Source: Actinomycetes bacterium (GTDB lineage Bacteria > Actinomycetota > Acidimicrobiia > Acidimicrobiales > Palsa-688). Taken from it: 63,714 bases of DNA. The translations under genes were made by a program, and so were the position numbers. A model generated the notes under the pieces. It was not told the origin of the DNA, ran no database searches, and saw only the letters and a program-made list of their open reading frames with translations. Shown here one piece after another: positions 1 to 63,714 of the stretch (position 1 is its first letter; every line of letters begins with the position of its first letter). The stretch is taken from contig JAJYMM010000097.1 of the NCBI GenBank assembly GCA_021787035.1, forward strand, positions 1 through 63,714, given 5' to 3'.

Positions 1-45
1 GGTTACACGCCGCTACCCGCGCACGCGTTCGAGCCCGCCGGTTTG

Positions 46-150
46 ACGACCGGCCCGCAGACGACCGGCCCGCAGACGACCGGCCCGCAGACGACCGGCC
101 CGCAGATGACCGGCCCGCAGATGACCGGCCCGCAGATGACCTGTCGGCAC
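46..150. repeat. 15-bp tandem repeat, about 6.5 copies (ACGACCGGCCCGCAG x4, ATGACCGGCCCGCAG x3); it spans the menH start region
   Basis: Direct reading of positions 46-150. The last three units each carry an in-frame ATG. Translation gives TTGPQ/MTGPQ pentapeptides. Confidence 0.9.
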
Positions 151-906
151 CCGCTCACACTCGTGGCCCTCCACGGGTTCACCCAGACCGGGGCATCATG
201 GGGACCCCTAGCCACCCGTCTTGGCGGCTCCTATCGGCTGCTAGCCCCCGACGCCCCAGGCCATGGCCGAGCGTCAGCCCTGCGGGCAGGCCTGTGGGAA
301 ACCGCCGACCTTCTCGACGGCACGGTCGTCGCCGATGGGGGCAGCGTCGCGGGCTGGGTCGGCTATTCGATGGGCGGCCGGATGGCGCTCCATGTTGCCC
401 TTGCGCACCCCCGAGCCGTACCCAAGTTGGCGCTCATCAGCACCTCACCTGGCATCGAGGACGACATCGAACGGGAAGCCCGGCACGCGGCCGACGAAGC
501 GCTGGCTAAGCGCATCGAGGAGGGAGGCCCCCAAGGCCTCGGTCGCTTCCTCGCCGACTGGCTCGCCCAGCCGCTCTTCGCCACCCTCCCGCGCGAGCGG
601 GCCGGCCTGGACGCGCGCCTTTCCAATTCGCCTGCTGGCCTCGCCTCTAGCCTTCGTCTCGCCGGCGCCGGCGCGCAGGAGCCCCTGTGGGGCCGCCTAC
701 CTGAGCTTGGCCGGCGCAAGCTGCCGGTACTGCTCCTCGCCGGCGAGCTGGACCGCAAGTACTGCGAACTGGCATCTGCCACCGCAGAGGCGATCGGTCC
801 AACCGCAACGGTGCGCATCGTCTCCGGTGCTGGCCACGCCTGTCACCTGGAACGTCCCGACGAGGTAGCCGGCGAGCTCGCGCGCTTCTTCGACGCCGGC
901 GACTAG
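106..906 (+). CDS. menH: 2-succinyl-6-hydroxy-2,4-cyclohexadiene-1-carboxylate synthase (alpha/beta hydrolase, MenH)
   Basis: ORF 43..906 has an HGF...GYSMGG nucleophile elbow in an alpha/beta-hydrolase fold, next to menA and menE. The start is ambiguous: TTG at 43, or ATG at 106, 121 or 136 inside the repeat. Confidence 0.75.
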   Translation: MTGPQMTGPQMTCRHPLTLVALHGFTQTGASWGPLATRLGGSYRLLAPDAPGHGRASALRAGLWETADLLDGTVVADGGSVAGWVGYSMGGRMALHVALAHPRAVPKLALISTSPGIEDDIEREARHAADEALAKRIEEGGPQGLGRFLADWLAQPLFATLPRERAGLDARLSNSPAGLASSLRLAGAGAQEPLWGRLPELGRRKLPVLLLAGELDRKYCELASATAEAIGPTATVRIVSGAGHACHLERPDEVAGELARFFDAGD

Positions 907-915
907 GGCCTCGCC

Positions 916-1818
916 CTACAGGGCCAGCCCAGCGGCAAGGAGTAGCCCGAGCACGAGCTGGGCCTGCCCCGTCGCCCCGAGGACCTCCACGAGCGAGCGG
1001 CCCTCGGCGCCAGCAAGGACCTTGCGCGCCGGCACCCATGACACTGCGAGCGACCCGAGACCGAGGAGCGCCCACGGGCGCATGGCAGCCACGGGCACCA
1101 CGAGCAGGGCGGCGCCAGCGACGCAGCCGCAGTACAACCATCTTGTCCGGGCGGCGCCCAGCCGCACGGCCAGCGTTCGCTTGCCGGAGGCAGCGTCACC
1201 AGCTATGTCCCGCAGGTTGTTCACGACTAGGAGGGCGACAGCGACGAGCCCAACGGGTAGAGCGGCCAGCACCTCGAGCGTCGTCACCTTTCCCGTCTGA
1301 ACATAGGCCGTCCCAACGGTCGCGACGAGGCCAAAGAACACGAACACCGAGAGCTCGCCCAACCCCGTGTACCCGTACGGTTTAGGCCCACCCGTGTAAA
1401 GCCAGGCGGCGGCAACGCTGGCAAGGCCCACAGCTACGAGCCACCACCCGGCGACAGCAGCCAGCGACAGCCCCGCGGCCCCGGCGACAGAAAATGCGAG
1501 CAGCGCCGCCCTCTTGACAGCATCTGGGGTGGCCAGCCCTGATGCCACGAGCCTCACCGGCCCAACCCTGGCGGCATCCGTGCCCCTCACCCCGTCGCTG
1601 TAGTCGTTCGCATAATTGACGCCCACTTGAAGCGCCAGGGACACGACACCCGCCAGCAGCGCCCTCCACCAGATGGCGTCGCCATGGGCAGCAGCAGCGC
1701 CCGTGCCGACGAGTACCGGAACGAGCGACGCGGGTAGCGTCCGGGGGCGAGCCCCGGCAACCCAGGGGTACCTGACCGACTTGGCTCGTGACTGGTCGAC
1801 CACGGCGGCCGACCTTAC
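916..1818 (-). CDS. menA: 1,4-dihydroxy-2-naphthoate octaprenyltransferase (UbiA family), MenA
   Basis: The C-terminal ~300 aa of ORF 916..2451 has a UbiA prenyltransferase fold (NDxxD-like motif, multiple TMs). The N-terminal 210 aa of the ORF is an implausible GC-rich extension. The start is placed at the GTG near ...VRSAAVVDQ. Confidence 0.7.
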   Translation of the reverse strand, partial: VRSAAVVDQSRAKSVRYPWVAGARPRTLPASLVPVLVGTGAAAAHGDAIWWRALLAGVVSLALQVGVNYANDYSDGVRGTDAARVGPVRLVASGLATPDAVKRAALLAFSVAGAAGLSLAAVAGWWLVAVGLASVAAAWLYTGGPKPYGYTGLGELSVFVFFGLVATVGTAYVQTGKVTTLEVLAALPVGLVAVALLVVNNLRDIAGDAASGKRTLAVRLGAARTRWLYCGCVAGAALLVVPVAAMRPWALLGLGSLAVSWVPARKVLAGAEGRSLVEVLGATGQAQLVLGLLLAAGLAL

Positions 1819-2022
1819 CCTCACAATGGCGCCGCTCGCGGGCAAGGCGTTCAGCGCGCCGTCGCGCGACCGGCCCTGACACTCGCCGGCGTGACCGCTC
1901 GCCGTCGCGAAGCGGGCCTGCAGCCTCGCCGGCCCCAGTCGTGGGCTCCTGATCGCGCGCCGATATCCGCCCGGGGCCCTCGAGGCGGGCCAACCGAGGG
2001 CGGTCTCGGCCAGACTGAACCC

Positions 2023-3174
2023 ATGGCCGAAGTCGTCGCCCTCGACCTTCCCGGTGGCCCCGGCTTTGTTTCCGCGCTCGAGGAGGCGTGGCGGCGCGGG
2101 CATGCCGTCGCGCCCCTGGACCGCAGGCTCGCGCCCCCGGCTCGCCGGCGCCTCCTGGCCGTTCTCCGCCCCAAGTGGGTTGTCGACCAGCACGGCACGC
2201 ATGCCTGCCCCGATGCGCAGCCGACCGAGGAGGGCGATGCCCTGGTCGTAGCCACCAGCGGGAGCACCGGCCAGCCCAAAGCGGCGGTCCTGACCCACGA
2301 GGCGGTCGCCGCCTCGGCGAGCGCGACTTCGAAGCGCCTGGGCGTCGACCCGGCGTTCCACCGCTGGTTGGCCTGCCTCCCCCTCTCCCACATCGGAGGC
2401 CTGGCCGTCATAACCCGTGCGATCCTGACGGGTACCCCTGTACGCGTCCACGACGGCTTCGAAGCCGAACGCGTGGAGGCCGAGGCAGGTGGCAACCAGG
2501 ACCTGCTCGTGTCCCTCGTTCCGACCGCCCTCGCGCGCGTCGACGCGAGCCGCTTCGCAAGGATCCTCCTCGGGGGGTCTGCCCCGCCAAGAGGGCTTCC
2601 CCCAAACGTCGTCACCACCTACGGCATGACCGAAACGGGCAGTGGCGTCGTTTATGACGGAGTGCCCCTGGAAGGCGTCGAGGTAGCGCTGTCACCAACC
2701 GACGAGGTGCTCCTCCGAGGGCCGACCCTTCTTCGCGCCTACCGGGACGGGAGCGTGCCGCTCGACCGAGATGGCTGGCTTGCAACCGGTGATGCCGGGC
2801 ACTTCGACGCTGCCGGCAGGCTCCATGTTGATGGTCGGATCCGAGACATGGTCGTGACCGGAGGAGAAAATGTCTGGCCCGCGGCCGTTGAGGATGTCCT
2901 CCGCCACCACGAAGCCGTGTTGGAGGTGGCCGTATCCAGCAGGCCCGATCCCGAGTGGGGAGAAAGGCTGGTGGCTTGTGTCGTCCCTATGGACCACGCC
3001 TCGCCTCCCACGCTCAGCGAGCTGCGCTCGCTCGTACGCGACCACCTAGCCCCTTTCGCCGCCCCCAAGGAGCTCGTCCTCATGGGGAGCATCCCGAGGA
3101 CGGGCAACGGGAAGGTGCGCCGGGAGGAACTGCGCCGGCTCCTCTCGGCCGGTCAGGAAGCTGAGCCCGGTTAG
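2023..3174 (+). CDS. menE: o-succinylbenzoate-CoA ligase (short actinobacterial form), MenE
   Basis: Adenylate-forming enzyme motifs are present (TSGSTGQPK; YGMTETG; GRIRDMVVTGGENVWP; NGKVRR). The start is taken at the internal MAEVV (ORF 1891..3174). Confidence 0.8.
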   Translation: MAEVVALDLPGGPGFVSALEEAWRRGHAVAPLDRRLAPPARRRLLAVLRPKWVVDQHGTHACPDAQPTEEGDALVVATSGSTGQPKAAVLTHEAVAASASATSKRLGVDPAFHRWLACLPLSHIGGLAVITRAILTGTPVRVHDGFEAERVEAEAGGNQDLLVSLVPTALARVDASRFARILLGGSAPPRGLPPNVVTTYGMTETGSGVVYDGVPLEGVEVALSPTDEVLLRGPTLLRAYRDGSVPLDRDGWLATGDAGHFDAAGRLHVDGRIRDMVVTGGENVWPAAVEDVLRHHEAVLEVAVSSRPDPEWGERLVACVVPMDHASPPTLSELRSLVRDHLAPFAAPKELVLMGSIPRTGNGKVRREELRRLLSAGQEAEPG

Positions 3175-3181
3175 GTGCCAG

Positions 3182-4360
3182 CTAGTTCGATTGGGCTGGC
3201 GGCGCACCCGGCGGGCTGAAGGGGAGCACCGACGCAGGCGAACCGTCACCTGTCTTCCTCGAGAGCGTGTCCCCCACCTGCGCTGCGCCGCTGCGGACGA
3301 TGTTCAGTATCGAGCTCGCTTGGGTGGCCAGGCCAGCCACGAGCTCGCCCAAGCCCTCGCTCCCGTTCAATATCGTCACGTTGGCCTGGCGTAGCTCGCT
3401 CGCAGCGGCCGCCAGGATTTCGGGCATCCGCTCAACTAGCAGCCTTTCCAGCATGACCCCGCCTTGAGTGGCAGTGGCGTCGGCCTGGAGACGGGTGGCG
3501 TCGGCCTGGGCACTAGCGAGGGTACGGGTTTTCGCCGCCTCTGCCTCCGCCGGCCGGACGACCTCGGCGACCAGTTGCTGGCGGCGCAGCTCAGCTTGAG
3601 CCTCCGCGACCTTGGCCTGTTCGCTCAACACCTCTTGTTGAGCCTTGGCCTGCGCCAAGGGCCCGGACTGGGCGGCCGTTTGCTGTGCCTGGTCGATCTG
3701 TGCCTGGTACTGGGCCTTGGCGACGGACGTCTCCTGCTGGTACTCGGCCTGGTTTCGCTCAGACTCCTGCCTCGCCTTAGAAGCTGCCTGGTCAGCCTGC
3801 GCCTGGGCGATCTGGGCCGCCTGGTTGACGGCAGCGACGTGCGGCTGCGAAAGCGCCCTTATGTACCCAGCCTGGCCATCGTCAATGGACTCGATCTGGA
3901 ACGAGTCCACGACCAAGCCGAGCTTGGCCATCTCGGGCTTCGAAGCGTCGAGTATCTCAGAGGCCAGCCTCTGGCGCTCACGGATGATCTCCTCGACGGT
4001 CATCGACCCAACTATCGATCGCAGGTGGCCAGCGAATATGCGACCGACCAACATGGGCATGAACTTCTGGTCCTGGAGGAACCTCCGCCCCGCGTTGGCT
4101 ATCGACTCACTGTCGTCACCCACCTTGAAGGCAATGACGGCCCTTACCTGGAGGGTGATCCCCTGCTGGGTCACGCAAGGCTCGGCTACCTCCGCCTCCT
4201 GCATGGCAAGAGTCAGGAAGGAGATCTTGTTGCGTATGGGCATAGCGAGGGCACCATGACCAACGACGATCCGGAAAGGGGCCTCGCCCCTGTTTTTGCT
4301 CCCCGAGATCAGCATCGCCTCATTGGGCGACGGAACGTGCCATCCGAGCACCTCTACCAC
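3182..4360 (-). CDS. SPFH/band-7 flotillin-like protein with a long Ala/Gln-rich coiled-coil
   Basis: N-terminal SPFH domain followed by an extended AQ-rich heptad region. An nfeD partner lies immediately upstream on the same strand. Confidence 0.8.
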   Translation of the reverse strand: MVEVLGWHVPSPNEAMLISGSKNRGEAPFRIVVGHGALAMPIRNKISFLTLAMQEAEVAEPCVTQQGITLQVRAVIAFKVGDDSESIANAGRRFLQDQKFMPMLVGRIFAGHLRSIVGSMTVEEIIRERQRLASEILDASKPEMAKLGLVVDSFQIESIDDGQAGYIRALSQPHVAAVNQAAQIAQAQADQAASKARQESERNQAEYQQETSVAKAQYQAQIDQAQQTAAQSGPLAQAKAQQEVLSEQAKVAEAQAELRRQQLVAEVVRPAEAEAAKTRTLASAQADATRLQADATATQGGVMLERLLVERMPEILAAAASELRQANVTILNGSEGLGELVAGLATQASSILNIVRSGAAQVGDTLSRKTGDGSPASVLPFSPPGAPPAQSN

Positions 4361-4384
4361 CTTCTCTCTAGAGCGGCGCCCTCT

Positions 4385-4600
4385 CTACAGCGGCGCCACC
4401 GACACCGACCGCGCCCCAAGGTTGGCCATTACGACAACCTCGGTGCCAGCATCGATCTGCTCGTCAGCATACGCTATGTAGGCCTCCGTGCCGCCCCTGA
4501 TCCGTACGACTACCTCGCCTGCCCTCGCCCCGCCCGGTATCGGCACGCTCACGCGACCGACCTTTCCAACGACCCGGTCGGCTTCGGCGTAACTCGACAT
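4385..4600 (-). CDS. NfeD-like OB-fold protein (short form)
   Basis: 71-aa beta-rich protein (VVVRIRGGTEAYIAYADEQIDAGTEVVV), typical of an NfeD C-terminal domain encoded with flotillin. Confidence 0.65.
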   Translation of the reverse strand: MSSYAEADRVVGKVGRVSVPIPGGARAGEVVVRIRGGTEAYIAYADEQIDAGTEVVVMANLGARSVSVAPL

Positions 4601-4723
4601 TTGCTAAAGACTATTGCGGCCGGCTCCCCAAGCCCCGGGCCCCAGGTCTGGAACGTGCCCCGGGGGCGCCAAGAGCTACGCCCGTAATTTGGGCGCCAGG
4701 TCCCTCCTCTATCATCACCGGCG

Positions 4724-5647
4724 GTGCAAGGGGTATCGCTAACTGCGCTTTGGACGGCCGCCCAGCGCGCCCAGGAGTCCGCGAGACCAGACCGCCTCGT
4801 CGAGGACCCGCTTGCGGAGACCTTGGCCGGGCCTGAGGGGGCCCGGATCATGGAGATACTGCAAGCAGGCGAACCACCGAGCCCGACCGTTGCCATCCGC
4901 ACCCGTTTTTTCGACGATCGCATCGTGGACCGGACCTCCGCCGGCACCGGGCTAGAGGGCACCGGGCTAGAGGGCACCGGGCGAGAAGGCACCGGGCGAG
5001 AAGGCCCCGCCCGGCAGGTCGTGCTCCTCGGGGCGGGCATGGACAGCCGTGCGTTCCGTCTGGGCCTCCTCCCGCACGTAACAGTCTTCGAGCTCGACCA
5101 CCCAGAGCTGCTCCGGCTGAAGGACCAAAGGTTGGAGCGCGCTGGCGCCAAGCCAACCTGCGAGCGCCGGAGCGTCCCCTGCGACCTCGGCGGCGCCTGG
5201 GTGGTCGAGCTGTTATCTTCGGGCTTCTCGACCAAAGAAGCTTCTGTTTTCGTCGCCGAAGGCCTCCTCATGTACCTGGACGAACGCGAAGTTGACGGGC
5301 TGCTCGACGTGCTCGGCACTCTCTCGGTACCGGGCAGTACCCTGCTCGCCGACGTGTGCGGCCGGTCTCTCAGGTACTCGCCCTACATGACAGAGTGGTT
5401 CGCTGGCCTCGAACGTGCCGGGATGGCCTGGCGTTTCGCGACCGACGAGCCAGAAGTGCTCCTAGCAGAGCACGGCTGGGAAGCAGACGTTGTGCGCTAT
5501 GGCGACGAACGCGCCCACTTCGGGCGCTGGCCTGGGCCCAAGGTGGACCGGAGCAACCTGGCCTGGCCGCAAAGCTACCTGGTAGAAGGCACACGGGCTC
5601 ACGTCGAGCCGGGGAAGGCGCAGGCGGGCCAGCCCGTCTTGGGCTGA
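4724..5647 (+). CDS. SAM-dependent methyltransferase, LCM / Rv0726c-like family
   Basis: Motifs IRTRFFDD...QVVLLGAGMDSRAFRL, characteristic of the mycobacterial putative O-methyltransferase family (PF04072). Confidence 0.75.
   Translation: MQGVSLTALWTAAQRAQESARPDRLVEDPLAETLAGPEGARIMEILQAGEPPSPTVAIRTRFFDDRIVDRTSAGTGLEGTGLEGTGREGTGREGPARQVVLLGAGMDSRAFRLGLLPHVTVFELDHPELLRLKDQRLERAGAKPTCERRSVPCDLGGAWVVELLSSGFSTKEASVFVAEGLLMYLDEREVDGLLDVLGTLSVPGSTLLADVCGRSLRYSPYMTEWFAGLERAGMAWRFATDEPEVLLAEHGWEADVVRYGDERAHFGRWPGPKVDRSNLAWPQSYLVEGTRAHVEPGKAQAGQPVLG
4943..5002. repeat. 15-bp tandem repeat x4 inside the methyltransferase CDS (GGCACCGGGCTAGAG x2, GGCACCGGGCGAGAA x2)
   Basis: Direct reading. It encodes the in-frame sequence GTGLEGTGLEGTGREGTGREG. 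Confidence 0.9.
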
Positions 5648-5685
5648 GCCGGGCTACTCGGGCGGAGCGCCGTTAGCGTAGAGCA

Positions 5686-7713
5686 GTGCCGGCAACGAAC
5701 CGCCTAGCCCTGGAAGCCAGCCCTTACCTCCGCCAACACGCGAGCAACCCCGTCGATTGGTACCCCTGGGGCCCCGAGGCTTTCGCGGCGGCCAAGGAGC
5801 GGGACGTTCCGGTCCTCATCTCCATCGGTTACTCCGCCTGCCACTGGTGCCACGTGATGGCCCACGAGAGCTTCGAGGACGTGGACGTCGCACGGGCGCT
5901 AAACGACGGCTTCGTGGCGGTCAAGGTCGACCGCGAGGAGCGCCCAGACGTGGACTCCCTCTACATGACGGCCGTGCAGCTCATGAGCGGCTCCGGCGGG
6001 TGGCCCATGACGGTGGTGGCGATGCCCGACGGCAGGCCGTTCTGGGGTGGCACCTACCTACCCAGGCAGACGTTCCTCCGCCTTTTGGCGCGCGTGACCG
6101 AGCTCTGGCGCGCCCAGCGCGATGCGCTCGAACACGACGCTGACGCCCTCTCCCAAGCGCTTCGGCGCGAGGCGACGTCGCTCTCGCGGGCCGCTCCCGG
6201 CCCGACCACGTACGGGGCGGGGAACGAGCCCGCGTGGGGAGGCGCCCTCTCCGCTTCTGCCCAGGCCGTGATCGCACGCCACGACGCGGAGTGGGGGGGC
6301 AGCGCTGGCGCGCCGAAGTTCCCATCGCCCCCCACCTTGGAGGCGCTCACCCGCCACTTCTGGCGCACAGGTGACCAACTGGCGGAGAGCGCCTTGCGCC
6401 GGACCCTCGACGCCATGAGCTCTGGAGGTATCTACGACCACATCGGCGGGGGCTTCGCCCGCTACAGCACCGACAGGTTCTGGCTCGTCCCGCACTTCGA
6501 GAAGATGCTCTACGACAACGCCCTCCTAGTGGCCGCCTACACCCACGCCTGGCAGCTCACCGGCGAGCCTCGCTACCGCCAGGTGGTCCAAGAGACGGCC
6601 GCTTACATGCTCGCCCCGCCGATGCGCCTCCCGCAGGGCGCGTGGGCGGCGTCCGAAGACGCCGACAGCGAAGGGCACGAGGGGCGCTTTTACACCTGGT
6701 CCTTCGACGAGCTGGTCGGTGTCGCCGGCCGGGAGGTTGCGGAGTGGTACGGGGCGACCCCGGAGGGGAACTTCGAGGGGAGCAACGTCCTATGGCGCCC
6801 AGGCCTGGGGCCGGTCGAACGCCCACCCGAGATCGACGATGCTCGGCGCAAGCTCGCAGAGAGGCGCGCAACGCGTGAGCGCCCAGGGCTCGACTCCAAG
6901 GTGCTCACAGAGTGGAACGCCATGGCCATCTCGTCCCTCGCCTATGCCGGCAGGGCCTTCGGGCGGCCCGAGTGGGTGGAGGCCGCGGCCGAGACCGCCG
7001 CCTTGCTCATGGGCGAGCTACGCCGTGACGACGGGCGCTGGCTCAGGAGCTGGCATCCCGGCTCGGCCGCCACGCGCAGGCACCTCGCCGTCTGTTCCGA
7101 CTACGCCTGGCTCGTGGACGCCTTCACCCGCCTCGGCGAGGCCACGGGCGAGGCCAAATGGACCGATGCCGCCGGCGAAGCGGCATCGGGGCTTGCCGAG
7201 CTGTTCTGGGACGAAGCAGACGGCGGCTTTTTCACCTCCGGCACTGACGCCGAACGCCTGGTCGCACGCCAGAAGGACGTCTTTGACGGCGCCGTGCCCG
7301 CCGCCAGCTCGGTTGCGTCCCTTGCACTCGCCCGCCTCGGGGAGCTCACCGGGGAACCCCGTTTCGGATCCCTGGCGGCGTCGGCCCTCGACCTAGCTGG
7401 GCCGGCTCTCCAGAAGTCGCCGGGCGCGTTGTGCTCGCTCGCCTTGGTGGCCGATTACCTCTCCTCGCCGCGGCGCGAAGTGGTGGTGGCCTCGTGCGAC
7501 CCCTCCTTCGTGCGCCCGGCCTGGGAGCGCTACCTTCCCGACACCGTGCTCGCCTGGTGCCAGCCCTACGGCTCCCCAGATGCCAGGAGCCCGCTCTGGG
7601 AGGGGAGAGACGGGCAGAGCGCCGCTGGCCTAGCCTTCGTCTGCGAGGCCTACCAATGCCGTCTGCCCGTAGGAAGCCCAGATGAGCTCGGCCTTTTGCT
7701 CGACGGGCGCTAG
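5686..7713 (+). CDS. Thioredoxin-domain protein, YyaL/DUF255 family (N-acylglucosamine-2-epimerase-like C-terminus)
   Basis: N-terminal NPVDWYPWG...SACHWCHVM thioredoxin-like motif plus a long alpha/alpha-toroid region. The protein is 675 aa. Confidence 0.8.
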
Positions 7714-7822
7714 ACATGCCGGCCAGATGTCACAAATGCCCCTAGCGTGCCGGCACTTTCCTGCTGGTATCCACCAATTCGTGGCTCGGAGCGGGCACCA
7801 TTGAGAGGGATGGCTGAGCTAG

Positions 7823-8491
7823 ATGTCAGCTAGTGCAGGTTCGGTTGCCCGAAAGTTCCGCCGGCTGCTCGACACGCCGGGGGCGCAGCTACGCCTCATG
7901 GTCCTTTCGACCGGTGGCCACCACTGCGTCGGCGTCGACCTCGAGTCGGGCGCGCTCGTCCGAGCCTGGAGCTTCGCGGCGGTTGACCAGCGCATCTCGC
8001 CCTACGACCTCGTCGATGTCACTGTCGGTGGCGGCCCGGACCTCGTGCCCGACCCCACGGAGCCCGATGCCCTGGTGATCTCTGGGCCGCCCTCGTACGC
8101 CGGGCAGCTGACCGGCAGGCGGGCGGCACGGCTGATGCGCCCGCTGCTGCACCCCGAGAAGGTCCCCCTGCTCGGCTTCCACGGCCCGAGCGTGCCGTTT
8201 TGGGAGCGCCGGCCCGACCACCCGTCGGTGGCGCTCGCTCAACCCGAGGGGGCCATTACGGTGACCGCAGATCCCGAGCGAACAGCGTCTGGGGGCATGT
8301 GGTGCCACTTCGCGTGGGGGCGGAGGCCCCAGGTCCTAGCCTGCGCAGACCCGCGCCTCGCGGCTTGGATGGAGCGCACAGGACGAGACCGCGCCACCGT
8401 GCACGAAGGCACCTACCTCGTCGTGGCGCTCGAGCCACCGGTAGCGGGCCAGTGCCACAAGGTCGTCGAGTCCCTGGTCCCGCGGCGCTAG
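7823..8491 (+). CDS. hypothetical protein
   Basis: 222-aa ORF with no recognisable motif. Codon usage is consistent with its neighbours. Confidence 0.4.
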   Translation: MSASAGSVARKFRRLLDTPGAQLRLMVLSTGGHHCVGVDLESGALVRAWSFAAVDQRISPYDLVDVTVGGGPDLVPDPTEPDALVISGPPSYAGQLTGRRAARLMRPLLHPEKVPLLGFHGPSVPFWERRPDHPSVALAQPEGAITVTADPERTASGGMWCHFAWGRRPQVLACADPRLAAWMERTGRDRATVHEGTYLVVALEPPVAGQCHKVVESLVPRR

Positions 8492-8539
8492 GGGCGAGGC
8501 CCCGAGCCATGAGGGGCCGAGACCCGGCGTAGGAGGGGC

Positions 8540-9220
8540 CTAGACGGACCCCGAGGCCAACCTCTCCGCCATCGCCCAGCCAAAAGCGATGACCGCGTCC
8601 CGGCGCTTCCTGTCGAGGCCAGCCATTAGCTCTACCACCTGGGGGTCGATGTCGGAACTGTCCTCCGGCTCGTAGTCGAGGACGGGCGCGGGGGACCCGT
8701 CACCCTTCACCACGAACGTCCGGTCGTCAACGCGGCCCTCGACCCCGAAGCGCTTCGCCAGGCGTCGTGACCAAGCTCTTTCCTCGCCGGAGACCTTGTA
8801 GCCCGGGCGCGGGCAAATATCCTCGAGGCCCCCGAACGCAGAGAAGCCGCCCGGCTCGCGCAGCCTTGTGGCCACGAGGACGTCTTCGTCGGGGAAGGCC
8901 AGCACGGCCTTTCGGAACTGGTCGGCACGGAGCGCCTCCAGCACACCCCCCCGCTCGGGGGAACGCCTGACCGACACCAAGCCCCAAAGGATGCATGGGG
9001 TACCGCCTATGCGCTCCAACGTGCAAAACGAAAATCCCTGCAACTGGCCGCCGGAACGTACCTGAGTAATGAGCACCCACTCGTCACGCTGCTTGGACAG
9101 CAACCCGATGTCCAAACCGGCGGGCCCGTCGGCGACGATGTCGGCCATGTCCGCCAACTCGCCGTCAGAGAGCGCTGTGCAGTCCTTCGTCTCGACCTCA
9201 AAGCTCATGTCCGCTGTCAC
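8540..9220 (-). CDS. hypothetical protein
   Basis: 226-aa ORF with no recognisable motif. It lies immediately downstream of dnaE on the same strand. Confidence 0.4.
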   Translation of the reverse strand: MTADMSFEVETKDCTALSDGELADMADIVADGPAGLDIGLLSKQRDEWVLITQVRSGGQLQGFSFCTLERIGGTPCILWGLVSVRRSPERGGVLEALRADQFRKAVLAFPDEDVLVATRLREPGGFSAFGGLEDICPRPGYKVSGEERAWSRRLAKRFGVEGRVDDRTFVVKGDGSPAPVLDYEPEDSSDIDPQVVELMAGLDRKRRDAVIAFGWAMAERLASGSV

Positions 9221-9247
9221 TCCTCACTGCTAGGACCAGGTTAAATG

Positions 9248-12200
9248 TTAGCCCGCTGGTACCTCTCTGTTCCATAGGCACGAAGCCCCGAGCAACACTC
9301 GGAGCTCTGCCAGCAGCCCAGGCGACGCCTCCACGTTGAACTCAGCAGGTAGCCGCACCACCTTCTCCCCGACATGGAGCAGGACCGGCGACCCCCCGGG
9401 GTGCTCACCTAACAGCTCCCTCAGGCGCGACAGGCGGGCGTCGTCCATGGCGCCGGCTGGGACGGTCACACGGAGGGGCTCGGCTCCGTCCAGGGAAAGC
9501 TGCGGGCGCTTAAGCTCCGAGCAGATCAGCTTGGGGGCCTCGTCTCGCTGGTCGAGCCTCCCTTTCACGAAAACCACGGCATCGTCGCCCAACAGGTGCC
9601 CGACGTCAGACATCGTGCGAGGGAAGACGAAGACCTCGATCGAGCTCTCAAGGTCCTCGAGCACGAAGGTCGCCATCAGTTCTCCCCGCTTGGTGTACTT
9701 GCGGGTCAGCCCCGTTACCACGCCACCGACCCACGGGCCGCCCTTCCAGCCTCCTCCCCCGCCGAAGCCCCTGTCCTGCCCAACACTGGCCTGCCCAAGA
9801 CTGGCCTGCCCAAGACTGGCCTGCCCAACATTGGCCTGCCCAACATTGGCCTGCCCAACATTGGCCTGCCCAACACTGGCCTGCCCGCCGGGCCCGCCGT
9901 CGGCCCCCTCGCGGCTACCCGCCTCGTCGCGCAGGTCGAGGATCGTGCAGTCGGCGTGGCGGCGCAGTGCCGCCTCCGCCCCGACGAGGGGGTGGTCGCT
10001 CACATAGAGGCCGAGCATCTCCTTCTCGAACGCGAGCTTCGTGTGCTTGTCAAACTCCATGTCCGGGATGGGCACCCTGGCGTCGTCGAAGCCACCATCG
10101 GCGCCGTCGGCACCACCGAAGAGGCTGAGGACGCCTTGGTCGGCCTCCTTCCGGCGAGCGAGGGTGCGGTCTACGACCTGCTCGAACACGAGGCAAAGCC
10201 CCTGGCGGGGATGCCCGAGGGAATCGAAGGCGCCCGCTTTCACGAGCGACTCGACCGTGCGTTTGTTGAGCACCATCGGGTCCACCCGCCGGCAGAAATC
10301 GTAGAAGTCCGTGAAGGGGCCGCCCGCGGACCGCTCGGCCAGGATCCGCTCGACCAGGCCCTCGCCCACATTGCGGATCGCCGACAGCCCAAAGGGGATG
10401 GCGCCGGCGCTCCTGGAGCCGCCTGCGCCCTCTACGGCCGGCGCACCGGCCTCGGTACCCTTGCACGTGGCGGAGGCAGGGCTAGCCCGCACCGCGGTGA
10501 AGTCAGAGGCCGACAGGTTGACGTCGGGCACGAGGACCTCGACCCCCATCTGGCGGCACTCGGCCAGGTACACCCCGAGCTTGTCTTTGTCGTCCTTTAC
10601 GCTCGTGAGCAGGGCAGCCATGTACTCGATCGGGTGGTTGGCCTTCAACCAGGCCGTCCAGTAGCAGACGAAGGCGTAGCCGAACGCATGGCTTTTGTTG
10701 AACGCGTAGTCGGCAAAGGGCTCGATCAGGTCGAAGACGGCATTGCCGAGCTCAGTCCCGTAGCCGGTCTTCTCGCAGCCAGCGACGAACTTCTCGCGCT
10801 CCTTGGCCATGATCTCCCGGACCTTCTTGCCCGCAGCCTTGCGGAGGGTATCGGCCTCTGCGAGCGAATAGCCAGCTATACGCTGCGCCACCCGCATCAT
10901 CGACTCCTGGTAGACCATGAGGCCGTAGGTGTCCGCTAGGACCTCGGCCATGTCGGGGTGGAGGGAGGCCACGGGCTTGCGGCCGTTTTTCCTGTCCGCA
11001 AAGTCGTAGTGCATGTTGGCCGCCATCGGCCCGGGGCGGTAAAGAGCATTGACGGCCGCTACGTCGTCGATGCATGTGGGGCCGACCGCACGGAGGAGCG
11101 CCCGCATGTTGACGCCTTCCATCTGGAACACCCCTACCGTGTCCCCCTGCCGGAAGAGCTCGAAGGTGGCCTCGTCGTCGAAGGGCAGCGCGTCGAGGTC
11201 CGGCCGGTCCCCTGTGTTGGCCTCCACGAGGTCGAGCGTGCGCTCGATCACCGAGAGGTTGCGCAGGCCGAGGAAGTCCATCTTCAAGAGGCCCAGCTCC
11301 TCGACCCCGTGCATCTCGTACTGGGTCACGATCGGCGCGTCCTCCGGGCGCCCACCAGGCTCGGGTTTGCGCTGGATAGGCATGTGCTCGGTGAGCGGGT
11401 CGGAGGAGATCACGACGGCGGCGGCGTGGATCCCGTCCTGGCGGCGCAGGCCCTCGAGGCCCATGGCCACGTCGACCACCCTCTTCACGTCCGGGTCGCT
11501 CGCGTACAGCTCGCGCAGTTCGAAGGCGACCTTGTAGCCATCGGAGTACTTGGGGTCCTCTTTGAAGCAGGCCCAAAGAGGGGTGTCGCGCCCCATCACG
11601 AGCGGGGGCATCAGCTTGGCGACCCGGTCGCCCATGCCGTAGGGGTAACCGAGCACCCTGGCTGCGTCCCTCACGGCGGCCCGCGCCTTTATCGTCGAGA
11701 AGGTAACTATCTGCGCGACGTGGTCCCAACCCCAGCGCTCGGACGCGTAGCGGATCATCTCGCCCCGGTAGCGCTCGTCGAAGTCCATGTCGATGTCGGG
11801 CATCTGCCTGCGACCAGGGTTCAAGAACCTCTCGAATATGAGGTCGTAGCTCAGGGGGTCGATGGCCACGATGTGAAGGCAGTACGCCACGCAGCTGCCC
11901 GCCGCGCTCCCCCGGCCCGGCCCGACCCTGATCCCGTTTTCCCTTGCGTGGCGGATCAGGTCCCACACGACGAGGAAGTAGTCCGAAAACCCCATCGAAG
12001 CTATTACACCGAGCTCGTAGTCGAGCCGCTCCGCCACTTTGGCCGGCACCGGCGACCCGTAGCGCTCGGCCGCGCCCTCGTAGGTCAGGTGCCGCAGGTA
12101 CTCATCGGAACCCGAAAAGCCCTCCGGCAGTGGGAAAGCAGGCAACTTGGGTTTGCCCAGCTCGATCGTGACGCCTGCTCGTTCGGCAACCCAAAGCGTG

Positions 12201-13033
12201 TTGTCGCAGGCTTCGGGGAGGTCTGAAAAGACGGCCCGCATCTCGCCAGCAGTCTTCAGGTAGTGCTCCGAGCCCTCGAAGCGGAAGCGCTTGGGGTCGT
12301 CCATGTTGGAAGCGGTCTGGACGCACAGGAGGGCGTCGTGGGCGAGGTGGTCCTCCCTCGTCGTGTAGTGGCTGTCGTTGGTGGCGACGAGCGGTGCCCC
12401 GATGTGCCGGGCTATCTCGACGAGCTGCGGGTTGGTCTTCCTCTGCTGCTCCATTCCGTGGTCTTGGAGCTCGATGAAAAAGTTGTCGCGGCCGAATATG
12501 TCCTGGAGCCTTGCTGCGTGAGCGGTTGCCCGCTCGAAATCGCCGTGGAGGAGGGCTTGGGTGACCACCCCGCCGAGGCATCCCGAGCTCGCGATCACCC
12601 CCTCGTGGTAGCGCTCAAGCAGCTCCCAGTCACAGCGGGGCTTGTAGAAATAACCCGACAGGTACGCCTCGGAGGACAGCTTCATCAGGTTTTTGTAGCC
12701 CCGGTTGTCCTCCGCCAGAAGGGTCAGGTGGTAGTAGAGCTTCTCGCCCCCCTCGCCTTCGCCGCCGGTGTCGTCAAGACGCCCCCTGCGCGCCGGGCGC
12801 TCCAGGCGGCTCTCGCCCGCCATGTAGGCCTCGATCCCGATCACGGGCTTGATGCCCTCCGCCTGCGCCGCCTTGTAGAAGTCGAGGACCCCGTACATGT
12901 TGCCATGGTCGGTGATCGCGATGGCCGGCTGGCCGTCCCTCGCCGCTCGCTTCACCACCTCCCCAACCCTCGCCGCCCCGTCGAGCATCGAGAACTCCGT
13001 GTGGAGGTGCAGATGGGCGAACGAAGAACTCAT
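9248..13033 (-). CDS. dnaE: DNA polymerase III alpha subunit DnaE1
   Basis: PHP domain (HLHLHTEFSMLDGA), polymerase core and a C-terminal OB fold. It is 1261 aa and includes a repeat insertion. Confidence 0.95.
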   Translation of the reverse strand: MSSSFAHLHLHTEFSMLDGAARVGEVVKRAARDGQPAIAITDHGNMYGVLDFYKAAQAEGIKPVIGIEAYMAGESRLERPARRGRLDDTGGEGEGGEKLYYHLTLLAEDNRGYKNLMKLSSEAYLSGYFYKPRCDWELLERYHEGVIASSGCLGGVVTQALLHGDFERATAHAARLQDIFGRDNFFIELQDHGMEQQRKTNPQLVEIARHIGAPLVATNDSHYTTREDHLAHDALLCVQTASNMDDPKRFRFEGSEHYLKTAGEMRAVFSDLPEACDNTLWVAERAGVTIELGKPKLPAFPLPEGFSGSDEYLRHLTYEGAAERYGSPVPAKVAERLDYELGVIASMGFSDYFLVVWDLIRHARENGIRVGPGRGSAAGSCVAYCLHIVAIDPLSYDLIFERFLNPGRRQMPDIDMDFDERYRGEMIRYASERWGWDHVAQIVTFSTIKARAAVRDAARVLGYPYGMGDRVAKLMPPLVMGRDTPLWACFKEDPKYSDGYKVAFELRELYASDPDVKRVVDVAMGLEGLRRQDGIHAAAVVISSDPLTEHMPIQRKPEPGGRPEDAPIVTQYEMHGVEELGLLKMDFLGLRNLSVIERTLDLVEANTGDRPDLDALPFDDEATFELFRQGDTVGVFQMEGVNMRALLRAVGPTCIDDVAAVNALYRPGPMAANMHYDFADRKNGRKPVASLHPDMAEVLADTYGLMVYQESMMRVAQRIAGYSLAEADTLRKAAGKKVREIMAKEREKFVAGCEKTGYGTELGNAVFDLIEPFADYAFNKSHAFGYAFVCYWTAWLKANHPIEYMAALLTSVKDDKDKLGVYLAECRQMGVEVLVPDVNLSASDFTAVRASPASATCKGTEAGAPAVEGAGGSRSAGAIPFGLSAIRNVGEGLVERILAERSAGGPFTDFYDFCRRVDPMVLNKRTVESLVKAGAFDSLGHPRQGLCLVFEQVVDRTLARRKEADQGVLSLFGGADGADGGFDDARVPIPDMEFDKHTKLAFEKEMLGLYVSDHPLVGAEAALRRHADCTILDLRDEAGSREGADGGPGGQASVGQANVGQANVGQANVGQASLGQASLGQASVGQDRGFGGGGGWKGGPWVGGVVTGLTRKYTKRGELMATFVLEDLESSIEVFVFPRTMSDVGHLLGDDAVVFVKGRLDQRDEAPKLICSELKRPQLSLDGAEPLRVTVPAGAMDDARLSRLRELLGEHPGGSPVLLHVGEKVVRLPAEFNVEASPGLLAELRVLLGASCLWNREVPAG
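9775..9895. repeat. 15-bp tandem repeat x8 inside dnaE (CTGCCCAACACTGGC and variants)
   Basis: Direct reading. It encodes an in-frame (GQANV/GQASL)n insertion just before the DnaE C-terminal OB domain. Confidence 0.9.
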
Positions 13034-13235
13034 TTTTCCGGTCTCCCTGAGGGTTGCTGAACCAAGATTACAACGGTGTGGTCCTCCACAAAGCTAGCAC
13101 CGCAGCCCGCCGGCGAGCCCCGTGGCGTGGCGCCTCCTCGGAGCTTTGCCCGCTCCGGAGCACCAAAAACCGCTCCTTGCCCAGCTCCGAGCTACGGCTC
13201 GCGACAAGGCTTGAGCCGCCCGCCTTGGCACCGGC

Positions 13236-13775
13236 TCACAAGTACGTGCCGGGCATGGGGCGCTCGTCTCTGTCGTCCCTCGCCGATGGCAGCGCTCGCC
13301 GGCGGGCGTCCTCGACAGCGGCGCGCTGGGCCATCTGTTGCGCGTACATGGTTGCCTGGATACCGGCGAAGAGGCCTTCGAGCCACCCGACCAGCTGAGC
13401 TTGGGCGACGCGCAACTCCGACTCGCTCGGCACCGAGCCCGGGTTGAAAGGCGGCGCTATCCGCCTTAGCTCGTCAACGAGCTCAGATGAGAGCCCGTCT
13501 TGGAGCTCGCGCCTCGAGGTGTCGTAGATCTCGGCCAGGCGCGCCCGGCCGGCCTCGTCCAGGGGAGCCTGGCGGGCTTCCTCGAGGAGCTGGCGGATCA
13601 TCGAACCGATCCTCATGACCTTGGCCGGCCTCTCGACGCTCTCGGTCGTCTCCTGCCCCTCCTCGCCATGGACCTGAGCCTCATGCGGGAGCGTTTCCGG
13701 CACTTCGGTCGGGACGGTCTGGACGACCAACAGCCGTGGTTCCTTGTCGGGCGAGTCGCTCATATCAATACCCAT
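13236..13775 (-). CDS. bpa: Bacterial proteasome activator Bpa (PafE)
   Basis: Near-identical core to mycobacterial Bpa (PAKVMRIG.MI.QLLEE...RIAQAQLVGWLEGLF.GIQ). The C-terminus is GTYL, where the canonical motif is GQYL. The start is at MGIDMSD (ORF 13236..14003). Confidence 0.8.
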   Translation of the reverse strand: MGIDMSDSPDKEPRLLVVQTVPTEVPETLPHEAQVHGEEGQETTESVERPAKVMRIGSMIRQLLEEARQAPLDEAGRARLAEIYDTSRRELQDGLSSELVDELRRIAPPFNPGSVPSESELRVAQAQLVGWLEGLFAGIQATMYAQQMAQRAAVEDARRRALPSARDDRDERPMPGTYL

Positions 13776-13971
13776 CTTGCCCCAAGGCGCGCCGCGTGCG
13801 AGAGACCGGCGGGAGGCTCCCAGGGCGGTAGCGTGCTCCGCCGGGCATGTGCTGGTAGCGCGCCCGGGGTTGGAGGGGCCTGTGTGCTGTGCCGAAACAT
13901 CTGATCGCCGTGAGGAAGGGCCGGAAGGGATCCTCGGAGGCGGTGGGAGCGCGCCCGGCACGTCGTCGGCG

Positions 13972-15144
13972 GTATTGCACCGCGACAACCCGCTTGCGGC
14001 CACTGCCGCTCTCGGCGCTCTCGCCGCAGCCGCGTTTGCCTACGTCACCACCGAGAGCCTCCCGGTGGGCCTCCTCCAGCCCATCTCGCACGGCCTCCAC
14101 TCTTCGCTCGTGGCCACGGGTCGGCTCGTGACCGTGTACGCCGCCATCAACGTGGTACTTTCGGCCCCCCTCGCCCACTTGACCAGAGGCCTGCCGAGGA
14201 AGGCCACGATGTGCGCCCTCATGGCCGCACTCGTTCTCACCTCGCTCGCCGCATCTGCCGCACCCGGCTACGGCTGGCTGATGGTTGTGCGCGTCGTGAC
14301 GGCGCTCGGCCAGGCGGTGTTCTGGGCGCTAGTCATCCCAACCGCCGCCAGCTTGTTCCCAGAAGGCATGACAGGTCGTGCCGTGGGTTGGGTCCTCGGG
14401 GGAGCCTCGCTGGCAGTCGTGCTCGGCGTCCCAGCCGGTACGTGGCTCGGGCAGCTGGCCGGCTGGCGTGCTGCTTTCATCGGCGTTGCCGTTCTCGCCG
14501 GCGCCGTCGCGGTCCCGATCGCGCTGGCCCTCCCCACTTACCACCCCGCCGAGACCCACGCCGGGACCGGCTCCGCACCCGACCGGCGCCGCTACCGCCT
14601 CGCGATGGCGACCACCGCCCTATCGATCGGCGGGTTCTTTTGCATGTACACCTACGTGAGCCCCTTCCTCACGAAGGTCGCGGGCCTAGCGCTCCATGAC
14701 GTCCCAGCGGTCCTCCTCATCACCGGGGGCGCCACCGTCGGTGGTGTCTTCGCTGGGTCGGTCGTCTCGCGGCGGCGACCGGACATCGCCCCCCTCATAC
14801 CAGTCGCCGTCATGGCGCCGTCTCTCATCGCCCTGTACTTCACGGGCCGCGTGCTGCCCGCGGCCATTGCGTTCACCGCCACCGCCTGCATCTCTCTCGG
14901 CGCTTATGACGTCAGCAACCAAAACCGCGTCCTCGAGGTGGCGCCCGCAAGCACCGACGTGGCCTCGGCGTGGGCCTCTGCCTCGTTCAATATGGGCATC
15001 GCCGGCGGCTCCCTCGCCGGCGGGTTGGTCCTCCACGGTTACGGGCCTCGGCCGACGGCCCTACTCGGCGGGTTGGTGGCTTTGGTCGCGCTCTTGGTAG
15101 CGGGGGCCGCCGTTCGCCGGCCGCGCCGCGCAGCGGTGCTCTGA
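13972..15144 (+). CDS. MFS transporter (12 TMS, sugar/drug efflux type)
   Basis: 12 hydrophobic segments in an MFS fold. The first ~76 codons of ORF 13744..15144 overlap bpa and are probably not translated. Confidence 0.7.
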   Translation, partial: VLHRDNPLAATAALGALAAAAFAYVTTESLPVGLLQPISHGLHSSLVATGRLVTVYAAINVVLSAPLAHLTRGLPRKATMCALMAALVLTSLAASAAPGYGWLMVVRVVTALGQAVFWALVIPTAASLFPEGMTGRAVGWVLGGASLAVVLGVPAGTWLGQLAGWRAAFIGVAVLAGAVAVPIALALPTYHPAETHAGTGSAPDRRRYRLAMATTALSIGGFFCMYTYVSPFLTKVAGLALHDVPAVLLITGGATVGGVFAGSVVSRRRPDIAPLIPVAVMAPSLIALYFTGRVLPAAIAFTATACISLGAYDVSNQNRVLEVAPASTDVASAWASASFNMGIAGGSLAGGLVLHGYGPRPTALLGGLVALVALLVAGAAVRRPRRAAVL

Positions 15145-15145
15145 C

Positions 15146-15209
15146 CTCATCTGGCAGGCCTCTCATCTGGCAGGCCTCTCATCTGGCAGGCCTCTCATCT
15201 GGCAGGCCC
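15146..15209. repeat. 16-bp tandem repeat x4 (CTCATCTGGCAGGCCT), intergenic, immediately after the MFS stop
   Basis: Direct reading. Confidence 0.9.
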
Positions 15210-15248
15210 GTCAATGTGGCAAGTGGCCGCCGGAGCGGCGCTCAGGCC

Positions 15249-15464
15249 TCAGAGAGGCGTTACGGAGCGCGCCTCCCAGACTCCCAAGTGACCAGGGGCA
15301 ACCTCGAAGGTCACCTCGGCACCGACCGCAATATCGCGCGTGCCTCCAGCGATCTCCGTGCAATGGAACGCGAGCAGGCGGCCGTCTCCCCCCCTGAGCT
15401 CGCCGAGACCGGCCTCTCGGTCGAAGCGCTCGACCTTTCCTCTCGCCACCCGTCCCATCGCCAC
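15249..15464 (-). CDS. divergent cold-shock-domain (CSD/S1-like) protein
   Basis: 71 aa with the pattern GKV.RFD...G.G.L.G.DG..L.FHCTEI, CSD-like with degenerate RNP motifs. Confidence 0.5.
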   Translation of the reverse strand: MAMGRVARGKVERFDREAGLGELRGGDGRLLAFHCTEIAGGTRDIAVGAEVTFEVAPGHLGVWEARSVTPL

Positions 15465-15507
15465 CGAGCCCTCCTCCTAAGTAAACCTCTCTCTCACACG
15501 CGCTGGC

Positions 15508-15993
15508 TCAGTGCGGCCGTTCGCCGGCGAGGAGGTCGAGCGCGTGCGGGATCAAGTCTGTCAGGACAGCGAGGGACTCGAGCGCTCCCTTGGGTGAGCC
15601 CGGGAGGTTGACGACCAGAGCACGGCCGCGCACGCCGGCGATACCCCTGGACAGCGGCGCGAGCGGACCGGACCGGCGCATCAGTTCGCCGAACCCAGGG
15701 GCCGCCCGTTCGATGACCTCCGCAGTGCCCTCGGGCGTTTGGTCGCGCGGGCCGAAACCGGTGCCACCAGTCGTAACGATGAGACCAGCGAAGCCCGACG
15801 CCAGCCGCACGAGGTCGCCGGCCACCGATGCCACTCCGTCGGCAGTGAGCGCCTGCTCGATGACCTCGAACCCCGACCCTTCGAGGGCCCGCGCCACCGC
15901 CGGCCCGCTCTCGTCCTCGCGCTCGCCGCGCATGGCCGAGTCCGACACGGTGAGCACCTTGGCCTGATAGGTCACCTTGGCCTGATAGGTCAC
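15508..15993 (-). CDS. mogA: molybdenum cofactor biosynthesis protein MogA/MoaB
   Basis: Motifs GGTGFGPRD...PGFGE...LSRG.AG.RG..LV.NLPGSP. A GTG start with a GGAG Shine-Dalgarno (SD) sequence sits at 15993. An 18-bp direct repeat encoding VTYQAK twice lies at the 5' end. Confidence 0.75.
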   Translation of the reverse strand: MTYQAKVTYQAKVLTVSDSAMRGEREDESGPAVARALEGSGFEVIEQALTADGVASVAGDLVRLASGFAGLIVTTGGTGFGPRDQTPEGTAEVIERAAPGFGELMRRSGPLAPLSRGIAGVRGRALVVNLPGSPKGALESLAVLTDLIPHALDLLAGERPH

Positions 15994-16063
15994 CTTCGCT
16001 CCCCGGTCGGCCCCAGCGGGGCGCTCATATGAATACCAGTCATATCTCGGCCAGCTTCGCAGC

Positions 16064-16732
16064 TCATAAGCTGCCTGACCCGATCGCGGCCGCTGCCGCC
16101 TCCCGGATGCTCCGAGCAGCGGCGACCCGGTCGGCCTGGCCAAATATCGCGCTGCCCGCTACGAGGAGCCTGGCGCCAGCGCGTACAACCGCCGGGACCG
16201 TGGCCGCGTCAATACCCCCGTCCACCTGGATCTCGACAGCAAGACCCTTTTCGTCTATTGCCTTCCGGGCGCGTCCCACCTTGCCGACGACCTCCTCGAT
16301 GAAGCTCTGGCCACCGAACCCAGGGTGGACGGTCATGAGCAAGAGCAGGTCGATCTCCTCCAGCCACGGCTCGGCTTCTTCGAATGCGGTCTCGGGGTTT
16401 ACCGCCAGACCTGCCCCGAGGCCAAGGGACCGCATCTTGGCGACCAGCTCACCAGTCCCCCCGACCTCGACATGCACGCTGCACCCATCGGCGCCGGCAT
16501 CGCGAAAGGCCTCGAGGTACTGGCCCGGGTCGTCCATCATCAGATGGCAGTCGAGGTAAAGGTCTGTGTGCCGGCGGATCCAGGCCACCACCGGCGGCCC
16601 GATCGTGAGGTTGGGCACGAAGTGGGCGTCCATCACGTCCACGTGCAACACGTCGGCCTCTTGCCTGACGCTCTCGATCTCCTCGGCGAGACGGGCGTAG
16701 TCGGCCGAGAGGATGGACGGGGCCACCCGTAC
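16064..16732 (-). CDS. rpe: ribulose-phosphate 3-epimerase
   Basis: Motifs VAPSILSADYARL...HVDVMDAHFVPNLT...MTVHPGFGGQ. The 5' 75 codons of ORF 16064..16957 are unlikely to be coding. Confidence 0.85.
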   Translation of the reverse strand, partial: VRVAPSILSADYARLAEEIESVRQEADVLHVDVMDAHFVPNLTIGPPVVAWIRRHTDLYLDCHLMMDDPGQYLEAFRDAGADGCSVHVEVGGTGELVAKMRSLGLGAGLAVNPETAFEEAEPWLEEIDLLLLMTVHPGFGGQSFIEEVVGKVGRARKAIDEKGLAVEIQVDGGIDAATVPAVVRAGARLLVAGSAIFGQADRVAAARSIREAAAAAIGSGSL

Positions 16733-16813
16733 CGATCCTGGGCGACCCGCCGCAACCGGGTAAGGCAGTCGTGGCACCCGGCCGAAGCTAGTACGAACCC
16801 GCCGCCACCGGGG

Positions 16814-16866
16814 CCATCGGAGGGGGCCATCGGAGGGGGCCAAGGGAGGGGGCCAATGGAGGGGGC
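16814..16866. repeat. 13-bp tandem repeat x4 (CCATCGGAGGGGG and variants) upstream of rpe
   Basis: Direct reading; period 13. Confidence 0.85.
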
Positions 16867-16939
16867 TCGCGCCCGAAAGCGACCTCCCGCGAGCCGCGAT
16901 CGCCGAGAGTTCCGGCGCGTCGGTGGTTAACTGGCCATC

Positions 16940-17677
16940 ATGGCAGGTGAGGGCCACCCAACCAATGACCCTGGCGTGACCAATGACCCTGGCGTGACCA
17001 ATGTCTTGCTTATCGACGACGATGCCCGCATCAGGGCATCGCTCGGGATGCTCCTGCGCAGGGACGGCTACGCCGTCTCAGAGGCCGCAAGCGGCGAGGA
17101 AGGGCTCCATGCCTTCGCTGAAGAGGGCCCCGACGTGGTCCTCGTGGACCTCCTCCTCCCAGACATGGACGGCTACGAGGTGACACGCGAGCTGCGTCGG
17201 GCAAGCAACGTCCCCGTCATCGTCATATCGGCAAGGACGGGCACCGACGACATCGTGCTCGGCCTCGAGGCGGGCGCCGACGACTACCTGACCAAGCCGG
17301 TGATGCCGCGCGAACTGCCCGCGCGCATCCGCGCGCTCATGCGCCGGGCCCAGCTGTCCGCCTCGGGTGGCACGAGCCTCACTCTCGGCGACCTCGAGAT
17401 CCTCCCCCACGCTGGCGTCGTCAAGAAGGCCGGCGTACCAGTGGCGCTCACCCGGACAGAGCTTCGCCTCCTCTGCGAGCTCGCATCCCAGCCCGGCTGG
17501 GTCCTTTCACGGGCACAGCTCCTGGAACGCGTCTGGGGTTACGACTACTTCGGCGACACCCGCCTTGTCGACGTCCACGTCGGGCGCCTCCGTACGAAGA
17601 TCGAGACCGACCCCACCAACCCCGCGCTCATCCTCACGATCAGAGGGCTCGGCTACAAGCTCGAACCGCCCCAATGA
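16940..17677 (+). CDS. mtrA: OmpR-family response regulator, MtrA ortholog
   Basis: REC domain plus a winged helix. The C-terminus LLERVWGYDYFGDTRLVDVHVGRLRTKIETDPTNPALILTIRGLGYK closely matches MtrA. An 18-bp repeat at the 5' end encodes TNDPGV twice. Confidence 0.85.
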   Translation: MAGEGHPTNDPGVTNDPGVTNVLLIDDDARIRASLGMLLRRDGYAVSEAASGEEGLHAFAEEGPDVVLVDLLLPDMDGYEVTRELRRASNVPVIVISARTGTDDIVLGLEAGADDYLTKPVMPRELPARIRALMRRAQLSASGGTSLTLGDLEILPHAGVVKKAGVPVALTRTELRLLCELASQPGWVLSRAQLLERVWGYDYFGDTRLVDVHVGRLRTKIETDPTNPALILTIRGLGYKLEPPQ

Positions 17678-19215
17678 CCCAACGACCGCGGTCCGGGCAG
17701 CGGGGCTGGCAGCGCTTCGGGCTGCGCGCTCGGGTCAGTGCCGCGTTCGCAGCGGGCGCGGCCCTCCTTTCCGCGGCCCTCGCCACGGTCACCTTCGCCG
17801 TCACCGACCACTACCTATTGGCCAGGCAGCTGCAAAACGCCGTGCACGAGACCTACGCCGACGCCCGTGTCGTCCACCGTGACCTGCTCCGGGGGGGCCC
17901 GAACATCGGCGGCGTCCTCTCGTCACTGACCGCTCCCGAGGGCACGGCCGCCTACTTGTACCAAGACCGCGAGTGGTACTCGGCGGCCATTGCGTTCGGC
18001 TACGGCCCGAGGACATCGCGCCCTGCCGGGGTCCCCCGAGCCCTCGTAGACCTCGTCAGGACCGGCCAGCCAGCGCGCCAGGAGGCCATCGTCGGGAACG
18101 AACCAGTAGTGACGGTCGGCGTTCCCCTGGACTCTGTCGGCGCGGATTTCTTCGAGGTCTACTCGCTTGCCCAGCTGTCGCACAACCTTCAGTTGCTCGC
18201 CTGGGTACTCTTCGGGTGCGCAGCAGCGACCTCCGCCGGCGGCCTCGTCGTCGGCCGGTGGGCAAGCGCCCGGTTGGTGCGACCCCTCCAAGAGATCGCC
18301 GACGTCGCTGCGGCGATCGCTGGAGGGGAGCTCGGTACCCGCCTGCCCTCGGGCGGCGGCCCCGAGATCGCAGTGCTGTCCGCGTCGTTCAACGAGATGG
18401 TCGGCGCTCTGGAGGAAAGGATCAAGCGCGACGCGCGCTTCGCGTCCGACGTGAGCCACGAGCTGCGCTCCCCGCTCACGACCATCCAGGCGGGGATAGA
18501 GGTCCTCCGCTCAGCCGAGGCCAGCCTCCCCCCCGATGCCCGAAGCGCCCTCGAGCTCCTCTCGGCAGAAGTGAGCCGCTTTTCGGCGATGGTGCAAGAC
18601 CTGCTCGAGATGTCCCGGTTCGACGCCGGCTCCCCCGGCTTGGACTTCGAGGAGCTTCGCGTCGACGAGCTCGTCGCCAGCACGGTCTCCGCCTACACAG
18701 CCAGCGCCGTCCCCGTGATCGTGGAACCCGGCGCCACGGACATGTGGGCCCTCGCCGACCGGCGCCGGCTCCAGCGCGTCCTGGTCAACCTCTTGGACAA
18801 CGCCACGGCCTACGGCGGCGGCGCCGTCGCCGTCCGCGTCGAGCGCCGTAGCGACCCGGCCCCGAGCGGAGAAGCAGCCGTCGTCGTGGAAGACGCAGGC
18901 CCGGGGGTGCCTGCGCGCGAGCGCTCGGCCATCTTCGAGCGCTTTTACCGGGGGGCCGCCGCGGGGCGCCGAGGCGCGAGCACCGGCACCGGCCTCGGCC
19001 TCGCTCTCGTAGCCGAGCACGTGAAGGCCCACGGCGGCAGGATCGAAGTCGCCGACCGCCCTGGGGGCGGGGCCCGGTTCGTGGTCCACTTACCGCTCAG
19101 CGCCGTTCCCCAGCCACCACCGCCTGAGCACGGCCAGCGGGCCGCGGAGGACACGCCACCCGAGCCGCCAAACGCACACGCCGGCGCCCCGGCAGGCGTG
19201 AGCGGGCAGGGATGA
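17674..19215 (+). CDS. mtrB: sensor histidine kinase MtrB-like
   Basis: HAMP, HisKA (SHELRSPLTTI) and HATPase_c domains. It overlaps mtrA by 4 bp. Confidence 0.85.
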   Translation: MTQRPRSGQRGWQRFGLRARVSAAFAAGAALLSAALATVTFAVTDHYLLARQLQNAVHETYADARVVHRDLLRGGPNIGGVLSSLTAPEGTAAYLYQDREWYSAAIAFGYGPRTSRPAGVPRALVDLVRTGQPARQEAIVGNEPVVTVGVPLDSVGADFFEVYSLAQLSHNLQLLAWVLFGCAAATSAGGLVVGRWASARLVRPLQEIADVAAAIAGGELGTRLPSGGGPEIAVLSASFNEMVGALEERIKRDARFASDVSHELRSPLTTIQAGIEVLRSAEASLPPDARSALELLSAEVSRFSAMVQDLLEMSRFDAGSPGLDFEELRVDELVASTVSAYTASAVPVIVEPGATDMWALADRRRLQRVLVNLLDNATAYGGGAVAVRVERRSDPAPSGEAAVVVEDAGPGVPARERSAIFERFYRGAAAGRRGASTGTGLGLALVAEHVKAHGGRIEVADRPGGGARFVVHLPLSAVPQPPPPEHGQRAAEDTPPEPPNAHAGAPAGVSGQG

Positions 19216-19243
19216 ACGACCCGCCAGGCAAGGGTGGCCCTCA

Positions 19244-19849
19244 GTGGAGAGTGGGCTTGTGAACCGCTGGCGTCGTCTCCTCGCAACAATTCTCACGGCC
19301 GCGGTCGCTGCCGGGTCCCTCGCAGGCTGCGGGGTCGGCGGACAGGGCCCACCTCGCGCGCTCGGGCGTGATTCGGTGCCCTACGGGCTGCTCGCCAGAC
19401 GGGCCAACAGGAGGGGCACCGTGCCGCGCTTCGGGTCGGTCAGGGTCACGTTGTGGCTGGAGGGCGCCAACCAGCAGCTCTCTCCCGTCAGCGCGTATGT
19501 CGCCTGGCCGGCGACGATAGGCGGCCTCCTGAACGCCCTCGCCCAAGGGCCCACCGAACGCCAGTCCGAACAAGGCCTCGTGAGCCCGGCCTCTTCGTTC
19601 GGGCCCCTCTCGAGCAGGTCCATGCGACGAGGGGTCGTACCGGTCGAGCTCCCCGCCTCCTTCGAAAACCTGAGTGGCGGGGACCAGCTCATTGCGGCGG
19701 CGCAGATCGTCTATACCGTGACGGGCTTCCCGGGGGTGCATGGCGTGACGTTTTTCCTGGCAGGCCGGCGAGCCCACGTCCCAAACGCCGTCGGCAAGCT
19801 CCTTGCTGGCCCCCTTACGCGAAAAGACTATTCATCGCTCGCCGGCTGA
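19244..19849 (+). CDS. GerMN-domain lipoprotein (LpqB N-terminal-like, short)
   Basis: Lipobox LAGC. The GerMN pattern is present (ALE.LL.GP...E...G..S..P...VDLS..F...QIVYTVTGFPGV..V.F...G). It is 201 aa, where canonical LpqB is ~580 aa. Confidence 0.65.
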   Translation: MESGLVNRWRRLLATILTAAVAAGSLAGCGVGGQGPPRALGRDSVPYGLLARRANRRGTVPRFGSVRVTLWLEGANQQLSPVSAYVAWPATIGGLLNALAQGPTERQSEQGLVSPASSFGPLSSRSMRRGVVPVELPASFENLSGGDQLIAAAQIVYTVTGFPGVHGVTFFLAGRRAHVPNAVGKLLAGPLTRKDYSSLAG

Positions 19850-20060
19850 GCCGGGGGCATCACAAAGCTGTTACAAAACTGTTGCGCGCCCCTCACAGAT
19901 TTGTGGCCGCCGCTGCTTAGGTTTCCCCATAGACGCCGGTAACGCCCCTTTTGGGCCGCGTAGTCAAATTGTCCCTCCAACTTCCTGGGGCGTAGCCAGC
20001 GCCGCAAGGCAAAACGGCTCGCAGGAGACAGAGCCCGCAGGAGACAAGGAGAGGACGGCA

Positions 20061-20777
20061 ATGTTTGTGATTGGCGCAGGGCTGCCGCGGACAGCCACCC
20101 TTACCCAAAAAATCGCACTCGAACAGCTCGGTTTCGGTCCCTGCTACCACATGGTGGAGGTGCTGGGCGACCTGAGCCGCGCCGAGCAATGGCGGGAGGC
20201 ACTCGAGGGTGACAGCAACTGGGATAAGGTCCTCCCGGGGTACAAGGCGACAGTCGACTGGCCCGGTGCCTTCTTCTACCAGGAGCTCATGGAGGCGTTC
20301 CCCGAGGCCAAGGTGCTCCTGTCCGTCAGGGACGGAGAGGCCTGGGAGCGCAGCATGGGCGAGACGATCTGGGGGATCTTCTACGGCGACACGGTGGCCC
20401 GCCACCTTTCGGACGCGAGGGCCCTGGTCGACGAGGGCTGGGCCTCCTACATGTCCCTCATGAAGGAAATGTGGGTGAAGAGCGGGCTTATGACAAGTGA
20501 GGTAGACGAGCCCGGCACCGGCTCGATGGCGCGTGCCATGGAGCGTTACAACGAAGAGGTGAAGGCCAGCGTGCCGCCCGAGCGCTTGCTTGTCTGGAAC
20601 CCGGCCGATGGGTGGGGGCCCCTCTGCGAGTTCCTCGAAGTCCCCGTACCGGTAACGCCCCTGCCTCACGTCAACGATTCGAAGTCCTTCGGGGTCATGC
20701 TTTCAGACGCAGCGCTCCGGGCCTTGAACACCTGGCGCGACAGCCAGGATTTCAGCACACTCGCCGCCCACCCGTGA
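20061..20777 (+). CDS. PAPS-dependent sulfotransferase (Sulfotransfer_4-like)
   Basis: 5'-PSB loop GLPRTAT and 3'-PB R-x7-S (RDGEAWERS). A strong AAGGAGAGG SD precedes the ATG at 20061. It is 238 aa and predicted cytoplasmic. Confidence 0.7.
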   Translation: MFVIGAGLPRTATLTQKIALEQLGFGPCYHMVEVLGDLSRAEQWREALEGDSNWDKVLPGYKATVDWPGAFFYQELMEAFPEAKVLLSVRDGEAWERSMGETIWGIFYGDTVARHLSDARALVDEGWASYMSLMKEMWVKSGLMTSEVDEPGTGSMARAMERYNEEVKASVPPERLLVWNPADGWGPLCEFLEVPVPVTPLPHVNDSKSFGVMLSDAALRALNTWRDSQDFSTLAAHP

Positions 20778-20881
20778 GCCTCGTAGGGGCAGCTCGGCCC
20801 CCAAGAAGCAAGGACAACCCCAACGCGAGCCCAGAGGCCGCTCCGGTCCCCCTTGGCGCGGGGGAGGGTAGTGGCAGCCAG

Positions 20882-23842
20882 GTCACTCGTCATGGCTGGT
20901 TGCTCGCGGTCTGTTGCATCGCGCAGTTCATGGTCATCTTGGACCTTTCGATCGTCAACGTTGCCCTGCCCTCCATCCAGTCGGCACTAGGTTTCTCGAG
21001 CACCCAGCTTCAGTGGGTCGTCGATGCTTACGCCATCGTCTTCGCCGGCTTTTTGATGCTGGGGGCTCGGGCAGCCGACCGATTCGGGCAACGACGGACC
21101 TTCGTCGTCTCGCTCGCTCTCTTCTCGTTCACGTCTTTGGCTGGCGGCCTCTCGCCAACTAGCGAGATGTTGATCGCGGCGCGCGCTTTCCAGGGCCTCT
21201 CGGGCGCACTGATGGCCGCCACCTCCCTCGCCATCATCACGGCCTCCTTCCCCGCCGGTCCCGCCCGCCACCGTGCGATCGGGTTGTGGGGTGCGATGAA
21301 CGGGGCGGGGGGCGCCGCTGGCACTCTCCTCGGAGGCATATTGACCCAAGAGCTCTCTTGGCGCTGGGTCTTGCTGATCAACCCGCCGATCGGCATCGCG
21401 GCGGCCTTGGTCGCCTACCGCGTGGTGGCCGAGCGAAAAAAGCAACGGGACCTTCCCCGTTTCGACCTGGCCGGGGCCCTCACAATGACGCTCGGCACGC
21501 TCGTGGTTGTGTACGGGATCGTCGAAACCGGCGTCGTTGGTTGGTCGTCACCCGGCGCCGTCGTCCCGATCGTGCTCGGCGTCGTGCTGCTCTCAATTTT
21601 CTGCCTCGTGGAAGCGCGTTTCGCAGTCGCTCCCCTGGTGCCTTTCCGTGAGCTGACAGGCCCGATGAAGCTGGCCAATGTCATCGTCTTGTTGTTCAGC
21701 GCGTGCTTGTTCCCAATGTGGTACGTCGGCTCGCTCTACATGCAACAAGTCCTCGGCTTGTCGCCCTTGGCCACTGGCTTCGCCTTCCTCCCCCTGACCG
21801 TCGTGATCATGGTGGTCGCCTCGCGCGCGGGGAAGCTCGTGGGCCGCTATGGCGTGCGGGCGGTGATGGGGAGCGGCCTGGTCCTGCTGGCTGCGGGCAT
21901 GTTGCTATTTGCCCGCATCGGCTCGACCGGTAGCGCCTGGGGCTACATCGTGCTCCCCGGCCTGCTCGTCGCCGCCGGCATCGCCCTGTCCGTCGTCCCC
22001 TCCACGATCTTCGCCACCCAGGTCGCCGGCCCTGCGCAAGCCGGGCTCGCGTCGGGCCTCGTAAACACGTCCCGCCAAGCCGGCGGAGGCCTCGGGCTTG
22101 CCATCTTGATCACTCTCGCCAGCCGGTCCACGAGCGCCGCCATCGGCCGCGGGACCTCAGCGCCCGTAGCACTCACTGACGGTTTCCGCCTCGCCTACCT
22201 AATCGGGGCCGGCCTAGTCGTTACGGCCGCGGCAGTCACCTTTGCCCTGGTCCACCCCCTCGCCTCGGCAGGAGGCACGGGCGGCCCGCGCCGGCACCGA
22301 CCCCTCGCGATGGCTTCCAACCCACAGTGGCGGTTCGCGTCCGTTATAGCCGCCGTGCTCATCGTCTTCGGAGCCCTCGACTTCAGCCTGGCGGGAGCGA
22401 AGGCAAGCCCGATCGGCGCTTACACGACCAAGGGTTCCTATAGCTTTGTCTCGGCCCCGGGCCTCCATCCCCCGAAGATCTCCGCCGGCGCGCCCACAAA
22501 GCTGGCAAGCCTTGCGCCCGGCTACATCATGCTCGCCAACTTTTACGACCTCACTACAAAGCCGATGCAGGGCCAGAGCGGCCCCCTCATCCTCGACAAC
22601 AACCTCCAGCCGGTGTGGTTCCGGCCGGTACCGACCGACGTTGTAGCTACCAACCTGGAGACCCAGACCTTCCAAGGCAAGCCAGCGCTCTCATGGTGGC
22701 AGGGCGTCGTGAGCAATACGGGCCAGACCGAGAGCGGCGAAGACGTCATCGTGAACGACCACTACCAGACGGTCGCCACCCTGAAGGGCCAAGGCGGTTG
22801 GGTCATAACCATGCACGAGCTCGTCATACAAGGCGACCACGCCTGGGTGACGGCCGAAAAGGATGTCCCGATGAACCTGTCGAAGTACGGCGGGACTTCC
22901 GACGGCGTGCTCGACGACGCCGCCATCCAGGAGTACAGCCTCTCCACAGGCAAGCTGCTCTACACCTGGGACGCCCTTCACCACGTCCCCCTCACCGCCT
23001 CCCATGCCCAGGCACCCGCCAACGGCTTTCCCTGGGACGCCTACCACATAAACTCCCTCGAGCTCCTGGGCAATGCCACGATGCTGGTGTCCATGCGAAA
23101 TACCTGGGCCGCCTATTTGGTGGACCAAAAGACCGGCGTCATCGACTGGGAGCTCGGCGGCAAAAACTCTAGTTTCCAAATCCCTGGCGCTGCCTCGTTC
23201 GAATGGCAACACGACGTCAGGCTGCGCTCTAACGGCGTCGTCACGATGTTTAACGACAACTGCTGCCAGATCACCGGCGCGGGCACGTACCTGGCCCCGG
23301 CGGGGCCGTCTGCCGGCCTAGAGCTGCAGTTGAACATGAAGTCACACACGGTGTCGATGCTCGCCCGCTACCAACAGCTCGACAAGCTCTCCGCCGCGTA
23401 CATGGGAGACATGGAGCCCTTGCCCAACGGCAATGTCTTCGTCGGGTGGGGTTCTCAGCCGTATTTCTCCGAGTACACGAAGTCCGGCAAGCTCTTGCTC
23501 GAAGGCACCCTACCCGGTCCAGACCTCTCTTACCGCGCTTTGCTCAAACCATGGGTAGGACTTCCCCTGTACCCACCGAGCGGTGCGGCCCGCTCCGTCA
23601 CAGGCGCTACAGATGTCTATGCGAGCTGGAACGGTGCCACCCAATTGGCCTCCTGGCGACTCTTGGCAGGGAAAGGCGCTGCGCCCCTCCATGAGGTGTC
23701 GAGCGCCCCCAAGCGCGGGTTCGAAACCGAGCTCAAACTGAAGGGCACCTACAACGTGTTCAAGCTCCAGGCGCTCGATTCCGCAGGGCACGTGATCGCA
23801 ACATCGAAGAGCTTCGGCGCCACGGCGAGTGTAAAGCCTTAG
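20882..23842 (+). CDS. DHA2-type MFS transporter (14 TMS) fused in-frame to an arylsulfotransferase(ASST)-like beta-propeller
   Basis: Continuous ORF 20612..23842. It contains an MFS domain (~20882-22300), then an internal Sec-signal-like segment (MASNPQWRFASVIAAVLIVFGALDFSLAGA from the ATG at 22310), then a ~480-aa domain. That domain shares the motifs GPLILD..PVWF, YQGKP.L.WWQG, FHINS, WQHD, GWG.QPYFSE and ASWNGAT with the two downstream paralogs. Confidence 0.65.
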   Translation, partial: VTRHGWLLAVCCIAQFMVILDLSIVNVALPSIQSALGFSSTQLQWVVDAYAIVFAGFLMLGARAADRFGQRRTFVVSLALFSFTSLAGGLSPTSEMLIAARAFQGLSGALMAATSLAIITASFPAGPARHRAIGLWGAMNGAGGAAGTLLGGILTQELSWRWVLLINPPIGIAAALVAYRVVAERKKQRDLPRFDLAGALTMTLGTLVVVYGIVETGVVGWSSPGAVVPIVLGVVLLSIFCLVEARFAVAPLVPFRELTGPMKLANVIVLLFSACLFPMWYVGSLYMQQVLGLSPLATGFAFLPLTVVIMVVASRAGKLVGRYGVRAVMGSGLVLLAAGMLLFARIGSTGSAWGYIVLPGLLVAAGIALSVVPSTIFATQVAGPAQAGLASGLVNTSRQAGGGLGLAILITLASRSTSAAIGRGTSAPVALTDGFRLAYLIGAGLVVTAAAVTFALVHPLASAGGTGGPRRHRPLAMASNPQWRFASVIAAVLIVFGALDFSLAGAKASPIGAYTTKGSYSFVSAPGLHPPKISAGAPTKLASLAPGYIMLANFYDLTTKPMQGQSGPLILDNNLQPVWFRPVPTDVVATNLETQTFQGKPALSWWQGVVSNTGQTESGEDVIVNDHYQTVATLKGQGGWVITMHELVIQGDHAWVTAEKDVPMNLSKYGGTSDGVLDDAAIQEYSLSTGKLLYTWDALHHVPLTASHAQAPANGFPWDAYHINSLELLGNATMLVSMRNTWAAYLVDQKTGVIDWELGGKNSSFQIPGAASFEWQHDVRLRSNGVVTMFNDNCCQITGAGTYLAPAGPSAGLELQLNMKSHTVSMLARYQQLDKLSAAYMGDMEPLPNGNVFVGWGSQPYFSEYTKSGKLLLEGTLPGPDLSYRALLKPWVGLPLYPPSGAARSVTGATDVYASWNGATQLASWRLLAGKGAAPLHEVSSAPKRGFETELKLKGTYNVFKLQALDSAGHVIATSKSFGATASVKP

Positions 23843-23878
23843 CGAGCTGGCAAGTAGTCCGGTACGTGGGGGGCGCCC

Positions 23879-24026
23879 GCACCTCCTGCGCCAATCCCCC
23901 TGCGCAATCCCCCTGCGCAATCCTCCGGCGCCCCCAACGGCGGCCCCCTTTAGGCTCACCCCAGGTATCTTGATGGGCCCAGCTCAAATCACCGCCAGCT
24001 CAGAGCACCGCCAGCTCAGAGCACCG
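23879..24026. repeat. two short tandem arrays (about 13-14 bp x3 at 23884-23925; 16 bp x2.5 at 23984-24026)
   Basis: Direct reading of CTGCGCAATCCCCC-type units and CACCGCCAGCTCAGAG units. Confidence 0.8.
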
Positions 24027-24182
24027 CTAGTAGCCCGGTGCCCTCGTCGTAGTCGTGTGACCGCTGCCGCTACCCGAACCACCACAAGCGGCCGTCGCAG
24101 ACGCAAGGGTCGCTAGGGCCAACCCGGCCACTAGCCAGCGCCCCAGCCTCCGCAAAAGGCCACGTACCATAAAGCTCGTCAT
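24027..24182 (-). CDS. small Gly/Ser/Thr-rich lipoprotein (51 aa), not in the ORF track
   Basis: The ATG at 24182 is preceded by GAGGAG. The peptide is MTSFMVRGLLRRLGRWLVAGLALATLASATAACGGSGSGSGHTTTTRAPGY. Signal peptide plus lipobox-like AAC. Confidence 0.35.
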   Translation of the reverse strand: MTSFMVRGLLRRLGRWLVAGLALATLASATAACGGSGSGSGHTTTTRAPGY

Positions 24183-24275
24183 GATCACTCCTCGAAAACC
24201 GCCATGGCTATGACCTAAAATCTACACCGCAGACCCCAACTTGCCCAGGCAGGTGCGCCCCGGTCGAGCCCCGCC

Positions 24276-25940
24276 TCAAGTCCCAGCTAAAGGGCGGCTC
24301 TTTAGCGCTTCTGACCGTCGCAGCACCCTGCCGTCCGGCCCGATTGCTGCCACCGCAAACCACGGCCCCGTGGCATTTACCGCGATGGCCGTCTCGAACC
24401 CCGCCCAGTCTCCCCCGCCAACGGGCTGGAGCGAAGTGGGCTCCTTGCCAGCTAGGACCACCCAACGCCGCACCTCGGTCGCACCGTTCCAGCTAGCGAA
24501 AACTTGCTTGCCGTTAGCCGGGTTGTCCAGCGCAACGGCAACGGGAGGCTCCCTAGGCGTGGCGTGCCAATCCGAAGTGAACGCCCGGTACGAGTGGTAG
24601 CCAAAGGGCATCTGCCCCTCGAGCAACAGCGCTCCTCCCGGTGCGAACTCGGAGAAGTACGGCTGGTTCCCCCAGCCTACGAACACTCGGCCGTCGGCCA
24701 GCAGCTGCACGTTGCCCTGGTTGCCGCTAAGGAAGCGAGCCGGGTTTAGGTAAGCCTTACGCAGGCTTACATGCATTGCCTTGGTGTCCACACCTAGTAT
24801 GAGCCCGCGCGACTGGCGCTCCTCCGGCGGCCAGGCGCCGTCGTCGAAGACGGTGATCACGTCTGGGCCGTGAGGCCGCGCATCGTGCTGCCAGTAGAAG
24901 TGCGCGCCTCGGCCGATACTGAAATCGGATTTTTTGCCACCGAGCCGCCAAACGACCTTGCCCGTGCTACGGTCCACTTTGTACAAGGCCCATGTGCCCA
25001 GGGACGAGATCAGCAAGTCCCCGTCGGGCATCTCGGCAATAGAGTTGATGTGGAAGTAGTCGTACTCGTCGCCTGGCGGGCCGATCTTCGTGTAGCTCTC
25101 TTCGATCCCGACATGCTTCAAGCTGTCCCAATCAAAGAGCACCTTGCCAGTCGCGATGTCGATCTCCTGCGCGTGCCCGACGATGAGCTTTCCCTTGGGT
25201 TTGCCTCCAACTGAAGAAAGATCGGCCTCCACCGCCTGGTACGCGGTGACCAGCGCGGTACCTGCCGACGTGAGCTCGAGCTCGTGAAGGTCGGCCTTCA
25301 GGCCGTCACCCGCTTGGATCTGCTGGATTCCTTGGTAACTGCTGCCCACCATCTCGCCCACACCCACGCCGTAGTCATAAACCACCTGGCCCTGCCACCA
25401 GGTGAGCACCGGCTTACCTTGATAGGACTGGACTTGCAGGTCGAAGGGTTGGGGGCCCATTGGCTGGAACCAAACGGTCCGGCCGCTCCGGTCAACGAGC
25501 ATGAGCCCATGCTGGCCGTCTGTGCCCGAGAGATATGTCCGGGGAGAAAGGACGATGTAGCTGGGCGACGAGGGAGACGCGCCATGGGCCGTCACGCTCA
25601 CCTTGGGAGGGCGCAAGTCGGGGCGCGTGATGAAGGACTCGACCTGCCCGCGCATGACGAGATCCGGGCTGATCTCCGAAGGGCCGTTTTGTGGCCTAGT
25701 TGCGCGGCCCTTAGCCGGGCTCCTGGGCCATTCGTAGCCCACAACGCCACCGACGCCCGCCAATATCAGGCCTCCTGCCGCACCTGCTGCACCGAGAAGC
25801 ACCTTGCGGCGAGAAAATCTCGGCGCGCCGCCAGCTCTCGGTCCGCGATCGGCGCCCGAGTCGCCCCACTCGTCGCCGCCTGCACCAGCATCTGTCCGTG
25901 GGCTCCCGACAAGATCCCTGTACTTGCCTTCTGTTTCCAC
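24276..25940 (-). CDS. TAT-secreted arylsulfotransferase(ASST)-like beta-propeller protein, paralog 2
   Basis: TAT-like SRRKVLLGAAGAAG. Shares the family motifs YQGKPVLTWWQG, DYFHINS, WQHDA, GWGNQPYFSEF and ASWNGATEV. Confidence 0.7.
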   Translation of the reverse strand: METEGKYRDLVGSPRTDAGAGGDEWGDSGADRGPRAGGAPRFSRRKVLLGAAGAAGGLILAGVGGVVGYEWPRSPAKGRATRPQNGPSEISPDLVMRGQVESFITRPDLRPPKVSVTAHGASPSSPSYIVLSPRTYLSGTDGQHGLMLVDRSGRTVWFQPMGPQPFDLQVQSYQGKPVLTWWQGQVVYDYGVGVGEMVGSSYQGIQQIQAGDGLKADLHELELTSAGTALVTAYQAVEADLSSVGGKPKGKLIVGHAQEIDIATGKVLFDWDSLKHVGIEESYTKIGPPGDEYDYFHINSIAEMPDGDLLISSLGTWALYKVDRSTGKVVWRLGGKKSDFSIGRGAHFYWQHDARPHGPDVITVFDDGAWPPEERQSRGLILGVDTKAMHVSLRKAYLNPARFLSGNQGNVQLLADGRVFVGWGNQPYFSEFAPGGALLLEGQMPFGYHSYRAFTSDWHATPREPPVAVALDNPANGKQVFASWNGATEVRRWVVLAGKEPTSLQPVGGGDWAGFETAIAVNATGPWFAVAAIGPDGRVLRRSEALKSRPLAGT

Positions 25941-25987
25941 CTGGCATAAGCTTACTTGGCATGAACTGCGTAGCGGCGCGTGCGTTT

Positions 25988-26004
25988 ATGCCAGATCGTG
26001 GCAT
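25988..26004. promoter_or_regulatory. 17-bp perfect palindrome ATGCCAGATCGTGGCAT in the divergent promoter between ASST paralogs 2 and 3; flanking TGGCAT direct repeats at 25942 and 25956
   Basis: Direct reading. It lies in a 91-bp divergent intergenic region. Confidence 0.5.
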
Positions 26005-26031
26005 GAGTCATAGGCAGGGCGAAGACCGGTT

Positions 26032-27618
26032 GTGAGCGTCTCAGGTAACGGCCGCTCCGCCCTTTCCCGCCGAGATTTGTTCCGGCTCGCCGGCGGTGCC
26101 GCTGGAGCAGCAGGTCTGTTTGCGGCAGCGCGTTTTGCGCCCCCCATCCTCGGCGGCGACGAGCGACACCTGCCATCGCTCCCGAGCCTCGACCACGCCC
26201 CGACGCTCGAGAGCAAGGTAAATATCTCGATCAGCACCACTCCGGCAGGGCAGATCTTGCGATTCCGGAGCCGTCCCGACCTCCAACTGGCGTTGCCGCA
26301 GTTGTCCACCGAGCTTCCTGGACAGGACCCCGGCGCCATATTGACCGACACCCACGCGGGGCCAGGTGGCCAGGGGCCGCTCATCCTCGACAGTTCGGGA
26401 CGCCAACCCGTCTGGTTCAACCAGATCTCCTTAGACGCCGACCCCTCGAAGCGTGCGTTCAACCTCCGCCTTGGGCGCTACAAGGGACAGCCGGTGCTCA
26501 GCTGGTTCGAGGGGGCGGTCGTAAACGAGCACGGCGAGGGCCACTACGTCATTACAGACTCGTCCTATTCCACGGTGAAGACTGTCCAAGCCGGAAACGG
26601 TTATGTGGGCGACCTCCACGAGTTTTTCCTGACGCCGCAAGGCACTGCGTACTTCACGTGCTTCGGCTTGGGCCACGCAGACTTGCGCCCCTACGGAGGC
26701 AGCGCGAACGGCGATTTCTACTACGGGGTAGCGCAAGAGGTCGAGGTGGACACCGGCAAGGTCCTTTTCCAGTGGAGGAGCGACCAGCACGTCAGCTTCG
26801 ACGACTCGTACTGCACGCCAAAACAATACGGCACGGAACCCTGGGACTATTTCCACATAAATGCTATTTCGCAAGACGGCAATGGTGACCTCCTTATTTG
26901 TTCTCGCAATACCTCGACGATATACAAGGTCAGCCGTTCCACGGGTGAGATAATTTACCGGATCGGTGGCAAGCGGAGCGACTTTTCTTTTGCCCCGGGC
27001 GCTCAATTTGCGTGGCAGCACGACGCAACGGCGCAGCCCGACGGGACGATAACGGTCTTCGACAACGGCGCCGGCGTCGAGGTTACCCAACCCGAGTCCC
27101 GAGCCCTCGTGCTCAACCTAAATATGTCGTCTAAGACCGTCGAGCTGTTCCACCAGTACCCACACCCCGGCGGGGCGATCTTGGCCAATGCCCTCGGCAG
27201 CGTCCAATTGCTGGAGGGTGGCCACACGTTCATCGGTTGGGGCAACCGCGGATGGTTCAGCGAAGTCGGGCCGACAGGACAGACCCTCCTAAACGGGCGC
27301 CTTGCAGGCGATACCACGCTGTCGTACCGCGCGTTCCGTTCGCCGTGGACAGCCAAGCCGCCCGAACCACCGGACATCGCCGTAGAGGCCGCGAGCCAGA
27401 CCACGACCGTGTACGCGAGCTGGAACGGCGCCACAGAGGTGGACCGCTGGGCGGTACTCGGCGGCGCGGCCAAAAACAGCCTTTCGGTCCTCGGGGTTGC
27501 ACCCAAGGCAGGGTTCGAGACACAGATAACCGTGCCAGGACGGCCGGCTCACGTCGCCATAGCGGCCCTGGACGCCGCCAGCAACGAGCTCGGCCGCTCC
27601 GGGACCCTGAAGACCTAG
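26032..27618 (+). CDS. TAT-secreted arylsulfotransferase(ASST)-like beta-propeller protein, paralog 3
   Basis: Twin-arginine signal SRRDLFRLAGGAAGAAG and the same motif set (GPLILD..PVWF, YKGQPVLSWFEG, DYFHINAIS, WQHDA, GWGNRGWFSE, ASWNGATEV). Confidence 0.7.
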   Translation: MSVSGNGRSALSRRDLFRLAGGAAGAAGLFAAARFAPPILGGDERHLPSLPSLDHAPTLESKVNISISTTPAGQILRFRSRPDLQLALPQLSTELPGQDPGAILTDTHAGPGGQGPLILDSSGRQPVWFNQISLDADPSKRAFNLRLGRYKGQPVLSWFEGAVVNEHGEGHYVITDSSYSTVKTVQAGNGYVGDLHEFFLTPQGTAYFTCFGLGHADLRPYGGSANGDFYYGVAQEVEVDTGKVLFQWRSDQHVSFDDSYCTPKQYGTEPWDYFHINAISQDGNGDLLICSRNTSTIYKVSRSTGEIIYRIGGKRSDFSFAPGAQFAWQHDATAQPDGTITVFDNGAGVEVTQPESRALVLNLNMSSKTVELFHQYPHPGGAILANALGSVQLLEGGHTFIGWGNRGWFSEVGPTGQTLLNGRLAGDTTLSYRAFRSPWTAKPPEPPDIAVEAASQTTTVYASWNGATEVDRWAVLGGAAKNSLSVLGVAPKAGFETQITVPGRPAHVAIAALDAASNELGRSGTLKT

Positions 27619-28973
27619 GCCCCAGACGGCCGGCGGCGCAAGCCGATCAGGTACATGCCGTCTGTCCCCGCCGACTGAGGTAGGAGCAACGCCCCTGGCC
27701 CGAGGGGCTCCCACGGTGGCCCAGGCGGCGGCAGTATCTCCCATCCGGGAACTAGCCGGGCTGCGAGCCACTGCCCGACGCCTGAGGTTTCTTCCTTCGT
27801 GAGAGTGCAAACGCTGTAAGCGATCAGCCCACCGGGCGCGACGAGGGGGACCGCCGCGGCGAGGAGCCGCCTCTGGAGACCTGCCAAGCGGGCAACGTCC
27901 TCAGGGCGCACCCGCCAGCGGGCGTCCGGGCGGCGCCGGAGGACGCCCAAGCCGCTGCAGGGAGCATCGACCAGGACCGCGCCGAAGCTGCCCGGGCGGA
28001 ACGGGGGTGCAGCGCCGTCTGCTACGACCGGGCCCAGGTTGGAGAGCCCGAGGCGTGCCGCGTTTGCCGCCACCACACGGGACCGCGCCGCCGAGAGGTC
28101 GCCGGCGACGACGAAGGGTGCGTGGGCCGCCAGAAGGGTGGCCTTGCCGCCCGGAGCAGCGCACATGTCGAAAACTGAGCGGCCTCTCCCGCACCCTGTC
28201 GCTCCCCCGGGTGCGGTGCCAACGCGCTCGTCCGCCCAGCGCGCGACCTGCTCCCCGACGGCTTGGCTTCCGGGGTCCTGGACGTAGCCGTCGTCCCTCT
28301 TCGACACGACGGCGGCCTCGTCCATTTTTGCGAGCGCAGCCAGGGCTCGTTCACGCCCGAGGTCGGCTGACAAGCGCCGTAGTACCCAGTCGGGATAACT
28401 GAGGCGGGTTCCCGCATCGGGCCACTGGACTGGGCCAGCCGCGACGAGCTCGCCTACCCGGCGGAGCACGGCGTTTAGGAGCGGCCGGGCGCGCCTCGGA
28501 CAAAGGTCGACCGCTTCGGAGACGGCGGCGTAAGGCGGGACCCGCATGAAGGCGAGCTGGTAACAACCCGTACGGGCAGCAGCACGCACAATTGGTTCGA
28601 GCTCGCCACGGGCGAACCTCGCTATAAGCCAGTCACACGCGCGCTGCATCCGGACAGCGCCGTAAACGAGCTCGGTGGCGAAGGAGCGGTCCCGTTCGTC
28701 GAGCGACGAAGCGGCGAGCAGGCGGGGCAGGATCTCGTTCGCGCGCTCGCCGGCGTCAACGGCCACGAGAGCCGCGACGGCTAGCCCCCTGGCCGTGCCG
28801 GCAAGCCGAACATCGAGCTCGGCCCCCCGGTACTGGGAACCGCCGCGCTGGGAACCACCGCGCTGGGAACCGCCGCGCTGGGAACCGCCGCGCTGGGAAC
28901 CGCCGCGCTGGGAACCGCCGCGCTGGGGGATTTTTCGTTCGGGGCCGGTTGGCTGCGCGGCGATCTCTCTCAC
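27615..28973 (-). CDS. rsmB: 16S rRNA (cytosine967-C5)-methyltransferase RsmB/Sun
   Basis: NusB-like N-terminal domain plus a methyltransferase core (FDMCAAPGGKAT...VLVDAPCSG...AYSVCT). A GTG start at 28973 forms a GTGA overlap with the fmt stop. ORF 27615..29018 extends further upstream. Confidence 0.85.
   Translation of the reverse strand: MREIAAQPTGPERKIPQRGGSQRGGSQRGGSQRGGSQRGGSQRGGSQYRGAELDVRLAGTARGLAVAALVAVDAGERANEILPRLLAASSLDERDRSFATELVYGAVRMQRACDWLIARFARGELEPIVRAAARTGCYQLAFMRVPPYAAVSEAVDLCPRRARPLLNAVLRRVGELVAAGPVQWPDAGTRLSYPDWVLRRLSADLGRERALAALAKMDEAAVVSKRDDGYVQDPGSQAVGEQVARWADERVGTAPGGATGCGRGRSVFDMCAAPGGKATLLAAHAPFVVAGDLSAARSRVVAANAARLGLSNLGPVVADGAAPPFRPGSFGAVLVDAPCSGLGVLRRRPDARWRVRPEDVARLAGLQRRLLAAAVPLVAPGGLIAYSVCTLTKEETSGVGQWLAARLVPGWEILPPPGPPWEPLGPGALLLPQSAGTDGMYLIGLRRRPSGA
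28833..28927. repeat. 15-bp tandem repeat x6 (CTGGGAACCGCCGCG) in the rsmB N-terminus
   Basis: Direct reading. It encodes the in-frame sequence (QRGGS)6. Confidence 0.9.
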
Positions 28974-29941
28974 GCCCCGAGACGTTCCCCGGGCACGGGC
29001 CGCGTGCCTCGCAGCCAATCGGGCACCGCCAGCGGTGCCTTTCCTTCGGGCTGCACGACCAACAGCTGCAGCGTACCGGCACCCGTCCCCACCAGGTCAC
29101 CCGCGAGCTCGCCAGGCTCAAGGGCAATTGCAGGAGCTCCAGCGCCCGGGGTTGAGCCGGCGCGTATTGAGCCGGCGCGTATTGAGCCGGCGGGCACGGG
29201 GGTTTCTGCTTGGCAGCGGCCGCCATCCGCGCCCGAGTCATGGTCCACCAGCCGGGCCCGATGGACGATCAGGCGCCGGCCCCGCCAAGTGGTCCATGCC
29301 CTGCCAACCCTCACGGCGCGGAGGCAAACCTCCGCCGGCAGCTCAAAGTCCAGCCGGAGCTCCGAAGGATCGACCTTGTTGGCATAACTAGGCTCGCCAA
29401 CTTGGGCCACGGGCTCTGGAAAACCTTGGCTGAGGGCGCCAAGCAGCATCTCGGTCCCCAGGTCACCGAGGCGACCACGCAGCTCCGTCACCGTTTCCTC
29501 GGGCCCTATGCTTACGGCCCGACAGGCAAAAATAGGGCCGGTGTCCAAGCCCTCTTCCAGCTTCATCAAGCAAACACCGGTCTCTTTGTCGCCGGCCAGC
29601 ACAGCCCTCTCCACCGGTGCCGCACCCCGCCAGCGCGGCAGGAGGGAGAAGTGGACATTGACCATCGGCACCTTCTCGAGCACGTCCGGCTTGATGATGC
29701 GCCCGTAGGCAACGACCACCCCAAGCTCGGCGCCCGAACCCACCACCGCGGCCGCATCGTAGGAGACGGGAAGGCCGAGCTCGGCCGCCACGACCTTCAC
29801 TGGGCTCGGCCCAAGCTCCCCTCCTCGGCCCCGGCGTGCGTCCCGCCTGGTCACCACCACGCGAACATCGTGGCCCGCGCCAACTATCGACCGAAGTGTC
29901 GCGGCCGCGACCGTAGGGGTGCCTAGGAAGGCGAGGTGCAA
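28970..29941 (-). CDS. fmt: methionyl-tRNA formyltransferase
   Basis: Motifs FLGTP...HFSLLPRWRGAAP...GVCLMKLEEGLDTGPI. Confidence 0.9.
   Translation of the reverse strand: MHLAFLGTPTVAAATLRSIVGAGHDVRVVVTRRDARRGRGGELGPSPVKVVAAELGLPVSYDAAAVVGSGAELGVVVAYGRIIKPDVLEKVPMVNVHFSLLPRWRGAAPVERAVLAGDKETGVCLMKLEEGLDTGPIFACRAVSIGPEETVTELRGRLGDLGTEMLLGALSQGFPEPVAQVGEPSYANKVDPSELRLDFELPAEVCLRAVRVGRAWTTWRGRRLIVHRARLVDHDSGADGGRCQAETPVPAGSIRAGSIRAGSTPGAGAPAIALEPGELAGDLVGTGAGTLQLLVVQPEGKAPLAVPDWLRGTRPVPGERLGA
29152..29195. repeat. 15-bp tandem repeat x~3 (TTGAGCCGGCGCGTA) inside the fmt C-terminal region
   Basis: Direct reading. It encodes the in-frame sequence AGSIRAGSIRAGS. Confidence 0.85.
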
Positions 29942-29995
29942 TTGCCCAAAAGGTGCTGGCGAACTAATGACAAGCTGACTCCAAAGGATCCGTGG

Positions 29996-30553
29996 CTAGG
30001 CCCTGGGCTCCCGGCCGGCAGGTGCCACCTCGCGGGCCGAGTGGCCCTCAGCGCGCCGGCGCAGCTCACGCATGGCCTGCTTGCGCTGCTCCGCGTCCAG
30101 GCGCTCGAGCAACAGGTGGCCGTCCAGGTGGTCGACCTCGTGCTGGTAAAGCTTTGCCTCCATGTCCTCTCCCTCGTAGGAGACCTCCCGGCCGTCGATG
30201 TCGTAACCCCTGACACGGACGCGCTTGGCGCGGGTGATGTGGAACCAAAGGCCGGGCACCGACAGGCACCCTTCCTCGTGCTCCCATTCGCCCTCGGCCT
30301 CTTCGAGGACCGGGTTGATGACAGTCCGCGGTCCGCTGTTGCCGATTTCGTAGACGAATATCCGCTTGGACACCCCAATCTGCGGTGCAGCCAGGCCCAC
30401 CCCATTCGCCTCCCTCATCACGGCGTGCATCTCGTCGACCAAGCGCGCGACGCGCTCGTCGATATCGGTCACCTCCTCGGCACGCCGCCTGAGCACGGGG
30501 TCACCAAAGGTCCGGATCCTGTAGGGGGCCACGCGCAACATCATACGGGGCAA
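29996..30553 (-). CDS. def: peptide deformylase
   Basis: Motifs GVGLAAPQIG...EGCLSVPG...HEVDHLDG. Confidence 0.9.
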   Translation of the reverse strand: MPRMMLRVAPYRIRTFGDPVLRRRAEEVTDIDERVARLVDEMHAVMREANGVGLAAPQIGVSKRIFVYEIGNSGPRTVINPVLEEAEGEWEHEEGCLSVPGLWFHITRAKRVRVRGYDIDGREVSYEGEDMEAKLYQHEVDHLDGHLLLERLDAEQRKQAMRELRRRAEGHSAREVAPAGREPRA

Positions 30554-30598
30554 GGGTCCCGCGAGGCCCGCTTGAGCACTACGCTCCGGTCCTGGGTC

Positions 30599-31459
30599 CT
30601 ACGCGGCCGCGGCCGGCTGGACTACGAAACTCCCTTCCATGCCTTCTTGGGCATGGCCGGGGACGGGACAGAAGTAGCTGTAGGTGCCCGCCGACGACGC
30701 TGTGAAGCTGAGCATCCCGGCGTGCATCCCGGCAGAGGTCTTCTCACCCAGGAACCAAAGGGCAGCCCCGGGGAAGGCCGGCCGCGCAGTCATCATCGGC
30801 ATCCAAGAACTGCCGGCACCCCGGGCCGACAGGACTAAGCCGTGGGCCATGTCGTCGTCGGCGTTCACCAGCTCGATAGAAACATGCGCTCCTTCCGCCA
30901 CGACGACCGTCGGGTCCGTCAACCGGGCGATCTTGAAGTTCTCGGCCGGCATCGACGGGCTCGCCAGCACGGCGAAAGAGACGTCCTGGCCCGAGAAGGT
31001 TACGGTGTTGGTGGAGCGGTCCACAGTTGCGCCCGAGGGTACCTCCGCGCCCAACTGGGCCGCTTGGGCGGGGCTCACGCGAGGTCCGGGGGCGCCGGCG
31101 AAGAGCCTGCCCATGACCTTGCCCATGTTGTCGCTGCCTTGCGTGAACGAACCAGGAAGAGAACCGCCCATCATCCAGCCCGGCGCGCCACTGCCGCCCA
31201 TCATCCAGGAGTAGCCGCTGGCGCCCATCATCCAGGAGTAGCCGCCCCCCATCATCCCCCCGTACCCTGCGCTCTGCTGGGGGGCGTACCGCTTGGCGAC
31301 GGCGAGGTAATAGGCATAACTGGCCTTGGCGCTCGCCGGTGTCAACGTCTGGGCGGGGGCGCCCGGGCCGCCCGAGAGGCCGATGCCGAGGCCAGCCCCG
31401 AGGCCGCCGGCAGCCAATACGAGAGCTGTAGCGAGGACCGTCAGTTGCTTGCGGTTCAT
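30599..31459 (-). CDS. secreted cupredoxin (type-1 copper, azurin-like C-x4-H-x4-M site) with a Met-rich MMGG region
   Basis: Signal peptide from MNRKQLTVLATALVLAAGG, with an SD before the ATG at 31459. Four (G/W)MMGG motifs are present. The C-terminal YFCPVPGHAQEGMEG is a copper site. ORF 30599..31600. Confidence 0.7.
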   Translation of the reverse strand: MNRKQLTVLATALVLAAGGLGAGLGIGLSGGPGAPAQTLTPASAKASYAYYLAVAKRYAPQQSAGYGGMMGGGYSWMMGASGYSWMMGGSGAPGWMMGGSLPGSFTQGSDNMGKVMGRLFAGAPGPRVSPAQAAQLGAEVPSGATVDRSTNTVTFSGQDVSFAVLASPSMPAENFKIARLTDPTVVVAEGAHVSIELVNADDDMAHGLVLSARGAGSSWMPMMTARPAFPGAALWFLGEKTSAGMHAGMLSFTASSAGTYSYFCPVPGHAQEGMEGSFVVQPAAAA

Positions 31460-31708
31460 GGTGAATGTCCCCTTTCTTTGTTCAGGTTCAGGCGGGCCGT
31501 TCCCTGGCGAGCGCCACGGCAGAGCCGGCCGGCGCGGCCTGCGGCTTGCTTTGCACAGTTCCCACCTTGCCGCTCCCCTGCAGGTGGGGGGCAGGGCCAT
31601 CGGGCCCTTGGGGCCGTGACCTATGGCCCTACCCCCTAGGGGTACCCTGACGCCATCCTGAACCTGAAGCGCCCGGGTTTCACTGGGCGCACATGGAGGT
31701 GGTCAGAC

Positions 31709-31987
31709 ATGATGTTCTGGTACGGGAGCGGCTGGGGCTGGTGGCAGGGCGTGCTCAGCGTCGTGTTCATGCTCGCTTTTTGGGGCCTGGTCGCCTGGGG
31801 GATCTACGCCCTCGCGAGGAGCTCCCGAGGGCCAGCCCCGCGGGCCAGCACCTATGACGCCCTCATGATTTTGGACGAGCGCCTAGCACGGGGAGAGATC
31901 GACCAGGAGCAGTACCGGGCCGCACGCGAGCTGATCAGGACAGGTGGCGGGGCCGGCCCGACGGCACCGACGGGAGGCGCGTGGTGA
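31709..31987 (+). CDS. SHOCT-domain membrane protein
   Basis: Trp-rich TM segments followed by ILDERLARGEIDQEQYRAARELI, a SHOCT motif. Confidence 0.6.
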   Translation: MMFWYGSGWGWWQGVLSVVFMLAFWGLVAWGIYALARSSRGPAPRASTYDALMILDERLARGEIDQEQYRAARELIRTGGGAGPTAPTGGAW

Positions 31988-32364
31988 CGCCGGCCAGCCT
32001 GCCCGAGACCGGGCTTGGCGAGAGCGCTTGCGCTCGCGAAGCCCCGCCGGCAACGGGGAGCCCCGGGCGGGCCCTGCACCCTGTCAGGGGCTACACCTCG
32101 GACAAAGGCGACTACTTGAGCCGGCTCAAAAAGATCGAGGGCCAGGTACGCGGCCTGCAACGGATGATCGAGGCCGACAAGTGGTGCCCAGACATCGTGA
32201 CCCAGGTCGCCTCGGCCACCCGCGCCCTCCAGGAGGTGGCGGTCGTGCTCCTGTCCGAGCACCTCCGCCACTGCGTGCTCGGGGCCGCCCGCTCCGAAGA
32301 TGGTAAGCCGGAGGTGCTCCTGGACGAGGTCGCGGGCACGATCCGCCAGGTGGTCCGGCTCTAG
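31981..32364 (+). CDS. csoR: CsoR/RcnR-family metal-sensing repressor
   Basis: Motifs RLKKIEGQVRGLQRMIEADKWCPDI...LLSEHLRHC, a Cys/His/Cys metal site. The true start is probably downstream of 31981. Confidence 0.75.
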   Translation: MVTPASLPETGLGESACAREAPPATGSPGRALHPVRGYTSDKGDYLSRLKKIEGQVRGLQRMIEADKWCPDIVTQVASATRALQEVAVVLLSEHLRHCVLGAARSEDGKPEVLLDEVAGTIRQVVRL

Positions 32365-32385
32365 GGCCTGCTCAGGCTGGATCCC

Positions 32386-33120
32386 GTGGACGACGTCGAG
32401 CTCAACAAGAGGGCCGTGGTGGTAGACGACGACCCCTCGGTCCAGGCGGTCGTGCGCGCCTACCTCGAGCGCGACGGCTTCTTGGTCTACGTGGCGGCCA
32501 ACGGGGCCGAGGGCCTCGCCACCGCCGAGCGGGTAAAGCCGGCACTGATAGTGCTCGACCTGATGCTCCCGGACCGCCCCGGCGAGGACGTCGCCCGCGA
32601 GATCAGGGCCCGTTCGGACGTGCCGATCATCATGCTCACGGCCAAGGCAGCCGAGGACGACCGGGTCGGTGGGCTTGGCCTTGGCGCTGACGACTACTTG
32701 ACAAAGCCATTCAGCCCCCGCGAGCTGGCCGCCCGTGCCCGGGCCGTGCTCCGCCGCGCTCGGAGCAGCGACGTCCCCCTGGTCGAGGTGCTCCGCTTCG
32801 ACGACGGGGCACTGGAGGTCGACACGGTCAGCCACGAGGTGCGCGTCAAAGGCCGACCGGTCGAGCTCACCCGGGCGGAGTACCGCCTGCTCACCACCCT
32901 CGCGCGCTACCCGGGGAGGGTGTACACCCGGGCCGAGCTCGTCCACCACATAGCGGGCTACGACTACGAGGGCTACGAGCGCACGATGGACGCCCATGTG
33001 AAGAACCTCCGCAAGAAGATCGAGCCCGACCCCCGCCACCCACGCTACATAGAGACCGTCTTCGGCACCGGCTACCGACTGGCGCGATCGCTGGCCGCGA
33101 CTTCCCCTTCAAAGAGATGA
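32386..33120 (+). CDS. OmpR-family response regulator (CopR/CusR-like)
   Basis: REC domain plus a winged helix. Confidence 0.8.
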   Translation: MDDVELNKRAVVVDDDPSVQAVVRAYLERDGFLVYVAANGAEGLATAERVKPALIVLDLMLPDRPGEDVAREIRARSDVPIIMLTAKAAEDDRVGGLGLGADDYLTKPFSPRELAARARAVLRRARSSDVPLVEVLRFDDGALEVDTVSHEVRVKGRPVELTRAEYRLLTTLARYPGRVYTRAELVHHIAGYDYEGYERTMDAHVKNLRKKIEPDPRHPRYIETVFGTGYRLARSLAATSPSKR

Positions 33121-34457
33121 GCACGAGGCAGCTGGGCCTAAGGGCGCGGCTGGCCGTTGCCCTGGTCGCCGTGGCCGTGGCGGCCGTGGGGCTCGCCGCC
33201 TTCATCGGCAACATGGGCCTCAGCTCACGCCTGGAGCAAGCCGCACGGGCGCGGCTCTCGACCGAAGCGCAGCACGTAGCCGGCGTCGCCGCCGCCGTGT
33301 ACGAGGGCGCGGGGGCCTGGACGGGAGACGCCCGCACCGAGCTCACGCACCTCGCCGCCCTGGACGGCCTCCGCCTGTCGTTGCTCCTGCCCCACGGGCG
33401 AGTGCTGCCGGCTGGCCCGGCCCCCGCAGGACGGGTAGCCGGTGCCCCCGTCCTCCTCCACGGGCGCCGCCTGGCCACCGTGTCGGTCTCCTACGAGAAC
33501 GGGGCGCTCCTCTCCAATGAAGACCGGCAACTTGAAGCTTCGCTCGACCGGCTCCACCTGGTGGCGGCGGCGGTGGCGGCGTTCGCTGCGCTCGTCGTCG
33601 GGTTAGTGCTCGCCGAAGCCCTCTCGAGGCCGCTCCGGCGTATCCGGGCCACGGCCGAACAGCTCGAGCGCGGTGACCTAGAGGCGCGCGTCGAGGCCGG
33701 CGGCGAGCCCGAGGTCCGCGCCGTCGGCCGGGCCTTGAACCGGCTGGCCGAGACCCTCAGCCACGAGGAGGACCTGCGCAGGGAAAGCGTGGCCGACCTC
33801 GCCCACGAACTGCGCACACCGGTCAACGGCTTGTTGTCCCGCATCGAGGCCGCGCAGGACGGGCTCCTGCCCCATCCGGAGAACCTTGCCGCCATGCACG
33901 GCGAGGCCACCCGCCTGACGCGGCTCTTGGACGACCTCTCCCGACTCGCCGATGCCGAGCGGCCCGGCCTCCTCCTCGACAAGGCTCCCGTCAACCTGGC
34001 CGAGGTCGCAGAGGCTGTTGGCCAAGCCTTCGCCGCCCGGTTCACCAAGGCGGGCATTGCCTTCAGCTCGGGCTGCACGGCAGCCTGGGCCCTCGGGGAC
34101 CCCGGGCGCCTGGAGCAAGTTGTCGCAAACTTGCTGTCCAATTCGCTCGCCTATACGGAGCCGGGCGGGAAGGTCTCGCTCACGGCGGCGCGCAACGGCC
34201 GGGAGGCCTTCGTGGAGGTGGCCGACACCGGTGTCGGGATCGACCCCGAAGACCTGAGCCATATATACACCCGCTTTTGGCGCGGCGACCGCTCACGGTC
34301 GAGGACCACCGGCGGGAGCGGCATCGGCCTCGCCATAGTGAGAGAGCTGGTCCGCGCCCATGAGGGCCGCATCGATGTGGAGAGCGCCCCCGGACGGGGC
34401 TCCCGCTTCAAGGTGGTGCTGCCGGCGCTCGGACGAGAGCCACTAGCCCGCCTGTAG
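33117..34457 (+). CDS. sensor histidine kinase (CopS/CusS-like)
   Basis: Two TMs, HAMP, HisKA (LAHELRTPVNGL) and HATPase_c. It overlaps the response regulator by 4 bp. Confidence 0.8.
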   Translation: MSTRQLGLRARLAVALVAVAVAAVGLAAFIGNMGLSSRLEQAARARLSTEAQHVAGVAAAVYEGAGAWTGDARTELTHLAALDGLRLSLLLPHGRVLPAGPAPAGRVAGAPVLLHGRRLATVSVSYENGALLSNEDRQLEASLDRLHLVAAAVAAFAALVVGLVLAEALSRPLRRIRATAEQLERGDLEARVEAGGEPEVRAVGRALNRLAETLSHEEDLRRESVADLAHELRTPVNGLLSRIEAAQDGLLPHPENLAAMHGEATRLTRLLDDLSRLADAERPGLLLDKAPVNLAEVAEAVGQAFAARFTKAGIAFSSGCTAAWALGDPGRLEQVVANLLSNSLAYTEPGGKVSLTAARNGREAFVEVADTGVGIDPEDLSHIYTRFWRGDRSRSRTTGGSGIGLAIVRELVRAHEGRIDVESAPGRGSRFKVVLPALGREPLARL

Positions 34458-34671
34458 TTGGGGCTCAGGCGCCCGGCGGCCCGGCGCCCAATTTACGATT
34501 AATTGGCTTCGCGGCCACAAAGGAAGGCAACCGGCACTGGCAACAGCGGCCCACCAACCCCGCTGTGTATCGAACAGGCAGGGCTGGCGGTCGGAGATCC
34601 TTTTTTCGGAGCCGTGAGCCCGCTCCGAACGAGGGTCGTTGGCCGCCCTCCAAGGTCCATGAAAACCGCAG

Positions 34672-34783
34672 GGCTTCATGAGATCTTCGCAACCGGGGCC
34701 AAAGCTCGCCGCCCCACCCTGCGCCGGCGCCGCTGTAGCTCGTCGGCTTCATGAGATCTTCGCAACCGGGGCCAAAGCTCGCG
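34672..34783. promoter_or_regulatory. two direct copies of a 39-bp element (CTTCATGAGATCTTCGCAACCGGGGCCAAAGCTCGC) 73 bp apart, upstream of the ICMT-like gene
   Basis: Direct reading. A third, degenerate copy (CTTCACGAGATCTTCGCACGGGCAGCC) lies at 35536-35569, upstream of the next gene. Confidence 0.5.
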
Positions 34784-34785
34784 CT

Positions 34786-35718
34786 ATGGCCGACTACGCG
34801 TACGGGCTATGGGGGCTCGTCATCTTCGACTCGGTGCTCACGATCGCTTTCGCCGCGAGCTTCTTCTGGCCCCGTTCCAAGCACGACTGGCGCGCGTTCG
34901 GAGGCTTCTCCGGCTTCATCGTGGCGCTCTTCACCGAGATGTACGGTTACCCGCTCACCGTCTACCTTTTGGCCGGTCCGCTCGCCGGGGTCGTCCCGGG
35001 GGTGAACTTCTCCCACGGCGGCGGCCACCTGTGGAACGACGTGGTCGGCTGGAAGGGGGACCCTCACCTGAGCCCGTTCCACGTCGCCAGCTACCTGGTG
35101 ATCGTCGCCGGCTTCTCGCTCGTCTACGCCGCCTGGAGGGTGCTCTACGTGGCCAAGAAACGCGGCGAGCTCGCCACGGCCGGCCCCTACGCCTACGTCC
35201 GCCACCCCCAGTACCTCGGCTTCATCTTGGTAATGGCGGGCTTCTTGCTGCAATGGCCGACCTTTGTGACGCTCGCCATGTTCCCGGTCCTGCTCGTCGT
35301 GTACCGCCGGCTGGCAGCCCGGGAAGAAAGCGATGTGAGGGCCGAGTTCAAAGAGGCCTTCGACGCGTGGGCGACGACTACGCCCCCGTTTTGGCCCCAC
35401 TGGCGGTCGCTCAGGCACGCGGGAACCCCCGCTTGGCTCCTCGGGCCGCGCCTCGCCCTGGCCCGGCTCGGCACGCTCACCAACAAGACGACGACCCCAG
35501 CCGCCTTTTCTGCCCGCCACGAAGCAAGCAGGAGCCCTTCACGAGATCTTCGCACGGGCAGCCGACACTCTGGTCATGGGCGAAAGGAGCCACAAGTGTT
35601 GCGCAGCCCCATGGAGCGAAGCAGCGGTGCTGGTGCGCCTGGCCAGGCCCGCGAAGTCCCGGTCCGGGTCAAGGGTGGCCACGGCCCCGCCGTGGCCCCT
35701 CTGAGGGCCGAGCCATGA
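34786..35718 (+). CDS. ICMT/PEMT-family membrane methyltransferase with a long low-complexity C-terminal tail
   Basis: Motif YVRHPQYLGFILVMAGFLLQ and an ...EE...F..W motif in 5-6 TMs. The core is ~200 aa. The remaining ~100 codons may be tail or a frameshift. Confidence 0.6.
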   Translation: MADYAYGLWGLVIFDSVLTIAFAASFFWPRSKHDWRAFGGFSGFIVALFTEMYGYPLTVYLLAGPLAGVVPGVNFSHGGGHLWNDVVGWKGDPHLSPFHVASYLVIVAGFSLVYAAWRVLYVAKKRGELATAGPYAYVRHPQYLGFILVMAGFLLQWPTFVTLAMFPVLLVVYRRLAAREESDVRAEFKEAFDAWATTTPPFWPHWRSLRHAGTPAWLLGPRLALARLGTLTNKTTTPAAFSARHEASRSPSRDLRTGSRHSGHGRKEPQVLRSPMERSSGAGAPGQAREVPVRVKGGHGPAVAPLRAEP

Positions 35719-36074
35719 GCGCCGAGGCCGGCACCGGCCCGAGCCCGGTCTGGCCCGAGGGCGAAGGTGCGCCGCCCGACGAGTGGCCCGCTTCGGCACT
35801 TGGCCCACTTGCAGGTCCCCACGCCCGAGGTCGTACTGACCACCAGGCGCCAGCCCCCGAGGGCCACTCGGCCACCGGGCGGCACAGCCACGGCTGGATG
35901 ATGATCGCCTGCTGCATCCCGATGATCGCGATAGCTGTCGCCCTCGTAGCCACCGGGGTGGCGGGGGCGGGGTTCATCCTGGTCGCCCTGGCCTGCACGG
36001 CGATGATGGCCGCCATGCACCTGGGCATGGGCCACGGCAGCCACCGGGACGGGCATGGCCCGGGCGGGAGCTGA
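35716..36074 (+). CDS. small His/Met/Cys-rich 2-TM membrane protein
   Basis: ATG at 35716. Sequence HGWMMIACCIPMIAIAV...MMAAMHLGMGHGSHRDGHGPGG suggests metal binding. Confidence 0.45.
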
Positions 36075-36185
36075 GCCGTGCGCCGGAGCAACCCCGTATG
36101 CCAGGAGGCGTCTCTGCCTCACCAACCCGCTCGACAGCGCCGGGCAGGACGCCTAGAGAAGGCCTAGCAGGAAGACGCGGGCAAA

Positions 36186-37301
36186 ATGCCACAACTATTG
36201 ACGGGCACGACGGTGATCGCCGCCTTTTTCGCCGGTGTGGTGGCGCTTTTCGCGCCTTGCTGCATCTCTGTGATGTTGCCCGCCTATCTCGCCACCGGGG
36301 TGCAGCGCCGGAGCGGCCTCGTGGCGATGACGTTCGTCTTCGCAGCTGGTGTGGCGACGGTCATCCTGCCGATCGCCTTCGGCGTCACCGCCCTCAGCCG
36401 TTTGATAAACGAGTACCACCCGATCGTGTACACCGTCATGGCCGTCGTCATGGCCGCCCTGGGGACCTTCATGCTGCTCGGACATCGTGTCTCCATGCCG
36501 ATGCCCGGGTTCCGGGCGCGACAGGGCCAAGGCGCGGGGCGCGCTTACGTGCTCGGTGTCTTCTCGGGAGTGGCCACGGCATGCTGCGCGCCCGTGCTGG
36601 CCGGCGCTATCGTCCTGGCCGGCGCCAGTGCCAACTTCGTCACCTCCCTCGGGGTGGGCGCGGCCTACGTCTTCGGGATGGTGGCGCCGCTATTTGTCGT
36701 CGCGCTGGCCTGGGACGGGCGCAAGCTCGGCCAGGCCCGCTGGTTGCGAGCCAAGGCGGTAAAGCTCTCGATCTTCGGCCGGGCCCGCTACGTCCCTGTG
36801 ACAAACCTGGCGGGGGGCCTGCTGCTCGTCGCCATAGCAGTCATTACCGGTATAACCGCAGTCACCGGGCCGGCCAGCCCCACCAGCGGCTGGCAGCTGC
36901 GGATGGCCACCACCCTCCAACACACGGCCCATGTCCTCACGACGGGTGCCGGCCACGTCCCCGGCTGGGTGACGGCGCTAGGCCTCTTAGCCGTGCTCGC
37001 CTTGCTGGCCCGCATGGCCGTGCACCAAGCCGCGGCTCGCGCGCCCAGGGGACCAGAAGCAGACGAGAGGGCAGAAGCAGACGAGAGGGCAGAAGCAGAC
37101 GAGAGGGCAGAAGCAGACGAGAGGGCAGAAGCAGACGAGAGGGCAGAAGCAGACGAGAGGGCAGAAGCAGACGCCGAGCCCCCAGCCGGAGCCGCACCTC
37201 ATCGGGTCGCAGGCCACGGCTGCTGTGCCCACGATGCTGCCACGACCGGCAGCGCTGTGCTCACCTCCGCTCCTACCGCCACGCCCGTCTCGCGTTCATA
37301 A
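36186..37301 (+). CDS. CcdA/DsbD_2-family transmembrane thiol-disulfide transporter with a C-terminal (AEADER)6 tail
   Basis: TM1 reads FAPCCISVMLP and TM4 reads ACCAPVLAG. The C-terminal tail carries HGCCAHD. Confidence 0.7.
   Translation: MPQLLTGTTVIAAFFAGVVALFAPCCISVMLPAYLATGVQRRSGLVAMTFVFAAGVATVILPIAFGVTALSRLINEYHPIVYTVMAVVMAALGTFMLLGHRVSMPMPGFRARQGQGAGRAYVLGVFSGVATACCAPVLAGAIVLAGASANFVTSLGVGAAYVFGMVAPLFVVALAWDGRKLGQARWLRAKAVKLSIFGRARYVPVTNLAGGLLLVAIAVITGITAVTGPASPTSGWQLRMATTLQHTAHVLTTGAGHVPGWVTALGLLAVLALLARMAVHQAAARAPRGPEADERAEADERAEADERAEADERAEADERAEADERAEADAEPPAGAAPHRVAGHGCCAHDAATTGSAVLTSAPTATPVSRS
37062..37175. repeat. 18-bp tandem repeat x6 (GCAGAAGCAGACGAGAGG)
   Basis: Direct reading. 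It encodes the in-frame sequence (AEADER)6. Confidence 0.9.
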
Positions 37302-37313
37302 GGAGGACGACCG

Positions 37314-38060
37314 ATGACCACAAGAGTCCCGACCCGCCCCAGGCCCGGCGCGCCCAAGGTGCCCCGCCCTACGCGTCCGAGCGAAGGGCGACCGGCGGGG
37401 GGCAGCAACTCCGCCCGCCGCCGAGCCGCGCAGGCCCGCGTCGCGCGCCAACGAAAGATCTGGGCGACCGGCGCGGTTGCTGTGCTGGCGGCCGTGGTCG
37501 GCCTCTACGTTGCTACCAACGGCGGAGCGAAAAAGGGCACGGGCTCGTACCCCTACGCGGTCGGCCAGCCCGGACCGGGACAAAAGGCACCTGACTTCAC
37601 CCTGGCGTCCACGACAGGAGGTAGCTGGAGCCTCGCCGCCCAAAAGGGCAAGACCGTACTTCTTTTCTTCCAAGAAGGCGTTGACTGCGAGCCGTGCTGG
37701 ACACAGATAAAGGACATGGAGTCCGACTGGAGGAGCTTCCGGGCTCTCGGCATAAACGAGATGGTCAGCATAACCACAGACCCGCTCTATGCCCTCAAGC
37801 AAAAGGTGGCAGACGAAGGCATAACCACCCCCCTCCTAGCCGACCCGAACGTGTCGGTATCCAACGCGTACGGCATGACTTCTTACGCGATGGCAGGGAT
37901 GGCCAACCAGGACGGGCACAGTTTTGTGGTCGTCGGCCCCAACGGGCTGATCAAATGGCGGGCCGACTACGGCGGGGCGCCAGATTACACGATGTATGTC
38001 CCGGACTCAGATCTGGTCGCTCAGATGAAGGCTGGCGGCACCGGGGGCACGGCGTTGTGA
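37314..38060 (+). CDS. membrane-anchored TlpA/ResA-like thioredoxin-fold redoxin
   Basis: Motifs KAPDFTL...GKTVLLFFQEGVDCEPCW. Arg/Pro-rich N-terminus followed by a TM. Confidence 0.75.
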   Translation: MTTRVPTRPRPGAPKVPRPTRPSEGRPAGGSNSARRRAAQARVARQRKIWATGAVAVLAAVVGLYVATNGGAKKGTGSYPYAVGQPGPGQKAPDFTLASTTGGSWSLAAQKGKTVLLFFQEGVDCEPCWTQIKDMESDWRSFRALGINEMVSITTDPLYALKQKVADEGITTPLLADPNVSVSNAYGMTSYAMAGMANQDGHSFVVVGPNGLIKWRADYGGAPDYTMYVPDSDLVAQMKAGGTGGTAL

Positions 38061-38326
38061 CAATTCAGGTCACCGTGCTCAGCGCGCCACATTGCGAGCT
38101 GTGCGAGCACGCGAAAAAGGTGCTCGCAGAGGTATCAGCCGATTACGACATCGAGATCTCGGTCATCTCCGACGAAAGCGAGGAGGGCCGCGCCCTCATG
38201 ATGGAGCACATGGTCGCTTTCCCACCCGGCGTGCTGCTCGACGGCAACCTCTTTTCCTTCGGCAGGCTCTCGGAGCGCAGGCTCCGCCGGCAACTGGAGC
38301 ACTCCGGCGCCTCCAGGTCCCCCTGA
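38057..38326 (+). CDS. glutaredoxin-like / thioredoxin-family small protein (CxxC)
   Basis: GTG start in a GTGA overlap with the tlpA stop. Sequence VTVLSAPHCELCEHAK. It is 89 aa. Confidence 0.55.
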   Translation: MTIQVTVLSAPHCELCEHAKKVLAEVSADYDIEISVISDESEEGRALMMEHMVAFPPGVLLDGNLFSFGRLSERRLRRQLEHSGASRSP

Positions 38327-38499
38327 AAGGCGCTCGAGGTGGAGCCAAGGCGGGGGGGCTGGCCCCTGCCAGGGGTTCGGACGAGGACGAGGGCCAAGCG
38401 CCGCCTGTTGACGGAGCGCCAGAGCCGGCCTGCCGACCTGGTCGTGGTCTCAATTTGGCGTTGCCGGTGCCGAAGGGGCCCCAACGCACGAGTAGGATC

Positions 38500-38600
38500 C
38501 CCTGCGGGCCGTTACTGGCGCTTACGTGGTAACCACGAGGGAGCGGCCCGCCGGCACGGCCTGCCCGCCGGCCAAGCCGCACGCCTGGGCGTCCCGAGCA
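38500..38600 (+). ncRNA. putative ZTP (pfl-motif) riboswitch in the glyA leader
   Basis: GGGCCGUUACUGGCG at 38506-38520 against consensus GGGUCGUGACUGGCG. The downstream pseudoknot element CGCCUGGGCG lies at 38582-38591, about 45 nt before the glyA ATG. glyA is a classic ZTP regulon member. Confidence 0.5.
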
Positions 38601-38635
38601 GACTACGACCGCACGACCGCGACCAGGAGGACGCC

Positions 38636-40171
38636 ATGTCACAAGCCAGCAACGCTCAGACCTCAACGAACGCCGTTTCGGATGGAGGCGCAGCAGCTAC
38701 GGGCGAAAGCGAGGCGATCGCCGCCAACACCCGAGGCCCCTGGCCTGCCACAGCAACAGCGACTGCCATTGCCTACACCAACGCGCTCGAGGTCATAGCT
38801 GCCACGGAGCCCGACGTCGCGGCAGCCATCAGAGGCGAGCTCGAGAACCAGCGCCGTCAGCTGAAGCTCATTGCCTCAGAGAACTACGCCTCGCCTGCGG
38901 TCCTGCTCGCCATGGGCAACTGGCTCTCAGACAAGTACGCAGAGGGCACGCCCGGGCACCGCATGTACGCCGGCTGCGAGATGGTCGACCGAGTCGAGAC
39001 GCTGGCGGCAGGCCATGCTATTGCCCTCTTTGGCGCTGAGCACGCCTACGTCCAGCCCCATTCGGGCATCGACGCCAACCTCGTCGCCTACTGGGCGATC
39101 CTTGCCAAACGAGTGGAAGCGCCCGCTTTGGAGGAGGCCGGCGCCAAGCACGTGAACGACCTGCCTGCTGACGCCTGGGACCACCTCCGCCACTCTTTCA
39201 ACGAGCAACGGATGCTTGGCATGTCATTGGACGCCGGCGGCCACCTGACCCACGGGTTCCGCCCGAACATCTCGGGCAAGCTGTTCAACCAGGCGAGCTA
39301 CGGCGTCGACCCCGAGAGCGGCCTGATCGACTACGACGCCCTCGCCCGACAGGCGCGCGAGTGGCGCCCGCTCGTGCTGGTCGGCGGTTACTCGGCATAC
39401 CCCCGCAACCCCAACTTCGCTCTCATGGCCGAGATCGCCGAAGAAGTGGGCGCTACCTTCATGGTCGACATGGCCCACTTCGCGGGCCTGGTGGCCGGCA
39501 AGGTGCTGACAGGCGACTTCGACCCCGTCCCGCACGCTGGCGTCGTCACCTCGACCACCCACAAGTCGCTCCGCGGGCCGAGGGGCGGGTTGGTGCTCTG
39601 CAAAGGCGAGTACGCGCCCTTCGTCGACAAGGGCTGCCCCATGGTGCTCGGCGGCCCGCTTCCCCACGTGATGGCGGCCAAGGCGGTGGCGCTGGCTGAA
39701 GCTCGCCGGTCTTCGTTCGCCGATTACGCGGCAGCGATAGTCGCCAACGCCCGCGCCCTCGCCGAGGGCTTTTCGCGCCGCGGGGTCAAGCTCGTCACGG
39801 GCGGCACGGACAACCACATAGTCCTGATGAACGTCGAGGCGAGCTTCGGGCTAACGGGCCGCCAGGCGGAGTCGGCGCTCCTCGACTCCGGCGTTGTCAC
39901 CAACCGCAACTCCGTTCCCTCTGACCCAAACGGAGCGTGGTACACCTCCGGCGTAAGGATGGGCACGCCGGCTCTCACCACGCTCGGCTTCGGCGCGGAC
40001 GAGCTCGACGAGGTGGCTGACGTCATCGCGGAAGCCCTCCGGGCGACCCAACCCGCCTCGGGGACCTCGAAGGCCAAGTACATGATCGACGCCAAGGTGG
40101 CAGAGCGCTGCCGGGGGCGCTGCACCGACCTCCTCGCGGCCCACCCCCTTTACCCTGAGATCGAGCTCTAG
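38636..40171 (+). CDS. glyA: serine hydroxymethyltransferase
   Basis: PLP motifs are present (ASENY...[12 protein letters not shown]). The ATG at 38636 follows a CCAGGAGGA SD. The 5' 99 codons of ORF 38339..40171 are leader. Confidence 0.9.
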
Positions 40172-40179
40172 GGCGAACG

Positions 40180-40236
40180 CAGGGCGCAAGGCAGCGTTTT
40201 GAGACGAGACGGGCGACCTTCGCCTTGGCGCCCTGC
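40180..40236 (+). terminator. GC-rich imperfect inverted repeat (GCAGGGCGCAAGGC...GCCTTGGCGCCCTGC) after glyA
   Basis: Direct reading. There is no clear U-tract, so intrinsic-terminator status is uncertain. Confidence 0.3.
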
Positions 40237-40330
40237 GGGCAACGGCTCCGCCCCGGCCTCAGTGGGGCCCCGGTGAACCTCGGTGACAAGGGGGTGAAGG
40301 TCCGGCCTCAGCACTAGGCTGGCCGCCGTA

Positions 40331-40924
40331 ATGGCCGAGCACTACTTCTCGAGCGCGCCGGCCGTCGCCTCCGACCCGGCCATGGTGGAGCTCCGCCTGC
40401 CGGGTCTCGAGCTCAGCCTGCTCGCGGACCGGGGCGTATTTTCTTCCCGCCGGGTCGACCCAGGCACCTTTGCCTTGTTGCGGGAGTCGCCGGCGCCTCC
40501 CGTTGCGGGTCAGTTGCTCGACCTCGGGTGCGGTTACGGGCCGATCGCCTGCGTGCTGGCAACGCGTTCGCCCGACGCCACGGTCTGGGCCGTCGATGTC
40601 AACTCCCGTGCCCTCGAGCTGGCAGCGTCCAACGCGGAGCGCCTGGGCCTCCATAACGTGAGGGCGGCACCCCCCGGCGAGGTACCCGAGACCTTGCGCT
40701 TCGACGGCATATGGTCCAACCCACCGGTCCGCGTCGGCAAGGACGCGCTCCATGACCTGCTTGGCACCTGGCTCCCCCGCCTCGCCGGCAGTTCGAGCGC
40801 CTGGCTGGTGGCCAACAAACACCTGGGCGGGGACTCCCTGGCGACCTGGCTCACCGGGCAGGGCTGGACCGTGCGCAGGGCCGCCTCCAAGTCCGGCTAC
40901 CGCGTATTGCAGGTAACTCGGTGA
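40331..40924 (+). CDS. class I SAM-dependent methyltransferase, small-domain (RsmC/RlmG-like)
   Basis: Motifs LLDLGCGYGPI...DVN...NPP. Confidence 0.7.
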   Translation: MAEHYFSSAPAVASDPAMVELRLPGLELSLLADRGVFSSRRVDPGTFALLRESPAPPVAGQLLDLGCGYGPIACVLATRSPDATVWAVDVNSRALELAASNAERLGLHNVRAAPPGEVPETLRFDGIWSNPPVRVGKDALHDLLGTWLPRLAGSSSAWLVANKHLGGDSLATWLTGQGWTVRRAASKSGYRVLQVTR

Positions 40925-40927
40925 GAC

Positions 40928-40975
40928 GTGGCACCACGAAGGGTGGCCCCACGAAGGGTGGCCCCACGGAGGTCA
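40928..40975. repeat. 15-bp tandem repeat x~3 (ACGAAGGGTGGCCCC)
   Basis: Direct reading; intergenic. Confidence 0.85.
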
Positions 40976-41039
40976 GGCAACGTGCTGCCCACATGCCGCG
41001 TTCCTTCGCGGACGGCCTTCGCCCCCTCGGGTCCGCCAC

Positions 41040-41567
41040 GTGAAGCAGCTCGGCCAGACTGACCGTAAGCGCCTCTACAGGGACTGGGCGCGACGCTCAT
41101 CAGGGCGCTTGGCGTTGCTCCTCGACGGCGTCGCCTCACCTTGGAACGTGGGGTCAATCGTGCGCACCGCAGCCGCGTTCAAAGTCGAGCACCTTTACCT
41201 GGCCGGGGCCACCGTTTCCCCGGGATCGGCGCGCGCGGCCAAGACTGCCATGGGCACCGAGCGCTACCTGTCCTGGTCCCATTTCGAGCGCGGACCGGAG
41301 GCAGCGGACGCCGCTCGAGAGGACGGCTTCTGCGTGGTCGGGCTCGAACTGGCGGACCAAGCCGTGCCGCTCCACCACCTGTCTGTCGGGCGCGACGCCT
41401 GCCTGGTGCTCGGGAACGAGGACCACGGCCTCTCCAGCGCAACCCTGGCGGCCTGTGACGCCGTTGCCTTCCTCCCTCAGCTCGGACGGGTCGGGAGCCT
41501 AAACGTCGCAGCCGCCGCCGCGATCGCCATATTCGAGCTGCGAAGGCGCGAGTGGTCGGGAGCATAG
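41040..41567 (+). CDS. SpoU/TrmH-family RNA 2'-O-methyltransferase
   Basis: SPOUT motifs are present (NVGSI.RTA...LVLGNEDHGLS...LPQLGRVGSLNVAAAAAIA). Confidence 0.75.
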   Translation: MKQLGQTDRKRLYRDWARRSSGRLALLLDGVASPWNVGSIVRTAAAFKVEHLYLAGATVSPGSARAAKTAMGTERYLSWSHFERGPEAADAAREDGFCVVGLELADQAVPLHHLSVGRDACLVLGNEDHGLSSATLAACDAVAFLPQLGRVGSLNVAAAAAIAIFELRRREWSGA

Positions 41568-42160
41568 GAAACTCGAGGCACGCCGGGTTGGCGCGCGCCG
41601 TGGCCTTGGGAGCCGCTTGCGTGCTCGCCTCGGAGGCTGCCCATTGGTGGGCCTCCAGGCGCCACTTCCCGCCAACCGAGAACGTCGGGGGCCCCTGTGC
41701 CCTTATCGTGCTCGGCTACCCGCCGCGCACCAATGGTGGGCTCCACCCGGTCCAGAAGTGGCGAACGCAACTGGCCGCCCGTGCACGAGACGCGCTCGGG
41801 GCCGAGAAATTGGTGTTCTCGGGCGCGCCCTCTGGCGGGCGCCCGGCTGAGGCCGACGTGATGGCCGCTTACGCCAAGAGCATCGGGGTCCCGCCAGAAG
41901 CTCTGGCCACCGAGACGCGTGCGACTACTACGTGGGAAAACGTGGCCTTTTCCCGAGCTCTCGTGGGCGGCTACAAGAGGCTGGGCATCGTGTCGGACCC
42001 CCTCCACGCAGCCCGCGCCCGCCGCTACCTCTGGCAGCAATCCCCCGAGCTCGCCGCGCGTCTCGTGAGCGCCGGCGAGTACCGGTTTATGGACCACTTT
42101 TGGCTGAAAATGTTCTCGACCGGCTACGAACTATACCTGGCGGTCTCCGCCAGGACCTGA
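41552..42160 (+). CDS. YdcF/DUF218 (ElyC/SanA) family protein
   Basis: Motifs LIVLGYPP...KLVFSGA...EADVMAAYA...TTTWENV. Confidence 0.65.
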   Translation: MVGSIGNSRHAGLARAVALGAACVLASEAAHWWASRRHFPPTENVGGPCALIVLGYPPRTNGGLHPVQKWRTQLAARARDALGAEKLVFSGAPSGGRPAEADVMAAYAKSIGVPPEALATETRATTTWENVAFSRALVGGYKRLGIVSDPLHAARARRYLWQQSPELAARLVSAGEYRFMDHFWLKMFSTGYELYLAVSART

Positions 42161-42162
42161 AC

Positions 42163-44043
42163 ATGGCAGCGGGCGCACTCGTTCACGACGAGACCTGCGA
42201 CGGGGGCGCTGGCGGGGCACAGGGATCCCCACCCCCGCAACCTCGCCCGCGCCTGGTGGCCACAAAAGCCGGGAAATGGCCAGCTTCATTACATGCCTGC
42301 ACGCTGCTCGCATCGCTCGCCTTTTGGTCTTGGACCGACAGGGCGCTGTGGTTCTTCGGTGACGAATGGGACTTCTTGGTAAGGCGCGGCCTCTCCTTTC
42401 CCCCGGGCAGCCCTCGGAGCATCTGGTACCCCCACAACGAGCACTGGTCAACACTGCCGATCCTGCTCTGGCGCGCGCTCTACAGCATCTTCCACCTGAA
42501 CAGCTACTGGCCGTACCTGGCCCCGCTCCTTCTCGCAGGCACGGTCGTCGCCCACCTGAGCTGGAGGCTGGCCCTGCGGGCCGGGGCCGACCCCTGGGTT
42601 GCGACTTTTGCAGCCGGGCTCTTGGCTTTCCTTGGAGCGGGCGCGTCCGACATGACCTCTGCCTTCCAGGTGACGTTCGTGGGTTCCGTGCTCTTCGGGC
42701 TGCTGTCAATGTTGCTCCTCGACCCCGCGACGCCACCGAAGGGGCGGACCGACTTTAGGGCGAGAGATGCCATCGCCTCCCTTTCACTGCTCGGCGCGCT
42801 CATGTGCTCGACGGTGGGTGACGCCATGGTTGCCGGCACGGCCCTCCTCCTCTTCGCGAGAAGACCGTGGCGCCGGGCACTCGCAGTCCTTGCGCTACCC
42901 GTGGTTTCGTACGCGATCTGGTTTGCCTTCTTGGGCCGCCCCTCGATTAGCGCGCCAAGGGCCCATTTTGGGCTTAGGACCTTCACGACGCTGCCCTCAT
43001 ACGTGCTCTTCGGCCTAGCCGGAGCCATCGGGCAAAGTGCCGACGACACCAAGGCGGGCGTCGTCGTCTTGACCTGCCTGGCAGCATGGGCCGCCTGGCA
43101 GCTCCGCTCGCTCTGGCAGCACTCACCCGGCATACTCGGCCTCTGCGCCGCGGCTGTCGCTTTTTACGTCATGGCCGCAGCTGGCCGCGACCAGACGGCC
43201 GGAGCGTTCACGGTCGTGTCCCGCTACGTGTGGGTCGCGATGGCCATACTCGTCCCCGTCATCGCGAAGGCCCTTTCCCCACGGTCATTCGGCGCAGGTG
43301 GCCCGGCGTTTCGCGTCCCAGTTTGCGCTCTATTGACGGCCGCAACGCTCGGCAACCTCGGCCAGGCCAGCCGATGGGCGACCGCCCAGGCAGGGGAACG
43401 GACCACGCTCGAACACCAGCTCGTCGCCGTCGGTCGACTTCTCGGCGCCGGCGTGCACGACGTGTCGGGGCCACGCACGTCACCAATCCAGCTCTACCCC
43501 GCCTTGGCGGTCGCGAGCATCGAGCACCTCGAACACGCCCACCTCTTGCCGGCGGGCGAGCCACGCCCCCTCGTGACCTCCCAAGCACGCGAGCTGCTGG
43601 CTCTGGGCACGTGGGACGGGACCAAGACGTCGCTCACGGCGAGGCGCCTTTACCTCGGGAGCTTCACCCTACTTCGAGCCATGAGCGCCGTCGTCTCGCC
43701 CGCCGGCGCCGGCTGCATCTCCTTCGCGCCCAAGTTTCCCTTGCCGCGGGTACAAATCTGGTTGATGGCGCCCCGCTCCGGGGGCGCATCGCTCGAGCTG
43801 GCCGCTCCTCCCGCCTCGCAGGGGCTCACCAATTTCGTGGCTGCGACCCTCGTGCCAACGTCGGGGCGCGCGCCGGCGCCGGTGGAGCTGGCCGTGCCGG
43901 TTTCAGGCCGCGGTTACCTGAGCGACAACGCCGCCGCCACCCTTGTCGAGCTCTCCTGGCGCGTCGGAACGCCCCTCCTGGCCTGCGGGTTGCGGGCCCC
44001 AGGCAGGGACAGCCACCAGCTCGGGACGTCACAACGCCCCTAG
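42163..44043 (+). CDS. large polytopic membrane protein (>=12 TMS), possibly a GT-C-type glycosyltransferase
   Basis: ATG at 42163 immediately after the ydcF stop. The first loop contains FFGDEWDF. The last 20 codons lie inside a 65-bp tandem repeat. Confidence 0.5.
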   Translation: MAAGALVHDETCDGGAGGAQGSPPPQPRPRLVATKAGKWPASLHACTLLASLAFWSWTDRALWFFGDEWDFLVRRGLSFPPGSPRSIWYPHNEHWSTLPILLWRALYSIFHLNSYWPYLAPLLLAGTVVAHLSWRLALRAGADPWVATFAAGLLAFLGAGASDMTSAFQVTFVGSVLFGLLSMLLLDPATPPKGRTDFRARDAIASLSLLGALMCSTVGDAMVAGTALLLFARRPWRRALAVLALPVVSYAIWFAFLGRPSISAPRAHFGLRTFTTLPSYVLFGLAGAIGQSADDTKAGVVVLTCLAAWAAWQLRSLWQHSPGILGLCAAAVAFYVMAAAGRDQTAGAFTVVSRYVWVAMAILVPVIAKALSPRSFGAGGPAFRVPVCALLTAATLGNLGQASRWATAQAGERTTLEHQLVAVGRLLGAGVHDVSGPRTSPIQLYPALAVASIEHLEHAHLLPAGEPRPLVTSQARELLALGTWDGTKTSLTARRLYLGSFTLLRAMSAVVSPAGAGCISFAPKFPLPRVQIWLMAPRSGGASLELAAPPASQGLTNFVAATLVPTSGRAPAPVELAVPVSGRGYLSDNAAATLVELSWRVGTPLLACGLRAPGRDSHQLGTSQRP

Positions 44044-44155
44044 TGACCTGCGGGTTGAGGGCCCCAGGCACGGACAGCCACCAGCTCGGGACGTCACAAC
44101 GCCCCTAGTGACCTGCGGGTTGAGGGCCCCAGGCAGGGACAGCCACCAGCTAGGG
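43982..44155. repeat. 65-bp tandem repeat x~2.7; each copy carries the TAG stop context
   Basis: Direct reading of CCTGCGGGTTG(C/A)GGGCCCCAGGCA(G/C)GGACAGCCACCAGCTCGGGACGTCACAACGCCCCTAGTGA. Confidence 0.9.
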
Positions 44156-44308
44156 GGCGCCTCTTGGCCTACGCCTGCTTACGCCGGCCTACGCCTGGCA
44201 TAAGCCGAGCCGGGCCGCCTCAACGCCGAGCGGGCATCGCTCCGCGGCGGCAGTGGCCGGCGGTACTAGCCTCTTGTCAGGACCGAACAACTGACCGAAG
44301 GAGGCAAC

Positions 44309-44818
44309 ATGGTACGCGTACCCAAGTCGCTCGCCGCCGGCTTCGTCGGGGGTGCACTGGTGTTCCTCATGGTTGCGCCCGCCGGTGCTCAGACGACGAG
44401 TGCCTGCAGCCAAATCGAGGCGACCTTGAGCAGCATCCAAAAGCAGCTCCCCCAGGCGAGCAGCTCGTCCCTTGCTAGCAAGCTCGGCGGGTTCGCCACC
44501 CAGCTAGAGACCGAAGCCGCGAGCGCCCAACCGAGCGTGAAGAGCGCCGTGGGCGCTTTCGTAGGCGACCTGAAGGCCGCAGCCAGCGGGAACATCAATG
44601 TAGCGAAGCTCTCTGCCGATGCCAACGCCATCGGCAGCGCTTGCACTTCCTCTGCCGCGGTTCCTGCCCCGAGCGGCGCCCCCCAGACAGGCGCCGGCAC
44701 GACCGCCGGGTTCCAAGACGCAGGCGTGCTTTACGGAGGGGCGAGCGCGATGGTCGTGGGCGGGGGCCTCGTTGCTCTCGGGTGGCGCCGGCGGCGCCGG
44801 GCACAGGCGACCTCCTAG
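44309..44818 (+). CDS. secreted protein with a C-terminal cell-wall-sorting-like signal (APQTG + TM + RRRRR)
   Basis: Signal peptide. The C-terminus reads GAPQTGAG...VVGGGLVALGWRRRRRAQ. A GAAGGAGG SD precedes the start. It is adjacent to a sortase gene. Confidence 0.6.
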   Translation: MVRVPKSLAAGFVGGALVFLMVAPAGAQTTSACSQIEATLSSIQKQLPQASSSSLASKLGGFATQLETEAASAQPSVKSAVGAFVGDLKAAASGNINVAKLSADANAIGSACTSSAAVPAPSGAPQTGAGTTAGFQDAGVLYGGASAMVVGGGLVALGWRRRRRAQATS

Positions 44819-44883
44819 AAGCCGGCGGACCGGGGAACGACCATCACCAGGCCGGTCTACCTGAGACAGGAGCGAAGCCGCTG

Positions 44884-45810
44884 ATGAAGGGAAGGCACTT
44901 CGGCGCCCCGCCTCCAACGTCCCGCGCCCCTTGGACGGCTGTGGTGCTGGCCGCCGGCGCGGCTCTCCTCGCCGGCGGCGCCACGGCCGTGGGTGTCGTG
45001 GTAGCCACGCAGCAACACGCGCCCCAGCCGACCCGAGCGCAGGCGGGGGCGCTTGGCCCGCCGGCCCCGCACTTGGTCCCTAGCGCCGCGGCACCAGTTG
45101 GGCGGAGCGAGACGCCGGGGGCTCGGGTCGCCGGCTCGCTCGCGACGGCCGCCATTGACCGTGCCGCTTTGGCCCTCGCAGAGCGAAAGGGCCTGCCCGC
45201 TGGGCCCGCGCTGGCCAGGTCGCGACCGGTAGGCCTCGACATACCCGCGATCGGGGTAGACGCCCACGTGGGCGAGGTCGGCCTCAACGCGAACGGCACC
45301 ATCCAGGTGCCGCCCCTCTTCGCCAAGCCGAGCGAGGCTGCTTGGTACCGCTACTCCCCCACTCCGGGCCAACCCGGCCCGTCGGTGATCGTGGGGCACG
45401 TGGACAATATTTACGGCCCAGCCGTCTTTTTCCGCATAGGCGCGCTCGTGCCTGGCGACCACATAGGAATAGCCCTGGCCGACGGTGATGTGGCGAACTT
45501 CATGGTCGACGGCGTGCGCACATATTCAAAAGCGCACTTCCCCACCGCTGTCGTCTACGGCTCGACCAGCTACCCGGCCCTCCGCCTGATCACATGCGGG
45601 GGGCCTTTCGACTACTCGACGCGCCAGTACTTGGACAACACGGTCGTCTTCGCCTCGCTGGTCACAGCACATGCCTCTCCGAGCGCTGGTGCGGGTGCTG
45701 GTGCTGGTGCTGGTGCTGGTGCTGGTGCGGGTGCGGGTGCGGGTGCGGGTGCGGGCGCGCCGGGTGCTGGTGCTGGTGCAGCCCGAGGCGCTAGCGCGGG
45801 CGCTGGCTAG
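44884..45810 (+). CDS. class F sortase with a C-terminal (Ala-Gly)n tail
   Basis: N-terminal TM, catalytic His (VIVGHVD) and catalytic Cys (LRLITCGG). The tail is encoded by GCTGGT/GCGGGT hexanucleotide repeats at 45663-45800. Confidence 0.75.
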   Translation: MKGRHFGAPPPTSRAPWTAVVLAAGAALLAGGATAVGVVVATQQHAPQPTRAQAGALGPPAPHLVPSAAAPVGRSETPGARVAGSLATAAIDRAALALAERKGLPAGPALARSRPVGLDIPAIGVDAHVGEVGLNANGTIQVPPLFAKPSEAAWYRYSPTPGQPGPSVIVGHVDNIYGPAVFFRIGALVPGDHIGIALADGDVANFMVDGVRTYSKAHFPTAVVYGSTSYPALRLITCGGPFDYSTRQYLDNTVVFASLVTAHASPSAGAGAGAGAGAGAGAGAGAGAGAGAPGAGAGAARGASAGAG

Positions 45811-46029
45811 GACGCGAGCGCACGAACGGGGCCGGCCGGCGCAAGAACGGCCCAAGCCGAGGAAAAACTGCGGCGTCTGGATCCGAAAACGGCACATGGC
45901 TTCGTTTTTTGCGCGAAACCGCGCTGATTTCTACTGGATGTGGAGTTTCCAGACCCACATGTGCCACTTTTTTGTGCGCCACTGGCGTTCAGGAGCTCGC
46001 CGGCACCCGCCGCGACGGCCCGGCCACCT

Positions 46030-46130
46030 CCTCAGCCCACCGTCCTCAGCCCACCGTCCTCCGTCCTCAGCTCACCGTCCTCAGCTCACCGTCCTCAGCT
46101 CATCGTCCTCAGCTCATCGTCGGGAAGTGC
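46030..46130. repeat. 15-bp tandem repeat x~6 (CTCAGCCCACCGTCC / CTCAGCTCACCGTCC / CTCAGCTCATCGTCC), intergenic, just past the mmsA stop
   Basis: Direct reading. Confidence 0.85.
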
Positions 46131-47604
46131 AAGGACGCGCCGGCGCCGGCCCTGGGTGCCGGCCAACGGACGTGACGACCTTGGAGCGCGTGTAGAAGCC
46201 GACGCCCTCGGGGCCGTGGATGCGTCGCTCCCCGAAGAGCGAGTCTTTCCACCCTCCGAAGGAGTAGTAGGCCATCGGGACCGGGATCGGAACGTTCAGC
46301 CCGATCATGCCGACGTTTACTTCCCTGTGGAACCTCCGGGCCGCCTCGCCCGACGAGGTGAAGACCGCGGTGCCGTTGCCATAAGGATTGGCGTTCACAA
46401 GCTCGATCGCCTCGTCCACGGTCCCGGCCCGCAAGACCGACAGCACGGGGCCAAATATCTCGTCCCGGTAGACCTCCATGTCCGGGGTCACCTGGTCGAC
46501 AACTGTGGGGCCGACAAAAAAGCCTCCTTCGTGCCCGGCGACTACGAGACCTCGGCCGTCGCGTGCGAGACGTGCCCCCTCTCGCTCGGCGCGCTCGATG
46601 TAGCCGGTTATCCGCTCCTTGGCCTGCAGGGTGACGACGGGCCCCATCTCGCTCGCCTCGTCCCTACCTGGGCCCACTCGCACGGCATCGGCCCGCTCGG
46701 TAAGGGCGCGCACCAAGTCATCGCCGGCGTCGCCGACAGCCACCGCTGCCGATATTGCCATGCACCGCTCGCCGGCACTACCGAACGCCGCCGCAGATAC
46801 GTGGTCTGCCGCAAAGGACAGGTCGGCGTCTGGCAACACGACAGCGTGGTTCTTCGCCCCGCCGAGCGCCTGGACGCGCTTGCCTGAGGCGGTGGCCTTT
46901 TCGTGGACGTAGCGGGCAATCGGCGTCGATCCGACGAAGGAAACCGCAGCCACGTCGGGGTGGCCCAAGATGGCGTCGACGGCCAGCTTGTCGCCGTTTA
47001 TCACGTTGAAGACCCCCTCTGGCAAGCCGGCCTCGGCCCAGAGCTCAGCCACGCGGAGCGACGGCGACGGGTCGCGCTCGCTCGGCTTTAGGACAAAGGT
47101 GTTGCCGCACGCGATCGCGACTGGGTACATCCACATAGGGACCATCGCCGGGAAATTGAACGGCGTAATGCCCGCTACTACGCCCAGTGGTTGGCGGTAG
47201 GAGAAAACGTCGACGCCTCGCGAGACCTGGTCCGAGTACTCCCCCTTCAAAAGGTGCGGGATGCCGCAGGCGAACTCCACTACCTCTAGGCCTCGCTGCA
47301 CCTCGCCCAGCGCATCTGAATAGACCTTGCCGTGCTCGTCCACGATCATGCCCGCAAGCTCGGGCATGTGGGCGTTCAGAAGTTCCCTGAAGGAAAAGAG
47401 GATCTTCGCCCGCTGCGAGAGCGACGATTGGCCCCACTCCAAGAAGGCCGCCGCGGCGGCCCGGACGGCCTCGTCAACCTCGTCCGCGCCGACAAAGCTC
47501 ACCTCGGCCTGCTGCTCACCCGTCGCTGGGTTGTAGACCGCTCCGGTGCGCCCCGAGCGCCCCTCGACCGCCTTGCCTGCGAACCAATGCCCGATCGACC
47601 TCAT
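46114..47604 (-). CDS. mmsA: methylmalonate-semialdehyde dehydrogenase (CoA-acylating) MmsA/IolA
   Basis: Aldehyde dehydrogenase family (GITPFNFPAMVPMWM; VGSTP; catalytic Cys context ERCMA). Confidence 0.85.
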   Translation of the reverse strand: MRSIGHWFAGKAVEGRSGRTGAVYNPATGEQQAEVSFVGADEVDEAVRAAAAAFLEWGQSSLSQRAKILFSFRELLNAHMPELAGMIVDEHGKVYSDALGEVQRGLEVVEFACGIPHLLKGEYSDQVSRGVDVFSYRQPLGVVAGITPFNFPAMVPMWMYPVAIACGNTFVLKPSERDPSPSLRVAELWAEAGLPEGVFNVINGDKLAVDAILGHPDVAAVSFVGSTPIARYVHEKATASGKRVQALGGAKNHAVVLPDADLSFAADHVSAAAFGSAGERCMAISAAVAVGDAGDDLVRALTERADAVRVGPGRDEASEMGPVVTLQAKERITGYIERAEREGARLARDGRGLVVAGHEGGFFVGPTVVDQVTPDMEVYRDEIFGPVLSVLRAGTVDEAIELVNANPYGNGTAVFTSSGEAARRFHREVNVGMIGLNVPIPVPMAYYSFGGWKDSLFGERRIHGPEGVGFYTRSKVVTSVGRHPGPAPARPCTSRR

Positions 47605-47617
47605 GTGATCGCTCCTT

Positions 47618-49513
47618 TCAGGCCTTCAGATAGTTGCCGCGCGCCGCCACCTGGCGAGCCTTGGCCACTTCGTAACCCTTTCGCGCCGAGACCGTCGGCT
47701 CAGTCTCGGCGACCTCGGCCACGGCCACGTCCCACCAAGACTCGCTCGATGGCGCCGGCACGAACGGGTCCGTCTCAACGCACACCAGGACCGGTCCCTC
47801 GGCTGCCTTGGCTTCGACCAAGGCAGCCCGCAGTTCCGCGATGCTCTTTACCCCAATCGCCTTCGCGCCGAGGCTCTTGGCGTTGGCGACGAAATCGACC
47901 GGGAGGGGGGGCCCGTCGAGCATGCCGCTCCCCTCGTCGCGGTAGCGGTACCAGGTGCCGAAGCGCTCCGTACCAACCGTCTCGGAAAGCGACCCGATCG
48001 AGGCGAAGCCGTGGTTGTCGACCAAGACCACGATCAGCTTCACGCCCTCTTGCACGGCAGTGACGAGCTCCTGGGCCATCATCAGGTAGGAACCATCCCC
48101 TACCATCACGTAAACCTCGCGCTCGGGCGCCGCCAGCTTCACGCCGAGCCCGCCGGCGATCTCGTATCCCATACAGCTGTAGCCGTACTCCACGTGGTAG
48201 CCCTTCGGGTCACGGGTGCGCCACAGCTTGTGGAGGTCTCCCGGCATGGAGCCAGCCGCGCACATGACCACGTCACGGGGCCCAGAAACCTCGTTCACGG
48301 CACCGATCACCTCGGACTGAGCCGGGAGGGGGCCGTGGCCGAGGTGATAGGCACCCTCGACGGTGGCATCCCAGTCGCGAGCGAGGCGCCCGGCCTTCTC
48401 GCGGTAGGGCTCCCCCACGGACCAGCCGGCCAGAGCGGCCCCAAGCTGCTCGAGGACCGCACGGGCGTCACCTACCACTGAAAGCCCTGAGTGCTTGGTG
48501 GCGTCCATGCGGGCGACGTTCAGGTTGATAAAACGCACGTCCGGATTCGAAAACGCGGTGCGCGACGCAGTGGTGAAATCGGCCCAGCGCGTCCCGATGC
48601 CGATCACCACGTCTGCCTCAGCTGCGAGGGCGTTGGCGGCAGTCGTGCCGGTGACGCCCACGGCCCCGACCGAGAGTGGGTGGTCGTAGGGTAACGAGCC
48701 CTTGCCGGCTTGCGTCTCGGCCACGGGGATCCCCGTCGCCTCGGCGAGGGCGGCAAGCACGCCGGTGGCCTCGGAGTAGATCACGCCTCCTCCAGCGACG
48801 ATCAGAGGACGGCTCGCGCTACGCAAAAGGTCCACAGCCCGAGCGAGCGCCTGAGGGGCCGCCGGCGCCCTGTCGATGGGCCAGACGCGCCGCTCGAACA
48901 GCTCCACCGGCCAGTCGTAGGCCTCCGCTTGGACGTCTTGGTCGAGGCAGAGCGTCACCGCCCCCGTCTCAGCCTGGTCGGTGAGCACTCGCATCGCACC
49001 GAGGAGCGCTTCGGTCAGCTGCTCGGGCCTTGCCACCCGGTCGAAGAAGCGAGAAACGGGCCGGAAGGTGTCGTTCACCGACACGTCCCGGTAGACGGGG
49101 TGCTCTAGTTGCTGGAGAACGGGGTCGGCAGGCCGCGTGGCGAACACGTCGCCCGGCAGCAACAAGACCGGGAGGCGGTTCACGGTCGCGAGCGCCGCCC
49201 CCGTGACCATGTTGGTGGCACCGGGCCCAATCGACGAGATGCACGCCATAGTCGAGAGGCGGTTGCGCATCCGGGCGAAGGCAGCAGCTGCGTGGACCGT
49301 CGCTTGTTCGTTGCGGGCCTGGCGGTAGACGAAGGCACCGGGCCTACGCAGTTCGGCCTCGAGCAATGCCTGGCCGAGACCGGCTACGTTGCCATGCCCA
49401 AAAATCCCGAAGCAGCCTTCCACGAGGCGGTGCTCAACCCCGTCGCGCTCGCTGTACTGCTCGGAAAGAAACCTGATGACCGCCTGCCCGACAGTCAGGC
49501 GCACCGTGCTCAC
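47618..49513 (-). CDS. iolD: 3D-(3,5/4)-trihydroxycyclohexane-1,2-dione hydrolase IolD (TPP enzyme)
   Basis: TPP_N/M/C architecture. The GTG start at 49513 forms a GTGA overlap with the iolB stop. ORF 47618..49612. Confidence 0.85.
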   Translation of the reverse strand: MSTVRLTVGQAVIRFLSEQYSERDGVEHRLVEGCFGIFGHGNVAGLGQALLEAELRRPGAFVYRQARNEQATVHAAAAFARMRNRLSTMACISSIGPGATNMVTGAALATVNRLPVLLLPGDVFATRPADPVLQQLEHPVYRDVSVNDTFRPVSRFFDRVARPEQLTEALLGAMRVLTDQAETGAVTLCLDQDVQAEAYDWPVELFERRVWPIDRAPAAPQALARAVDLLRSASRPLIVAGGGVIYSEATGVLAALAEATGIPVAETQAGKGSLPYDHPLSVGAVGVTGTTAANALAAEADVVIGIGTRWADFTTASRTAFSNPDVRFINLNVARMDATKHSGLSVVGDARAVLEQLGAALAGWSVGEPYREKAGRLARDWDATVEGAYHLGHGPLPAQSEVIGAVNEVSGPRDVVMCAAGSMPGDLHKLWRTRDPKGYHVEYGYSCMGYEIAGGLGVKLAAPEREVYVMVGDGSYLMMAQELVTAVQEGVKLIVVLVDNHGFASIGSLSETVGTERFGTWYRYRDEGSGMLDGPPLPVDFVANAKSLGAKAIGVKSIAELRAALVEAKAAEGPVLVCVETDPFVPAPSSESWWDVAVAEVAETEPTVSARKGYEVAKARQVAARGNYLKA

Positions 49514-50460
49514 TTGCCATCCCCCCCTCGGCCGGACAAGCGGGGATCGACCGCTTGCCCCTCCCATGAGGACCGCACCCAGTCGTGGGTGGGGTCGAAG
49601 CTGACTGACCATGCACGCTCACCCGGCCCGGCCATCACGTTCAAGTAGTAGAGGTCATAGCCCGGGGCCGCCATCGAGGGCCCATGGTAGCCATGGGGTA
49701 TGAGGACGACATCGCCGCTCCGTACCTCTGCAAGTACGTCAATAGGGCGCTCTGGCGTGCCGTACACGCGCTGGTAGGCGACTCCCTCGGACCCCGAGGG
49801 GCCTTCTGCGACACAGAAGTAGTAGATCTCTTCGAGCTCGGTCTCCCCGGGGCGCTCCTCGTCGTGCTTGTGGGGCGGCCACGACGACCAGTTGCCGCCT
49901 GGGGTAACGACTTCACAGGCGATCAGCCTGTCGGCGTCGAAGGTCCCGGGCATGCAGTAATTGGCGATACGGCGCGAGCTCGAGCCGGCGCCCCGCACTT
50001 CGAGCGCCACCTCGGCACCGCCCCCGCGACGCGGCGACAAGCGACGGCTGGCTTTCGCCCCAGCAAGAGCAAACCGCCCCCCTCCCTCGCTCGAAGCCTC
50101 GACGTCAGAGCCGACAGGTAGGTAGGCAAAATCGCTCGGCCCGGAGAACACGTCCACCCGCCCGGCGAGCTCGTAGCGCTCAGCGCAACACGAGACCCTG
50201 CACCCTCCCTCGAGGGGCAGGAGGATCATCTCGTCACCACCCGTGTTGAAGGCGTGCGACCCACCGGGAGCGAGCGCGAGCACCCTGAGCGACGACCAAG
50301 ACCAGCCGGCGCCCTCCTGGGTCAGCTCGAGCTCCCATGGGCCGGCGGCCATAGAGCCCGCTGGCCGGTGGAGGCTGCCGGTACGTGCGGGCCCTTGCCC
50401 TGCTCGCCCTTGCCCTGCTCGCCCTTGCCCTGCTGGCATACCTTGCCCTGCCACCGTCAT
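49510..50460 (-). CDS. iolB: 5-deoxy-glucuronate isomerase IolB
   Basis: Motifs SSWPPHKHDE...YYLNVMAGP match B. subtilis IolB. The ATG at 50460 forms an ATGA overlap with the iolG stop. A 15-bp x3 repeat (GCCCTTGCCCTGCTC, 50385-50440) encodes GQGRAGQGRAGQG in the N-terminus. Confidence 0.85.
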   Translation of the reverse strand: MTVAGQGMPAGQGRAGQGRAGQGPARTGSLHRPAGSMAAGPWELELTQEGAGWSWSSLRVLALAPGGSHAFNTGGDEMILLPLEGGCRVSCCAERYELAGRVDVFSGPSDFAYLPVGSDVEASSEGGGRFALAGAKASRRLSPRRGGGAEVALEVRGAGSSSRRIANYCMPGTFDADRLIACEVVTPGGNWSSWPPHKHDEERPGETELEEIYYFCVAEGPSGSEGVAYQRVYGTPERPIDVLAEVRSGDVVLIPHGYHGPSMAAPGYDLYYLNVMAGPGERAWSVSFDPTHDWVRSSWEGQAVDPRLSGRGGDGK

Positions 50461-51524
50461 CTCTTCGGCTCCGACGACGCCGCCTCTCGGTCCCCCAGCG
50501 ACACTTCCGCGACCGCGACGCTGCGGCCTTGCGCGAGGGAGCGCTTCGCTGCCAACCCGAGGACGAGCGCCGCCCGGCCGTCGTGGCCCGAAGTCGGCGG
50601 CGGCGACCCTGACTGCACGGCGCGCACGAAGGCCTCCCACTGGCGCAGGTAGCTCTCTTGGTAGCGCTCGATGAAGAAGTACGGCAGCGTCGCCAACCGG
50701 GCACCGCCCGCGTCGAGCACCTGCGCCGTATTGACGAGGGGGTTGCCCGACGCCGCCAGGCCAGCCGAACCAAGCACCTCCACCCTCTGGTCGTACCCGT
50801 ACACCGCCTTGCGGCTGTTGTCGATCGATGTGAGACATCCGTCCACATGGTGGAGCGTTATAACCGCGGTGTCAACGTCGCCGAGCTCGGCCAGAGCTGG
50901 CTCGATACGGACGGCGCCCGCTGCGTGAACTTCGGCCACTTCGCTCCCCACCACGAAACGCGCCATGTCGAAGTCATGGATGGTCATGTCGAGGAATATC
51001 CCACCCGACGCGCGCGCGTAGGCCATCGGGGGCGGTTCGGGGTCCCGGCTCGTGATCCGCACGACGTGGGGTACCCCCACCGTCCCCTCAGCCACGGCTT
51101 GGCGCACCGCGGCGTGCGAAGGGTCGAACCTGCGGTTGAACCCGACCATGAGGGCCGTGCCCGCCGCGGCAACGGCAGCAAGTGCCCGGTCCACCTCGGC
51201 CAGGTCGAGCGAGACTGGTTTCTCACAAAAGACCGCCTTCTTGCCGCCTGCCGCCGCCTCAATTATCAATTCGACGTGCTGCTCGGTGGGAGCACAGATG
51301 GCGACGGCGTCTATCGCGGGGTCCTCAAGGAGGCGGCCCGTCTCGAGGGCTGGGACCCCGAGCGCCTGGCCAACTTCGCCGGCGAGCGGGGCGACCGCGT
51401 CGGACACCGCGGCCAGCTTGGCGCCAGGTACCCGCCCGACCAGGAGCTCGGCGTGCATCCGGCCGATCCGGCCCACCCCGGCCACGCCGACGCGCAAGGG
51501 CGCACCTTTGCCGGGCGCGCTCAA
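50457..51524 (-). CDS. iolG: inositol 2-dehydrogenase (Gfo/Idh/MocA)
   Basis: Rossmann motif GVAGVGRIGRMHA followed by a GFO_IDH_MocA C-terminal domain. Confidence 0.8.
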   Translation of the reverse strand: MSAPGKGAPLRVGVAGVGRIGRMHAELLVGRVPGAKLAAVSDAVAPLAGEVGQALGVPALETGRLLEDPAIDAVAICAPTEQHVELIIEAAAGGKKAVFCEKPVSLDLAEVDRALAAVAAAGTALMVGFNRRFDPSHAAVRQAVAEGTVGVPHVVRITSRDPEPPPMAYARASGGIFLDMTIHDFDMARFVVGSEVAEVHAAGAVRIEPALAELGDVDTAVITLHHVDGCLTSIDNSRKAVYGYDQRVEVLGSAGLAASGNPLVNTAQVLDAGGARLATLPYFFIERYQESYLRQWEAFVRAVQSGSPPPTSGHDGRAALVLGLAAKRSLAQGRSVAVAEVSLGDREAASSEPKR

Positions 51525-52414
51525 AGTGCACCCCGGAGGTACTCGATCGAGGCGCTGACGTCGCTCGCGGGGTCGGCCGAAGCGGCCATGTCGGGGTCGA
51601 TGGTGGTGTCCTGCTCAAACACGTACCAACCCCGGTAGCCGCCCGCCTCGAGTGCCTTGACGGTGCCGGCGATGTCCACGCTCCCCTTGCCGAGGGGCCG
51701 GAACAGGCCGGCGCGGGTCGCTTCGAGCAAGCTCGTCTTGTGCTCGATGACCGCTGGCGCGAGCGAGAGGTCGACGTCTTTCAGGTGCACGAGCCCGACC
51801 CTTCCAACGTGGCGCTTGGCGAATGTGACGGGGTCGGCACCCCCTATGGCGAAATGACCCGTGTCAAGGCAGAAAGCCACGCGAGAGCGCTCCACGACGG
51901 CTTCGATGTGGCTGGCGCGCTCCACCAGGGTCCCCACGTGGGGGTGGAGCACTTGTTTCAGCTCGTGGCGGGCGCACACCTCGTCCACCATGTCCAAGCC
52001 CTCGGCCATGCTGTCCCATTGCGCCGGGGTCAGCTCGAAGGGCTCACTCCACCCCTCGTCGACTACCGCCGCAGTGACGAAGTACGTCCCACCGGCGCCG
52101 GACAAAAGGCGCGCGGCTTGTTCCGCGGCCTCCTGTGCCGCTTCTCGCTGGGACTCGTCGTGCAACGCCGGGACGGGAACGAAACCGCCGATCGCCCCCA
52201 GGCCGAAGCCTCTCAGCAGAGCCCGGATTTGCTCTGGCTGCTCACCCAGGTACCCGAGCGCACCGAGCTCGCTCCCCAACAGGCCGAGCTTGCGCATCTC
52301 AGATAGCACGCGTTCGGGGGGCAGCATCACCCCCCAGCCTGGTACCTCGCAGACACCCCACGAGATCGGGGCGCCTGCGAGGCGCCCCAAGACACTTCCC
52401 TCTGGTGCAAGCAT
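51521..52414 (-). CDS. iolE: inosose dehydratase / sugar-phosphate isomerase (xylose-isomerase-like TIM barrel), IolE-like
   Basis: Motifs GAPISWGV...LDTGHF...VHLKDV, AP-endonuclease-2-like TIM barrel. It is in the iol operon. Confidence 0.7.
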   Translation of the reverse strand: MLAPEGSVLGRLAGAPISWGVCEVPGWGVMLPPERVLSEMRKLGLLGSELGALGYLGEQPEQIRALLRGFGLGAIGGFVPVPALHDESQREAAQEAAEQAARLLSGAGGTYFVTAAVVDEGWSEPFELTPAQWDSMAEGLDMVDEVCARHELKQVLHPHVGTLVERASHIEAVVERSRVAFCLDTGHFAIGGADPVTFAKRHVGRVGLVHLKDVDLSLAPAVIEHKTSLLEATRAGLFRPLGKGSVDIAGTVKALEAGGYRGWYVFEQDTTIDPDMAASADPASDVSASIEYLRGAL

Positions 52415-52456
52415 TTTGGTCTCGGTCTCCTTCCTGGTTCAGCGGACCACTTCGCC

Positions 52457-53515
52457 CTAGCGGAGCGGTCTTGCGACATCGTGACGCCCTGGAACGGCGA
52501 CCGGCGCGCCGAGGCGACAAGATTCCGCCGCGGCACGGGCAATGTCGAAGGCGGCCAGGGCGTCGTGGCCCGAGGGGCCGGTTGGCTCACCACTCAGCAC
52601 CGAACGAGCGAAGTGCTCTAGCTCGGCCGAAAAGGCAGCGCCGTAGCGGCGGTCGTAGCTCGCGATGAGGGGCTTGCTCGAGGAACCGGGCTCCCGCCAC
52701 TCGTAACTGGCCGCAAACGGCTCGTCTATACGCACGGTCGCTTTTTCCCCCATGAGCTCGAGCGAGCTCTCGTAGCCGTACCCGGCCACGCGCGAGATGT
52801 CGATCGACCCGAGTGCTCCCCCTGTAAAACGGAGCACGACCACCGCGCTGTGGTAGTCGCCGGTACTCGCGAAGGCGGGGTCTTGCCAAGAAGCGCCTTC
52901 TGCGCTCACGCTCTCCACCTCGCCGACCAACCACCGGGCGGTGTCAAAATCGTGGATCCCCATGTCGATGAAGATCCCACCGGACCCAGCGATGAACTGC
53001 GGCGCAGGAGACGCCTTGTCCCGCTGGCTCGCCCGGTAGAGGCGGACCTCCCCGAGCTCCCCCGCACTCACCCGCCCCGCGGCCGCCACGAGCGCGGGGT
53101 CAAAACGCCGGTGGAAACCTACCTGAAGGAACTGCCTCGCCTCGGAAAACGCCTCGACTACCTCCACGGTCGACGCCCTCTCGAGCGAGATCGGCTTCTC
53201 GGAAAATACGTGCTTCCCGGCACGGACTGCTTCGAGGGCCATCGCGGCGTGGGCGGCCGTGGGGGTTGCTATAACCACAGCGTCCACGCCCGGGTCAGCC
53301 AAAAGCGCTTCGTAGCTCTCTGCCACCCGAGCACCTAGCTCCTCGCCAAGGGGCCGAGCGACATCAAGACGAGTGTCGAAAACCGCAACCAGCTCCGCGG
53401 AGGGGCACGAACGGGCGATGTTACGGGCGTGCACGCTCCCCATGCGGCCGAGCCCGGCAACGGCCAGCCTCGCCCGGCCCGCAGGCCTCGGTGCGCTGGC
53501 GCTCCGATCGGTCAT
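52457..53515 (-). CDS. Gfo/Idh/MocA oxidoreductase (second inositol dehydrogenase paralog)
   Basis: Rossmann motif VAGLGRMGSVHARN plus a C-terminal domain. Confidence 0.75.
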   Translation of the reverse strand: MTDRSASAPRPAGRARLAVAGLGRMGSVHARNIARSCPSAELVAVFDTRLDVARPLGEELGARVAESYEALLADPGVDAVVIATPTAAHAAMALEAVRAGKHVFSEKPISLERASTVEVVEAFSEARQFLQVGFHRRFDPALVAAAGRVSAGELGEVRLYRASQRDKASPAPQFIAGSGGIFIDMGIHDFDTARWLVGEVESVSAEGASWQDPAFASTGDYHSAVVVLRFTGGALGSIDISRVAGYGYESSLELMGEKATVRIDEPFAASYEWREPGSSSKPLIASYDRRYGAAFSAELEHFARSVLSGEPTGPSGHDALAAFDIARAAAESCRLGAPVAVPGRHDVARPLR

Positions 53516-54366
53516 TCTTGGGCGAGCACGCGAAGTGCCCCGGTATCGAGCGCGCTCTCGTCAATACCGAGCTCGCTCAGCTTGCCCTTGATGATGTAGC
53601 CCGCCAGCTCCTGTTCGCTCTGGCCCTCGTTGGCGACGTCCACGACCTTCCTCCCATGCCAAAAAACTACGAAGCGATCGGCCACGTCGCGCACTTGTGC
53701 GAGGTTGTGCATCACGCACACGACCGCCAGCCCTCTTTGCCTTGCCCTGCGCATGAACTCGAAGACCTTTTCAGTCTCCGCGATCGACAGGGCCGAAGTC
53801 GGCTCATCCAAGATGAGCATCCTTTTTTCGAAGGCCACCGCCCGGCCGATACTGATGGCCTGGCGCTCACCGCCGGAGAGGCGGCTCACGTCCTGGCCGA
53901 GGTCGCGCAGGTTGCCGAGGCCGATCTCCTCCAACATCTTGTTCGTCTCCCTGCGCATTCGCCGCAGGTCCAAGAAGGGGCCCTTGCGAACCTCTGCGCC
54001 GAGGAAGAAATTGCGCACGATGCTCATGGAATCGACCAGGCCGAGGTCCTGGTGGACCGTCTCGATGCCCGCTTGGCGGGCATCGGCGGCGTTTCGGAAC
54101 CGGACGTCCTTGCCTCCGATGGCGATCGACCCGCGCGTCGGCTGGTACACACCTGAAGCGATCTTCACGAAAGTGGACTTGCCCGACCCGTTGTCGCCGA
54201 TCAGGCCGACGATCTGGCCAGGGTAAAAGGTGATATCTATCCCGTCTAGCGCTACGACCCCCCCGAAGTGCTTGGCCACGCCGCGTGCCTCGAACCATGG
54301 CCCTGCGCTGCCGGGGCTGCCGGGGGTGCCCTCCGTCTTAGGAGCTGGGCCGGCCTCCGCGCTCAT
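53512..54366 (-). CDS. sugar ABC transporter ATP-binding protein
   Basis: Walker A (GDNGSGKST), LSGGERQ signature and Walker B (ILDEPTSAL). The ATG at 54366 forms an ATGA overlap with the permease stop. ORF 53512..54453. Confidence 0.8.
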   Translation of the reverse strand: MSAEAGPAPKTEGTPGSPGSAGPWFEARGVAKHFGGVVALDGIDITFYPGQIVGLIGDNGSGKSTFVKIASGVYQPTRGSIAIGGKDVRFRNAADARQAGIETVHQDLGLVDSMSIVRNFFLGAEVRKGPFLDLRRMRRETNKMLEEIGLGNLRDLGQDVSRLSGGERQAISIGRAVAFEKRMLILDEPTSALSIAETEKVFEFMRRARQRGLAVVCVMHNLAQVRDVADRFVVFWHGRKVVDVANEGQSEQELAGYIIKGKLSELGIDESALDTGALRVLAQE

Positions 54367-55490
54367 GCGCCCGCCCCCGACACGAGCCGGCCGACGCGGG
54401 TGTGCATCGCCACAGCGGCTACCAAGATCACTCCAACGACGGCCTCGTACCAATAAGGTGACACCCCGCTCAAGATCAGCCCGCTACCGAGCATCGCCAG
54501 GATCAGCGTCCCGACGGCAGCACCGAGCATCGAACCGCGGCCACCCATGAGCGCGCATCCGCCCACAACTGATGCCGCGATCGCCTCGAGCTGGTAGGTC
54601 GTGCCAAAAGACGCCGACATCGAGTCGAGGTGCCCGAGCTGGACCGCGCCGGCAAATGCCGCAAAGACCCCACAGATGACGAAGGCGAGGACGCGGGTGC
54701 GCATGACGGGCACACCGGCCTCCACGGCGGCGAGCCTCTTACCTCCAACCGCGAAAAACCAGTTCCCCATCACGGTCCGTTGCAGCACCACCCCGACGAC
54801 GAGCGCCAACCCGAGCCACCACAACAGCTCTGAGCGTACCTGGCCCGCGAGCACGCCACCGAGCACGTTTAGCAGTCCCGGCGTTGGCGGCAAGATCGTG
54901 ACGGTCTCGCCCCCGGTCACGATCAGCGTGACGCCTGTCCATACGAAAAAGGCACCGAGGGTCGTTATGAACGACGGGATGTCCAACAACACGGTCACAA
55001 GGCCGTTCACCAGGCCGATGCCGGCCCCGATGGCTAGCGCGACCACGAGGGCGGCGATTGCCGGGTAGTGGTCCTGGACCATCGTTGCCATGACGAGGGC
55101 GGCAAAAGAGAAGTTCGCCCCAACAGAGAGGTCGAACTCCCCGCAGATCATCAACAGGGCCACGCCGATCGTCACGATGCCGAGCTCTGCGGCGGTGCTC
55201 GTTATCCCGCCCCAGTTCTCCAAGCTGTCAAAGGTGCCGTTGGAGAGGATCGAGAACACCACGAACAAGATCACGCCCACGACGACGATCCCGGTCTCTC
55301 GCTGGCGCAGGACGCGGAAAGCGAGGTTGCTGCTACCAAGGCGGGACGTGCGCGCCGCGCCCCCCGAGGTTCCAGGCCCCGGCGGGCCAGCAGGGCTCGC
55401 TCCCGCGAGCACCTGCTGGTTCGCGCCTGCTTGCGCCGCTGTCATTGCGGTGAGACCAAGCGACCCCGGGCTAGAAACCCGTGTGGTCAA
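54363..55490 (-). CDS. sugar ABC transporter permease (RbsC/branched-type)
   Basis: Ten TMs and a BPD-transp_2 pattern. The alternative start at 55445 avoids overlap with the SBP gene. Confidence 0.75.
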   Translation of the reverse strand: MTTRVSSPGSLGLTAMTAAQAGANQQVLAGASPAGPPGPGTSGGAARTSRLGSSNLAFRVLRQRETGIVVVGVILFVVFSILSNGTFDSLENWGGITSTAAELGIVTIGVALLMICGEFDLSVGANFSFAALVMATMVQDHYPAIAALVVALAIGAGIGLVNGLVTVLLDIPSFITTLGAFFVWTGVTLIVTGGETVTILPPTPGLLNVLGGVLAGQVRSELLWWLGLALVVGVVLQRTVMGNWFFAVGGKRLAAVEAGVPVMRTRVLAFVICGVFAAFAGAVQLGHLDSMSASFGTTYQLEAIAASVVGGCALMGGRGSMLGAAVGTLILAMLGSGLILSGVSPYWYEAVVGVILVAAVAMHTRVGRLVSGAGA

Positions 55491-56517
55491 CGTACTTGGC
55501 CAGTGCCTTCACGTTCTGCGAGGTAAGGAACACTGGCCCCGTAGAGATGGGAACGGGGGCCGCGCCCTCGGTCGCGTCGAGGAAAAGCTCGACGATGCTG
55601 AGGTACCCCTGCAAATAGGGCTGCTGGTCGACCGTGAAGGCGACCGTGCCGCGCTCGATGTAGCTGAGCGTCGACGAGTCGAGGTCCATGGCCCCGATCT
55701 TTTGCTTCGTGCCCGAAGAAGACATGGCCTGGACGACTTCGTCCGTGCCCGTGGTACCGAGGGTGAGCACCGCGCCGAGGTTCTTGTGGGTCGTGAAGTA
55801 CGCGCCCACGATCGAAGCCCCTTGGGAGATATTGTCCGACGTGTTGACGATCGTCGGGGTTACGCCCACGGCCTTGAAGGCCGCCCGAACGCCCTGCAGC
55901 CTCTGGTTCAAGGAGATGTTGGTCGGCTCGTGGTCGACTACTACCACCTTGGCGCCCGACCTCAGGCCGAAGTCCTTGACGGCCTCTTGAGCGAGCCCTT
56001 GGCCGGCTGAATAGTTTTGCTGGCCTATATATGCAAGGAACGGGTTGGCACTGCTCGGTTGGCCGTTTGCCGTAGGAGCCGAGTTGAAAACGACCACCGG
56101 GATGCCGTCTTTGGCGGCCGTCTTCAGCACCGGACTAAACGAGGTCGCGTCCGTCACGGTCGTGGCTATGCCGGCCGGGTGGGCCGCAATCGCCGTCTGG
56201 AGCAAGCTGACCTCGGCGGCCGTGCTGCCGCACTGGGCCGAGGTGATGTGCAATATGTCAACCCTTACACCGAGGCGCTTGCCGGCGTCTGCCGCGCCGT
56301 TCCAGACAGGCGGCCAGAACGGGTCGGTCGGGCAGCCATGGGAGACGAAATAGAACGTGAGCGACGGCGACGCGCTGGAAACAGCGGCACCGGCTACCAA
56401 TCCCCCCGATGCCATAGAAGTGGCAACCAGCGCGACCGCGGATACCGCGATCTTCCGACCCCACCACCGGCGCCCACGGGCGCGCACCGAAGCCCCTGCA
56501 ACTTTATATGACCGCAT
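55471..56517 (-). CDS. sugar ABC transporter periplasmic substrate-binding protein
   Basis: Signal peptide plus a Peripla_BP_4 pattern (GIPVVVFN...). The start is at MRSYKV (56517). Confidence 0.75.
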   Translation of the reverse strand: MRSYKVAGASVRARGRRWWGRKIAVSAVALVATSMASGGLVAGAAVSSASPSLTFYFVSHGCPTDPFWPPVWNGAADAGKRLGVRVDILHITSAQCGSTAAEVSLLQTAIAAHPAGIATTVTDATSFSPVLKTAAKDGIPVVVFNSAPTANGQPSSANPFLAYIGQQNYSAGQGLAQEAVKDFGLRSGAKVVVVDHEPTNISLNQRLQGVRAAFKAVGVTPTIVNTSDNISQGASIVGAYFTTHKNLGAVLTLGTTGTDEVVQAMSSSGTKQKIGAMDLDSSTLSYIERGTVAFTVDQQPYLQGYLSIVELFLDATEGAAPVPISTGPVFLTSQNVKALAKYVDHTGF

Positions 56518-56535
56518 CTCAGTCCCCTTTCTAGC

Positions 56536-56650
56536 GTCCACAATGTGAACACATGTCCGCCATATAAGCTACCGAACGCTTCTGAGGGTGTCAAGCTAGC
56601 CAGAGGCCTGTGAATCACAATGTGGACATCAGGCTTGCCATGTGGACATC
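56536..56650. promoter_or_regulatory. repeated ATGTGGACATC / GTCCACAATGTG half-sites in the divergent iol transporter/iclR promoter
   Basis: GTCCACAATGTGAACACATGTCC at 56536-56558. CACAATGTGGACATC at 56616-30. CCATGTGGACATC at 56638-50. Confidence 0.5.
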
Positions 56651-56679
56651 GGCCTTGGTACCGCCTAAAATAGGCGGAA

Positions 56680-57489
56680 ATGCCCTCCCCGCGCGTAAAA
56701 GTCCTCGGTAAGGCCGCGAGGCTCCTCGACGTTCTGGCCGTCCAGCCCGACCTGAGCGCGCCGGACCTCGCCCAGCGTCTCGGTGAACCTCGCCCTACTG
56801 TCTACCGCCTCGTCCAGGATCTGGCGGCCCTTGGCTATCTGGAGCAAGGTGCTCGCCGGGGTACATACCGCCTTGGCATGGAGCTGTTCCGCCTCGGCTC
56901 CTTGGTCGGGCTGCGCTTGGACGTTCGTGAAAGAGCGGCACCGGTGATGAACGAGATCCACAAGGCCACCGAGGAGACCGTCTACCTCATGGTCCGCCGC
57001 CACAACGAAGCCGTCTGCATCGACCGGGTCGAGGGCTTGCACATACGCTCGATGGCGCTCCACCTTGGTGGCTCCCTGCCTCTCCACCTCGGTGCCGGTC
57101 CGCGCGTGCTCCTCGCCTACCAACCACGCGAGTACTGGGAGGCGTACCTTTCAGACGTCTCCCTAGAGGCGATCACGCCCCGTTCGCCGACCAGCAAAGC
57201 CGGCATTGTTGCGCTGCTCGAGGAGACACGCCACCTCGGCTTCGCGATCTCCGACGAGGACGTCACGCTCGGGATCAGCTCGGTCGGCGCCCCGATATTC
57301 GACCACACGGGTGCTGTCCATGCCGCGCTCTCCGTCGGCGGGCTGCGCGCCGCCGTACTGGGCGACGGTGGCGAGCGGGCGGCACGCCTGGTCATGGAGG
57401 GGGCAGCCGAGGTCTCGCGCAACATGGGTTACCTCGGCGGAGGAGAGGTGCGCGACTCCGATGAGCGCCAGGAGACCCGAGTCGGCTAA
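56680..57489 (+). CDS. IclR-family transcriptional regulator
   Basis: N-terminal wHTH (LSAPDLAQRLGEPRPTVYRLVQDL) plus a C-terminal IclR effector domain. Confidence 0.85.
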   Translation: MPSPRVKVLGKAARLLDVLAVQPDLSAPDLAQRLGEPRPTVYRLVQDLAALGYLEQGARRGTYRLGMELFRLGSLVGLRLDVRERAAPVMNEIHKATEETVYLMVRRHNEAVCIDRVEGLHIRSMALHLGGSLPLHLGAGPRVLLAYQPREYWEAYLSDVSLEAITPRSPTSKAGIVALLEETRHLGFAISDEDVTLGISSVGAPIFDHTGAVHAALSVGGLRAAVLGDGGERAARLVMEGAAEVSRNMGYLGGGEVRDSDERQETRVG

Positions 57490-57550
57490 GACGTGTGAGA
57501 GGCCGGAGATGCCCCAAGGGGCGGGCCGAAGGGGACGAAAGGAGTAGGGG

Positions 57551-58636
57551 ATGACGGGTGCTTACAAGAGCCCTCTGGAGGAGATGACCGCAACAACGCC
57601 GACGTGCCTTTGGAACGACTCGGCGTCGACCAAGGAGCTTGCCTACGCCCTCGCCAATGGGGCTGTCGGGGCGACATGCAACCCTGTGATCGCGCTCAGC
57701 GTGGTGCGCCAAGAAATCGACCGATGGGCACCCCGCCTCGCGGGGCTCGTGGAGGAGCACCCGACCGAGACGGAGGACGAGGTGGGCTGGCGGCTCGTGG
57801 AAGAGGTCTCCAGCGAAGCGGCCCGCATGCTGGTGCCCGCCTTCGAACAGTCCAAAGGCAGGAACGGTCGCCTTTCCATCCAAACTGACCCGCGCTTTTA
57901 CCGCAACAGCGAAGCCATCCTGCGCCAGGCCGCCCACTTCAACGAGCTGGCACCCAACATGATCGTCAAGATCCCGGCGACCGCCGCAGGCATCCCGGCG
58001 ATAGAGGAGGCCACGTACGCGGGCATAAGCATCAACGCCACGGTTAGCTTCAGCGTCCCCCAGGCGCTGGTCGTGGCCGAGGCGGTCGAACGTGGCCTTG
58101 CCAGGCGGGAGGCTGAAGGCAAAGAAACGCTCAGCATGGGCCCCGTCTGCACGATCATGGTTGGCCGGCTCGACGACTGGTTGAAGGTGGTCGCAGAAAA
58201 GAGCGGCGTCCTTACCGACCCCGGCCACCTCGAGTGGGCCGGAGTGGCCGTGTTCAAAAAGGCATACCAGATCTACGCCGAACGCCACTACCGTACCCGC
58301 CTGCTGTCGGCCGCCTTCCGCAACCACTTTCACTGGAGCGAGCTGATCGGCGGTGACGTGGTCATCTCACCCCCACACTCGTGGCAGGTGCGGATAAACG
58401 CGAGCGACATCGCGGTGGAGCACAGGATCGAGCGGCCGGTGGCGCAAGACGTCGTGGCTGACCTCCTGGCTCGCTTCCCAGACTTCCAGGCAGCCTACGA
58501 ACCAGACGGCATGTCTACAGCCGAGTTCGACAGCTTCGGGCCGACCCGGCGCACGCTGCGCCAGTTCATGGGGGCGAGCACCGACCTTGCCGCCTTGGTC
58601 CGCGACGTGATGACGCCAGACCCCGACAAGCTTTAG
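57551..58636 (+). CDS. tal: transaldolase (long actinobacterial form)
   Basis: Motifs NPV...MIVKIPAT...TVSFSV. It is 361 aa. Confidence 0.85.
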   Translation: MTGAYKSPLEEMTATTPTCLWNDSASTKELAYALANGAVGATCNPVIALSVVRQEIDRWAPRLAGLVEEHPTETEDEVGWRLVEEVSSEAARMLVPAFEQSKGRNGRLSIQTDPRFYRNSEAILRQAAHFNELAPNMIVKIPATAAGIPAIEEATYAGISINATVSFSVPQALVVAEAVERGLARREAEGKETLSMGPVCTIMVGRLDDWLKVVAEKSGVLTDPGHLEWAGVAVFKKAYQIYAERHYRTRLLSAAFRNHFHWSELIGGDVVISPPHSWQVRINASDIAVEHRIERPVAQDVVADLLARFPDFQAAYEPDGMSTAEFDSFGPTRRTLRQFMGASTDLAALVRDVMTPDPDKL

Positions 58637-58681
58637 TCAAACCTGGGGCAGTTCCCCAGGGCCAGTAGCCCGAGCGCCCGC

Positions 58682-58792
58682 CGGGACTAAGGGGCCGGGA
58701 CTAACGGGCCGGGACCAAAGGGCCGGGACCAAAGGGCCGGGACCAAAGGGCCGGGACCAAAGGGCCGGGACCAAAGGGCCGGGACTAACGGC
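58682..58792. repeat. 15-bp tandem repeat x7 (GGGCCGGGACCAAAG), intergenic, abutting the GDPD stop
   Basis: Direct reading. Confidence 0.9.
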
Positions 58793-59576
58793 CGAGAGCG
58801 GCCAGGACGGAGCGAGGGCGGTTGGTGATCACGGCAGCTGCGCCCATGCCCGCGAGTGCCACCGCGCGCGAGGTGTCGTCCACCGTCCAGGGCACGACGG
58901 CGAGCCCTGCCGCCGACGCCGCGCTGAACAGCTCCGGGCCCGCATCCACGTGCGCGGGATGAAGGGCACGCCACCCCCCGCTACGCGAGATGGCGTCGCG
59001 CCAATCGCTACCCGCAGCGAGCAGGAGCCCCGTTGACAACCGAGGAGCCTGCCGGCGCAGCTCCACGAGCGCCTCCGGGTCGAAGGAGGAAACTACAACC
59101 CTCACCAGCCCGTCCACACCGGGCGCGTCCACACCGGGCCCGGGCCATTGGCCGACGCCAGCGTCCATGAGCAACCTTGCAACCAGGCGGGCAAGCGTGT
59201 GGGGCTCGTCCCAGCCGGGCTCGCCTGGCAAGTCCTTCAACTCGACGTTTAGGACCGGGGAGCGTCCCTTCGCCTCCTTCGCCCAAGCCCCTACGGCCTC
59301 GAGTAGCTCGGTGAGCGTGCTCAGGTGCCCCAAGTCGGCCCTCTTGGCAGCGTACACAGCCGTGCCTTCCCGCAGGCCACAACCGGCGGATACGTCCGGC
59401 GCACCGATGTGCGCGTCGTGGTGCATGACGACCACGCCGTCGGCACTCATCCTCACGTCGAACTCGGCGCCGTCTGCGCCCGCCCGGAGGCCCGCCAGTA
59501 CGGCGTCGACACTGTTGGGCTCCAGCCCGCCGGGAGCCTCCAGCCAGTCGCCCTGATGCGCTATCACAGCCGTCAC
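58785..59576 (-). CDS. glycerophosphodiester phosphodiesterase
   Basis: Motifs HQGD...EFDVRMSADGVVVMHHD...ELK of the GDPD family. Confidence 0.8.
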   Translation of the reverse strand: MTAVIAHQGDWLEAPGGLEPNSVDAVLAGLRAGADGAEFDVRMSADGVVVMHHDAHIGAPDVSAGCGLREGTAVYAAKRADLGHLSTLTELLEAVGAWAKEAKGRSPVLNVELKDLPGEPGWDEPHTLARLVARLLMDAGVGQWPGPGVDAPGVDGLVRVVVSSFDPEALVELRRQAPRLSTGLLLAAGSDWRDAISRSGGWRALHPAHVDAGPELFSAASAAGLAVVPWTVDDTSRAVALAGMGAAAVITNRPRSVLAALGR

Positions 59577-59624
59577 AACCCGGAGGATACCTGCTACCGG
59601 CCTTGACAGGCCAACGTGCTCCCC

Positions 59625-59683
59625 GCTAGCTTAGGTCTCCCTAACTAGTGAGGCTAACTAGACCTAAGATGAGGAGACCCCCG
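59625..59683 (+). promoter_or_regulatory. AT-richer leader with nested inverted repeats (CTTAGGTC...GACCTAAG; GGTCTCC...GGAGACC) overlapping the SD of the Fe-ABC operon; TTAGGT/ACCTAA iron-box-like half-sites
   Basis: Direct reading of 59630-59680. The GAGGAG SD at 59671-76 lies inside the 3' arm. Confidence 0.4.
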
Positions 59684-60778
59684 ATGGCGCGTTGTGCAGC
59701 CGTTCGCGCGAAAGTGCCGAGGCGACTTCGCGCCCTTGGCATCATTGCAGCCCTGTTGCCCACGGTGCTCGGCGCGGGCTCTGCCTCGGCCTCTCCAGCG
59801 AGGCACTCGAAGGCCACGACCACCCTCGTGCTCTACAACGGGCAGCACGAGCAGACAACGGGCTTGTTGGTCAGCGGTTTCGAGAAGCAGTACCCGCACA
59901 TAAAGGTGCGCGTGAGGACCGACGACGAGAACACTTTTGACGCGCAGATCATCGCCGAGGGCCGCCGTTCGCCGGCCGACGTGTTTTATACCGAGAACTC
60001 GCCGGCGCTCGAGTACCTCCAGCAGCGCGGGCTGCTGGCAAAGCTCGACGCGTCTACCCTGGCACGCACGCCAGCCGAGTACAGCTCTCCCCAAGGTGAC
60101 TGGGTCGGCGTCTCGGCGCGCGTGAGCGTGCTCCTTTACGACCCGAGGCTCATAAAGAAGTCACAACTCCCGGCTCACGTCCTGGCGCTGGCCGATCGGA
60201 AGTACAGAGGCAAGCTCGCCATCGCCCCAGCTGAAACTGACTTCCAGCCGATCATTACCGCCGTAGCGAAGGCCTACGGCGTGAAAGCAGCGCTCCACTG
60301 GCTCGAGGGGGTCAGGGCCAACGCCGGCAGCCACATTTACCCCGACGACGAGGCGGTCACCGACGAGGTCAACCGGGGTGTCGTTTCCTTCGGGGTGGTC
60401 AACCAGTACTACTGGTACCGCCTGCGCGCACAAGTCGGCCCCTTCCACACCGACTCCAAAATAACGTACTTCGCACCCCGAGACCCTGGATATGTGGTCG
60501 ACATCTCCGGCGCCGCAGTCTTGAAATCCTCGAAACACAACGCAGCAGCCCAAAAACTGGTCGCGTACCTGGTCTCGCGGGAAGGACAAGGCGTTATCGC
60601 CAACTCGGGTTACGGGCGGGGCCAGTCGACCAGCTTCGAGTACCCTATTGCCTCCGGAGTGACAACAAAAGCCCCGGAGAAGCCGTTCAAGGAGCTCCGG
60701 CCCTACCCGATGACCATGGCCGAGCTGGGCACCGGTGCCGAGGCTGTGAGCTTGCTAAAACAGGCGGAGCTTCTCTGA
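59684..60778 (+). CDS. Fe(III)-type ABC transporter substrate-binding protein (FbpA/AfuA family)
   Basis: Signal peptide from MARCAAVRAK... The ATG at 59684 follows an SD. SBP_bac_1/8 pattern with YN.Q....L...F and YYWYR. The ORF track starts at 59648. Confidence 0.7.
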   Translation: MARCAAVRAKVPRRLRALGIIAALLPTVLGAGSASASPARHSKATTTLVLYNGQHEQTTGLLVSGFEKQYPHIKVRVRTDDENTFDAQIIAEGRRSPADVFYTENSPALEYLQQRGLLAKLDASTLARTPAEYSSPQGDWVGVSARVSVLLYDPRLIKKSQLPAHVLALADRKYRGKLAIAPAETDFQPIITAVAKAYGVKAALHWLEGVRANAGSHIYPDDEAVTDEVNRGVVSFGVVNQYYWYRLRAQVGPFHTDSKITYFAPRDPGYVVDISGAAVLKSSKHNAAAQKLVAYLVSREGQGVIANSGYGRGQSTSFEYPIASGVTTKAPEKPFKELRPYPMTMAELGTGAEAVSLLKQAELL

Positions 60779-60843
60779 CCGGCCGGCGCCAGCGGCCACC
60801 AAGGCCGCTCATAGCCCTCTGCCTGCTCGTCGCGGCCACCCTG

Positions 60844-62343
60844 GTGCTCCCGCTCGCTTTTTTGTGCACCGAGGCGGCCGGCGCGGGAGGGCCGGGCGTC
60901 TGGCACCTCATCTGGCGCTCCCTCACGGCCCAACTGCTATGGAACACCGTGCGCCTCACCGTCGTCGTGACCGTCCTGTCTGCACTGGTCGGCACCCTTG
61001 CGGCCTACGGCGTCGAGCGCACGACCCTACCGGGCCGCCATATCTGGGCCCCATTGGTTGTAATCCCCTTCGCTATACCGGATTTCGTCGTCGCGTTCGG
61101 TTGGAGCTCGCTTTTCACCTGGGTGCAGGGCTTCCGGGGCGCCGTCCTTGTCATGACCCTTGCCGTCTACCCCCTCGTCTACTTGCCCGTCGCGGCGAGC
61201 TTCAGGGGAGTCGACCCCGGCCAAGAAGACGTGGCGCGGGGGCTCGGAGCGGGACGCATGCGGGTCTTCTGGCGCATCACGCTCGGCCAAGCGCGCCGGG
61301 CCATCCTCGGCGGGAGCCTTCTCGTCGCCCTCGTAGTCTTGGCGGAGTACGGCGCCTTCGAGATCCTTGGTTTCAGGACCTTTACGACAGAGATCTTCTC
61401 TGAGTTCCAGGCAGGCTTCGATACCAGCTCCGCCTTCGCCCTTTCGGTCGTCCTCGTGGCCTTATCTCTCCTCGTCCTCTTAGCCGAGCATGCGTCGCGA
61501 GGTGGCGGGAGGGCGTCGCGGATCGGCCAGGGCGCGCAACGCCCGGCGACGCGGCGGCGGCTCGGGAAGGCAACGCTACCCGTCTTGCTCGCCTATGCGC
61601 TGCTCGTCGCAGCGGCTCTCGGCGTCCCCGTGGCAGCGTCTGTGTACTGGATCCTCGAGGGAGGAGCGCAAGGCCTGAGCGGCCTGTCGATCTCCAGCGC
61701 GGCGGGTTACACGGCGGCCTACAGCGCCGCAGCCGGTGCGCTGGCCACGCTTGCAGCGCTCCCCGTTGCCCTTCTCGCCGCCCGATATCCCAGCCGGTTG
61801 GCTTCGCTCCTAGAACGCTCGACGTTCCTCGTCCTCGCCATGCCCGGCCTAGTTGTCGCGCTGGCGCTCGTCTATTTCTCGGAGCGCTACGCCGGCGGCT
61901 TCGCCTACCAAAGCGCACCGCTGCTCGTCTTTGCCTACGCCCTACTTTTCTTCCCGATGGCGTTGGTCGGGGTACGAGCCTCGGTCCTACAGGCGCCAGT
62001 CGCTTTGGAGGAGGCTGCCAGCTCCCTCGGGATGGGGCGGGTCAAGGCGTTCCTCCGGGTGACCCTCAGGCTCATCGCACCCGGCCTCGGAGCGGCATTC
62101 TGCCTCGTGTTCCTTTCCTGCGTGACCGAGCTGACGGCGACGCTGGTCCTCATCCCGACGGGGGCACAAACGCTTGCGACGCAGTTCTGGGCGTACCAGC
62201 AAAACCTCTCCTACGGCCAGGCCGCCCCTTTTGCATTGGCGATCATCGCAACTGCCGCCTTCCCCTCCTACGCGCTCGGGCGCTTCTTCGACCGCCTCCC
62301 GGCCCGCTCGCGCTCTCCCCAAGGCCAAACCGTCCCCACCTAA
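60844..62343 (+). CDS. Fe(III)-type ABC transporter permease (fused two-domain FbpB/AfuB)
   Basis: 12 TMs with two BPD_transp_1 EAA-like loops (EAA region RGLGAG...; SLGMGRVKAF). GTG start. Confidence 0.75.
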   Translation: MLPLAFLCTEAAGAGGPGVWHLIWRSLTAQLLWNTVRLTVVVTVLSALVGTLAAYGVERTTLPGRHIWAPLVVIPFAIPDFVVAFGWSSLFTWVQGFRGAVLVMTLAVYPLVYLPVAASFRGVDPGQEDVARGLGAGRMRVFWRITLGQARRAILGGSLLVALVVLAEYGAFEILGFRTFTTEIFSEFQAGFDTSSAFALSVVLVALSLLVLLAEHASRGGGRASRIGQGAQRPATRRRLGKATLPVLLAYALLVAAALGVPVAASVYWILEGGAQGLSGLSISSAAGYTAAYSAAAGALATLAALPVALLAARYPSRLASLLERSTFLVLAMPGLVVALALVYFSERYAGGFAYQSAPLLVFAYALLFFPMALVGVRASVLQAPVALEEAASSLGMGRVKAFLRVTLRLIAPGLGAAFCLVFLSCVTELTATLVLIPTGAQTLATQFWAYQQNLSYGQAAPFALAIIATAAFPSYALGRFFDRLPARSRSPQGQTVPT

Positions 62344-62559
62344 ACATCCCGCCACGCGCCACCCGGCCCACGTTGGGCTAGGCACTTGCGCTCATTTCCT
62401 TGGCCGAGGCTGGGCCATTTCCCGACTATACCCTTGCCCCGCCCGCCGCGGCGGAGTTGTCTCGTCGCGGGCCGGTCAAAGTCCGGCCCGCGAAGGGCAC
62501 GGATGGCATGCAACACCTCCGTGGTTTTCGCGCAGGAGAACCGAGACAGGAGGAAAGCT

Positions 62560-63714
62560 ATGGAACTACGCAAACCGCGAAGCCCGGTGGGCAAAGCCGT
62601 GAACATGCTCGTTGCGGCTGGCACCATCGCGGGGCTCTGTTTGGGCTGGAACGTGGGCACAGCCTTCGCTCAGAGCTCGAGCGTCGGTGGCATCGGTGTC
62701 AGCGCCACCATCGGCGGTGGCACCAGCGACCCCAACGCCAAGCCTACGGTCGAGTGTGCTTGGATGCTCACAGACGACAACGCCGCCGGCGGTGGGGAGA
62801 CCCAGCAGTACTCCTTCGCCGAAGGCAAGGACGTCGGCCCGACCAACACGAGCGTAAGCACCATCAACTACACCCAGCCCTCGCAGAGCCCAGGGGCACC
62901 AGCGTCTGGCAGCCCCAATGCTCCTTCGTTCGGCGGGTCCCCCAATTCCGCGACGTCGTTCACCTACGGTGACGACGACAACCCGTCGGCGTACCTGACC
63001 ACGCCCAACTGCACGTCGACAGGCGCGGCAACGAGCCAGCCCAGCCAGCTTTCGGGCTCCCAGGCCTCGCCCGTGTCGACCGGCATCCAGGTGCTCCCCA
63101 ATGCCTTCGACAGCCCCGCGCCCAGGCGCCTCGTCATCTGGTCAGCCGTCGACAACGCGACCGCAGTCAACTTCAACGTTTTCTACCCCAACGGGACAGA
63201 AGACACCGACCTCGGCGCCGTCCAGATAGGCGGGAGCCCCCAAGCGTGCTCCAGCTACACCTCCGCGGGCAGCCTGCTCAATACGATGTTCAACTGGGCC
63301 GGCCCCTCGCACTCCAACCAGGTGAGCTCCACTGCTATCACGAACCCAACCGGGACGGGCATCGTCGACCTTTGCAACGACAACGAGAAGAGCCTCTGGT
63401 ACCAAGCCTTCACCGTCTCCAAGGACGACCCCAACGGCACCTACACGGTCGAGGTACAGGCCATAAATAGCGCCGGCACCACGGAGTCGTGGCTCAGCTT
63501 CTACGTGATCCCCTTCTTCGACCTCGCCGTCGACTTCAGCTCCGTCAACATCAACTGCAGCTCGACGACCCCTGTAGTCTGCTTCGCTAGCGGCGATACG
63601 AGTTGGGATCCGCCCAGCTCCACGTTGCCGACCGTGACAAATGGGGGCAACCAGGGCATGCAGGTGGGTGTCACGTTCTCCACGCTTACCTACACCCCGC
63701 CGACGGGGAGCCCG
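62560..63714 (+). CDS. secreted Ser/Thr/Asn/Gly-rich protein, 5'-partial view (runs off the window end)
   Basis: The ATG at 62560 follows a CAGGAGGAAAG SD. Signal peptide MELRKPRSPVGKAVNMLVAAGTIAGLCLGWNVGTAFAQ. The open frame is continuous to position 63714. It is not in the ORF track because there is no stop within the window. Confidence 0.6.
   Translation, partial: MELRKPRSPVGKAVNMLVAAGTIAGLCLGWNVGTAFAQSSSVGGIGVSATIGGGTSDPNAKPTVECAWMLTDDNAAGGGETQQYSFAEGKDVGPTNTSVSTINYTQPSQSPGAPASGSPNAPSFGGSPNSATSFTYGDDDNPSAYLTTPNCTSTGAATSQPSQLSGSQASPVSTGIQVLPNAFDSPAPRRLVIWSAVDNATAVNFNVFYPNGTEDTDLGAVQIGGSPQACSSYTSAGSLLNTMFNWAGPSHSNQVSSTAITNPTGTGIVDLCNDNEKSLWYQAFTVSKDDPNGTYTVEVQAINSAGTTESWLSFYVIPFFDLAVDFSSVNINCSSTTPVVCFASGDTSWDPPSSTLPTVTNGGNQGMQVGVTFSTLTYTPPTGSP

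Follow-up and report, generated by a model that had tools for sequence, protein, structure and literature searches.

A candidate copper-defence island in an uncultured actinobacterium joins two predicted copper regulators to widespread, uncharacterised membrane proteins

Results

A copper-associated island under apparent dual control

A gene island of ~7.7 kb from an uncultured actinobacterium appears to be a copper-defence locus that is switched on by two copper regulators, and it includes a small membrane protein and a membrane methyltransferase, both uncharacterised, which are recurrent neighbours of copper genes in several bacterial phyla. The island lies within the 63.7-kb stretch of DNA that was analysed as a whole (63,714 nucleotides; the window), and chance falls far short of explaining its association with copper. 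We view it as a variant of the known copper envelope-redox systems, mosaic and mobile, in which three components are widespread and uncharacterised. An earlier note on this DNA had described an envelope thiol-redox module that responds to copper under CsoR and a two-component system, with uncharacterised companions, and the cis-elements and gene linkage reported below support that description. The likeness to Scs systems drawn there is analogy only, as the island has no ScsB-type periplasmic domain, no ScsC and no ScsA. No copper-exporting ATPase, CopZ or multicopper oxidase was found in the 63.7-kb window, and the island therefore cannot give resistance via efflux.

Ten genes are present at the positions and on the strands where they had first been placed, with identical gene calls on six independent near-identical metagenome or MAG contigs, and all family assignments held when scored against Pfam and NCBIfam profiles. 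Nine genes run on the forward strand, and the tenth, divergent gene lies on the reverse strand. The 6.6-kb co-directional run kept its proposed content and strand but not its standing as a single unit; with gaps of 328 bp between the histidine kinase and methyltransferase genes and 111 bp between the small-protein and CcdA genes, it comprises at least two, and probably three, transcription units.

The divergent gene (30599-31459), shorter than the full open reading frame, which reaches 31600, encodes a secreted or membrane-anchored blue-copper protein of 286 aa, with an N-terminal hydrophobic anchor, a Met-rich (W/G)MMGG region encoded by a 27-nt repeat (31187-31257) and a rusticyanin-like domain. 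It scored 84.7 bits against the rusticyanin model TIGR03095, under the equivalog cutoff of 146.7, and matched PDB rusticyanin 1CUR (E 3e-12) in an alignment that pairs up the His/Cys/His/Met ligands of type-1 copper. A 55% identical homologue is likewise divergent from SHOCT-csoR in locus L071.

The CsoR operator matches characterised copper operators

The forward run opens with a SHOCT-domain membrane protein of 92 aa (31709-31987; Pfam SHOCT 29.5 bits), whose gene overlaps at its 3' end the start of csoR (31984-32364). Of 80 genomes examined, 31 have a SHOCT gene no more than 10 kb from their small-protein homologue. CsoR, a Cu(I)-sensing repressor of 126 aa, scored 86.7 bits against Pfam Trns_repr_metal and 90.8 bits against NCBIfam RicR, under the RicR cutoff of 175; its closest solved structure is Streptomyces lividans CsoR (4ADZ, E 5e-23), and alignment to this showed conservation of the Cys...His-x3-Cys Cu(I) ligands. 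The search for a CsoR box upstream of SHOCT-csoR that the earlier note had proposed found a candidate operator, TACCCCCTAGGGGTA (31630-31644), which precedes the SHOCT start codon by 65 bp and the divergent cupredoxin start codon by 171 bp. No second match occurs in 63.7 kb (0.00 expected from shuffles), and the site agrees letter for letter with the core of copZA1 and copZA2, two S. lividans operators that are characterised CsoR sites (PMC3902906). Related loci contained another 18 instances of the TACCCC-N3-GGGGTA pattern, where composition would give roughly 0.2, and most of these sit immediately ahead of SHOCT-csoR, csoR, copA or YgaP/small-protein genes. Control of the cupredoxin gene by CsoR is uncertain because of the distance of the operator from its start codon and because the gene lies outside the segment common to the window and locus L012 (blastn).

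A candidate response-regulator box recurs at island promoters

Downstream of csoR are genes for an OmpR/PhoB-type response regulator of 244 aa (32386-33120; Pfam Response_reg and Trans_reg_C) and a sensor histidine kinase of 446 aa (33117-34457; HAMP, HisKA and HATPase_c domains). The pair had been called CopRS-like, a description that a candidate DNA motif supports and the kinase does not. Sequence identity does not single the regulator out as CopR, its 46% identity to a Corynebacterium CopR-type regulator being equal to that with an unrelated MtrA-like regulator within the same window; it was 49% identical to the regulator adjoining DUF2933-CcdA-redoxin-Grx genes on a Rubrobacter plasmid. 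The extracytoplasmic sensor domain of the kinase is ~120 aa long, in contrast to the short CopS loop of C. glutamicum, so that the kinase is not CopS-type. This domain ('class A') is common to the kinases of loci L012, L058, L059, L066, L080, L085, L086 and L088, lacks any conserved Cys or Met and does not resemble those of known copper-sensing kinases.

Direct repeats of the form CTTCR-N6-CTTCR gave three matches in 63.7 kb (0.48 expected), all inside the island and upstream of the methyltransferase gene and the small-protein/CcdA/redoxin/Grx operon. The first two are copies of CTTCATGAGATCTTCG (34674-34689 and 34747-34762) within a 73-bp tandem duplication (34672-34817, forward strand), the second ending 24 bp before the methyltransferase start codon; the 73-bp unit is present once in population contigs L001 and L005 and twice in the others. 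The third, CTTCACGAGATCTTCG (35537-35552, forward strand), precedes the small-protein start codon by 162 bp and a remnant reading frame described below by 44 bp, and L012 has the same box, also at 44 bp, upstream of its intact counterpart of that remnant. Across 82 related loci the pattern matched 54 times, compared with 8 in a reversed-sequence control and 7-12 for neighbouring repeat periods (not multiples of three), and 24 of the 54 matches preceded module genes by under 300 bp, in the same orientation. Read on the opposite strand, the box motif equals TGAAGATTTgaTGAAGATTT, the C. glutamicum CopR site proven by EMSA, which is found in L175 too. Both the operator motif and the box recur at equivalent promoters in dozens of related loci.

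The methyltransferase and small protein are recurrent copper neighbours

The membrane methyltransferase gene (34786-35718, with 34786 the most likely start) has a conserved core of ~205 aa, matching Pfam ICMT (32 bits) and PEMT (31 bits) and, in its C-terminal half, Ma-ICMT (4A2N, E 7.6e-8). Its final 123 bases (35596-35718) are a 40-codon in-frame leftover of a deleted Cupredoxin_1::YgaP-TM gene. The intact gene is found in L012 (9249-10004), where Pfam identifies a Cupredoxin_1::YgaP-like-TM fusion, and a 623-bp deletion relative to L012 (blastn) took out the rest of it. The small protein of 119 aa (35715-36074), whose start codon overlaps the methyltransferase stop codon (ATGA), has two membrane helices, MMIACCIPM in the first and ALACTAMMAAM in the second, and His-rich tails at both ends. 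It gave no significant Pfam match (DUF2933, E 0.012), and hhalign against methyltransferase-adjacent DUF2933 proteins returned a probability of 95.4% (E 1.8e-8); on profile comparison it is an actinobacterial DUF2933 relative. It has 354 homologues, and the invariant residues of the family are C66, C67, P69, M70, C94, M97, M98 and M101.

These two genes had been thought unusual companions for a copper locus, and a check of their neighbourhoods found them repeatedly in others. Among small-protein loci with at least 5 kb of flank on both sides, 30 of 36 contained a P-type ATPase or CsoR gene, and a YgaP-like TM domain preceded the small protein in 64 of 80 loci. The methyltransferase subfamily adjoins P-type ATPases, CsoR or CueR in most longer contigs. 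Its window member shares 61% identity with a homologue from a Streptomyces csoR-copA locus and 35% with one on a Burkholderia plasmid, where DUF2933, CcdA, redoxin, Trx and ICMT genes stand together flanked by cueR and a P-type ATPase. The DUF2933 and ICMT pair is already known beside copA and cupredoxin genes in Alteromonas copA clusters (PMC8478169), and the ICMT homologues CzcN and NccN have long been known (PMC7563307).

A four-cysteine CcdA variant travels with two thiol-redox partners

The last three genes encode a CcdA/DsbD_TM-family membrane protein of 371 aa (36186-37301), a membrane-anchored extracytoplasmic thioredoxin-fold redoxin of 248 aa (37314-38060) and a small Grx/Trx-like protein of 89 aa (38057-38326). 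The first matched Pfam DsbD_TM at the cutoff (27-28 bits), and its family profile matched Thermus thermophilus CcdA (5VKV, E 2e-8). It carries vicinal cysteine pairs in TM1 (FAPCC) and TM4 (ATACCAP), all four cysteines being invariant in 70 homologues, together with an additional C-terminal helix and an acidic (EADERA)n tail that ends GHGCCAHD; an 18-nt repeat lies within the gene (37054-37173), and the AlphaFold model is moderate (pLDDT 69). The first cysteine of each pair aligns with a canonical redox cysteine of 5VKV, and the second stands where canonical CcdA has a hydrophobic residue. Judged from these residues, the protein is a member of a distinct, derived four-cysteine subfamily. A pure electron relay gives no explanation for the second cysteine of each pair.

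The redoxin (AhpC-TSA 81.5 bits, Redoxin 58 bits, NCBIfam ResA 44 bits) has a TlpA/ResA-like CEPC active site and a membrane anchor predicted from its sequence, and it co-occurred with the CcdA variant in 14 of the 14 census loci that have it. The Grx-like protein (Thioredoxin_3 28.6 bits, Glrx-like 28.2 bits; CELC motif) is presumably cytoplasmic because it has no signal peptide, and its gene start overlaps the redoxin stop codon. Genes for all three were always together, in either order, across phyla, and on a Corynebacterium plasmid TlpA-CcdA adjoins CopRS.

Discussion

We consider it reasonably probable that the island is a mosaic that moves horizontally, serves against copper stress and is controlled in two tiers. 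In the first tier, cytoplasmic Cu(I) would bind CsoR, which would leave its operator and derepress SHOCT-csoR and the two-component genes, and perhaps also the divergent cupredoxin gene. In the second, the newly made kinase would detect an extracytoplasmic signal, either copper or copper-caused envelope damage, and phosphorylate the CopR-type regulator, which would bind the CTTCR-N6-CTTCR repeats and activate the promoters of the methyltransferase gene and of the small-protein/CcdA/redoxin/Grx operon. The Met-rich blue-copper protein may bind, and possibly oxidise, Cu(I) outside the membrane, as is thought for CopI. The DUF2933-type protein, with its Cys/Met cluster in the bilayer, is likely to be a membrane Cu(I) binder, and the methyltransferase would modify some membrane substrate. 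The thiol relay would start at the Grx-like CxxC protein in the cytoplasm, cross the membrane by way of the CcdA variant and end at the anchored redoxin, sending reducing power outward to reverse copper-catalysed cysteine oxidation of exported proteins.

The same trio could instead pass a thiophilic metal (Cu(I), or Hg(II)/Ag(I)) by ligand exchange, from the outside CxxC through a four-thiolate site of the two membrane Cys-Cys pairs and the cytoplasmic CC tail to the cytoplasmic CxxC protein, with the DUF2933-type protein as an additional membrane station for Cu(I). Hg(II) is moved in this manner by MerP-MerT-NmerA, and vicinal cysteines in a membrane helix are the hallmark of the mercury transporters MerT, MerC and MerF. 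The invariance of the second cysteines, the further CC or SCC motif that many homologues have in an otherwise variable cytoplasmic tail, the neighbouring small proteins rich in membrane Cys, Met and His, and a dedicated cytoplasmic CxxC partner (ordinary CcdA systems rely on general thioredoxin) all point this way. However, the kinship of the family with CcdA is clear, neither redox cysteine has been lost, and the outside partner is a ResA/TlpA-type oxidoreductase rather than a ferredoxin-fold metal binder like MerP or CopZ. Copper import would also be harmful in an island with no cytoplasmic sink or ATPase. Copper-induced reducing pathways, by contrast, are well documented, with precedent in P. 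aeruginosa DsbRS-dsbDEG and in C. glutamicum tlpA, a member of the CopRS regulon that is induced 235-fold by copper, and we judge metal transfer unlikely.

That reactive sulfur species, or thiol-oxidative stress in general, are the main trigger in place of copper, with CsoR as a CstR-like persulfide sensor and the redoxins and YgaP/rhodanese-related genes dealing with sulfur, seems to us quite improbable. Streptomyces and Staphylococcus do have CsoR-family proteins that sense persulfide and bind similar ATACC-N6-GGTAT sites, the YgaP-like TM domains so frequent ahead of the small protein are rhodanese-associated, and the Rubrobacter locus contains a sulfurtransferase gene. Nevertheless, the window's CsoR has the full Cys-His-Cys Cu(I) triad and is best matched by S. 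lividans CsoR, its operator equals the copZA operators and not the persulfide-sensor consensus, no persulfide dioxygenase or sqr gene was found within the ~10 kb annotated on each side of the kinase gene, and P-type ATPases, cupredoxins, CueR and CopC/D dominate the neighbourhoods.

Least probable of all is that the CcdA and ResA-like genes serve ordinary cytochrome c maturation (System II) and merely adjoin copper regulators, a reading that fits the database annotation of the family as 'cytochrome c biogenesis protein CcdA', the ResA profile score of the redoxin and its CEPC motif, which is that of ResA, but not the absence of ResB/CcsB and ResC/CcsA from the island and the same ~10-kb flanks, the extra cysteines, helix and acidic tail that set the subfamily apart, its travelling with CsoR, CueR, DUF2933, ICMT and copper ATPase genes, plasmids included, or the presence in L010 of a separate canonical DsbD_TM gene besides the CcdA variant.

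Gene content and setting of the island

The window is high-GC DNA (about 67-72% GC) from an uncultured member of the Actinomycetota, and the island lies in it between housekeeping genes, def-fmt-rsmB to the left and glyA to the right. Six metagenome or MAG contigs (L001-L006) carry the same locus with identical gene calls. On the minus strand lies a cupredoxin gene (30599-31459), followed, all on the plus strand, by genes for a SHOCT protein (31709-31987), CsoR (31984-32364), a response regulator of the OmpR type (32386-33120) and a histidine kinase (33117-34457). After a gap of 328 bp come genes for an ICMT/PEMT-like methyltransferase (34786-35718) and for a membrane protein of 119 aa rich in His, Met and Cys (35715-36074). 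A further gap of 111 bp separates these from genes for a homologue of CcdA/DsbD_TM (36186-37301), an anchored redoxin of the AhpC/TSA type whose motif is CEPC (37314-38060) and a small protein like Grx/Trx whose motif is CELC (38057-38326), again all on the plus strand. Gene calls together with Pfam and NCBIfam domain scores confirmed all the family assignments made in the earlier note and the gene island it had described; its interpretation, a copper and thiol-redox stress module under CsoR and a CopRS-like two-component system, was supported with corrections. Among known envelope-redox systems that respond to copper, the island represents a new, mosaic variant, and its lasting interest lies in two conserved cis-elements, a four-cysteine CcdA subfamily and a cross-phylum link of DUF2933-type and ICMT-type genes to copper.

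As no P-type ATPase homologue was found anywhere in the window, the island is not a self-sufficient resistance determinant; a copZA efflux operon was likewise absent from both island and window. The window held no tRNA gene as an island marker and GC content showed no contrast between island and flanks. A sigma-70 promoter scan gave no match in this high-GC DNA, and terminator-like matches were at chance level.

CsoR, its operator and the cupredoxin

The island CsoR scored 86.7 bits against Pfam PF02583 (Trns_repr_metal, DUF156; cutoff 22.8), with Streptomyces lividans CsoR as its best structural match (PDB 4ADZ, E 5e-23). The Cu(I) triad Cys-His-Cys (C-x24-H-x3-C) is kept, with 'WCPDI...SEHLRHCV' aligning with 'YCIDI...EEHLRHCV' of S. 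lividans CsoR, and the retention of these Cys...His-x3-Cys ligands marks the protein as a predicted copper sensor rather than a persulfide sensor.

A search for a CsoR box upstream of SHOCT and csoR, proposed in the earlier note, found TACCCCCTAGGGGTA at 31630-31644, inside the 249-bp divergent intergenic region. This G/C-tract pseudopalindrome with TAC-N9-GTA stands 5' of csoR's own operon, and the pattern TACCCC-N3-GGGGTA has a single match in the 63.7 kb of the window, where shuffles predict 0.00. The 15-bp core is identical to the operator cores of S. lividans copZA1 and copZA2, on which binding of CsoR has been measured (PMC3902906), and the operator also resembles the Mycobacterium tuberculosis RicR site TACCCCGCTGGGTA (PMC3944814). 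Across about 1.4 Mb of loci the pattern was matched 25 times, mostly directly 5' of SHOCT-csoR, csoR, copA or the YgaP/small-protein pair; 18 of these matches lay outside the window and the six near-identical contigs, where a rough base-composition estimate predicts about 0.2. One such box, in a Dormibacterota-labelled MAG (L071), lies between SHOCT-csoR and a divergent cupredoxin gene whose product is 55% identical to ours. Since the operator is 65 bp from the start codon of SHOCT and 171 bp from that of the cupredoxin gene, predicted control by CsoR is well supported for the SHOCT-csoR-regulator-kinase operon and only plausible for the cupredoxin. The Cu(I) triad and the operator core are thus shared with the S. 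lividans CsoR regulon (csoR, copZA1, copZA2), but the island csoR is in an operon with SHOCT and a two-component system, and copZA is missing.

In the cupredoxin, the four type-1 copper ligands (His, Cys, His, Met) align with those of rusticyanin (1CUR), and the rusticyanin model TIGR03095 scored 84.7 bits, under its equivalog cutoff of 146.7. CopI is a cupredoxin with a Met-rich segment. Like CopI of Rubrivivax gelatinosus, with its His/Met-rich region, the island protein is a secreted cupredoxin with a methionine-rich segment in a copper-regulated locus; it was rejected as a CopI orthologue because its match to NCBIfam CopI (E 0.0028, 17 bits) falls far under the cutoff of 280. Its cupredoxin domain is closest to rusticyanin.

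A candidate response-regulator box and the two-component system

A perfect 73-bp tandem duplication was found 5' of the ICMT-like gene, each copy holding CTTCATGAGATCTTCG, and a third copy of the candidate response-regulator box, CTTCACGAGATCTTCG, is at 35537. The direct repeat CTTCR-N6-CTTCR has three matches in the window, all in the island (0.48 expected), and CTTCAYGAGATCTTCG was likewise found three times, in the island only. Among 82 related loci the repeat gave 54 matches, compared to 8 in reversed-sequence controls and 7-12 at neighbouring spacer periods that are not multiples of three; raised counts at periods 9, 12 and 15 were attributed to codon periodicity. Twenty-four of the 54 matches were less than 300 bp 5' of module genes and in the same orientation, the genes behind them being SHOCT, YgaP/small protein, small Cupredoxin_1 genes, the Grx-CcdA-redoxin operon and the two-component genes themselves. 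In two of the related loci (L058 and L078) a box is also present 5' of the ICMT gene.

The CopR site of Corynebacterium glutamicum, TGAAGATTTgaTGAAGATTT, was defined by EMSA and mutagenesis (PMC3140484) and was found at the expected place on a Corynebacterium plasmid (L175). It has the form TGAAGATTT-nn-TGAAGATTT, a direct repeat with an 11-bp period, and the CTTCA core and period of the island box match the reverse complement of this proven box, the flanking bases being unlike. On account of this match in core and period, the CTTCR-N6-CTTCR repeats are taken as predicted binding sites of the island's response regulator, whose regulon would then have two promoters, one driving the ICMT-like gene and the other the genes for small protein, CcdA variant, redoxin and Grx-like protein.

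The description of the two-component system as CopRS-like held for this candidate DNA motif (core and 11-bp period) and failed for the sensor of the kinase. An OmpR-type regulator and a kinase do stand adjacent in a copper locus. The CopS-type sensor (short extracytoplasmic loop, conserved His, GPxxFxxH...) is not present in the island kinase, however, and the domain of about 120 aa that it has instead fails to align with CopS. Kinases beside these modules fall into two classes: one has a short His-containing loop as in C. glutamicum CopS and occurs in loci whose titles include Nocardioides, Marmoricola and Aeromicrobium, and the other, which includes the window kinase, has an extracytoplasmic domain of about 120 aa without conserved Cys or Met. 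Sequence identity was uninformative as a test of CopRS orthology. The response regulator is 46% identical to a Corynebacterium CopR-type protein and likewise 46% to the MtrA-like regulator at 17006-17662 in the window, so that identity proves nothing on CopR orthology, and the plasmid search with the kinase gave the generic catalytic core alone. The MtrA-like regulator belongs to a second two-component system of the window (17006-19095), MtrAB-like by similarity.

The C. glutamicum CopRS regulon covers cg3281-cg3289 and includes tlpA, which is induced 235-fold by copper (PMC3140484). Shared with the island are an OmpR-type regulator and kinase beside copper genes, the CTTCA half-site core, the 11-bp period and a TlpA-like redoxin, together with CcdA on the Corynebacterium plasmid, where TlpA-CcdA adjoin CopRS. 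The island differs in its 120-aa sensor domain in place of the short His-containing CopS loop, in having no multicopper oxidase, CueP or CopB, and in carrying a four-cysteine CcdA variant with its own cytoplasmic Grx-like partner. Together, the CsoR operator and the CopR-type direct repeat define a testable regulon across Actinomycetota.

The CcdA variant, redoxin and Grx-like protein

The CcdA variant scored 27.0-28.3 bits against Pfam DsbD_TM (cutoff 27.1), and when its family profile was compared with solved structures the only match was Thermus thermophilus CcdA, 5VKV (E 2e-8). Two vicinal cysteine pairs, Cys25-Cys26 (FAPCC) and Cys133-Cys134 (ATACCAP), are kept without exception in 70 homologues with identities down to 46%; relative to 5VKV, each pair has its first Cys aligned with the canonical TM1/TM4 redox Cys and its second in the place of a hydrophobic residue. 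Compared to CcdA there are also an extra hairpin, an extra helix and a variable acidic tail, which is cytoplasmic by the positive-inside rule and often has a further CC motif (GHGCCAHD in the window). The homologue defines a distinct subfamily; its AlphaFold model had a pLDDT of 69. A perfect 18-nt tandem repeat of 6.7 copies at 37054-37173 encodes (EADERA)n in the cytoplasmic tail, and its repeat number is polymorphic between near-identical contigs, so that the product has 353 or 371 aa.

The redoxin has an N-terminal anchor and AhpC/TSA-Redoxin domains, and its CEPC motif is that of Bacillus subtilis ResA. The Grx-like protein is without a signal peptide. Genes for the CcdA variant, redoxin and Grx-like protein were always found together, in either gene order. 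The most informative locus, on a conjugative Burkholderia contaminans plasmid, has the order cueR, two small genes (one for a secreted MMGG-rich protein), DUF2933, CcdA variant, redoxin, thioredoxin, ICMT, peroxiredoxin and P-type ATPase, its CcdA variant being 45% identical with FAPCC and SSCCAP motifs and its redoxin having CQPC. On a Rubrobacter plasmid the order is response regulator, kinase, hypothetical gene, DUF2933, CcdA, redoxin and Grx, with an ICMT gene nearby. The full set of effectors is thus conserved across phyla, whatever the copper regulator of the host. The small secreted MMGG-rich protein of the B. contaminans plasmid (L093, 7158-7472; SMMGGSMMGGHMKGGAMMQGCPMMG), encoded just 5' of DUF2933 and the CcdA variant, echoes the Met-rich repeat fused to the window cupredoxin.

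The trio had been likened in the earlier note to Scs-type copper-tolerance systems. Salmonella ScsABCD is a system in which copper tolerance depends on a DsbD-family membrane reductase with thioredoxin-fold partners. The resemblance extends to ScsD, for which the island has a counterpart in its TlpA-like anchored AhpC/TSA-Redoxin protein with the CEPC motif; the CcdA-like protein consists of membrane helices and a tail with no further Pfam domain and has none of the periplasmic thioredoxin-like domains of ScsB, and neither an ScsC (DsbA/DsbG-like) nor an ScsA gene was found in the island or in gene calls about 10 kb either side of the kinase. The island is not an Scs system. Pseudomonas aeruginosa also links copper tolerance to such a pathway, requiring dsbDEG driven by DsbRS, whose DsbR box is TAA-N7-TTAAT (bioRxiv 10.1101/2020.08.17.255257). 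The island shares with DsbRS-dsbDEG a copper-linked two-component system with a DsbD-family membrane reductase and thioredoxin-fold partners, but its DNA motif is unlike the DsbR box. Compared with both dsbDEG and ScsABCD, it lacks DsbD/ScsB periplasmic domains, DsbG or ScsC, and ScsA, belongs to a Gram-positive-type organism and has a membrane component with vicinal cysteine pairs.

The small protein and the ICMT-like gene recur in copper loci

The family of the small protein numbers at least 354 members, about 75-120 aa long, with an invariant CC-x-PM in TM1, an invariant C-x2-MM-x2-M in TM2 and His-rich tails at both ends. It had no significant match in Pfam or NCBIfam, with DUF2933 (PF11666) reaching E 0.012 and 16.1 bits, under the cutoff of 21; some homologues bear a precomputed PF26265 label, which our Pfam search did not return. 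In a profile-profile comparison, the family matched DUF2933 proteins taken next to ICMT genes with a probability of 95.4% (E 1.8e-8), and on this match the small protein is a probable actinobacterial DUF2933 relative.

The ICMT-like protein scored 32 bits against Pfam ICMT and 31.4 bits against PEMT. Its C-terminal SAM-binding region (RHPxYxG ... EE..L...FG..Y..Y) matches PDB 4A2N (E 7.6e-8) and the motif is kept in 10 homologues; this half is intact. The N-terminal half (FTEMYGYPLTVYLL, GHLW..GW.GDPH.SPFH) is subfamily-specific.

The neighbours of the small protein were counted by tblastn in 80 genomes carrying a homologue. A YgaP-like TM gene lay within 1 kb in 64 of the 80 loci, immediately upstream wherever listed, and a P-type ATPase within 10 kb in 45. 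SHOCT was found in 31/80 loci, CsoR in 25/80, a two-component system within 10 kb in 21/80, the CcdA variant with the redoxin in 14/80 (in 12 with the Grx-like gene too) and ICMT in 11/80. When only loci with at least 5 kb on both sides were considered, 30 of 36 had a P-type ATPase or CsoR. In Streptomyces sp. NBC_00377, csoR-copA is divergent from SHOCT, YgaP-TM, small protein, an 86-aa protein, ICMT (61% identical to the window ICMT) and further genes, with a cupredoxin last. A search of metagenome contigs anchored on the ICMT subfamily gave a P-type ATPase, CsoR or CueR on most contigs of at least 6 kb, and a DUF2933 gene directly 5' on ten contigs; L149, a further related locus, repeats the window layout with csoR, SHOCT, kinase and regulator, then ICMT, CcdA, redoxin and Grx.

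Published clusters are of the same kind: merR, copA, cupredoxin, DUF2933 and ICMT form a 'core' cluster in Alteromonas and other marine bacteria (PMC8478169), and the ICMT homologues CzcN and NccN lie, like that of the island, within metal-resistance clusters, in Cupriavidus (PMC7563307, PMC3056050). The cluster of Alteromonas and marine Gammaproteobacteria shares with the island a cupredoxin, a DUF2933-type protein and an ICMT-family gene side by side in a copper locus, whereas the island has CsoR and a two-component system in place of a MerR/CueR-type regulator, is without copA, has an extra CCxPM motif in TM1 of the small protein, and has a rusticyanin-like cupredoxin with a Met-rich extension. 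The ICMT-like and His/Met-rich genes, previously seen as unusual companions, are instead recurrent members of copper loci by the census, the ICMT-anchored contigs and the published clusters alike, and the neighbourhood comparison proposed for them repeatedly placed them there. Three uncharacterised families are firmly tied to copper (DUF2933-type proteins, ICMT/CzcN-type methyltransferases and the four-cysteine CcdA subfamily), and the tight pairing with DUF2933 proteins narrows the search for the role of CzcN/NccN-type methyltransferases in metal resistance. Cultured carriers for knock-outs are available in Streptomyces sp. NBC_00377, Rubrobacter tropicus (SCSIO 52909) and the B. contaminans plasmids (NZ_CP090638).

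In an Acidimicrobiales MAG (L010), a different one-helix Cys/Met/His protein with a coiled coil (8747-8998) stands in front of the CcdA variant, and a second DUF2933-like gene lies 7 kb away (17547-17849); a small membrane protein rich in thiols and thioethers thus keeps its slot although the family is another one. Cupredoxin_1 domains were seen in three forms, as stand-alone small genes, fused to a YgaP-like TM protein (9249-10004 in L012, a MAG of a different organism) and at the N-terminus of a copper ATPase (4364-7186 in the Streptomyces locus L007). The YgaP-like TM proteins have a conserved GHCPLY-type cysteine motif.

Possible roles of the trio and its partners

A cytoplasmic CxxC protein, membrane cysteines in TM1/TM4 and an extracytoplasmic CxxC would give the geometry of thioredoxin-CcdA-ResA/TlpA reducing pathways. 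We favour a role for the trio as an outward electron relay that would repair copper-oxidised cysteines, by analogy with the documented copper-induced reducing pathways (dsbDEG, tlpA, and TlpA-CcdA beside CopRS). The relay would work beside the extracytoplasmic Met-rich blue-copper protein, the DUF2933-type protein would most plausibly bind Cu(I) inside the membrane and, as speculation, the methyltransferase might modify a copper-binding membrane component such as the phosphatidylethanolamine amine. A few Proteobacteria and Corynebacterium are known to carry out copper-induced thiol repair in the envelope, and the island and its relatives would be a different version of it, widespread and largely unannotated.

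An electron relay does not account for the doubled cysteines and CC tail of the CcdA variant or for its dedicated cytoplasmic partner, all of which would suit a Mer-like relay of Cu(I) by the trio; we hold this to be unlikely. We give still less credence to a wider proposal in which the DUF2933-type protein, CcdA variant, CxxC redoxin, Grx-like protein and ICMT-like protein would form one hitherto uncharacterised cross-phylum copper machine, the CcdA fold having been turned from an electron conduit into a Cu(I) thiolate relay across the membrane between paired-cysteine partners, and the methyltransferase making a membrane component, for example the phosphatidylethanolamine amine, bind less copper. 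If true, the thiolate relay would be an analogue, for copper, of the chain of Mer transport proteins. A cytochrome c maturation cluster was rejected, as no ResB or ResC gene is among the annotated genes around the island and the context of the subfamily is copper genes.

A MerT-like identity of the CcdA variant was also considered and dropped, the literature on MerH/CcdA having given nothing useful. A 31%-identical CcdA on a Rhodococcus plasmid adjoins a thioredoxin, not mer genes.

Mosaic structure of the island

The MAG L012 shares the segment 31554-38391 at 92-94% nucleotide identity, and its flanks are unrelated, with a SecDF-like gene 5' and no cupredoxin, def or glyA. Compared to L012, the window is longer by 945 bases at 34478-35422, which carry the duplicated box and the ICMT gene, and is missing 623 bases that in L012 code for the Cupredoxin_1::YgaP-TM fusion protein. 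A 40-codon in-frame remnant of that fusion gene is left at 35596-35718 and still ends in an ATGA overlap with the small-protein gene. A fuller order is seen in L058 and L078: kinase, box, ICMT, box, Cupredoxin_1, a YgaP-TM match (L058) and small protein. From the arrangements in these three loci, the box-bearing promoters look like joints of cassette gain and loss.

The 73-bp promoter duplication (34672-34817) is polymorphic, with one copy in L001 and L005 and two in the other contigs, and its copy number could make the promoter stronger or weaker in different members of the population. At 31521-31530 and 38421-38430 stands a 10-bp direct repeat, AGAGCCGGCC, which flanks the 6.8-kb segment common to the window and L012 at a distance of about 24-30 bp on either side; chance (about 0.03 by a rough estimate) or the trace of an insertion event may account for it.

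In-frame 15-nt tandem repeats were seen at 28833-28927, 29152-29192 and 40928-40972, in or near flanking housekeeping genes. In ORF translations they give (GGSQR)n near the RsmB N-terminus, (AGSIR)n in a long ORF overlapping the end of fmt, and a (VGPPF)-type repeat near 40.9 kb, and the genome seems prone to short coding repeats. Directly left of rsmB, at about 23100-27600 (L001 1-4487), are three arylsulfotransferase-domain genes unrelated to the copper island, one product of this cluster, of about 1,020 aa, also having MFS transporter matches.
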